A stretch of 32,000 nucleotides of DNA from an uncultured Clostridia bacterium (GTDB lineage Bacteria > Bacillota > Clostridia > Christensenellales > Aristaeellaceae): positions 6 through 32,005 of the forward strand of contig CALGBY010000036.1 of NCBI GenBank assembly GCA_937886445.1, read 5' to 3'. Positions 1-32,000 of this stretch are shown piece after piece. Under the pieces are notes generated by a model. The model was not told where the DNA came from and did not search any database. It saw nothing but the letters and a program-made list of their open reading frames with translations. Position numbers and translations under genes: made by a program. Positions within the stretch are counted from its first letter, which is position 1. Each line of letters opens with the position of its first letter.

Positions 1-254
1 CTTCCATGGGAACTCCTCCTGACGCATTGGATTTTGCTGCAACTCTATTCTATTCGTCTGGAGTTCCTTTTTCAATTGTGCGAAAAATATTTTACCTTAT
101 CCTCCTTTGTCATGTTATTTCTATACAGCTCGTTTTCGTATAGTAAACAATCGCATCAAAAACAAAGTAGGCTTATTTCACTAAATCAATATTTCCACTC
201 AAAGTCATGTTCCAACTTCGTATGAAAAAGTTGTATCAAATATCAATAATAACT

Positions 255-3200
255 CTACTGCTGTCCCCATGCCTCGATTTCAGAGACACAAATATCCTTG
301 GGATAGGCACTGCCTTTATAATAGCCTTTTATGCGAATACGTATAGCAGTGACATTGTAGTGCCCTCTGAGGTCAAAGCAAACTCCAAGATTCCTGCTTT
401 TCCAATCCTTGGTTTCAGGAATGGTAAAGGTTTGAAGATCAGTAAAGTTACTGTTGTTGCCATACTGGAAGGAAACCTCTATCTTTTTCATTCTCGAATT
501 TCTTGTATACTGATCCTTCCCGTTTGTGATTAACCAGAAGCCATTTTTTATATGAAGTGAACTGATGGAAGACGGGACTTGCAGATAGTAATCAAAGAAA
601 ATGTCATCAGCTGAACGGACATCTCGCAGGCTTGCCTGCCAGCTTGTCTCAATATTGTGATCGACAGCACTTTCTGCCGCATAGGAGTTCGGTATCTTAG
701 AATTAACGATCCACGAGGAAGCATTCACAAATGAAGGGATAAGCAGCGCACCGGAATTGATAACTATGTTTTCTCTGGGGACAAATCCTCGAACGGTCTT
801 TTTCTTGACCGTTGTCTCAATATAAGCCCAGTTTTCGAAGGTGGCCAGATATGTAACTTCCTTTGTCTGTGCTATCTTTACAATCTTTGTGCTTTGCTTA
901 ATGGGATCATCTGTCAATTGAGATTCCTTTGCTACATATGCAGGCAGTGAAGTAAAGTTCAACAAATCATACGAACCGGCAGAAGGCAATTGAATATACC
1001 CGAAACGCCAATTGCCTTTATCCGTTTGGTATTTGACCATCACCCAATCATCAGAAGTACGTCCGCAGATATAGGTATCACCATTTAGTGATACAGCAGC
1101 TTTTCCATTACTACCGCGCCATGATTTTGTTGAAGGAGCGCTGTAAACGGGGTATTTCTTGTTTCTTCTTTCGCAAAGTGCGAATGTAGGAAGTAAATAA
1201 GGGTCTGGCACAGGAGATACAGCGGGCAGATTGGAAACGAGTAATTCAGAATCGTATATGACACCTGACGGGTTGGTTTGTTGTGTAGTCGCAGGAACCT
1301 GATTTTCAGACACAGAACGATCGTTATTGCCCGGTAATGAAATCTGAGGTTGTTGCGTGACAGTGTTTATGCTATTTATGATCTCATCCAAGTTCATGGC
1401 AATACTATCGCCTTTCCACATGCATCGATCCCCTACGGCAATAATACACGTATCAATGGCTTGAAGGACTTCGTTCTGATAACTTGACGCAGATATGGAG
1501 GGGTTAGTGGAATAAACAGTCCCATCAGTGTATGTTGCATCAGCTTCATAAAGATAGTCAAAAATTGTGTATTCTGTCGCACCATCCCGATTTATGATAT
1601 AGGTACCGATTTCACTAATCGTTTCATCGAATCGATCCAATAAGGCAATTCGCTTATCGTTTTCCCAGTTACAGTAGCCCAACACAAAATCTGTGTACTC
1701 AAAATGAAGATATCGATCCGGTTCAACCGTACCCAAATGAAATGGATTCTCAAGCCACGGAAGCCGAATGGTTACTGGCATAAGCGTTCGCCCGTTATCC
1801 AAGGTTGTCCAGATGTTCAAATGAATATTGTCAACTTCACCTTCAACCGTAGAAAAAATACTACCGGGTTCGTTCTCTGCTGATAGGTATATAAGATCAG
1901 GAATACCATCGCCATTCAAATCTGTAATCGCTATGCCATCTGAAGCATACTGTCCATGACCGCGATTTCTGAAATTCACTGCCCAATTTTCATAAAGACG
2001 AATAGCTGATTCATCTGACTGTAACTGTGTCCGGTAGGCAGATAAAATATTCGAATTCGATGCATTGAGGAAATCATCGGTTTCATGTTTGAGTGAATTT
2101 GGAACAACAAATGGTTCATTTGTTGTTGCTTCAACTTTCAGTGCAGAATTAATTACGATACCCGTTGCGATAACCGGACAGCCATACCACATCGGTGCGA
2201 TTTCTTCTTCCAAGAAGGAAAGAAAGATCTCTCCGTTTCTGGAAATGAAAAATGATAGGCTTTCCAAATCAAGGGGCTGAGTCAGTTTGAAGATATTTGT
2301 ACCGTTGTCATCTGGATAATCACGCTTCTGCGCATCGGTGATAATTTGGAAAAGCTTGTTACGAAACTCTTCTGCTGAATACCCAGTAGATACGACAAGA
2401 TCTTCCAATGTCAGCTGTTTCCCTGTTTTTAAATCGAAGGTGAAGCCGTTTGTATAGTCCCACCATGCTGTACCGCCACCATTGCCATGTTCGATCAAAA
2501 TAACGGATAACAAATCGTTTTGGCAGTATTGTATAGCGGAAGAAAGAAAATCTCCTGTAATGGGTAGCAAACGCTCATCTTCGGGAATAATCAGACAGTC
2601 CGCGTATTCAATTAATTCTCCGCTTTCTTCGCTTTGCTTAAAGCTTCGTACATCTTGAGAATATGTCTGATATTTTTTCTCAAAAAATTGGTTGATAGAC
2701 GCAATGCCGGTTTCATCTCCGAGAATAACTGGCTGGTCGAACACAAACTCTGCTTCATATCCTGATGGGAGTATATAGGAAAGGTCATGTCGCATAAAAT
2801 CAATACGAATGAGCCGATCATCAGATTGCTCTGATAATACTAATTGGCTTTCTTCCGGTTGTTCAATGACATCAAAGTTGGTAGGCTGTAATGGAAGGTT
2901 TTCTGATGATCCTGTCAGGTAAATAAAACCGGAAAGACCGGAGTCATCGAGTGATTTCCATTGATCAACAACATATCCGTAATATGGAGGGCCATCAAAA
3001 TCTGTACGTCCGCCTTCGACAACATAATACCCACCATTGTCAACTGCTGTTACATAAGCAACATGGATCGCGCCATTTTCACCATAAACTGCAATTGAAT
3101 TAACCTGAGGGGAATCACCCGTTACCAAACCACATTCTTTTGCACTCGCCAGCCATGTGTTGGCATTACCCACCCAGGTTGGTAATTGTATACCAAGCCG

Positions 3201-5450
3201 ATTATATGCTTCTTGCCAAGCGACCTCTGTGCATGGTATTTCATATAGGCCATCTCCATCCCAATCTTGACTGACGAAATAATAAGGATTGATCGGGTTT
3301 TCATAATCAACGGGAAGTGCAACAGGTGTTCCTCCACCAGACGAAGAAGTCATATTTCGCTCAGAATCCTCAATGAAATGTTCATCGTTTTCTGGTATAG
3401 GCGGAAACGTTTCCATAGGCGCAATAGTTTGCATCAGCGAATAGTCTGGTTCCTGTGTCGATTCTGGAGCAGGTGTTTCTTTTACTTCTGAAATATACAC
3501 ATTTTTATGGCCGATTTCCGGATTGTCATCCGATGTTCCGAGCGCGTAAATGTAAACATCTTGGTTTCCATACAAATCCGTTGAGATTGTGGCATTGAAT
3601 CGATGGAAACCGGTAATTCCATGTGCGTTGTTTACATCATCGCTATCAAGATCGGCAACGCCAATGGAGTAACCTCTGCCGATACCGGCAGGACCACCGA
3701 TGTAGACATGAATTGTCAAGGAAGCCTCCGGACCGTCCGGGTCGAATGCCCAACCAGAAACACAAACAGTTCCTCTGCTACCTTCAATAGAATCTACGCA
3801 CCCTATGGGATCATGATTAATCTGCTGAGAAGAAAGGTTTTCTGTTGATCCTGTCAGGTAAATAAAACCAGAAAGACCTGAGTCATCAAGTGATTTCCAT
3901 TGGCCAACTACATATCCATAGCATGGGGGGCCATCAAAATCTGTACGTCCGCCTTCAGTTACGTAATATCCGCCATTGCCAACAGCCGTCACATAGGCAA
4001 CATGGACTGCGCCATTTTCGCCATAAACAGCTATTGAGTTTACCTTGGGAGATGCGCCTGTTGCCAGACCGTATCCTATTGCACTTTCCAGCCATGTGTT
4101 GGCATTACCCCATGCGGGTAATTGTATGCCAAGTCGATTATATGCTTCTTGCCATGCGACCTCTGTGCATGGTATTTCATATAGGCTGTCTCCATCCCAG
4201 TCCTGACTGACAAAATAATATGGATTAATTGGGTTTTCATAATCAGCAGGCAGAGCTATAGATGCTCCTGTAACATCTGATGACGACTGGTTTGTCTCGG
4301 TGGTCGCATTGAATTCCTCTGCGATTTCAATTCCTGTCATTGGCGGAAGCGTTTCCATAGGTGCATAAGTTGGCATCAGCGAATAATCCGGTTTCTGCAT
4401 CGGTTCCGGAGTAGGGGCTTCTTCTGAGATGTACACGTTTGCATTGCCAATTTCAGGGTTATCATCCGATGTTCCAAGTGCATAGATGTAAACATCCTGA
4501 CTACCATACAGATCAGTTGAGATCGTAGTACTAAACCGGTGGAGACCGGTAATTCCATGAGCATTGTTTACATCATCACTGATAAGATCGGTAACTCCAA
4601 TTGAATAGCTTTTTCCAATACCGGCAGGACCGCCTATATATACATGAATTGTCAAAGATGCCTCCGGATTGTCTGGATCAAATGCCCAACCGGCAACATG
4701 AACGGTTCCATCGCCTCCTTCAATAGAATCTACGCATCCTATCGGGTCATGATTATTCTGCTGAATTGGCTCTGCTTCTTCTACTTCAATGCTAACTGTT
4801 GCAGGCGTCGTTGATATTTGATAATCACCCACATACCAATAACCTAGCATATGGTCAAGAATACCATTTTGGGAATAACCTTGCAATTTCCATGGATGAC
4901 TAAAAGACGATTCTGTGAGTGTGCCAAATCCACTTTCATTAACACAAGCCCGAACATCCGAATCAGCGCAATACAATGTATCACTGACGTATCCGGTCAA
5001 AAGAACTGCGTGTCTATTAGAAGTATATTCATTAGAGTACTCGCAGTAAAGTACAATTCCTTCAGGGCTTCTGTCCAAATACTCTTTCAATTCATCCAAA
5101 CTGCAAGCTCCAGAATGATATAGAACATGGACATAGTCACCATTGGTGAAAGGATAGATGAAATTCCAACTAAGGCCTTGTCCGTCTACCCAACCATAAG
5201 GCTCAACGGATTGTTCCGTAACACTTTGCCAGTTTGATGAATCTCCACCGCCATAATAATAACACATTCCGCGAATCATCATGGCAGCTGCCGCCAAAGT
5301 GCATGTATAGCCTGTTGCCTGTGGCATTACCAATTGAGTTGCATAACTACTTCCGTTGTTGGCAGCATAGCCGGATTGTCCGCAGAAAAAACTCAACAAA
5401 CAGACCAATATCAGCAAAAGGACTACTTTCGGGCATCTGTTGCATCTCAT
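255..5450 (-). CDS. Secreted multidomain cell-wall hydrolase: signal peptide; papain-fold C39-like Cys peptidase; 2 x (beta-sandwich + CHAP); DUF3298/RsiV-like domain; 2 SH3b-like domains; C-terminal discoidin (F5/8 type C)
   Basis: ORF track gives 255..5504. I trimmed the start to ATG 5450 (MRCNRCPKVVLLLILVCLL...), which has SD AGGAGA at 5461-5466 and a 10-nt spacer. ATG 5459 is only 1 nt from the SD, and 5504 would overlap the upstream stop. Motifs in the translation: hydrophobic signal ending GYA/ANN; GYTCTLAAAAM ... NRHAVLLTGY (Cys/His, papain-like); YEIPCTEVAW ... HVAYVTAV twice (CHAP Cys/His); HGNGGGTAWWDYTNGFTFDLKTGK (DUF3298-like); ITDLNGDGIPDLIY; WRFGYIQ and VRGFVPRENI (SH3b-like); AVDHNIETSWQ ... 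VSEIEAWG (discoidin-like). Confidence 0.85.
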   Translation of the reverse strand: MRCNRCPKVVLLLILVCLLSFFCGQSGYAANNGSSYATQLVMPQATGYTCTLAAAAMMIRGMCYYYGGGDSSNWQSVTEQSVEPYGWVDGQGLSWNFIYPFTNGDYVHVLYHSGACSLDELKEYLDRSPEGIVLYCEYSNEYTSNRHAVLLTGYVSDTLYCADSDVRACVNESGFGTLTESSFSHPWKLQGYSQNGILDHMLGYWYVGDYQISTTPATVSIEVEEAEPIQQNNHDPIGCVDSIEGGDGTVHVAGWAFDPDNPEASLTIHVYIGGPAGIGKSYSIGVTDLISDDVNNAHGITGLHRFSTTISTDLYGSQDVYIYALGTSDDNPEIGNANVYISEEAPTPEPMQKPDYSLMPTYAPMETLPPMTGIEIAEEFNATTETNQSSSDVTGASIALPADYENPINPYYFVSQDWDGDSLYEIPCTEVAWQEAYNRLGIQLPAWGNANTWLESAIGYGLATGASPKVNSIAVYGENGAVHVAYVTAVGNGGYYVTEGGRTDFDGPPCYGYVVGQWKSLDDSGLSGFIYLTGSTENLSSQQINHDPIGCVDSIEGSRGTVCVSGWAFDPDGPEASLTIHVYIGGPAGIGRGYSIGVADLDSDDVNNAHGITGFHRFNATISTDLYGNQDVYIYALGTSDDNPEIGHKNVYISEVKETPAPESTQEPDYSLMQTIAPMETFPPIPENDEHFIEDSERNMTSSSGGGTPVALPVDYENPINPYYFVSQDWDGDGLYEIPCTEVAWQEAYNRLGIQLPTWVGNANTWLASAKECGLVTGDSPQVNSIAVYGENGAIHVAYVTAVDNGGYYVVEGGRTDFDGPPYYGYVVDQWKSLDDSGLSGFIYLTGSSENLPLQPTNFDVIEQPEESQLVLSEQSDDRLIRIDFMRHDLSYILPSGYEAEFVFDQPVILGDETGIASINQFFEKKYQTYSQDVRSFKQSEESGELIEYADCLIIPEDERLLPITGDFLSSAIQYCQNDLLSVILIEHGNGGGTAWWDYTNGFTFDLKTGKQLTLEDLVVSTGYSAEEFRNKLFQIITDAQKRDYPDDNGTNIFKLTQPLDLESLSFFISRNGEIFLSFLEEEIAPMWYGCPVIATGIVINSALKVEATTNEPFVVPNSLKHETDDFLNASNSNILSAYRTQLQSDESAIRLYENWAVNFRNRGHGQYASDGIAITDLNGDGIPDLIYLSAENEPGSIFSTVEGEVDNIHLNIWTTLDNGRTLMPVTIRLPWLENPFHLGTVEPDRYLHFEYTDFVLGYCNWENDKRIALLDRFDETISEIGTYIINRDGATEYTIFDYLYEADATYTDGTVYSTNPSISASSYQNEVLQAIDTCIIAVGDRCMWKGDSIAMNLDEIINSINTVTQQPQISLPGNNDRSVSENQVPATTQQTNPSGVIYDSELLVSNLPAVSPVPDPYLLPTFALCERRNKKYPVYSAPSTKSWRGSNGKAAVSLNGDTYICGRTSDDWVMVKYQTDKGNWRFGYIQLPSAGSYDLLNFTSLPAYVAKESQLTDDPIKQSTKIVKIAQTKEVTYLATFENWAYIETTVKKKTVRGFVPRENIVINSGALLIPSFVNASSWIVNSKIPNSYAAESAVDHNIETSWQASLRDVRSADDIFFDYYLQVPSSISSLHIKNGFWLITNGKDQYTRNSRMKKIEVSFQYGNNSNFTDLQTFTIPETKDWKSRNLGVCFDLRGHYNVTAIRIRIKGYYKGSAYPKDICVSEIEAWGQQ
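2901..4757. repeat. Intragenic tandem duplication, 2 units of about 0.92-0.94 kb (2901-3821 and 3837-4757), each encoding one beta-sandwich + P/T/E linker + CHAP module
   Basis: Protein residues ~250-556 and ~562-868 of the track ORF are near-identical (NHDPIGCVDSIEG...FIYLTGS). At the DNA level, 2901 ttctgatgatcctgtcaggtaaataaaacc matches 3840 ttctgttgatcctgtcaggtaaataaaacc. Identity continues at roughly 80-85% by eye, with a 3-nt indel (WGNAN vs WVGNAN). Confidence 0.9.
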
Positions 5451-5496
5451 TTTCGTCATCTCTCCTAAAAAAGTCGCAGCTTTAAGCTTCTGCCTA

Positions 5497-6741
5497 TTAA
5501 TCAAGATTTACAAATTCAACACCGTAGTTATTTAGTGCTGAATAGTTGCCTTCTGCTGCCTGTACTGCCAAAGTATTATAAATTTCATTGTTGTAAATCG
5601 GAACCGCAGTTACTTCATAACAATTATTTTTATTCTTCAAAATTGTAACAGCACATATGCAACCCTCATCTTCATCCTTACTTACACAATATATCCAATA
5701 AACTGAATCTTTCGCATCAAGAGAGGGTGTGGCAAAATTAATCCTCATTGTTGACTGGGCTACAATTTCGGTCTCAGTACTAAAATTGTAGTTTATATGG
5801 GTAGCAAACATATGGTAATTTGTAAATTTGTCATCAGAATACTCAGTTGAGTCAAGGAATGCCTTCATATCCACAGCCTGCAAATCCCACTTAACGCAAA
5901 GCTGCGGATTATTATTTAGCAAAGCACATTTTTGGCACAAATCCTTACATTCTGGGGGAATGGCAACTGATCCATTGCTCCACTTCCACATATCGTTACC
6001 ATCGGCTGCCATGCTTGAGACAAGTCGATGAATCAATTCATTTACGGTAAGGGTGCTTTGATACTGAGTGTTGGCAAGTACAGACAGAATTTCTTCGGCC
6101 TGCGACTTGGTAAGTTTAGGCGTTGAGGCTTTAGAAAGCTTATATTCAGATAAAGCTCTCTTGAGGTTAATTGAAACATCGCTAAATATTGGTACTGTCG
6201 CTGCGCTAATTGCTCCTTCACCATTGAAGAAGCAAATGCAAACAGCACTCGTTTTCTCTGCACCGCTTATCTCAACAACATATACTGCTTTTTCGTTTCC
6301 AGAATAGGCATAACTGTTGTTAAGATTAATGGTGCTTCCAGATGAGCATGCCGCCACAGAAACCGATCCATACGAAGCTAACGCATTAAAAAGTGCATTA
6401 TTGATTTCCGTTATCACATCATCGGATAAACTTCCGTCAATCTTAAGTTTGTAAACAGTCACTTTCGATGCCTCAGTATCACCGAATTGGTTTTTATAGT
6501 TATTCAACAATACTTGAACACTTTCATTTAACCCGAATCGTGTCATGTTTTCTACCGTTATAGCGTCAAGCATTTCATTTGTCTCGCGCAAAGCAACTGT
6601 ATACGTAACAACCGCCGAATCAGCCGAAAGAACCTGCGGATCGGCTGTTACCTGTTCATTTTTCATTCCGCAAGCCGATAATACGCCTGTAACGAGCAAA
6701 AGAATAATTGCCAAGGATAGCCATCTGCTAATTTGCTTCAT
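5497..6741 (-). CDS. Lipoprotein of unknown function (414 aa)
   Basis: N-terminus MKQISRWLSLAIILLLVTGVLSAC has a lipobox L-S-A-C after a hydrophobic segment. The gene lies 27 nt downstream of the preceding gene and 46 nt upstream of the hydrolase gene, on the same strand. I recognised no family motif. Confidence 0.8.
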   Translation of the reverse strand: MKQISRWLSLAIILLLVTGVLSACGMKNEQVTADPQVLSADSAVVTYTVALRETNEMLDAITVENMTRFGLNESVQVLLNNYKNQFGDTEASKVTVYKLKIDGSLSDDVITEINNALFNALASYGSVSVAACSSGSTINLNNSYAYSGNEKAVYVVEISGAEKTSAVCICFFNGEGAISAATVPIFSDVSINLKRALSEYKLSKASTPKLTKSQAEEILSVLANTQYQSTLTVNELIHRLVSSMAADGNDMWKWSNGSVAIPPECKDLCQKCALLNNNPQLCVKWDLQAVDMKAFLDSTEYSDDKFTNYHMFATHINYNFSTETEIVAQSTMRINFATPSLDAKDSVYWIYCVSKDEDEGCICAVTILKNKNNCYEVTAVPIYNNEIYNTLAVQAAEGNYSALNNYGVEFVNLD

Positions 6742-6768
6742 AATGATAAGCCCTCATTTTCTCTCATT

Positions 6769-7965
6769 TTACTGCTGTTCAAAATGGATATTTGCATTGA
6801 TCAAATCATCATTGCCGGGATCAATTTGGATATTGCGCCATTGCTCTTCGCTTCCGGAATAATACACATCTGTCAACGAGTCACAGCCGAAAAAAGCACG
6901 GTATCTTATGCTAAGCATAGACTCAGGGATCACCACATGCGTAAGTTTTTTGCAGCCAAGAAACGCTTCGGGAGCAATTTCATACATGCCGCTGACGATT
7001 TTGCATGATGTTATATCTTGATCATTGGCATATACCAATATAGGTTCAAAATAGTGTGCATTATCCCATATCGAATAGTTGCTTGTATGACGCTCTTCAT
7101 TTTTATTTTGAACAAGCTTTACCATATTTAATGTTGACACACATAATAGAGCCAATGAGATTCCAACGCAAAGAACACACGTGACTGAAGCTTTTCTTTT
7201 CGTGCGTTGCTGAGAGGCAAACGGGTTCAGTAACTCCGATATAAATCCGATAACGCACGTTACAAGCACAAGAATATCCTTGGCATCGATCAAGTATAGG
7301 CCGAATCGAGGACGAGCAATTTTGCATACTACCAACACCAAGGGGATAATGGATACGATCATTCCGTATATAAGTGATTTTACTTTGTCCTTATAGAACA
7401 AAATAAGCATAATAGATAGCATTGCAACCGATAAATAGCAACAAATATCTACCGCAATGCCCGGATATCTATACCATGTAGCTATGATTCCCAATACATT
7501 ATCGTAGTAATTCCATTTTACGTATGTATAGACGGTGAAGAGCAAAACATATATCGCTGCACATACTGCTGAAATCAACAGTAGGGAAAAACCCGTAATG
7601 GTAAGTGTTCTCTTGTGACTGAAAAAAGAAATGGAAGCGACCGCAAATCCTAAAGTAGTAACAGAAAGAATTGCTTTTTTAACTATTGACAACACCGGTA
7701 CGAAATCAGACGTTGACAGAATACCGAATACGCCGAAAGCACATATCAAGGCATAGACCACGCCAAGCAAAACAAATCGAGCATTGGAACGAGTCGATAA
7801 TAATGGTTTTTGCGAGATTTGCTGCATAGCATTATTTCCGGATACATCTCTCCTAAATCGTTCTATCTTGGGAGTTTCTATACCATTATTATTTATCGGC
7901 TTTCCGCAGAACGCGCAAAAAGTTGAGTTGTCCGGTATTTGATTACCACAATACTTGCAATACAT
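6769..7965 (-). CDS. Zinc-ribbon / polytopic membrane / BspA-type leucine-rich-repeat protein
   Basis: Start set at ATG 7965 (MYCKYCGNQIPDNSTFCAFCGKPI, a CxxC..CxxC zinc ribbon) with AAAGGTG 5 nt upstream; the track start at 7980 is a TTG. About 7-8 hydrophobic helices follow. The C-terminus FLGCKKLTHVVIPESMLSIRYRAFFGCDSLTDVYYSGSEEQWRNIQI looks like a BspA/LRR_5-type repeat ending. Confidence 0.8.
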   Translation of the reverse strand: MYCKYCGNQIPDNSTFCAFCGKPINNNGIETPKIERFRRDVSGNNAMQQISQKPLLSTRSNARFVLLGVVYALICAFGVFGILSTSDFVPVLSIVKKAILSVTTLGFAVASISFFSHKRTLTITGFSLLLISAVCAAIYVLLFTVYTYVKWNYYDNVLGIIATWYRYPGIAVDICCYLSVAMLSIMLILFYKDKVKSLIYGMIVSIIPLVLVVCKIARPRFGLYLIDAKDILVLVTCVIGFISELLNPFASQQRTKRKASVTCVLCVGISLALLCVSTLNMVKLVQNKNEERHTSNYSIWDNAHYFEPILVYANDQDITSCKIVSGMYEIAPEAFLGCKKLTHVVIPESMLSIRYRAFFGCDSLTDVYYSGSEEQWRNIQIDPGNDDLINANIHFEQQ

Positions 7966-8046
7966 AATAACACCTTTCAAAATACACTTTGTCTTTTGTA
8001 ATATTGATAATCGAAGTTTGAAATGTTTGAATGTTGCTCAGATCTT

Positions 8047-8628
8047 CTATTTAGTTTCACAAAGAATTTCATCTGAGGAAGGGGCATCTGGCACATAAAT
8101 TTCCTCTGGTTCAGTGTTCTCTACTGTAAGAACGGGCTCTTCAAGGATTGGTCTGTCTTCAATATCATCTTCAGATGTTGTTGAAGTTACTGTTGCTTTA
8201 GAATTATCTTCTTCGATTTTTATTGATGGTACAGGTTCTTCTATATTGTTGTTGTTACAGTCACGAGTGTTCATGTTATCACATATAGATGAATTGGCTT
8301 CCGTGCTTTGTATTGATTCATATTTGTAGACAATTACTCGTTCCTTTTGAATCAATCTCTCATTAATTGTCCAGGAAGAACATAAACTTTCAGCTACAAG
8401 ATTTTTTAAGGTCGGATCGTTCGTAATGATCGTTCCATCTACTTTTGCAATGTTTTCTGGACGTGCTTGACCAGCTTGAGTTTGTTGAATCTTCACACCA
8501 TAATCATCGCAAACTGTTTCTTCAATCTCGTCGAGGAGATCCTGTAGAAACTTCTTTTCTCCTGTGGAATCGCATTTTCGAATTCTGCGTTGAATTTTCG
8601 AACAAGCCTCAGCAAGCGGCTTTAACAA
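8047..8628 (-). CDS. Hypothetical acidic protein, possibly a 5'-damaged gene
   Basis: 193-codon ORF whose only candidate start is TTG 8628, with no SD. The frame stays open upstream to a TGA near 8785 without any ATG. A short ATG-initiated ORF (MHGYRSSIVL*) ends at that TGA. The C-terminal half is D/E/S/T-rich. Confidence 0.4.
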   Translation of the reverse strand: MLKPLAEACSKIQRRIRKCDSTGEKKFLQDLLDEIEETVCDDYGVKIQQTQAGQARPENIAKVDGTIITNDPTLKNLVAESLCSSWTINERLIQKERVIVYKYESIQSTEANSSICDNMNTRDCNNNNIEEPVPSIKIEEDNSKATVTSTTSEDDIEDRPILEEPVLTVENTEPEEIYVPDAPSSDEILCETK

Positions 8629-9082
8629 GTCTACAAGAATAATACCAGTTATGTATTTATCCTTTTCCTTGTTTTGCTCTTGAAGAATCGTGACTGTGTT
8701 TCGTTGATAGCGTTGTGTGTAATCAAGATTTTCCTTACATGTTGCAACAAGTGAAACGATTGATTCATTAATTAACAGTTTCCCAAATCACAGTACTATA
8801 GACGATCGATAACCGTGCATCCTATGTTTTTTGCGGTCTTACTGGTTGTTGTACGCTCCATTTAATATAGAACTTTATACTACTAAAGTACTATATATAA
8901 AGCGCTCTTAATTGCATTTTTGCAAAGTTTGCTTACTGTTTTTTCCTTATTTACACCTCTTTTCAGCATAGAAATATCTTGTTCTCTAAGAATTCATGAA
9001 TCGAGTGTTCTTATTTTCATGATCTTGATGATTTGAACTACCTTTTTGCTCGATTCCTATAGTACTGTCAACGAGGAAACTA

Positions 9083-9298
9083 TTAATTAATTCTATTTAG
9101 CTTATCTTTTAGTTTTCCCGTTTCGCCACATACTATGCTTTGGAGTTCTTCCTTACTAACAACAGGCTGTACATTTGGATCGCGGCTTTCTGGTATTGAT
9201 TCACTCGATGCCGTTATGGAATCCTCAACTTCATTTGCCGTTGCTATCTGTTCTGTAGCAGCCGTTTCCGAAGTGTTTTTCAATATTGTGTCCTCCAT
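9083..9298 (-). CDS. Small acidic hypothetical protein (71 aa)
   Basis: ATG 9298 is preceded by GGGAGGAAG (9303-9311) with a ~7-nt spacer. No family recognised. It sits in an otherwise non-coding AT-rich tract. Confidence 0.45.
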   Translation of the reverse strand: MEDTILKNTSETAATEQIATANEVEDSITASSESIPESRDPNVQPVVSKEELQSIVCGETGKLKDKLNRIN

Positions 9299-9570
9299 GT
9301 TACTTCCTCCCGCGTTTCTATGAAATCAATATTATAATCAGTTACGTAGTACAAACGTTATATGTTCAACTATGCTGAACTAACAATCCATGCTCGCATT
9401 CAGATCGAAAAGTAGACTTTACACACCACTGTTATTCATGGTGTTTTTCATTATCAGCGATGTCGGAAAAGCCTTAAAAATCAATACACTCTGACACAAT
9501 AAAATTATACATCGAATGGTGTCAAAAGTCTACATTCCACACCACTTTTTTTGTTACGACTTTTTGAATT

Positions 9571-10182
9571 TTACGCCTGTTCAGCCTTGAAATAACCGTC
9601 TTTTCGAAGCCATGCTAAGAAAGTGGTGTGAGCTACGCCTAATTGTTTTCCGGCTTGCCTTGCTGACATCTTGCCATCAACCCACTGTGTTGCGCAATAT
9701 GAATAATCATCAGGGCGAACAGAAGGCAACCTTCCGAAACGCACTCCTCTTGCTTTGGCTGCCGCGATTCCTTCCGCTTGACGTTGCTTGATGAAATCTC
9801 GTTCTGTCTGAGCGACGTAGCTCAGAAGTTGCAATACAATATCGGCAATCAGAGTGCCGATGAGATCGCGATTCTTGCGCGTATCCAATAGTGGCATATC
9901 AAGCACCAGGATATCGATTTCTTTTTCCTTGGTCAGAATGCGCCATTGTTCAAGGATTTCGTTGTAGTTACGTCCTAACCGGTCAATGCTTTTGACGATC
10001 AGCAGATCGCCTTTCTTCAGCTTGTTTACCATCCGCAGATATTCCGGCCTGTCAAAATCTTTGCCGGACTGCTTATCCAGAAAAATGTTCCGATCTTCAA
10101 CACCGTATGCGTGAAGCGCTATCATCTGTCGTTCCTCGTTCTGGTCCTTACTCGAAACACGTACATACCCGTAAATTTTCAT
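9571..10182 (-). CDS. Small serine recombinase (resolvase/invertase family) with C-terminal HTH
   Basis: Start ATG 10182 (MKIYGYVRVSSKDQNEERQ, catalytic Ser motif) with GGAGGA 5 nt upstream. Other motifs: SIDRLGRN, KQRQAEGIAAAKARG, and the HTH segment SARQAGKQLGVAHTTFLAWLRK. Confidence 0.9.
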   Translation of the reverse strand: MKIYGYVRVSSKDQNEERQMIALHAYGVEDRNIFLDKQSGKDFDRPEYLRMVNKLKKGDLLIVKSIDRLGRNYNEILEQWRILTKEKEIDILVLDMPLLDTRKNRDLIGTLIADIVLQLLSYVAQTERDFIKQRQAEGIAAAKARGVRFGRLPSVRPDDYSYCATQWVDGKMSARQAGKQLGVAHTTFLAWLRKDGYFKAEQA

Positions 10183-10232
10183 TTGTTCCTCCAAGTTTGT
10201 TATAGTTGTTTTGCTCATTTCTGATCAGAGCT

Positions 10233-11690
10233 TTATCTGAATTCGCTATGTTCAGATTTGCCTTTGTCCATCGCTTTATCGCGGATAAATTCTCGCTTGA
10301 TCAATTCCAGAGCATGGATTTTGTTCTTGAACTGTTTCATTGCGTATTCCTTGAGAAACTTGTCCTTGTAGCAATAACTCAAGGCTTCCTTCCATTTCTT
10401 CACATCGACCACTTCACCGTCTGCTTTACACTGATTCAAGAACCGTTCCGCTGCTTCATAGTTCATGAGCTCCATCCGGTGAGTTTCGTAGAATGCATCT
10501 TTTTTCTTATCCGGAAGGGACACCCATTTTTTATGGACACCCTTGCATTTCTTCAGATCATCGGCCATCTGAAGACGCTCATTGATTAAACCGATTATCC
10601 GATCATCCTCTGCAACTTTGCTGCGCAGATCGTAATATTCGCCGTTGATTTTTTTGACAGCATCGGCATAGGATGCAGCATCGTGAATGTCATAATCTTT
10701 CATAAGGTTTTGTACTCCAACAGCATCCTTCAGGCGATTGTCCTTCTGATTGTCCGGTTTATGTGCATCCAGAAGACGCATGACAAACCGATACGCGAGA
10801 TCGGGATCCGGTTCAGACATTCCGTGTTCAGCAGCGTATTCACAGGCTTTCCTTTCGGCCATAGCCCAGGCATTCAGTTTGGTCAGCCTGGCTTGATACT
10901 GTTTATTCATCCGGTTCCATTCACGGATTTCTCGGTTGTAACTGCCAAGCTCTGTTACGATTCCGCGCTTTTCCATTTCGCGGACAGCGGGACCTTCGTG
11001 AACCATGGGGATCTGTTTCTTTCCCTGACGGGCATAGCTGCGATGATCCACAAAACCGGTAGTGAATCCGTTTTCGCGTAATGCCGCATTGATAAAATCA
11101 GCGGCTGCTGCGCGCCATTTTTCGACGTTGTTTCGGTTATCCCAGTCCGTGGTGTTCTCTTTATGAGATTTCCAGTTCCCGCTGGGAAGCCTGATTCGCT
11201 CACCGTTTTCATCCAGTTCATAGACCATTTTACTTTTGTCTCCCCAAAGTCCATCTTCAGTCAGGGGACGCATGGTCAGCATGATATGAGCATGAGGGTT
11301 TCCATCATTCTTATCGTGAATGGAGAAGTCTGCGCACATACCGTCATCCACAAAGGTTTTCTGAACAAACCGCTGAACCAACTTGATCTGTTCTTCGCGG
11401 GAAAGTTCAGCAGGCAAGGCCAGTTCCATTTCTCTTGCCAGCTGATTGTTTCGTTTCGGCTCGTTCCACTCGACACTGTTCCACAACGTAGCGCGGTTAT
11501 AGAACTCGCGTGGTGCCTGAGGTGGCAGCATGATCTCCGAATAGATGATATGCTGCTTTCTGGTGTAATCGTGTATTCTGCCGTCCCACGTGCATTCCAG
11601 CCGGGTACCGCTTCGGTAAGCGGCAGCAGCTACTGCGGAACGGCCTTTCTGACGGGATATGATTTGTACCGGAGCATGAAAAAATTCCAA
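10233..11690 (-). CDS. MobA/MobL-family (MOBQ-type) relaxase
   Basis: Motifs QIISRQKGRSAVAAAAYRSG (catalytic Tyr region), ELALPAELS, and HDKNDGNPHAHIMLTMRPL (His triad). Start proposed at TTG 11690 (MEFFHAPVQIISR...), 7 nt after AAGG. The long track ORF up to 11840 has no SD and would run through the divergent dinJ promoter. Confidence 0.9.
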   Translation of the reverse strand: MEFFHAPVQIISRQKGRSAVAAAAYRSGTRLECTWDGRIHDYTRKQHIIYSEIMLPPQAPREFYNRATLWNSVEWNEPKRNNQLAREMELALPAELSREEQIKLVQRFVQKTFVDDGMCADFSIHDKNDGNPHAHIMLTMRPLTEDGLWGDKSKMVYELDENGERIRLPSGNWKSHKENTTDWDNRNNVEKWRAAAADFINAALRENGFTTGFVDHRSYARQGKKQIPMVHEGPAVREMEKRGIVTELGSYNREIREWNRMNKQYQARLTKLNAWAMAERKACEYAAEHGMSEPDPDLAYRFVMRLLDAHKPDNQKDNRLKDAVGVQNLMKDYDIHDAASYADAVKKINGEYYDLRSKVAEDDRIIGLINERLQMADDLKKCKGVHKKWVSLPDKKKDAFYETHRMELMNYEAAERFLNQCKADGEVVDVKKWKEALSYCYKDKFLKEYAMKQFKNKIHALELIKREFIRDKAMDKGKSEHSEFR

Positions 11691-11720
11691 ATTCAAACCT
11701 TCTTTCTGATGAATGTCATA

Positions 11721-11775
11721 TTGATTTTCATGTGCAATAATGGTATAATGCACATGTAGTTGATTGCATTGCAAT
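11721..11775 (+). promoter_or_regulatory. Putative sigma-A promoter and operators of dinJ-yafQ
   Basis: TTGATT (11721-11726), 17-nt spacer, TATAAT (11744-11749). An 8-bp perfect inverted repeat CATGTGCA/TGCACATG (11729-11736 / 11749-11756) brackets the -10. The palindrome ATTGCAtTGCAAT (11763-11775) lies between the -10 and the SD GGAGGTG. Confidence 0.55.
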
Positions 11776-11793
11776 TTGTTTGGAGGTGATTTC

Positions 11794-12069
11794 ATGAGCG
11801 AAACTACGAATTTTACCTGCCGCATGGATACGAAGATCAAAAATCAATGCGAGGAAATGTATGCCGAACTGGGGGTAAATCTCTCTACCGCCGTGAATGT
11901 TTTCATGCGTGAATCACTTCGTGTCGGAGGATTTCCATTCGATGTACGCCTGAAGCAGCCGAATAAGACGACGATTGCAGCTATGCTGGAAGCGGAAAAA
12001 GCTGCAACTGACCCCGCTTATAAGCGCTATGATGATGTGGAACAATTGCTGAAGGAGCTTAAAGAATGA
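11794..12069 (+). CDS. dinJ: RelB/DinJ-family antitoxin
   Basis: ATG 11794 lies 6 nt after GGAGGTG. FTCRMDTKIKNQCEEMYAELGVNLSTAVNVFMRESLRVGGFPFDV resembles the E. coli DinJ N-terminal ribbon-helix-helix region. The gene overlaps the toxin gene by 4 nt (ATGA). Confidence 0.85.
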   Translation: MSETTNFTCRMDTKIKNQCEEMYAELGVNLSTAVNVFMRESLRVGGFPFDVRLKQPNKTTIAAMLEAEKAATDPAYKRYDDVEQLLKELKE

Positions 12070-12347
12070 AGCGGCAGATTGTTGTTACCAATCAATTCCG
12101 CAAAGACTATAAGCAGGCGATGAAACGCGGCTTGAAGATTGACTTGCTCGATGACGTGATCCGACTGCTTTCCGAAGGGAAAGCATTACCGGAGAAGAAT
12201 CATGATCATCCGCTAACCGGTAATTGGGTCGGGCATCGTGAATGCCATATTCAACCAGATTGGCTGCTGATCTATCGGATTGAAAACGAAATTCTGATAT
12301 TGACCCTGTCAAGAACAGGAACCCACGCTGACTTGTTTGGCAAATGA
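12066..12347 (+). CDS. yafQ: YafQ-family mRNA interferase toxin
   Basis: DHPLTGNWVGHRECHIQPDWLLIYRIENEILILTLSRTGTHADLFGK closely parallels the E. coli YafQ C-terminus (DHPLQGSWKGYRDAHVEPDWILIY...RTGTHAALFG). Confidence 0.9.
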   Translation: MKRQIVVTNQFRKDYKQAMKRGLKIDLLDDVIRLLSEGKALPEKNHDHPLTGNWVGHRECHIQPDWLLIYRIENEILILTLSRTGTHADLFGK

Positions 12348-12368
12348 CCGGCTTAGTGCCGGTTTTTT
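12348..12368 (+). terminator. Rho-independent terminator of dinJ-yafQ
   Basis: CCGGC-ttagt-GCCGG followed by TTTTTT, starting immediately after the yafQ TGA. Confidence 0.7.
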
Positions 12369-12381
12369 CGTATCTTGGAGT

Positions 12382-12464
12382 ATGGGGCTTGCCCCATCGC
12401 GGCGAAGCCGCAACAAGCACCGCAGGTCGCACAGACATACGAACGTATGTATAAGTGCGCATTT
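12382..12464 (+). other. Candidate MOBQ-type oriT (hairpin cluster plus nic-region core)
   Basis: Three hairpins: ATGGGGC-tt-GCCCCAT (12382-12397), GCGGC-gaa-GCCGC (12399-12411) and ACATACG-aa-CGTATGT (12435-12450). One nt later comes TAAGTGCGC (12452-12460). That 9-mer matches the conserved nic core TAAGTGCGCCCT that follows an inverted repeat in RSF1010/R1162 and pIP501/pGO1-type oriTs. Confidence 0.65.
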
Positions 12465-12497
12465 CTGAAGAAATGATGGAAGTACTCCACCACGTAT

Positions 12498-12531
12498 AAA
12501 AAAAGGGACGCCCCGTTTTTCGGGACGTCCC
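12498..12531 (-). terminator. Rho-independent terminator downstream of the DUF3847 gene
   Basis: GGGACGCCCCG-ttttt-CGGGACGTCCC (12505-12531, one mismatch), with an A7 run at 12498-12504 that forms the U-tract on the minus strand. Confidence 0.7.
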
Positions 12532-12543
12532 GTATGTCCAGAC

Positions 12544-12804
12544 TCAAATGTCAAGCCGGTTGCAGAGGTCAAAGGTAAATTCATAAAACTGCTCCTGATC
12601 CATGTCAGCGGTTTGCGGGAAGAACTTCTCGAAGATCGCGCAATGCTGAATCAACCGCTGATTGCGTTTCTTCCGTTCTTTCACTTTATTCCGGTTTTCT
12701 TCAAGGATCTGCCGGTGCTGTTGCTGCAGCTTGGCGAGTTCGTCTTCATCGGTCGGCATATTTGCCATGAATTTCTGTAGTGCCTGGGTATCTGCTTTCA
12801 TCAT
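12544..12804 (-). CDS. DUF3847-like coiled-coil protein (relaxase-associated family)
   Basis: 86 aa. The segment LAKLQQQHRQILEENRNKVKERKKRNQRLIQHCAIFEKFFP is a coiled coil followed by the basic RKxRxxRLI motif typical of DUF3847 proteins, which are usually found next to MobA/MobL genes. Confidence 0.75.
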   Translation of the reverse strand: MMKADTQALQKFMANMPTDEDELAKLQQQHRQILEENRNKVKERKKRNQRLIQHCAIFEKFFPQTADMDQEQFYEFTFDLCNRLDI

Positions 12805-12832
12805 TTATCATTTTTTCCTTCTGAATGCAGGC

Positions 12833-12923
12833 TGACAGCAGATTGCAGTCAATTTGCTGTCAACCGTTGAAATTTTGGTTAAAAAAGTGTTCTGTTTTCT
12901 GCTTTGACAGCAGACTGCAGTCA
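12833..12923. promoter_or_regulatory. Two copies of a 19-bp near-palindromic site (candidate ParR centromere or operator)
   Basis: TGACAGCAGATTGCAGTCA (12833-12851) and TGACAGCAGACTGCAGTCA (12905-12923) match at 18/19 positions and lie 72 bp apart. Each copy is about 16/19 self-complementary. An extra half-site TGCTGTCA lies at 12855-12862. Confidence 0.5.
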
Positions 12924-12944
12924 GAATGCCATCAGCGTGAAGCA

Positions 12945-13310
12945 TCAGCCGATAAAGCTCCAGTCCACCCGACTGTTAATGAAATCCGGAGGCGGATCAT
13001 CCACAACAGGGGCAACTGTCAGCGGTTCAGACAATGGACCGGTTTTACTCTCTTGTGCAGGCTCCGCCGGTACAGTTTGTTTCAGCAATTCCGCAACCTG
13101 AAACGAAAGCTGCTGAAGCATCTGCGCGTCTGCCTGCCCGGCAGATGGGAAATGCTCTGTATCAGCAGTGTTCAGAGCCATGATGATCACCTGATTGAAG
13201 TTCAGATGGTAACGTCTGGACAATGCCTTCAGTTTTTCCCAGGCGTTTCGATCCGCTTCATAATTCATGTAAAACCGGGCTGAGACGGTTTTGATGTCTT
13301 TCGTACTCAT
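12945..13310 (-). CDS. Putative ParR-like partition adaptor (ribbon-helix-helix-like N-terminus)
   Basis: ATG 13310 overlaps the parM stop (ATGA, 13307-13310), which implies translational coupling. The N-terminus is MSTKDIKTVSARFYMNYEADRNAWEKLKAL. Assignment rests on position after parM and on size, not on a recognised motif. Confidence 0.55.
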   Translation of the reverse strand: MSTKDIKTVSARFYMNYEADRNAWEKLKALSRRYHLNFNQVIIMALNTADTEHFPSAGQADAQMLQQLSFQVAELLKQTVPAEPAQESKTGPLSEPLTVAPVVDDPPPDFINSRVDWSFIG

Positions 13311-14248
13311 CGCACCGTCTGCTGCAGGTTCCACAGACGCCCCTGCGCAAGATACTCATATCCGCGGGCATTGACGCGGAGATCATCCAGAATCGTGACA
13401 CGATCCGGATCATACTTTCCGAAGTTTTTGACAAGAACACCACCGCCGCCGGTAATGACAAGCCGCATCATTCGGGGATCATATCCATGCTCCTGAAGGG
13501 AATCAAAGATGCGGGTCACATACTGTTCGGCTGTTTGACAAACACAGTGCGTGTATTCTTCTGCGAGTGTGCCCGGTTGTTTCAACAGAATCGGCTGGAT
13601 CTCATTTTCCGTCGCGTTCATCGTAAACCGATCCATCAGAGCTTTCTTCGCTTTCGAGACACACTGCTTTACACCCAGTTCTTCGGTATAGCATCGTAAT
13701 TCATCAGGTTTGCAGTCCTGCAGATACATGGTATTCATGGTGCCGTTGCCGATATCAGCCAGTACGACAGTGCCCGCGTAATCCGAAGGATTCTGATCGA
13801 TCAGAGGCACGATCGCGGCATAGCCCTGCGGAAAAACGTTGCAGCCGACAAGATGAATCTCGTACTGCTTATCATTGTACTGATAGGAAAGATCTTTCTT
13901 CCGCATCATGTACTGATAATGCTCTTCCTTCTGAATCCTGAACCATGTCAGAGGAAGACCAATGGCCAGATGCACGTCTGCTTTTGTGAGGCCAAACGCA
14001 TCCAGTTCTTCTGCCATAGCGGCGAGCGTGAGCAGATAGAAGTCATCGTCCACATTCTTATTGGGACGGTAAGCTTTGTGCCCGGTTCCGATGCCGTACC
14101 ACTTGCCGTCCATTTTCAAAATCCTGCCGGCGAATGTCGGTTCCCGGTCATAAGGGGTAATGCCCGTGGGAATAATGCTGTTTGCCGTTTTGATGTTGCC
14201 GTAACCGGTATCCACGCCGATAATACGGATTCCTTCGTAAGTTTTCAT
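13307..14248 (-). CDS. parM: ParM/StbA-family actin-like segregation ATPase
   Basis: IRIIGVDTGYGNIKTA (phosphate-1 motif), VVLADIGNGTMN (phosphate-2) and LVITGGGG (adenosine motif) occur in the order expected for the actin/ParM fold. Length 313 aa. Confidence 0.88.
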   Translation of the reverse strand: MKTYEGIRIIGVDTGYGNIKTANSIIPTGITPYDREPTFAGRILKMDGKWYGIGTGHKAYRPNKNVDDDFYLLTLAAMAEELDAFGLTKADVHLAIGLPLTWFRIQKEEHYQYMMRKKDLSYQYNDKQYEIHLVGCNVFPQGYAAIVPLIDQNPSDYAGTVVLADIGNGTMNTMYLQDCKPDELRCYTEELGVKQCVSKAKKALMDRFTMNATENEIQPILLKQPGTLAEEYTHCVCQTAEQYVTRIFDSLQEHGYDPRMMRLVITGGGGVLVKNFGKYDPDRVTILDDLRVNARGYEYLAQGRLWNLQQTVR

Positions 14249-14313
14249 AGTTCCTCTCTTTCTGCCTTCGTAACCTCCGGGGCGGGGATCGTTTTGTGTG
14301 TTGTTTCGTTGTG

Positions 14314-14499
14314 TCAGGCGGCGGTTTTGCCGTCATTGTCCGGATCCTGCTGCTGCATGTCGTTCACAATTTCATTGCGGATCAGATCAAGCAGACGATC
14401 TTCAAAGGTGACTTCGGTGTCGGGACTGCAAAAAACATTGACATCGAAATTCGTGTTTCCTGCCCGGCAGGAAAATGTGTAGTTCGGATTGTTGGGCAT
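14314..14499 (-). CDS. tnpW: TnpW-like small transposon protein
   Basis: ATG 14499 with AAAGGAGA upstream. The segment YTFSCRAGNTNFDVNVFCSPDTEVTFEDRLLDLIRNE follows the pattern I recall for TnpW-family proteins encoded beside clostridial large serine recombinases (R.G.T.Y.V.V.FS....ET.EDKILRLI..E). The longer track ORF to 14595 has no SD. Confidence 0.6.
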   Translation of the reverse strand: MPNNPNYTFSCRAGNTNFDVNVFCSPDTEVTFEDRLLDLIRNEIVNDMQQQDPDNDGKTAA

Positions 14500-14628
14500 T
14501 TTTCTCCTTTCCGGCATAAGCCTGATGAGCGATACAGGTGAGCATCTGTATCGGAAATAGGTATAACAAAAGGCGGTACCGTATCGTCCGTGCATGACAG
14601 GTATCGCCTGATGTGATCTGTAAAATGA

Positions 14629-16377
14629 TTATGCAGTTTGTTCTTTCAGCTTGCGCTTTTCAGCCCGTTTGTTTCTCTCGTAGATCCTGCGATGCTTCAA
14701 TTGGTCCTGACGTTTCTGCTCCTCCGGCGTAAGCACGACCGGCTCCGTCGGTACCGGAAATTGACCAATGAAACTGAGATAGATATCGATCCTACGGGAA
14801 CGTTCACCATCAGTGTCCTTCTCTATTTCGTAGACAACGATCTTCTCAACAAACTGACGAAGAACATGATCCGGAAGTTCGTCATCATTCTGATACTTCT
14901 TTGCGAGATCAAGAAAGCGCTGCGCGTTTTTCTCTTCATTCATCGCATCTGCCAGTTCTTTTTCAGCCAGCATCAGAAATTCCTTTTGCGTTGAAAGCTC
15001 TTTTTCCCATTGGGCAGACAGTTCTTCATACATACGCCCGGAGGTCTGGCCCAGCGCGTAATCCTCGTACAGCTTCTTCAGCATCCGGTTCAGTTCATCG
15101 ATCCTGCGTTTCCGGTTAGCGATCTCCTTTTTCAGTGGCACAACTTCTTCCGGTTTTACCTTCGATGCTTCCCAGATTCGTTGGATAAATTCAGCTTCAT
15201 TCGCAATCGCGTATTGGCTGACAGAACGGATCGTTTTCTGAAGCAGCAGACGCAGCTGCTTGATACTGAACCAATTCTTGATACATAGCGCGGGAGTGCT
15301 TTTGTTCGTCTGGCAAGTAAAGAACTCATAATGACAGACTTTCCCGGACGGCATCAGACAGTCATGCTGGATTTCATACATAGGTGCTCCGCATTTTCCG
15401 CAAAAAACGATACCTTTGAACGGGCTGCGTTCATGTAATGTGTGTGCTGTATCTTTTCGGCTTTCGAGCATTTCCTGTGCCTTGTCCCATAGTTCCTGAG
15501 TGACAATAGGATCGTGGGTATCCTTGAAAATCAGCCATTGATCCTCCGGATTTTTCGTGCGCTTGGTCTTATAGGTTTTCTTTGCTGTTTTCGCGTTGAC
15601 GGTCTCACCAAGGTACTCACGGGCTTGAAGAATACCTTCAACAGAAGAACGACTCCAGTCAAAAGGTCCGGCTTTAGCATTTGCCAAATGGGTCCTTGCA
15701 GCGTTTATTCCTTTCTGAAGGTAATAGTTGCAAGGCGTAAGACGCTTTTCATCACACAGAATCCTGGCGATATGATTCGGATTATTTCCTTCAGCAGCCA
15801 GCTCAAAAATATGTCGTACAGTCGCGGCAGCTTCCGGGTCAATGATCCACTTGTCTTTATCAGACGGATCCTTTAAATATCCAAAGATAGGCGTTGAGAT
15901 CAGCGGCTTTCCCGACATTGCTTTGGCACGGAAGCCCATCGAGACTTTACGCGACAGATCATGAAGATAGAGCTCGTTGAAGATATTCACGAATGGAGCA
16001 AATTCATTGCTGTCACTGAGCATATTGTCTACCCGGCTGTCTATCGCTATGAAATGAACATTCAGTTCACTGAAATACACTTCGGAATAATACCCGGCTT
16101 TCAGATGATCACGCCCCAGACGGCTCATATCTTTGACGATCACGGCACCAATCTTGCCGGCATCAACATCCGCGATCAGTTGATTCCAGGCGGGACGGTC
16201 AAAGGTTCCTCCACTCCATCCGTCATCAGTATAGTCCACACAGTTTGTAAAACCGTGCCGGTCAGCATATTCTCTGAGATATTCCTTCTGATGCTCGATG
16301 GAAACAGAATCCCCATAGTTTTCATCGTCGCGGGACAGGCGCTCATACAGCGCGGTCAATTTGTTCTGATTCGTCAT
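14629..16377 (-). CDS. Large serine recombinase (TnpX/TndX-like), copy 2
   Basis: LTALYERLSRDD (catalytic Ser), DMSRLGRD, a recombinase domain, a Cys-rich zinc ribbon (CGKCGAPM...C..FFTC), a coiled coil, and a DUF4368-like C-terminus (FVEKIVVYE...IDIYLSFIG). Confidence 0.95.
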   Translation of the reverse strand: MTNQNKLTALYERLSRDDENYGDSVSIEHQKEYLREYADRHGFTNCVDYTDDGWSGGTFDRPAWNQLIADVDAGKIGAVIVKDMSRLGRDHLKAGYYSEVYFSELNVHFIAIDSRVDNMLSDSNEFAPFVNIFNELYLHDLSRKVSMGFRAKAMSGKPLISTPIFGYLKDPSDKDKWIIDPEAAATVRHIFELAAEGNNPNHIARILCDEKRLTPCNYYLQKGINAARTHLANAKAGPFDWSRSSVEGILQAREYLGETVNAKTAKKTYKTKRTKNPEDQWLIFKDTHDPIVTQELWDKAQEMLESRKDTAHTLHERSPFKGIVFCGKCGAPMYEIQHDCLMPSGKVCHYEFFTCQTNKSTPALCIKNWFSIKQLRLLLQKTIRSVSQYAIANEAEFIQRIWEASKVKPEEVVPLKKEIANRKRRIDELNRMLKKLYEDYALGQTSGRMYEELSAQWEKELSTQKEFLMLAEKELADAMNEEKNAQRFLDLAKKYQNDDELPDHVLRQFVEKIVVYEIEKDTDGERSRRIDIYLSFIGQFPVPTEPVVLTPEEQKRQDQLKHRRIYERNKRAEKRKLKEQTA

Positions 16378-18145
16378 TTTCGTTGGCTCCTTCTTTATTT
16401 TTCATAGCGGCTTTCTTTGCCTTATACCTGGCATCTCTTTCCCGGTTCTTGGCGCGGCGGAGACGATCTTTCTCAATCGCCGCAAGCTCTTCGGGGGTCG
16501 GTTCCGGCTTTGGTATCTGGAAATTACCGATGAAGCGAAGATAGATATCGACCTGGATATGCCGTTCACCGTCAATTTTTGTCGGCGCGTGAACAAGGAT
16601 CTTATCGATAAACTCATAGATCATCGGGGTCGTCAGTTCCTCGGCGTTTCTGTACTTTCGGGCCAGTGCCATGAAAGAAGCGATATTTTCGGTATTGGCT
16701 TCGTATTCATCCAGGGTTGCCTGATCCGAAGAAAGGATCTCTTTCAGTTCCGCTTGTTCCTTTTCATAACCCGCATGCAGTTCATCGAAACGATCTTCCG
16801 GCATCTTGTCCAGCGCGAAAAGCTCGTACAGTTTCTTGATCAGCACATCCAGATCATCACAGCGTTTTTTCGCCTTTCGTATCCGGGCTTTCAGTTCCTT
16901 GGCAGCGGCTTCTTTTTTCAGTTGTGCCTCACTTCTCAGTTTCTGCTCAAATTCTTCCTCGTTTTCGATGGCGTATTTGCTGACTTCACGGATCGTTTGC
17001 AGGATCAAAGACCGGACAGTATTGGTACTGATACAGTGAGATACACATTTCAGCGTTGACCGTTTGTTGCTCAATGTGTAATTGGAGCAGTTATACCCAT
17101 CAAGGGAAAGAGAACCGTTTTCCTTCAATCCGCTCCGATGATTGTACATTCTAGCACCGCAGTCTGCGCAATACATGAGTCCGGTCAGCGGATTTGCTTC
17201 GCCCAGCGTATCGGTACGTTTTCTGCTTTTCAGCGCCCTTTGGGCGAGTTCCCATGTTTCCTTGCTGACAATCGCTTCATGCGTGTTTTCAAAAATGACG
17301 TATTTCTCGGGGCTGTAGAATTGACGTTTGTCTCTGAAAAACCGTTTTCCGGAACGAAAGTTTACGGTATGTCCCATATACTCCGGATGTGTCAGGATAC
17401 GGGTCACGGTAGCGCCGTTCCAATCGCAGGCCCGATCCGGATCGGTGATATAATCCTGACGCAGACCGCATTTGTGCTGAGAGAAATAGTAACCGGGACT
17501 GTCTACATGCTCCTTGGTAAGTGTTCGGGCGATATCAAACGGTCCATGTCCTTCGCAGGCGAGACGGTAGATTCGACGAACGATCTCCGCTGCCTCTTCA
17601 TCGATCAGCCAGTGCAGTTTTTGATCCGGGGCCTTTTTGTATCCGTAGATACAGTTGTTATTGGTAGGAAGTCCGGCATGACCTTTCAGCTGATACGCTG
17701 CATTCATTTTTCGTGACTGATCCTTCAGATACCATTCATTCATGACATTGAGGATGGGAACAAATTCGCCGGTTTCCGGGTTCAGATTGTCCACGCCGTT
17801 CGCAATCGCGATGAAACGGATGTTGAGTTTCAGGAACAGGACCTCTGTGTAATATCCGGTTTCCAGATAGTTTCGACCGATACGGCTCATGTCTTTGGCG
17901 ATTACAATGCCGACCTTTCCAGCTTCGATGTCCGCGATCATTTCCTTCCACGCGGGACGGTTGAAGTCTTTTCCGCTCCATCCGTCATCTGTGTAGTGTT
18001 TGCAGTTGGTGAATCCGTGCTCATCGGCATAGTTTTTCAGATAAGTTTTCTGATTGATGATCGAGTTGGAATCACCCTGCAGGTCATCATCGCGCGATAA
18101 TCGTTCATACAGCGCGGTGATCAGGTTCTCTTTGTTTTGCTTCAT
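16343..18145 (-). CDS. Large serine recombinase (TnpX/TndX-like), copy 1
   Basis: Same architecture as copy 2: ITALYERLSRDD, DMSRIGRN, CADCGARM...C, FIDKILVHA...VDIYLRFIG. SD GGAAGGAGAG lies before ATG 18145. The 3' end overlaps the start of copy 2 by 35 nt. Confidence 0.95.
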   Translation of the reverse strand: MKQNKENLITALYERLSRDDDLQGDSNSIINQKTYLKNYADEHGFTNCKHYTDDGWSGKDFNRPAWKEMIADIEAGKVGIVIAKDMSRIGRNYLETGYYTEVLFLKLNIRFIAIANGVDNLNPETGEFVPILNVMNEWYLKDQSRKMNAAYQLKGHAGLPTNNNCIYGYKKAPDQKLHWLIDEEAAEIVRRIYRLACEGHGPFDIARTLTKEHVDSPGYYFSQHKCGLRQDYITDPDRACDWNGATVTRILTHPEYMGHTVNFRSGKRFFRDKRQFYSPEKYVIFENTHEAIVSKETWELAQRALKSRKRTDTLGEANPLTGLMYCADCGARMYNHRSGLKENGSLSLDGYNCSNYTLSNKRSTLKCVSHCISTNTVRSLILQTIREVSKYAIENEEEFEQKLRSEAQLKKEAAAKELKARIRKAKKRCDDLDVLIKKLYELFALDKMPEDRFDELHAGYEKEQAELKEILSSDQATLDEYEANTENIASFMALARKYRNAEELTTPMIYEFIDKILVHAPTKIDGERHIQVDIYLRFIGNFQIPKPEPTPEELAAIEKDRLRRAKNRERDARYKAKKAAMKNKEGANENDESEQIDRAV

Positions 18146-18362
18146 TTTCTATCTCTCCTTCCGAAGCAGATTATTTCCGCCTTCACCTATTGGACAAAAC
18201 AGAACTGATTTCGGAACTGTTTTTGAAAAAAAAGTAAAATATTTTTTCGGTGAGGCTTTCTTATTGATATATACAGTCAAAATCCAGCCTTGCCCTGAAA
18301 TGCCGCATAATTGCAACAGAAATGATTTTAGCAGGGCTCTGGTTGCAAAAATGCAACCACGA

Positions 18363-18665
18363 TCACGCGGAAATGAACCCGAGAACAGAATATAGCAGGT
18401 CAGCTATCTTGCCGATGATCCAGACAGCGGCATGCGGAAAAATTACGAGGAAGATTCCGATCCCTGCTGTCTGCCAGACCATGTGTTCCGGAGCGTGTGT
18501 GATCCATCCTGCGATAGAGCCGATGATGAAAATACCGGCCAGCAGATTTGTCGCGATAGATGAGATACCGATGAACAGGGAGCACAGCAGGTGGCAGATG
18601 AAAAGGACGATTGCCAGCGGAAATGTGATGATCTTGAGTGGGAATTTGATGATTCGGATCAGCAT
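18363..18665 (-). CDS. Small 3-TM membrane protein (paralog of 19600..19887)
   Basis: ATG 18665 (MLIRIIKFPLKIITFPL...) lies 7 nt after AAAGGAG. The longer track ORF lacks an SD. The protein has three hydrophobic segments. Confidence 0.65.
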   Translation of the reverse strand: MLIRIIKFPLKIITFPLAIVLFICHLLCSLFIGISSIATNLLAGIFIIGSIAGWITHAPEHMVWQTAGIGIFLVIFPHAAVWIIGKIADLLYSVLGFISA

Positions 18666-18724
18666 CAGCGGACTCCTTTCTGTCATGGGGACCGGGGAAA
18701 AATCCCCGGTCCGGAGCAGGGGTT

Positions 18725-19066
18725 TCAGGCATAAATCAGTTCGTTCATGATCAGTTTCTCTGCCTGAGCCTTCAGCGCGTTCATCTGCGCGACCCATTCC
18801 ATCTGGTCCGATGCTTTCAGACTTTCCGAAGGACGCAGGGGGCTGTTCATCATCAGATCCAACCGGTCATTGGCTGCATTGTCGATTTCGTGCAGATGCT
18901 CCATGAGTTTTCCGGACAGCAGCAGATAATTGAATCTGCCGGGGTGTTCTTTCCGAAGATAGTCCATACGGAGCCGACCATATTTGCCCAACGGCTGTTG
19001 ATCCTGTTCAGACAGTCCCATGTCGGGGAAAAGGTAGTCGCCACAACGGAAATAGTTCAGTTTCAT
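18725..19066 (-). CDS. tnpV: TnpV-family transposon protein (copy 1)
   Basis: ATG 19066 lies 6 nt after GGAGGA. MKLNYFRCGDYLFPDM...LGKYGRLRMDYLRKEHPGRFNYLLLSGKLMEHLHEID...DQMEWVAQMNALKAQAEKLIMNELIYA matches the Tn4451 TnpV family pattern. Confidence 0.85.
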   Translation of the reverse strand: MKLNYFRCGDYLFPDMGLSEQDQQPLGKYGRLRMDYLRKEHPGRFNYLLLSGKLMEHLHEIDNAANDRLDLMMNSPLRPSESLKASDQMEWVAQMNALKAQAEKLIMNELIYA

Positions 19067-19141
19067 TCTCATTCCTCCAATCAAAAACAGTAGTCAGGAT
19101 GTTCCGCGAACAAAGCGTCGCTTTGTTCCTTTACATTCTAA

Positions 19142-19510
19142 CTACTGTATATGTTCGTGATCTGTATGGGTGGCAACAATGAAAGCATGATTTCCTTTCA
19201 GTAATCTCATTGCAAGTTCATAGCCACATTGATTTGCTTCTTCCGGTGTGATTTCACCTGGCTTGAATGATTGCCGAAGCTGATAAGCGATAACTTCATG
19301 ATCGTAATGCCGACCGGTATTAGCAATATACGAATTGCGCGCCAGTAGAAATTCGTGATCAACAGTTTCCGGATCACAAGCATAAGAAGATATCAATTCA
19401 CCACCATTTGTTTTTTCACTATTCATCGCGTACGCGGTACGTTCTTTCAAGCATTGTGCAATGGTCTTTCCTTTGTTGATATGCATTGGAATGATACGAG
19501 TAGTTGCCAT
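19142..19510 (-). pseudogene. 5' fragment of a MOBP-type relaxase gene (TnpZ/Mob-like), truncated inside the His motif
   Basis: MATTRIIPMHINKGKT..., VIAYQLRQSFKPGEITPEEAN and GNHAFIVATHTDHEHIQ* are present. Relatives continue H-x-H-N-H and extend several hundred more residues. Here a TAG at 19142-19144 ends the ORF at residue 122. No remainder is present in any frame of the window. Confidence 0.75.
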
Positions 19511-19599
19511 GACTTCTCCTTTCGCTTTGATAATAAATTAAGCCGCAACGGAGATGCTTTCCGCTGCGGCATGCTTTATGAGGTCTGCAATATAAACTA

Positions 19600-19887
19600 T
19601 CAGCAGAGTAATCCTTCAAAGAAAGTACAAACACGATCCAAACGGTTCAACAAGAAATTAGAAATCGCAGGAAGTCCAATCGGACTGACCAGCCAGGTCA
19701 GAACAAGAAACGCAATTCCGTTCTGCCAGCTTCCGATGAAGAATTGCAGCAGAGCAAGAAGACCAAACACAGAAGTCAACAATCCGATCAACGAAGCAGC
19801 GATGGTTGTAATGAAAGCTGCGATGCCAAGCAGTAGCCGGGTTATCATCATGACAGGTGTTAAAGTGATTCGCAGTAAGGTCTTCAT
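19600..19887 (-). CDS. Small 3-TM membrane protein (paralog of 18363..18665)
   Basis: ATG 19887 lies 9 nt after AAGGAGG. MKTLLRITLTPVMMITRLLLGIAAF... has the same length class and hydrophobicity layout as the 18363..18665 product. Confidence 0.65.
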   Translation of the reverse strand: MKTLLRITLTPVMMITRLLLGIAAFITTIAASLIGLLTSVFGLLALLQFFIGSWQNGIAFLVLTWLVSPIGLPAISNFLLNRLDRVCTFFEGLLC

Positions 19888-19901
19888 ATTGATAAGCCTC
19901 C

Positions 19902-20240
19902 TTAATTCAATCCCTCAAGCAACTTTAGAATTTGTTTCAGCAGATCCCAAAGCTCTTTCTGATTTTCGTTCAGTTCAACCAGTTCGGTTTCGTAGAGGTT
20001 TCCACCGCTATTGACGCGCTTTGTCAGTTGATTCAGATTGTTAGTCATGTTCCGCAGGAGAGAAATCAATTCACGAATCTCAGGAAGATCGAGCTTCAGA
20101 ATATAGCCGTTCAATCCCATATTCCGAAAGTAAGCAGACAGTGTTTGAATATCCGCGCTACCAAGCTTCTGATCAATGCGCTTTAGTTCTTCATCCGACA
20201 GATGAACCTTGACAACATTCGGTCTTTTCTCCTTCGGCAT
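19902..20240 (-). CDS. mobC: MobC-family relaxosome accessory protein
   Basis: VKVHLSDEELKRIDQKL...LSAYFRNMGLNG...LRNMTNNLNQLTKRVNSGG contains the RHH-like N-terminus and the NNLNQ(L/I)a(K/R)r.N signature. Confidence 0.85.
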   Translation of the reverse strand: MPKEKRPNVVKVHLSDEELKRIDQKLGSADIQTLSAYFRNMGLNGYILKLDLPEIRELISLLRNMTNNLNQLTKRVNSGGNLYETELVELNENQKELWDLLKQILKLLEGLN

Positions 20241-20245
20241 GTATA

Positions 20246-20740
20246 TTATCTCTCCGTTCTGTTATCCCAGCAAGGCTGTCGCCGATCCTGAGAATTTTCT
20301 TTGGGATGGAGTGTATCGATAATTGAAGGCTTTGGATTGACCGCAGCGGCAATTGCTTGAATTGCCTCTCCGCGAATTGCTCCCATCTGACTGGCAATCT
20401 CTATTGCTTCATCCTGCGTAAGCATTTCGAGTTCTTCTTCTCCCGCTTTGACGATTACAGCATTGCCGATTATCATGTCTCCATGATTCTGAGATTCATA
20501 AGCGAAGCTGGCAATGCAGTTGACGTATTTACCGCCGTCTTTCAGTTTGGCTTCTTCATCAATCATCATGACAAGGTTTTGCTCTGAAAGTGAATTCGGT
20601 TCCACCAGCTCGATCCATTCGCATCCGATAGCACGGCGACCACAATCGAATATTTCCTCGTTTGGTTTGACTTGTATAAGCTTAATTTCTTGCGCGTCCG
20701 TCAGAAGGACACCATAAGTCTTTTCATTTGTATCGTTCAT
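20246..20740 (-). CDS. DUF3846-like protein
   Basis: The ATG overlaps the upstream stop (ATGA, 20737-20740), and AGGAGG lies 8 nt upstream. The pattern IKLIQVKPNEE...IGCEWIELV...LVMMIDEEAKLKD...GDMIIGNAVIV fits DUF3846 proteins of Firmicute conjugative elements. Confidence 0.75.
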   Translation of the reverse strand: MNDTNEKTYGVLLTDAQEIKLIQVKPNEEIFDCGRRAIGCEWIELVEPNSLSEQNLVMMIDEEAKLKDGGKYVNCIASFAYESQNHGDMIIGNAVIVKAGEEELEMLTQDEAIEIASQMGAIRGEAIQAIAAAVNPKPSIIDTLHPKENSQDRRQPCWDNRTER

Positions 20741-21801
20741 AAGTATGCCTCCTGTTCCTTGGACTTAATCGATCTTTCTGTTTTTGTTTGCTGTGAATGG
20801 AGTGATGAAAGGATAGAAGTCTTTTCTAGCTCATCGATTTCTTTCCGGAACATACTGACGAAACCGTCCAATACGGCAGGATGTGTATCGACAGAATAAT
20901 CATATCTGCGATCAAATCCGGATTCGGCAGCAGTGTCTGGCAGTTGGACAGATGAAGCCCATTCTTTATTGCTCCTTGAAAAACGTCCGTCCCATTCCTT
21001 ATCTTGAATCGTGCTTGCAAGAACGAGCTTTACACGTTCAGGATCATGCCGAGCCAGTACGTCGGATATGACGCTTTGGTTCAAGTGCATACCATCAAAG
21101 TTACGGGATACTGTTTCTTCGATATCCTTTTTACAAGCAACATTCTCGCGATGAGATGCCCGAAAAGCTTCCAACTCATTATGCTCACGGGCATAAGCAC
21201 CGGACTGATAATAGATAGGGGTCTGATTGATTTCTTCCATTTGAACTATTCCTTTCTCCTGATATTCTTCCAGGATCATTCTTTTGTCTTCGTCTGAACC
21301 GAAGAGAAGTATGTCCAATGCGTAGTCAATCGGTTCCAGATTACGAATTGCTTCTATGAAGCGTGAATCCCATTCGACGCCATCAACTTTGGGAGCATAT
21401 ACTTCCTTCCATCTTTGAAGCTTATGATAGTAGTTGGTCAGCGTAATGAAGCACTCTGATAACTGCTGATTGAAAATATGTTTTTCTATCAATATGGAAT
21501 TTGATGGCTTGGGTACATAATGTTCTTCTTTGCCTATGGGAATGTTGAAATCTGTGGCGAGCTTTATTGCCGCATCTTTTTGCGATAATTGATAAAGGCG
21601 GGCGGTGAAGTTGATTACATCACCGTCCGCCTGACATCCAAAGCAATGAAAACGCTTATCGACTTTCATACTCGGATCATGGTCGTTATGAAAGGGACAG
21701 ACACACATTCCGTTTCGTCCGATATCGATACCGTATTTTTCAGCAGCTTCACGCGTTGTTACGTTGTTCTTGATTGTATTGAATATATCCGCTGGTATCA
21801 C
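20737..21801 (-). CDS. CHC2 zinc-finger (DnaG-primase-type) protein with DUF3849-like C-terminal domain
   Basis: CPFHNDHDPSMKVDKRFHCFGCQADGDVINF is a CHC2 finger. The C-terminal YYQSGAYAREHNELEAFRASHRENVACKKDIE...KEWDGRFS resembles DUF3849. The only in-frame start is GTG 21801, with a weak, closely spaced AGGAAG. Confidence 0.82.
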   Translation of the reverse strand: MIPADIFNTIKNNVTTREAAEKYGIDIGRNGMCVCPFHNDHDPSMKVDKRFHCFGCQADGDVINFTARLYQLSQKDAAIKLATDFNIPIGKEEHYVPKPSNSILIEKHIFNQQLSECFITLTNYYHKLQRWKEVYAPKVDGVEWDSRFIEAIRNLEPIDYALDILLFGSDEDKRMILEEYQEKGIVQMEEINQTPIYYQSGAYAREHNELEAFRASHRENVACKKDIEETVSRNFDGMHLNQSVISDVLARHDPERVKLVLASTIQDKEWDGRFSRSNKEWASSVQLPDTAAESGFDRRYDYSVDTHPAVLDGFVSMFRKEIDELEKTSILSSLHSQQTKTERSIKSKEQEAYL

Positions 21802-21847
21802 TTCCTAAACGTATTTGGTCAATCTTGTGAGCTATGGACTGACTCGT

Positions 21848-21877
21848 TTGACAGGCGCTAATGCCTTGATATATAAT
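21848..21877 (+). promoter_or_regulatory. Putative sigma-A promoter of the HU gene
   Basis: TTGACA (21848-21853), 18-nt spacer, TATAAT (21872-21877), about 38 nt upstream of the ATG. Confidence 0.55.
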
Positions 21878-21915
21878 GCTTGTGAGAACAAAAACAATAA
21901 AAGGAGGGCTTTCCC

Positions 21916-22191
21916 ATGAACAAGACTGAATTGGTAGCTGCTCTGGCAGCAAAAGCTTCCATCACTAAGGTAGATGCAGAAAAATTCGTTAATAGCTTCG
22001 TTGCTACCGTAGAAGAAACCCTGGCCAAGGACGACAAGATCCAGTTGGTTGGCTTCGGCACATTCGAAGTGAAGACCCGTGCGGCTCGTACTGCTCGCAA
22101 TCCCCGTACCGGCGAAGAAATCAAAATTGCTGCTGCTAAGGTTCCGGCGTTCAAAGCTGGTAAAGCTCTGAAAGACATCGTCAACAAGTAA
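21916..22191 (+). CDS. hup: HU-family DNA-binding protein
   Basis: [11 protein letters not shown]...[41 protein letters not shown] is a textbook HU sequence. SD AAAGGAGGG is present. Confidence 0.95.
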
Positions 22192-22212
22192 GGTTTCTTC
22201 CTTTCTCTCCTT

Positions 22213-22241
22213 GAAGGCAGTACACGCTGCCTTCTTTTTTT
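22213..22241 (+). terminator. Rho-independent terminator of the HU gene
   Basis: GAAGGCAG-tacacg-CTGCCTTC followed by T7. Confidence 0.8.
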
Positions 22242-22514
22242 GATGGTGCAGAAAGTGGTTTGCCCTACAATATTGGACACACCTTTTAGTACTAAAATAT
22301 TACATTTTTCATGTCAGACTTCAGAAAAGGGAGTATCAATTTAGGGTATGCCCATACGCTTTTATTTTCATGTGTAAACATAGACTTGGTTTTCTCATTT
22401 CCTTATGATTTCTTTATATACACTATTTTTTAACCACCCTAAGATGACGACAGCCTTGCGAATAGTTATCTGGGAATTGATAATGATATATCAACTTACC
22501 AGGAGGCGATTGGT

Positions 22515-23096
22515 TTGATCGTGTTTTATGCTCGCGTATCTACTGAAGAACAGAACGAAGCGCGCCAGGTTGAAACTGCGCATGAAGTACAGGCAGAAAA
22601 AATATTCCTTGATAAACTGTCGGGGAAGAACACTGAACGTCCGCAGCTGGAACAGATGATGAATTTTATTCGAGAGGGTGATACAGTCATCATTTCTGAA
22701 ATATCGAGACTTGCTCGCAATACACAAGATCTTCTTTCACTGGTTGAACAGATGCGAAAAAAAGGTGTAGAGTTCCGTTCAGTAAAAGAATGTTTGGACA
22801 CCACAACACCACAAGGAAAGTTTGTTCTTACTATATTCGCAGCGTTGGGAGAATTTGAACGTGAAATGATTCGCCAACGGCAAGCTGAAGGAATAGCTAT
22901 CGCAAAACGTGATGGTAAGTATAGAGGCAGAAAGCCTATTGATTTAGATGAAGCATATTTCCGCTCTGTTTGTCGGGAATGGCAGTCTGGAAAACGAACT
23001 GCTGTATCTATTGCAAAACAGTTTGGCTTCACAACCACTACCTTCTACAAGAAACTAAAGCTATTTGGAATTAAAAGAGATTACGAAGCAGATTAA
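22515..23096 (+). CDS. Small serine recombinase (resolvase/invertase family)
   Basis: TTG 22515 lies 8 nt after AGGAGG. Motifs: IVFYARVSTEEQNEARQ, EISRLARNTQD, RQRQAEGIAIAKRDGKYRGRKP, and the C-terminal HTH SIAKQFGFTTTTFYKKLK. Confidence 0.9.
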   Translation: MIVFYARVSTEEQNEARQVETAHEVQAEKIFLDKLSGKNTERPQLEQMMNFIREGDTVIISEISRLARNTQDLLSLVEQMRKKGVEFRSVKECLDTTTPQGKFVLTIFAALGEFEREMIRQRQAEGIAIAKRDGKYRGRKPIDLDEAYFRSVCREWQSGKRTAVSIAKQFGFTTTTFYKKLKLFGIKRDYEAD

Positions 23097-23101
23097 GAAA
23101 A

Positions 23102-23446
23102 TCAGCGTTCTTGCTCGTGCTTTTTCTTCTTGGGCATAGGTTCAACCAATTCTTTTTCGGTCTTTGGCTCGTACAGTCCGTGCATTCCGAATTTGGTGTA
23201 GAAATCAACACTATCGGATTTGACAGGTTCCTCAAGTTTCTTTCCAGTATATCCGCTATACATATCCCACAGTCCATCTTCGCGTTTGATAAAGACACCG
23301 TGCCTGCCGAAGTCTACGGCAGAACCAGGCTTGATCTGTTCGAGCTGTTTTACAAATTCGTCACCCCAACCAAAATGCGGTGCTATCCGTTTCAAACTTG
23401 GATCGACAGATGGATGCAGTGGACGTACATTATCATTCATAGTCAT
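23102..23446 (-). CDS. Hypothetical protein (114 aa)
   Basis: ATG 23446 (MTMNDNVRPLHP...) lies 4 nt after GGAGG. It is the last gene of the polyvalent-protein operon. Only 5 bp separate its stop from the stop of the convergent resolvase gene. No family recognised. Confidence 0.6.
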   Translation of the reverse strand: MTMNDNVRPLHPSVDPSLKRIAPHFGWGDEFVKQLEQIKPGSAVDFGRHGVFIKREDGLWDMYSGYTGKKLEEPVKSDSVDFYTKFGMHGLYEPKTEKELVEPMPKKKKHEQER

Positions 23447-23495
23447 TTTTCCTCCATGAAGCCGGCCCTGGACATATGCCAGAGCCGGCAATTGT

Positions 23496-26400
23496 TTATC
23501 GTGAGTAATCCGTTGGTGTGCGATGTTCGCCATAGTGGCAAGGTTCCTTCAAGCCTTCCAATACAGAAGGCTTATCTTCCGCTTCCACTTCATGTGCTTC
23601 CTGCATGTTATGCTGATCCATGTTCAATTCAGCATCCAGTTCAGCTAATCGGCCACTTTTGGTGCGAAGTTCATCTTCCTGCGGGAAAGGCTTTCCGATT
23701 TCTTCCTTTGCCACAGCCATCTGCTGTTCCATGCTGACCAGATGATCATGCGCGTTTTCGACTTTCTTCTGCATCTGAGCCAGTGCGTTTTCGATACGGA
23801 TGATATTACCGTCGGCAGAGTTGCCGATATCAACACGGTGAGTGAAAGCACCGTGCATCAACAGACGGAACTTGTTTTCAAACGTGTCGTATTCGATTTG
23901 CATGCTCAAGCCACGATAGGAACCGATCTCCGGAGATTTTCCGAAGGAAGCAGTCTTGCATTCTTCCAGGATCGCTTTACCTGCTTCTTCCTTATCTGTG
24001 ATGAAATGTCCGTGAATCGTCATACCTACGAAACCTTCTTCCGGTAGCGGATGGGAAGCAACAGTAGCAATATCCTGATTGATACCGGCGATAATACGCT
24101 GATCCTGTTCGATCTGCTGCGGGAAATACTTCAGCAGTTGATCTTCCAGACGATACTGCTTGCTCTGATGGTCTGCTTTCATCAGTCTCAACCGCGCTAC
24201 ATCTACATCCAGGTCCATTTTTTCCTTGATACGGGGATCACCGGCGCACAAGGCTTTGATCTCGGCGTAGGAAAGCGCAGTTTCATCCACGTCATCGCAG
24301 GAACGGACGGGGCTTTTGCTCGTCATGATCTGAGAGATGAATTTCTGCTTGTTCTCAACCGTCTGCCAGAGATAGGCGTCGAAGGTTGCTTCCGTCACAT
24401 AGCGATAGATGAATACATCCTTGTTCTGATTACCTTGACGGACAATACGGCCAGCGCGCTGCTCAAGGTCACCGGGTCGCCACGGACAATCAAGGTCGTG
24501 CAGGGCTACCAGCCTGTCCTGTACGTTCATACCGGCACCCATCTTCGCAGTACTGCCCATCAGCACACGAACCTGTCCGCTTCGCACTTTTGCAAAAAGC
24601 TCCTTTTTGCGAACTTCGGTATTGGCTTCATGGATGAAGGCAATCTGTTCCGCAGGGATGCCCTGAGCAATCAGCTTGGAACGGATATCATCGTAGATAT
24701 TGAAATTCCCATTGCCGGTTTCTTCCGGAGTGAGAATATCTGAAGGCTGTTCCTTGCCGTCAGAGGATTTTCCGCGAGGCGTAGACAGATCACAGAACAC
24801 GAGCTGTGTAAGCTTATCCGCCTGCCCGTCACGGTAAATACGGAGAATGTTGTTCACACAGGCATTTACCTTACTGCCCGGATCGTCAGGCAGAAGCGGA
24901 TTGATCAATCGCTGATCCAGACCCAGCTTTCTGCCATCGGAAGTAATCTTCAGCATGTTGTCCTCGGAAGGATCAATGCTGCCGGAATGAACTAGCGCGG
25001 CACGTTCGGAAAGCTTGGCTACCATTTCCTGCTGATGCTCGGAAGGCTTCACAACGACCGTTTCATAGTGAGCGTCCGGTGTGGGCAGATGCAGCTGATC
25101 AGCGGTCTTGATATCAGCCACTTCCTTGAAAAGCGTCATCAGTTCGGGCAGATTGAAGAACTTCGCGAAACGAGTACGGGCACGGTAGCCTGTTCCTTCA
25201 GGAGCCAGTTCAATCGCGGTAGTGGTCTCTCCAAAAGTGGAAGCCCAGGCATCGAAGTGAACCATGCCTTTCTCTTTCAGCGTTTTGTACTGAAGATAGC
25301 GCTGCATGGTGTACAGTTCAGTCATACTGTTGGAAACCGGGGTGCCTGTCGCAAACACAGTTCCGCGTCCGCCAGTAATCTCGTCCATGTACTGACACTT
25401 CAGGAACATATCGCTGGATTTCTGCGATTCGGCAGAAGAAAGACCGGCAACATTTCTCATCTTCGTAAAGAGGAAAAGGTTCTTGAAGGCATGACCTTCA
25501 TCAACAAACAACCGGTCTACACCTAGCTGTTCAAAGGTGACCACATGATCCTTCTTTTCTGCCGCTTCCAGTTTCTGAAGCTTGTTTTCCAACTGGCGTC
25601 TGGTTCTTTCAAGCTGTTTGATGGAGAACTGTTCGCCACGATGATGCTTCAGCTCAGAAATACCATCCGTGATCTCATCGATCTGATCCTGCAGCATACG
25701 CTGCTGGCGTTCCTGGGAAACCGGGATTCTTTCAAACTGACTGTGACCGATAATCACCGCGTCATAATCGCCGGTAGCAATTCGGGCACAGAACTTCTGC
25801 CGGTTGGCTTTCTCAAAATCCTTTTTGGTAGCCACAAGAATATTGGAACTGGGATACAGACGGAGAAACTCCGAAGCCCACTGCTCCGTCAGATGATTCG
25901 GCACAACGAACAGAGGCTTTTGACAAAGCCCCAGGCGTTTGGATTCCATAGCGGCGGCAACCATTTCGAAAGTTTTGCCAGCGCCAACCTCGTGTGCCAG
26001 TAGTGTATTGCCGCCGTACAGGATGTGTGCGACAGCATTCCGCTGATGCTCTCTCAGAGAGATTTCCGGGGTCATACCTGCAAACGCAATATGCTGACCG
26101 TCATACTCGCGGGGACGGATGGAATTGAAAAGCTCATTGTAGCGGGTAACAAGCCGGTCACGACGGTATGGATCCTTCCAGATCCAGTCACGGTAGGCAT
26201 CTTTGATTGCTTGTTGCTTCTGCTGAGCCAGTGTGGTTTCTTTCTGGTTCAGGACACGACGTTCTTTGCCGTCTGCGTCCTCAATCGTATCGTAGATACG
26301 CACATCCCGCAGATTCAGCGTATCTTCCAGAATCCTGTAAGCGTTTGCTCTGTCGGTTCCGTAAGTCACATAGGCTGCAACGTTGCTGGAGGAAATCATG

Positions 26401-29400
26401 GTCTTGCCGTCAATGTTCCATTCAGCCGTGTAGGGAGAAAAGTTGACAGTTAGATACCGCTGAAGATACATGGGAGTACCGAAGGTTTCATACATAAAAT
26501 CCGCAATGGTCTCCTTATCCACCCAGGTAGCACCCAGTCGGACATCAATCTCGGAAGCATCCAGATCCTTGGGTTGAGCTGCTTCCAACGCATGAACATT
26601 CGGTTCATACAAAGGATTGATTTCTGCTGCGGAAATCGCGTCACGAAGCTTCTGACGGACATTGCCGGAAAGATATTCGTCCGCGGTCACATAGGATTCA
26701 AAGAGCGGTGTATGAGTCTGTCCGTTCGGGACCGGGAAGATCACGCCGGTAAGCTGCTGCGTGATTTCCTCTTTGGGAATATCGGTTAACTGCTCCATAT
26801 AATCCAGATCGACTTTAGCCTTTTCCGCGATGGAAATAGCCAGTGCTTCGGTCGCAGTATCTACATGCGCAGCCACCTGATGCTGACGGATGGTGCGCTT
26901 GGTGAACATATCCGCTTTACGGGCTAGTTCACCCTGTTCATTGATCACTTCCAGAGAACAGAGCAGATAGTAGGAAGCGTCTTCAGAGAACACATTGGCA
27001 TTACCGCGGGAGTTAATCAGACCAAACCGTGCGGTATAACTGTCATACAGTTTGTCCAACTTTCTCTGAATAGCATGAATCTCATCATCATTGGCATTAT
27101 CCAACTGAGCTTGAATCAGTTCATTCACGCAATTCCGAAGTTCAACCAGCCCTTTGGCGCGTTCTTTCGCCGTCGGATTCAGATCGGGCTGAATCATGAT
27201 AGAGTTAGTGCGGTAATACACATCTCCGTCAACGACCGTGTAGGAGTAGTTTTTTACATTCGGATCAGCGGGGATCGTGTTTCGGATAGCTTCATTCTCA
27301 TTAAGTTCCGGAGGTTCCGCTTCCAGGTACTGTCCGCTGATATGGGTAACAGCTTCGCGCAACTGCTCTGAAAGGTCAGCGCCTTCGATGGGAACACAGG
27401 CCGTTTCGGTCTGATTCCCGTACATCCGGTTATCCCACACCATTGTGCCGAGGACCATTTCGGGATGCTCGGCAAAATAGCTGTTGATTGGCAATCCGTC
27501 TTCAGTCTGTCCGAGATGCACCCAATCCGGTTCGATAGCAATGGGCTGTTCTCTCTTTTGCAGGAAGATGATATCACTGGTCACTTCAGTGCCGGCATTC
27601 GCCTTGAAGGCTGTGTTCGGCAGACGGATCGCGCCCAGAAGTTCAGCTCTCTGCGCGATGTATTTCCGGACTTCGGGATTCTGCTTATCCATCGTTCCCT
27701 TGGAAGTGATGAAAGCAACAACGCCGCCGGGGCGAACCTGGTCCAATGTCTTCGCAAAGAAATAGTCATGGATCAGGAAGTTATACTTGTCAAAGGCACG
27801 GTCCTGTACCTTATAGGAACCAAAGGGCACATTGCCGATAGCCAGATCAAAGAAGTCCTTTTTATCAGTCGTTTCAAATCCAGCGACCGTGATATCTGCC
27901 TTGGGATAAAGCTTCTGAGCGATTCTTCCGGTAATGCTGTCTAACTCAACACCGTACAGCCGGCTTTCGGTCATACTGTCTGGAAGCATACCGAAGAAGT
28001 TACCCACACCGCAGCTGGGTTCCAGTACATTGCCTGTATGGAACCCCATCTGTTCCACCGCATCATAGATGGCACGGATCACAATGGGACTGGTGTAATG
28101 CGCGTTCAGCGTAGAACTGCGGGCAGCAATGTATTCTTCGGGAGTCAATGCCGCGGACAATTCCACATATTCATCTGACCAGTTGGGTTTGGTTTCATCA
28201 AAAGCGTCTGCCAAACCACCCCAGCCAACATAGCGGGAAAGGATTTCCTGTTCATCGTGTGTTGCGGATCTCTGCTCCGCTTCCAACTGCTTCAGCAGAT
28301 GAATGGCGTTCATATTGGCTTGGAACTTAGATTTCGCACCGCCTTCGCCTAGATGATCGTCCGTGATATGGAAGTTTTCAGCAATGGGAGCAGGAGGCTC
28401 AGGAACACGTTCTTCTTCAGCAGTCGCAGTGAGATCAATCACGATACTACGAAGATGTAGTTCCTCGTCCGGGGTTTCGGTGGATTCATGGACAGGAAGC
28501 AGATTATTATTGCGTTCGTCTTGAGCCAGTAGTCTTTCAAATTGTTCAATGCTTTCGGCACGGAGTACAGGATATACGAGCGTCGGATCACGAAGCTGAA
28601 CACCGAAAGGAGTCTTTTCTTCGATCAAAAAAGCGGTACCGTCCAGATAAACGGTATCGCCGACATCGTAGGTATGAGGTTCTGTACTTTCGGTCTGAGA
28701 GATTACCGGTTCGCTGATTGGTTCGGCAATGGGCTCATCCGCTGTCTCTTCAGCTTCAAGCATTTCATTCGGAACATCCTCCGGAGTGAAATCCTGTTCT
28801 TCTTCGTCGGGTTCTTCCGGAGAAGACATTTCAGCAACTCTCTCTTCCGCTTCACGAAGCTGAAGGACTTCTTTCTCCTTTTCGGTAAGATAGAGATCCT
28901 TGCGAATCAGAGTTACAACACGGGAAGAAACCTGTGACCAGGTGAGAAGCACCTGAGGCGCATCGCCTTTCTGAAGCTGGATTCCCTTGGAATCGTGGTT
29001 CTCGCCGCTGTGGTCGGAGCCGGAAACAGCGTGAGATCTTCCGCCGATTCCATATTCGTTCTTCAGAAAATCGGCTCTCTCTTTGGTGGAATGAGGCGGG
29101 AAAGCAGTGAAATACTGATAAATCCGACCTTTGCCACCGGCAACACTGCTGCCGCCCGTAATTGTTGCGTCAATTTCGTCTTCCGTAATGAAGGTCTGAA
29201 CCCGGGCTACTTCTGTCAGCAGGGAATCATAAGTCCGCCTTGGCATAACCAGTTCATTCAGCGCGGGAACCATGAATTCCGGTGTATAGAACCGGAAACG
29301 CATCAGATCATGATTCTGCCGGTAAGCATCGGTAAAAGTTCTTGCTTCCTCAGTTAACAGAGAAACGAAATCAGGATCTGTGAGTGCATTTGCCAGGCGA

Positions 29401-31100
29401 GCAGTTTCTTCAGGAAAACCTCCTCCTCGCAGAGCTTTCAGTGTCGGCATGTATTCTTCTGCTTCAGAAGCCATATCCCGACTCATATACCACAGACTTT
29501 CAGCGAGGCGTTTCCGTTCATGAATCGGTGCTGAGGCCAGTTCAAGCATACTGAGATACTGACCGGATTCCATCAGATCGCCGATCCTCTTGGCTGCGTC
29601 TTCCCAGGTCAACAGTTGGGACATATGAACATTGCGCGCGTATTTGCCATTAGCAATCCGAATGCCGGAATCTTCATACCATGCACTGTACTGCCTGCCG
29701 TTGATAACCAGACCGTTTCCACCGTGATAGAGGCGTTGCATCCGTTCTGCGATGGTTGTAACAGGCATCTGCTTCATAAAGTCGTTGGCAATGATCAACC
29801 GTAGATCAGTGGTGTTGCCGCCCTGACGCAGTACCTCGTCCACAACTTCCTGGGGTACAGAAAAAGCGAAGGGCGTTTGTACGCTCTCCGCTTCAAGGAT
29901 ATCAATCAGTTCAATCTGTTCACTTTCGCTCGGAACAATGAAACTCATTTGTTCCGAAAGCCGCATCAGTCTGGATTGTTCTTCGGGGGTTAGTTGTAGA
30001 TCAGTTCCGAGAGAATCGTCTCTTCCGCCTGGTGCTGCAGATTGTTCATCTGCGCTACCCAGCTCATCTGATCCTTCGCCTTCAGTTCCTCCGTCACGTT
30101 GTACTGCTTCTTCAGGTTCGTCATCAGGGCTTCCATCCTCGTCTGCGCGGTCTTCTCGATCTCCTGCAGGTGCGGCATCAGCTTCCCGGTCAGGAGCAGC
30201 CGACTGAACAGGCCAGGACGGTTCTCCTTCAGATAGTCTTGACGCATCAGTGCGTACTTGCCCAGCGGGGTGTCGATCTTGTCCGCTTCGGTCAGAATCA
30301 AGTTCGGGAACAGGTAATCTCCCTTCCGGGTGTAAGTCAGCTCGCTCATTTTCATGGCTCCTTTCATAGCTCTTGATAGTTGCTTCGATCTGCCTCAGAA
30401 CTGTACTGCTGATTGTATTGATCGCGGTTCCCAGTTCCATCAGGGCAACGGGAGTGTTCCAGTTGAAGACATCCGCGAAATCTTCTCGTTCAGCTTCCGG
30501 TTCCAGTCCGCACCGGCTTTCCAGAGTGAACTGGAGGCTGTTTGCCGCCAGTTTCCGGAAGGAGGCCCCGATGCTGAAATCATCATACCCCTGCATAAAG
30601 GTATCCGCAACGCTGTCGATGATGTCTCTACGATGCTCGCGCCAGTAATCCAGTGCTTTCCTCTGCGCAATCTGCTCAAGCTGGGCAGCAAGGCCCAAAG
30701 AGGCAAGCGCATCAAAGCGGTCTTCCAGCATATCGGAAACACTGGATAAATGTTCTTCACGTAGAACCCAGGGATTCACGCTCAGAGAATTATGGCGTTC
30801 TCCAGTATCGGACACATCAAATACATAACGCAGTCGCGGACCGTAAGGGGTAGGTGTGATCAGTGCGATGCCCTTTGTGCCCTTGCGAATGTATCTGTGC
30901 ATGGTGTTGTTCCAAAGGTCGAATTCAGCACAGGCCGTCGCATCAGGACGCTGGGCATAGATCAGAAGCTGATCATAATAGTTGTATTTGTAAAGCCGTG
31001 CGGATGTGGTCAGGAAATCAGCCCAGCCGCGGTAATCACCGGCAAGCTTTCGGGCTGTATCATCAGCCAGTTCCACATATTCCTGTGCTTTGTTGGGCAT
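23496..31100 (-). CDS. Polyvalent conjugative-element protein: ArdC-like N-domain, low-complexity linker, uncharacterised domains, N6-adenine DNA methyltransferase, SNF2/DEAD-like helicase
   Basis: ATG 31100 (MPNKAQEY...) lies 7 nt after AAGGAG. ArdC-N-like segment: YDQLLIYAQRPDATACAEFDLWNNTMHRYIRKGTKGIALI. MTase motif I VLEPSCGVGNFFG (27990-28028) and motif IV GNVPFG (27819-27836). Helicase motifs: Walker A VGAGKTFE (25965-25988), DEGH (25491-25502), ATGTPVSNS, and motif VI QRAGRIVRQG (24432-24461). Confidence 0.9.
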   Translation of the reverse strand: MPNKAQEYVELADDTARKLAGDYRGWADFLTTSARLYKYNYYDQLLIYAQRPDATACAEFDLWNNTMHRYIRKGTKGIALITPTPYGPRLRYVFDVSDTGERHNSLSVNPWVLREEHLSSVSDMLEDRFDALASLGLAAQLEQIAQRKALDYWREHRRDIIDSVADTFMQGYDDFSIGASFRKLAANSLQFTLESRCGLEPEAEREDFADVFNWNTPVALMELGTAINTISSTVLRQIEATIKSYERSHENERADLHPEGRLPVPELDSDRSGQDRHPAGQVRTDASRLSEGEPSWPVQSAAPDREADAAPAGDREDRADEDGSPDDEPEEAVQRDGGTEGEGSDELGSADEQSAAPGGRDDSLGTDLQLTPEEQSRLMRLSEQMSFIVPSESEQIELIDILEAESVQTPFAFSVPQEVVDEVLRQGGNTTDLRLIIANDFMKQMPVTTIAERMQRLYHGGNGLVINGRQYSAWYEDSGIRIANGKYARNVHMSQLLTWEDAAKRIGDLMESGQYLSMLELASAPIHERKRLAESLWYMSRDMASEAEEYMPTLKALRGGGFPEETARLANALTDPDFVSLLTEEARTFTDAYRQNHDLMRFRFYTPEFMVPALNELVMPRRTYDSLLTEVARVQTFITEDEIDATITGGSSVAGGKGRIYQYFTAFPPHSTKERADFLKNEYGIGGRSHAVSGSDHSGENHDSKGIQLQKGDAPQVLLTWSQVSSRVVTLIRKDLYLTEKEKEVLQLREAEERVAEMSSPEEPDEEEQDFTPEDVPNEMLEAEETADEPIAEPISEPVISQTESTEPHTYDVGDTVYLDGTAFLIEEKTPFGVQLRDPTLVYPVLRAESIEQFERLLAQDERNNNLLPVHESTETPDEELHLRSIVIDLTATAEEERVPEPPAPIAENFHITDDHLGEGGAKSKFQANMNAIHLLKQLEAEQRSATHDEQEILSRYVGWGGLADAFDETKPNWSDEYVELSAALTPEEYIAARSSTLNAHYTSPIVIRAIYDAVEQMGFHTGNVLEPSCGVGNFFGMLPDSMTESRLYGVELDSITGRIAQKLYPKADITVAGFETTDKKDFFDLAIGNVPFGSYKVQDRAFDKYNFLIHDYFFAKTLDQVRPGGVVAFITSKGTMDKQNPEVRKYIAQRAELLGAIRLPNTAFKANAGTEVTSDIIFLQKREQPIAIEPDWVHLGQTEDGLPINSYFAEHPEMVLGTMVWDNRMYGNQTETACVPIEGADLSEQLREAVTHISGQYLEAEPPELNENEAIRNTIPADPNVKNYSYTVVDGDVYYRTNSIMIQPDLNPTAKERAKGLVELRNCVNELIQAQLDNANDDEIHAIQRKLDKLYDSYTARFGLINSRGNANVFSEDASYYLLCSLEVINEQGELARKADMFTKRTIRQHQVAAHVDTATEALAISIAEKAKVDLDYMEQLTDIPKEEITQQLTGVIFPVPNGQTHTPLFESYVTADEYLSGNVRQKLRDAISAAEINPLYEPNVHALEAAQPKDLDASEIDVRLGATWVDKETIADFMYETFGTPMYLQRYLTVNFSPYTAEWNIDGKTMISSSNVAAYVTYGTDRANAYRILEDTLNLRDVRIYDTIEDADGKERRVLNQKETTLAQQKQQAIKDAYRDWIWKDPYRRDRLVTRYNELFNSIRPREYDGQHIAFAGMTPEISLREHQRNAVAHILYGGNTLLAHEVGAGKTFEMVAAAMESKRLGLCQKPLFVVPNHLTEQWASEFLRLYPSSNILVATKKDFEKANRQKFCARIATGDYDAVIIGHSQFERIPVSQERQQRMLQDQIDEITDGISELKHHRGEQFSIKQLERTRRQLENKLQKLEAAEKKDHVVTFEQLGVDRLFVDEGHAFKNLFLFTKMRNVAGLSSAESQKSSDMFLKCQYMDEITGGRGTVFATGTPVSNSMTELYTMQRYLQYKTLKEKGMVHFDAWASTFGETTTAIELAPEGTGYRARTRFAKFFNLPELMTLFKEVADIKTADQLHLPTPDAHYETVVVKPSEHQQEMVAKLSERAALVHSGSIDPSEDNMLKITSDGRKLGLDQRLINPLLPDDPGSKVNACVNNILRIYRDGQADKLTQLVFCDLSTPRGKSSDGKEQPSDILTPEETGNGNFNIYDDIRSKLIAQGIPAEQIAFIHEANTEVRKKELFAKVRSGQVRVLMGSTAKMGAGMNVQDRLVALHDLDCPWRPGDLEQRAGRIVRQGNQNKDVFIYRYVTEATFDAYLWQTVENKQKFISQIMTSKSPVRSCDDVDETALSYAEIKALCAGDPRIKEKMDLDVDVARLRLMKADHQSKQYRLEDQLLKYFPQQIEQDQRIIAGINQDIATVASHPLPEEGFVGMTIHGHFITDKEEAGKAILEECKTASFGKSPEIGSYRGLSMQIEYDTFENKFRLLMHGAFTHRVDIGNSADGNIIRIENALAQMQKKVENAHDHLVSMEQQMAVAKEEIGKPFPQEDELRTKSGRLAELDAELNMDQHNMQEAHEVEAEDKPSVLEGLKEPCHYGEHRTPTDYSR
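29990..30349 (-). CDS. tnpV: TnpV-family protein (copy 2), nested out of frame inside the polyvalent ORF
   Basis: ATG 30349 lies 8 nt after AAAGGAG (30358-30364), and TAA is at 29990-29992. MSELTYTRKGDYLFPNL...LGKYALMRQDYLKENRPGLFSRLLLTGKLMPHLQEIE...DQMSWVAQMNNLQHQAEETILSELIYN is full-length and collinear with TnpV copy 1. About 99 of 119 codons end in G/C by hand count. Confidence 0.7.
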   Translation of the reverse strand: MSELTYTRKGDYLFPNLILTEADKIDTPLGKYALMRQDYLKENRPGLFSRLLLTGKLMPHLQEIEKTAQTRMEALMTNLKKQYNVTEELKAKDQMSWVAQMNNLQHQAEETILSELIYN

Positions 31101-31135
31101 ACTCAATCTCCTTTTCAGTCAGTTTTGTTAATGTA

Positions 31136-31432
31136 TCATTCAATTTCAGCATCTGGATCAATCTCGTCAAACAGATCGAGATAAAATCCGTCATACGCTG
31201 AATCTTCACAATCGAACGAACAGTCCGGTGTCAGACTATCGCTGAGTTCGTCATATTCCTCATCGCTCATATCCTTGAGCTTATGAATCACACCATCAGC
31301 CAAATCATGAAGATCTGTTTCATCCGGCATCAAATAACGCATCATGTTCTTCAATTCCTTTATGGTTCCTTTACGGTTCCCGGGGTCATAGATACAGATC
31401 AAATTGAGTTCTTCAGTAGTAAAAACAGTCAT
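31136..31432 (-). CDS. Transposon-transfer-assisting (TTA) family protein
   Basis: ATG 31432 lies 6 nt after AGGAGG. FTTEELNLICIYDPGNRKGTIKELKNMMRYLMPDETDLHDLADGVIHKLKDMSDEEYDEL follows the family pattern I recall (FT.EE.NL.C.Y......I..L......L..DE.EL..L...V..KL..MSDEEF). Confidence 0.7.
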   Translation of the reverse strand: MTVFTTEELNLICIYDPGNRKGTIKELKNMMRYLMPDETDLHDLADGVIHKLKDMSDEEYDELSDSLTPDCSFDCEDSAYDGFYLDLFDEIDPDAEIE

Positions 31433-31462
31433 GTGAACCTCCTGTTGTTTGATTTAGAAGGG

Positions 31463-31496
31463 CAAAAAGAAACAGGATGATCAACTGGTCATCCTG
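31463..31496 (-). terminator. Rho-independent terminator downstream of the GNAT gene
   Basis: CAGGATGA-tcaactgg-TCATCCTG (31473-31496), followed on the minus strand by TTTCTTTTTG. A second AT-rich hairpin GGGATAAAT-caaac-ATTTATCCC lies at 31564-31586. Confidence 0.6.
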
Positions 31497-31602
31497 CTTC
31501 AAAATTGTGTATTCTGTTGTTTGAAAAGTCCCGATATTACTGGGTTTGTTGGTACTCCATAGCGGGATAAATCAAACATTTATCCCCGTAATTTAATTCG
31601 AT

Positions 31603-32000
31603 TCAGCCTGGATTGAGGCACTTCCTCAGCATAATGATCTGATCAGTCCGGTATTCTTCTTCAAATCCATTTTTGAGGAATAGTGTAACTGCTGGGTTAT
31701 TGATTGCAATATCATCATGAAGAACGAAAACACCGTTTTTCTTTGCTTCATTGCACAAAAGCTTTAAGGCAGCAGTTCCGTAACCATGATGACGATATTT
31801 GGAATGGATGATAACATCAACAAGCCACAGATCCTGTTCTGAATCATGATGCCATGCAGCTTCGCCAATGTAGATACGGCTGTTATCAAGTGTCACATAC
31901 CGATAGAAACGCTCTCCACAGGGATTTTTTACCCAGTGGTCGAACCAGTCTTTCCATTTATCTTTTGTAAACTGGATTGTACCACCCCATGCATTGTTGT
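31603..32000 (-). CDS. GNAT-family N-acetyltransferase (5' end outside the window)
   Basis: HSKYRHHGYGTAALKLLCNEAKKNG is the acetyl-CoA binding R/Q-x-x-G-x-G/A motif region, and FLKNGFEEE follows. The frame remains open to position 32000 beyond the GTG used by the ORF track. Confidence 0.8.
   Translation of the reverse strand, partial: NNAWGGTIQFTKDKWKDWFDHWVKNPCGERFYRYVTLDNSRIYIGEAAWHHDSEQDLWLVDVIIHSKYRHHGYGTAALKLLCNEAKKNGVFVLHDDIAINNPAVTLFLKNGFEEEYRTDQIIMLRKCLNPG

Follow-up and report, generated by a model that had tools for sequence, protein, structure and literature searches.

The 32,000-nucleotide stretch of uncultured Clostridia DNA analyzed here (the window) carries a small tnpV gene lying out of frame within a giant polyvalent-protein gene on the same strand, which raises the question of whether the same nucleotides encode two proteins or whether one of the two frames is an accident of insertion or annotation. 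The evidence points, with high probability, to a genuine, old and family-wide same-strand nested gene pair, in which both frames would be read and the linker of the host protein was most likely overprinted on tnpV.

The host protein and the gene nested within it

Table 1. Positions of the features in the window
Feature	Coordinates	Strand	Description
Host polyvalent ORF	23496..31106	(-)	2536 aa from first TTG; methylase-like and SNF2-helicase regions
Host N-terminal folded domain, residues 3-252	30351..31100	(-)	divergent, putatively ArdC-N-like
Host-frame linker, residues 253-372	29991..30350	(-)	acidic Gly/Ala/Pro/Arg-rich inter-domain stretch
Folded host domain(s) past the linker, residues about 393-700	29007..29930	(-)	same frame as N-domain
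Nested tnpV CDS (tnpV2)	29990..30349	(-)	119 codons + TAA; frame +1 vs host ORF
Shine-Dalgarno (SD) of nested tnpV	30358..30365	(-)	GAAAGGAG; 8 nt 5' of ATG
Stand-alone tnpV (tnpV1)	18725..19066	(-)	Pfam TnpV E=3.8e-33; adjoins two large serine recombinase genes; internal control

The likely start of the host ORF is the ATG at 31100, which gives a protein of 2534 aa. SNF2-rel_dom, ResIII and Helicase_C are matched above the Pfam cut-off, while Eco57I methylase falls just below it (22-24 vs 25.3 bits). With several effector or enzymatic domains joined in one giant polypeptide encoded on a conjugative element, the product is a polyvalent protein; the neighboring genes encode a MobA/MobL relaxase, a CHAP protein, a primase/DUF3849 protein and serine recombinases.

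The N-terminal domain, for which the AF2 model gives pLDDT values mostly of 85-95, had been called ArdC-like in the initial annotation. The label is supported indirectly, as residues 28-93 share 41% identity (E=4e-18) with the PF08401 region of another protein, L088:282-1664, and it does not stand as a direct HMM assignment: searches of Pfam, NCBIfam and the PDB sequences give no direct match, PF08401 being absent even at E values up to 1. Comparison of the fold with ArdC (6i89) yields a weak match, with a probability of 0.33. Beyond this domain, residues 253-392 exhibit a pLDDT of about 30 and no secondary structure in AlphaFold. The linker is 68% G/A/E/D/R/P, with K, C, F, W and M each at 0.2% or less and I at 0.6%. 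Residues of about 393-700 align across homologues and are again folded in the AF2 model, with no match in Pfam.

Offset by +1 and wholly within ORF 23496..31106(-), a second open frame spans 29990..30367(-), with the ATG at 30349 and the TAA stop at 29992-29990. Its product matches the entire Pfam TnpV profile (PF14198, positions 1-111 of 111; E=1.5e-39, 134.8 bits, the cut-off being 27) and shares 52% identity (E=1e-40) with the stand-alone TnpV. At 119 aa, and with the LGKY motif and the C-terminal W..MN...AEE..L.EL block that are conserved in alignments, it falls within the family as defined here by a length of about 114-125 aa and these two elements. The initial annotation is borne out on all of these points: it had described a complete out-of-frame tnpV with its own SD, ATG and TAA, at coordinates that are all verified, a product collinear with the stand-alone TnpV, and, over the same nucleotides, a stop-free, D/E/G/R/P/A-rich, low-complexity host frame, with which the translation agrees.

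The AF2 model of the nested TnpV (pLDDT 84.5) predicts a beta-hairpin and helices over about 117 aa. The TnpV of Tn4451/Tn4453 has been postulated to be Xis-like, acting in excision or mobility of the transposon (PMC3158075); a profile search of PDB sequences and a Foldseek search with the AF2 model returned no significant structural relative, Xis included.

In the host frame, the bases of the SD encode Glu-Arg-Ser (GAA AGG AGC). The codon AGG accounts for just 10% of the Arg codons in the host flanks, and the SD-encoded residues E248 and R249 are invariant across host homologues. A scan for sigma-70-like promoters just upstream of tnpV found none on the coding strand. In 82% of sequences the stretch from SD to ATG has a higher accessibility than the bases around it; a hairpin concealing the SD was rejected, the region being if anything more open.

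Conservation of the arrangement

A full-length +1-frame TnpV, with the host ORF reading through, is present in 80/80 genome loci from Lachnospiraceae, Oscillospiraceae, Christensenellales and others, whose host proteins are 38-58% identical. The identical arrangement is found in 30/30 full-length N-domain relatives from IMG/VR, down to 29% N-domain identity. Pooling gives 111 unique nested sequences, all with SD and ATG, all in the +1 frame and all of 111-122 codons except one of 153; since they share a phylogeny, counts such as 111/111 do not represent independent trials. Misassembly is ruled out by the occurrence of the same architecture in more than 100 independent assemblies. The host module is detected almost only in Clostridia-type genomes, and the pair is conserved across several orders of Clostridia.

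The linker aligns gap-free among host homologues of 43-58% identity and contains the conserved motifs GQVR, AGDR, DE..GGADEQ and DLQLT, which are the imprint of an intact SD+ATG tnpV ORF. The earlier suspicion that homologous polyvalent proteins carry similar linkers ending in DLQL was well founded. When the linker alone was used as a phmmer query against 1.84 billion representatives, 31 matches were returned, and in nearly all of them the linker lies at about residue 250-380, excepting N-truncated proteins, in which its position shifts; the poor sensitivity of this search is due to the biased composition of the query.

The initiation signals are conserved in the same manner. The pattern GAAAGGA(G/C/T)-N8-ATG is found in 81/81 sequences with fixed SD-ATG spacing, and among the 111 nested genes conservation is 94% or higher at positions -16 to -9 (86% at -9), with variable positions adjacent to them. 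Such a near-invariant SD-like element inside a translated ORF could also be the stimulator of a programmed, prfB-like +1 frameshift, yielding an N-domain-TnpV fusion besides or instead of free TnpV, and both the +1 frame of tnpV and its openness for at least 8 codons 5' of the ATG in the examples checked would suit this mechanism. However, the ATG is retained in 111/111 at the fixed 8-nt spacing typical of initiation, stand-alone TnpVs begin at the equivalent residue, and tnpV-frame stops occur 8-60 codons upstream at variable places. Between SD and ATG no 0-frame stop, slippery or hungry codon is recognized, and the layout of a prfB-type site, with an SD-like element about 3 nt before the shift site and a 0-frame stop or slow codon, is absent. 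Frameshifting is very unlikely to explain the element; internal initiation fits it better.

The initial annotation had left two readings side by side: a tnpV cassette recently landed in frame in a tolerant linker, or a genuine conserved overlapping pair. The first, under which tnpV would be a decaying passenger, draws on the stand-alone tnpV of the window, which lies on an apparent Tn4451-like module and makes tnpV mobile in principle. It is contradicted by the presence of the nested copy in every intact homologue examined, by the retention of SD and ATG in all 111 sequences, and by purifying selection on the inner frame (omega 0.07-0.15). Among the intact host homologues fetched, none lacks the tnpV segment or shows a clean insertion scar. 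Furthermore, TnpV divergence follows that of the host N-domain (Mantel r=0.92; 0/999 permutations as high); the two co-diverge, and the overlap therefore looks like one old event and not repeated insertion. A recent accident is hence rejected as extremely improbable, and the conserved pair, intact in all 80 genome and 30 IMG/VR loci, is the reading that holds.

Selection and codon usage in the two frames

An OLGenie-like count of two-frame dN/dS gives the above omega of 0.07-0.15 for tnpV and 0.52-1.10 for the host frame, so that constraint follows the tnpV frame. This is also apparent from the p-distances at tnpV positions 1, 2 and 3 (0.258, 0.191 and 0.393) and from the amino-acid identities, which are 66% for tnpV, 47.2% for the host and 47.6% for the third, non-coding frame. 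In close pairs, tnpV position 2, which is host position 3, changes at 0.016 vs 0.111 at host position 3 in the flanks, i.e., about 7x slower, and the rate at four-fold sites of tnpV is about 50-65% of that at four-fold sites in the flanks. The inner frame is thus under more purifying selection than the outer frame explains, while amino-acid-level purifying selection on the outer frame is not detected within the overlap, its identity matching that of the non-coding frame. Judged from these substitution patterns, the host frame over tnpV evolves almost freely, constrained in its openness and hydrophilic composition only.

That openness is maintained throughout. Host-frame stops number 0 across the 111 unique nested tnpV genes, where the third frame contains ~13.7 stops; the host-equivalent frame of 28 other tnpV genes (stand-alone copies and one frameshifted nested copy) contains a mean of 5.6 and a minimum of 1. 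When the synonymous codons of each nested gene are permuted, the probability of an open host frame has a mean of 0.13 and a median of 0.058; when codons are redrawn from flanking usage, it falls to 0.005, with about 6 stops predicted. For tnpV2 itself, the frame remains open in 1.15% of permutations and in 0/2000 trials with flanking codon usage, for which 8.4 stops are expected. The open host frame over tnpV2 far exceeds chance, and both frames are open over the whole overlap in homologues beyond chance.

The basis of this effect is visible at the third codon positions. In tnpV2 these are C at 0.277 and G at 0.555, amounting to 83% G/C vs 63% in tnpV1, and T ends 11 codons (9.2%); the earlier hand counts of about 83% and of 11 host codons beginning with T are reproduced. 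The internal control, tnpV1, has 20% T and 2 stops in its host-equivalent frame. Family-wide, T occupies 7.4% of nested third positions vs 23% in the flanks, and codon usage is shifted (CTG 78%, GTG 76%, T 7%). The depletion of T falls exactly where host stop codons could begin, in agreement with the mechanism already proposed for keeping the host frame open.

These data also bear on a purely annotational account, in which the N-domain, tnpV and a large downstream gene would be three separate genes and the host frame open by luck. Some gene callers do report TnpV together with a gene whose start closely follows it and omit the N-domain (L081-L087, L091), yet at these same loci an uninterrupted host frame connects the N-domain, across tnpV, with the large gene. 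The occurrence of host-frame stops in 0/111 sequences vs about 6 stops expected and 5.6 in other tnpV genes, the scarcity of T at exactly the potential first positions of host stops, the frame always shared by the N-domain and the downstream domain, and the lack of a conserved start codon past the linker leave little probability for three genes, and the nested pair is retained.

Origin and meaning of the overlap

In the proposed mechanism, about 360 nt of one mRNA would be read in two frames. Ribosomes arriving from the polyvalent 5' start would read frame 0 and produce a ~120-residue disordered, acidic, Gly/Ala/Pro/Arg-rich tether, joining the ArdC-N-like N-domain to the remainder of the giant protein, and ribosomes entering at the internal GAAAGGAG-N8-ATG would read frame +1 and produce folded TnpV. 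TnpV is under strong amino-acid-level purifying selection, and the host frame, constrained only to be stop-free and hydrophilic, is kept open through the tnpV synonymous sites, at which T and A are avoided and G and C preferred. That both products are made, by internal initiation and by read-through of the linker, is what we infer from conservation.

As to the order of events, tnpV is most likely the older frame, because its product is folded, its sequence is under tight constraint, and stand-alone copies are far more widely distributed; the linker would have been overprinted later, fusing both sides into one polypeptide. The reverse history, in which the linker came first and TnpV arose de novo inside it, later escaping as a stand-alone family, could appeal to a neighbor-joining tree of 124 TnpVs that mixes stand-alone and nested copies, and to stand-alone copies that keep an SD of the GAAAGGAG type (L193). 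The interleaving in this tree is unresolved and not robust, and the tree was left out of the inference on direction. Against the reverse order, the linker is disordered and positionally unconstrained, the frame that the usual overlapping-gene criteria take as younger, and stand-alone TnpV is found far beyond Clostridia (on Campylobacter, Streptococcus, Enterococcus and enterobacterial plasmids), where the host module has hardly been detected. It is considered unlikely, and tnpV first, linker second, is preferred.

An unfused ancestor (N-domain gene, tnpV, large gene) was sought among called TnpV proteins and none was found; the direction in which overprinting proceeded is therefore judged by general criteria. 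Three sets of candidates were rejected: L081-L087 and L091 reflect gene-caller choices over an intact host ORF, L088-L090 are a pseudogene with a frameshift, its TnpV frame continuing into the host downstream domain, and in L158 the N-domain is cut just before the SD by unrelated DNA.

A close parallel is comS of Bacillus subtilis, nested out of frame on the same strand within srfAB, with its own start and a shared transcript. Likewise, tnpV is a small same-strand gene with its own start, out of frame in a giant multidomain gene. In contrast to comS, which has 46 codons, is lineage-restricted and lies inside a folded enzymatic domain, the nested TnpV, with 117 aa, belongs to a Pfam family of wide distribution, is kept across several Clostridia orders and shares its bases with a disordered linker that has almost no positional information. 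Phage lambda Rz/Rz1 and the embedded genes of phiX174/MS2 exemplify +1-frame embedding and classic overprinting, the mobile element requiring both genes and the embedded gene being the novelty. The nested tnpV is similarly wholly embedded in the +1 frame on a mobile genetic element; here, however, that element is conjugative, and the embedded gene is apparently ancestral and the enclosing frame the novelty.

The nested copy resembles the TnpV of Tn4451/Tn4453 in its PF14198 membership, its length of about 115-125 aa and its LGKY motif, and tnpV1 adjoins large serine recombinases (14629-18145), as stand-alone copies do. Unlike the stand-alone TnpVs of mobilizable transposons (PMC3158075), the nested copies occur in association with an ArdC-N-like polyvalent gene. 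The host resembles the polyvalent proteins of conjugative elements surveyed by Iyer, Burroughs, Anand, de Souza and Aravind in 2017 (PMC5512222): giant and multidomain, with a putative ArdC-N-type domain at the N terminus and with SNF2 helicase, methylase and LPD/MutS-I modules, on a T4SS-type element. In that survey TnpV has 0 occurrences and a dual-coded linker is unmentioned, and no prior report of a tnpV nested in a polyvalent gene was found.

With gene callers, TnpV is either lost or retained at the cost of the ArdC-N-like domain, which is cut off from the polyvalent protein; as a result, both families are misrepresented in catalogues of gut Clostridia mobile elements. Outside viruses there are very few long, fully nested same-strand overlaps for which the evolutionary evidence is strong, and this pair is backed by more than 100 divergent sequences, clean frame-specific selection and the stand-alone tnpV as a built-in control. 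The usual direction of overprinting seems reversed, with the enclosing linker as the novelty and the small inner gene ancestral, which hints at how two genes could become fused across a third one lying between them.

A fuller scenario, for which the chances are slightly short of even, is that the linker was born by read-through of a resident, working tnpV, welding two separate coding regions together, that the segment has since been maintained across Clostridial conjugative elements, and that TnpV became a dedicated partner whose synthesis is hard-wired to the same transcript. If true, few same-strand nested pairs in cellular or plasmid DNA would be as long or as well supported, and the pair would represent a new route to gene fusion. 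Judged by association, TnpV may be co-expressed from the same transcript and assist the conjugative or polyvalent machinery, as its partner or accessory. Within the overlap, one frame can be destroyed by point mutations that are synonymous in the other, and the link of an uncharacterized family to the polyvalent/anti-restriction machinery of conjugative elements offers a testable handle on TnpV function.

Identity and context of the nested gene

The ORF described in the initial annotation was recovered on the minus strand with its ATG, TAA, own Shine-Dalgarno (SD) sequence and one-nucleotide offset, wholly within the giant polyvalent-protein (host) ORF and in its +1 frame. The product of this nested gene, tnpV2, includes the stretch DQMSWVAQMNNLQHQAEETILSELIYN and matches the entire Pfam TnpV profile (PF14198) with 134.8 bits (cut-off 27), in agreement with the proposed identity; its likeness to the product of the stand-alone tnpV1 likewise holds, at 52% identity. 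A recount reproduces the earlier hand counts for tnpV2 (83% G/C-ending codons, 11 T-ending codons), compared with 63% G/C-ending and 20% T-ending codons in tnpV1. The predicted structure (AlphaFold-type model) is a small confident fold, a beta-hairpin followed by helices, with a mean pLDDT of 84.5, for which neither sequence-profile nor fold searches returned relatives in the PDB. An Xis-like role of TnpV is a postulate only (PMC3158075).

The host ORF comprises 2536 codons from its first TTG; homologues begin at a Met two codons further on, the start from which the 2534 codons of the initial annotation were counted. It contains SNF2, ResIII and Helicase_C regions and, below threshold, an Eco57I-type methylase. 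Direct Pfam, NCBIfam and PDB sequence searches gave no match for residues 1-252 (the N-domain), so that its earlier description as ArdC-like stands through a second protein: at residues 28-93 it aligns with 41% identity (E=4e-18) to the PF08401 (ArdcN) region that a different polyvalent protein has in related elements. Together with a fold search in which ArdC (6i89) is the most probable, non-significant, match, this makes the label ArdC-N-like reasonable but indirect. In the AlphaFold model of residues 1-700, confident folds flank the linker on both sides, and residues 253-392, which span the tnpV overlap and a further ~20 residues, have a pLDDT of ~30 and no predicted secondary structure. 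The closest database protein (P0001, 86% identical) leaves the family sequence abruptly past approximately residue 530 for a Band-7-like region (PF01145) on a 3.7-kb contig, and could stem from recombination or from chimeric assembly.

The window is a Clostridial conjugative element, encoding a MobA/MobL relaxase, a CHAP-domain giant protein, a primase/DUF3849 protein and two large serine recombinases. The tnpV1 neighbourhood (14629-19510, minus strand) resembles a mobilisable unit of the Tn4451 kind, or what is left of one, inside this element. Stand-alone genes of the tnpV1 type have the SD context gATTGGAGG in common, versus GAAAGGAGc in nested ones. In the giant protein, a CHAP peptidoglycan-hydrolase domain occurs alongside NADase_transloc (F5/8 type C-like) at the C-terminus, an unusual combination in a conjugation cell-wall hydrolase. 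The elements at L007, L008, L014, L035, L088 and L091 also encode, upstream, a second polyvalent protein with a bona fide ArdcN domain together with LPD28/LPD16, YodL and DUF4316; such elements thus have two ArdC-N-type proteins, only one of which carries the nested gene.

Features of the window and of homologous loci fetched from genomes, IMG/VR and metagenomes (L handles)
Feature	Position	Strand	Remarks
Host polyvalent-protein ORF	23496..31106	minus	
Nested ORF (tnpV2)	29990..30367	minus	ATG at 30349, TAA at 29992-29990
SD GAAAGGAG	30365-30358	minus	8 nt 5' of the tnpV2 ATG
Stand-alone tnpV1	18725-19066	minus	directly upstream of two tandem recombinase genes, directly downstream of relaxase fragment
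Large serine recombinases (Resolvase+Recombinase+DUF4368)	16343-18145 and 14629-16377	minus	tandem
MobA/VirD2-type relaxase fragment	19142-19510	minus	122 aa
CHAP-domain giant protein	255-5504	minus	1749-aa ORF
Second ArdcN protein	L007 1324-1518; L008 1325-1519; L014 1003-1197; L035 625-819; L088 282-1664; L091 1119-3971		

Conservation among homologues

Protein homologues of host residues 1-700 are 43-58% identical and cover the query fully. Their linkers align without gaps and have the common motifs GQVR, AGDR, DE..GGADEQ and DLQLT, the last bearing out the suspicion that similar linkers ending in DLQL would occur. Such an alignment is unexpected for a low-complexity spacer and is explained by the same DNA holding a conserved tnpV in the +1 frame. 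Indeed, in 80/80 genome loci tblastn detects a complete +1-frame TnpV that lies ~750 nt from the start of the host ORF, with the host ORF open through tnpV in every case; since the genome scan gave at least 591 matches, of which these loci are the top 80, rare exceptions may exist. They span Lachnospiraceae, Oscillospiraceae, Christensenellales and others, including the type strains Hungatella hathewayi DSM 13479 and Roseburia inulinivorans DSM 16841. Both of these strains are cultivable carriers, as are Oscillibacter valericigenes Sjm18-20 and Pseudoflavonifractor capillosus ATCC 29799. The IMG/VR scan, with the N-domain alone as query, returned 30 full-length relatives (identity down to 29%), all of which encode TnpV in the +1 frame inside a long host ORF. 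The nested gene sought in homologues was thus present in both collections. Across the pooled set of 111 unique nested tnpV sequences, which are related by descent and are not independent trials, no host-frame stop occurs (0/111), compared with an average of 13.7 stops in the third frame. With both frames open in homologues, the result sides with the overlapping gene pair, one of the two readings initially offered.

The initiation signal is equally constant: GAAAGGA(G/C/T), an 8-nt spacer and ATG, followed by 113-119 codons, are found in 81/81 sequences. Host residues E248 and R249 are invariant because their codons are the GAA-AGG of the tnpV SD; elsewhere in host genes, AGG accounts for only 10% of Arg codons. 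At three loci (L115 2148-3629, L173 and L177), the host ORF stops ~170-300 nt past tnpV, giving products of 493-502 aa in which little follows the N-domain and the overprinted linker beyond a short tail. The tnpV ORF of L115 is lengthened to 153 codons.

Selection on the two frames

Controls were 28 further unique tnpV genes, drawn from the window, from IMG/VR and from metagenomes; apart from L090, a frameshifted nested copy, every one of them is stand-alone. In these genes the host-equivalent frame contains 1-20 stops (mean 5.6), and T occupies 11-35% of third positions. The corresponding value is 7.4% in nested tnpVs versus 23% in the flanks, which substantiates the proposal that scarcity of T keeps the host frame open. 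Permuting each gene's own synonymous codons left the host frame open with a probability of 0.13 on average (median 0.058; window 0.0115), with 2.2 stops expected; drawing codons from flanking host-gene usage lowered it to 0.005, with 6.0 stops expected.

Variability tracks the tnpV frame, with p-distances of 0.258, 0.191 and 0.393 at tnpV positions 1, 2 and 3. In pairwise comparisons at the amino-acid level, the tnpV frame is 66% identical, the host frame 47.2% and the non-coding third frame 47.6%. In close pairs, tnpV position 2 (host position 3) changes at 0.016 versus 0.111 at host position 3 in the flanking domains, and tnpV positions 1 and 2 match the slow pace of the corresponding codon positions in the host folded domains. 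An OLGenie-like two-frame site classification (simple counting, no tree) gave omega values of 0.07-0.15 for tnpV and 0.52-1.10 for the host. The per-frame comparison proposed in the initial annotation therefore upholds protein-level constraint on tnpV and not on the host amino-acid sequence, whose identity is like that of the third frame. In close pairs, the rate at four-fold sites of tnpV, which are host position 1, is ~50-65% of the flank four-fold rate. Even so, the host frame is partly constrained rather than wholly free.

Synonymous sites of nested tnpVs are shifted from T to C and from A to G, with CTG and GTG making up 78% and 76% of their codon families. These shifts account for the linker composition, in which G, A, E, D, R and P reach 68% and K, C, F, W, M and I are nearly absent; the host-equivalent frame of stand-alone tnpVs has a far weaker bias. 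Given the near-free sequence of the host frame and these biases, selection acts on it to stay open, hydrophilic, acidic and disordered rather than to keep any one sequence.

History, translation and annotation of the overlap

TnpV identity and N-domain identity between loci are strongly correlated (Spearman 0.86; Mantel r=0.92, reached by 0/999 permutations). The two have thus travelled together through divergence, which argues against repeated insertion of a tnpV cassette into the linker, the other reading initially offered. We infer that tnpV is the older frame, as it is the folded and constrained one (the usual criterion) and is widespread as a stand-alone gene beyond Clostridia, on plasmids of Campylobacter, Streptococcus, Enterococcus and enterobacteria. 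A neighbour-joining tree of TnpVs did not resolve the order of the frames.

No unfused ancestor was found among records that call TnpV as a gene or among the N-domain homologues covered. Apparent cases at L081-L087 and L091 are gene-caller choices over an open host frame, L088-L090 are frameshifted copies, and L158 is cut just before the SD. The N-domain homologue of L158 (874-1638), with 54% identity, breaks off in ...IKNYCNPSHKT* exactly where ERS/SD would start, and the genes beyond it are unrelated and resemble a phage repressor. This arrangement suggests a breakpoint at the domain/linker boundary. The variant of L088 (4214-6971; also L089 and L090), a frameshift near the tnpV end seen in 19 contigs, is probably a decaying copy: the TnpV frame continues into the downstream conserved host domain (189-aa ORF), the host frame stops within tnpV, and the MutS_I-containing remainder is called separately, with an AAA_14/DUF4143 gene just upstream. 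L193 (NZ_AP023421.1 485078-485422), a RefSeq stand-alone "TnpV protein" of a Pusillibacter faecalis megaplasmid, retains a GAAAGGAG-type SD, but its host-equivalent frame is broken by 4 stops and no N-domain lies upstream; it may descend from a nested copy that escaped, or may point to the ancestral state.

A coding-strand scan found no sigma-70-like promoter upstream of tnpV, and in 82% of sequences the SD-ATG stretch has a higher predicted accessibility than the sequence around it. On these grounds, TnpV would be made by internal initiation on the polyvalent-gene mRNA, with ribosomes from the 5' start passing through the region in frame 0, so that both products would be translated across the segment. 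A prfB-like +1 frameshift yielding an N-domain-TnpV fusion is a minor alternative, disfavoured by the invariant ATG at a spacing typical of initiation and by the absence of any 0-frame stop.

Gene callers that keep TnpV at L081-L087 and L091 (e.g. L085 5205-12354) begin the large gene right after it, leaving the ~250-aa ArdC-N-like domain uncalled or, at times, replaced by a spurious minus-strand ORF; callers that keep the long host ORF drop TnpV. This either-or calling is a systematic annotation artefact. Database "TnpV" entries near the nested type lie mostly on contigs < 1 kb. The 2017 polyvalent-protein survey mentions neither TnpV nor dual-coded linkers, and full-text searches of literature outside subscription journals returned nothing relevant on overlapping TnpV or on overprinting or embedded genes in conjugative elements. 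Nested out-of-frame genes are already known, as in comS/srfA and Rz/Rz1. What sets the present case apart is that the inner gene comes from a widespread family, that a disordered linker, probably overprinted, makes up the outer frame, and that the arrangement is kept family-wide.
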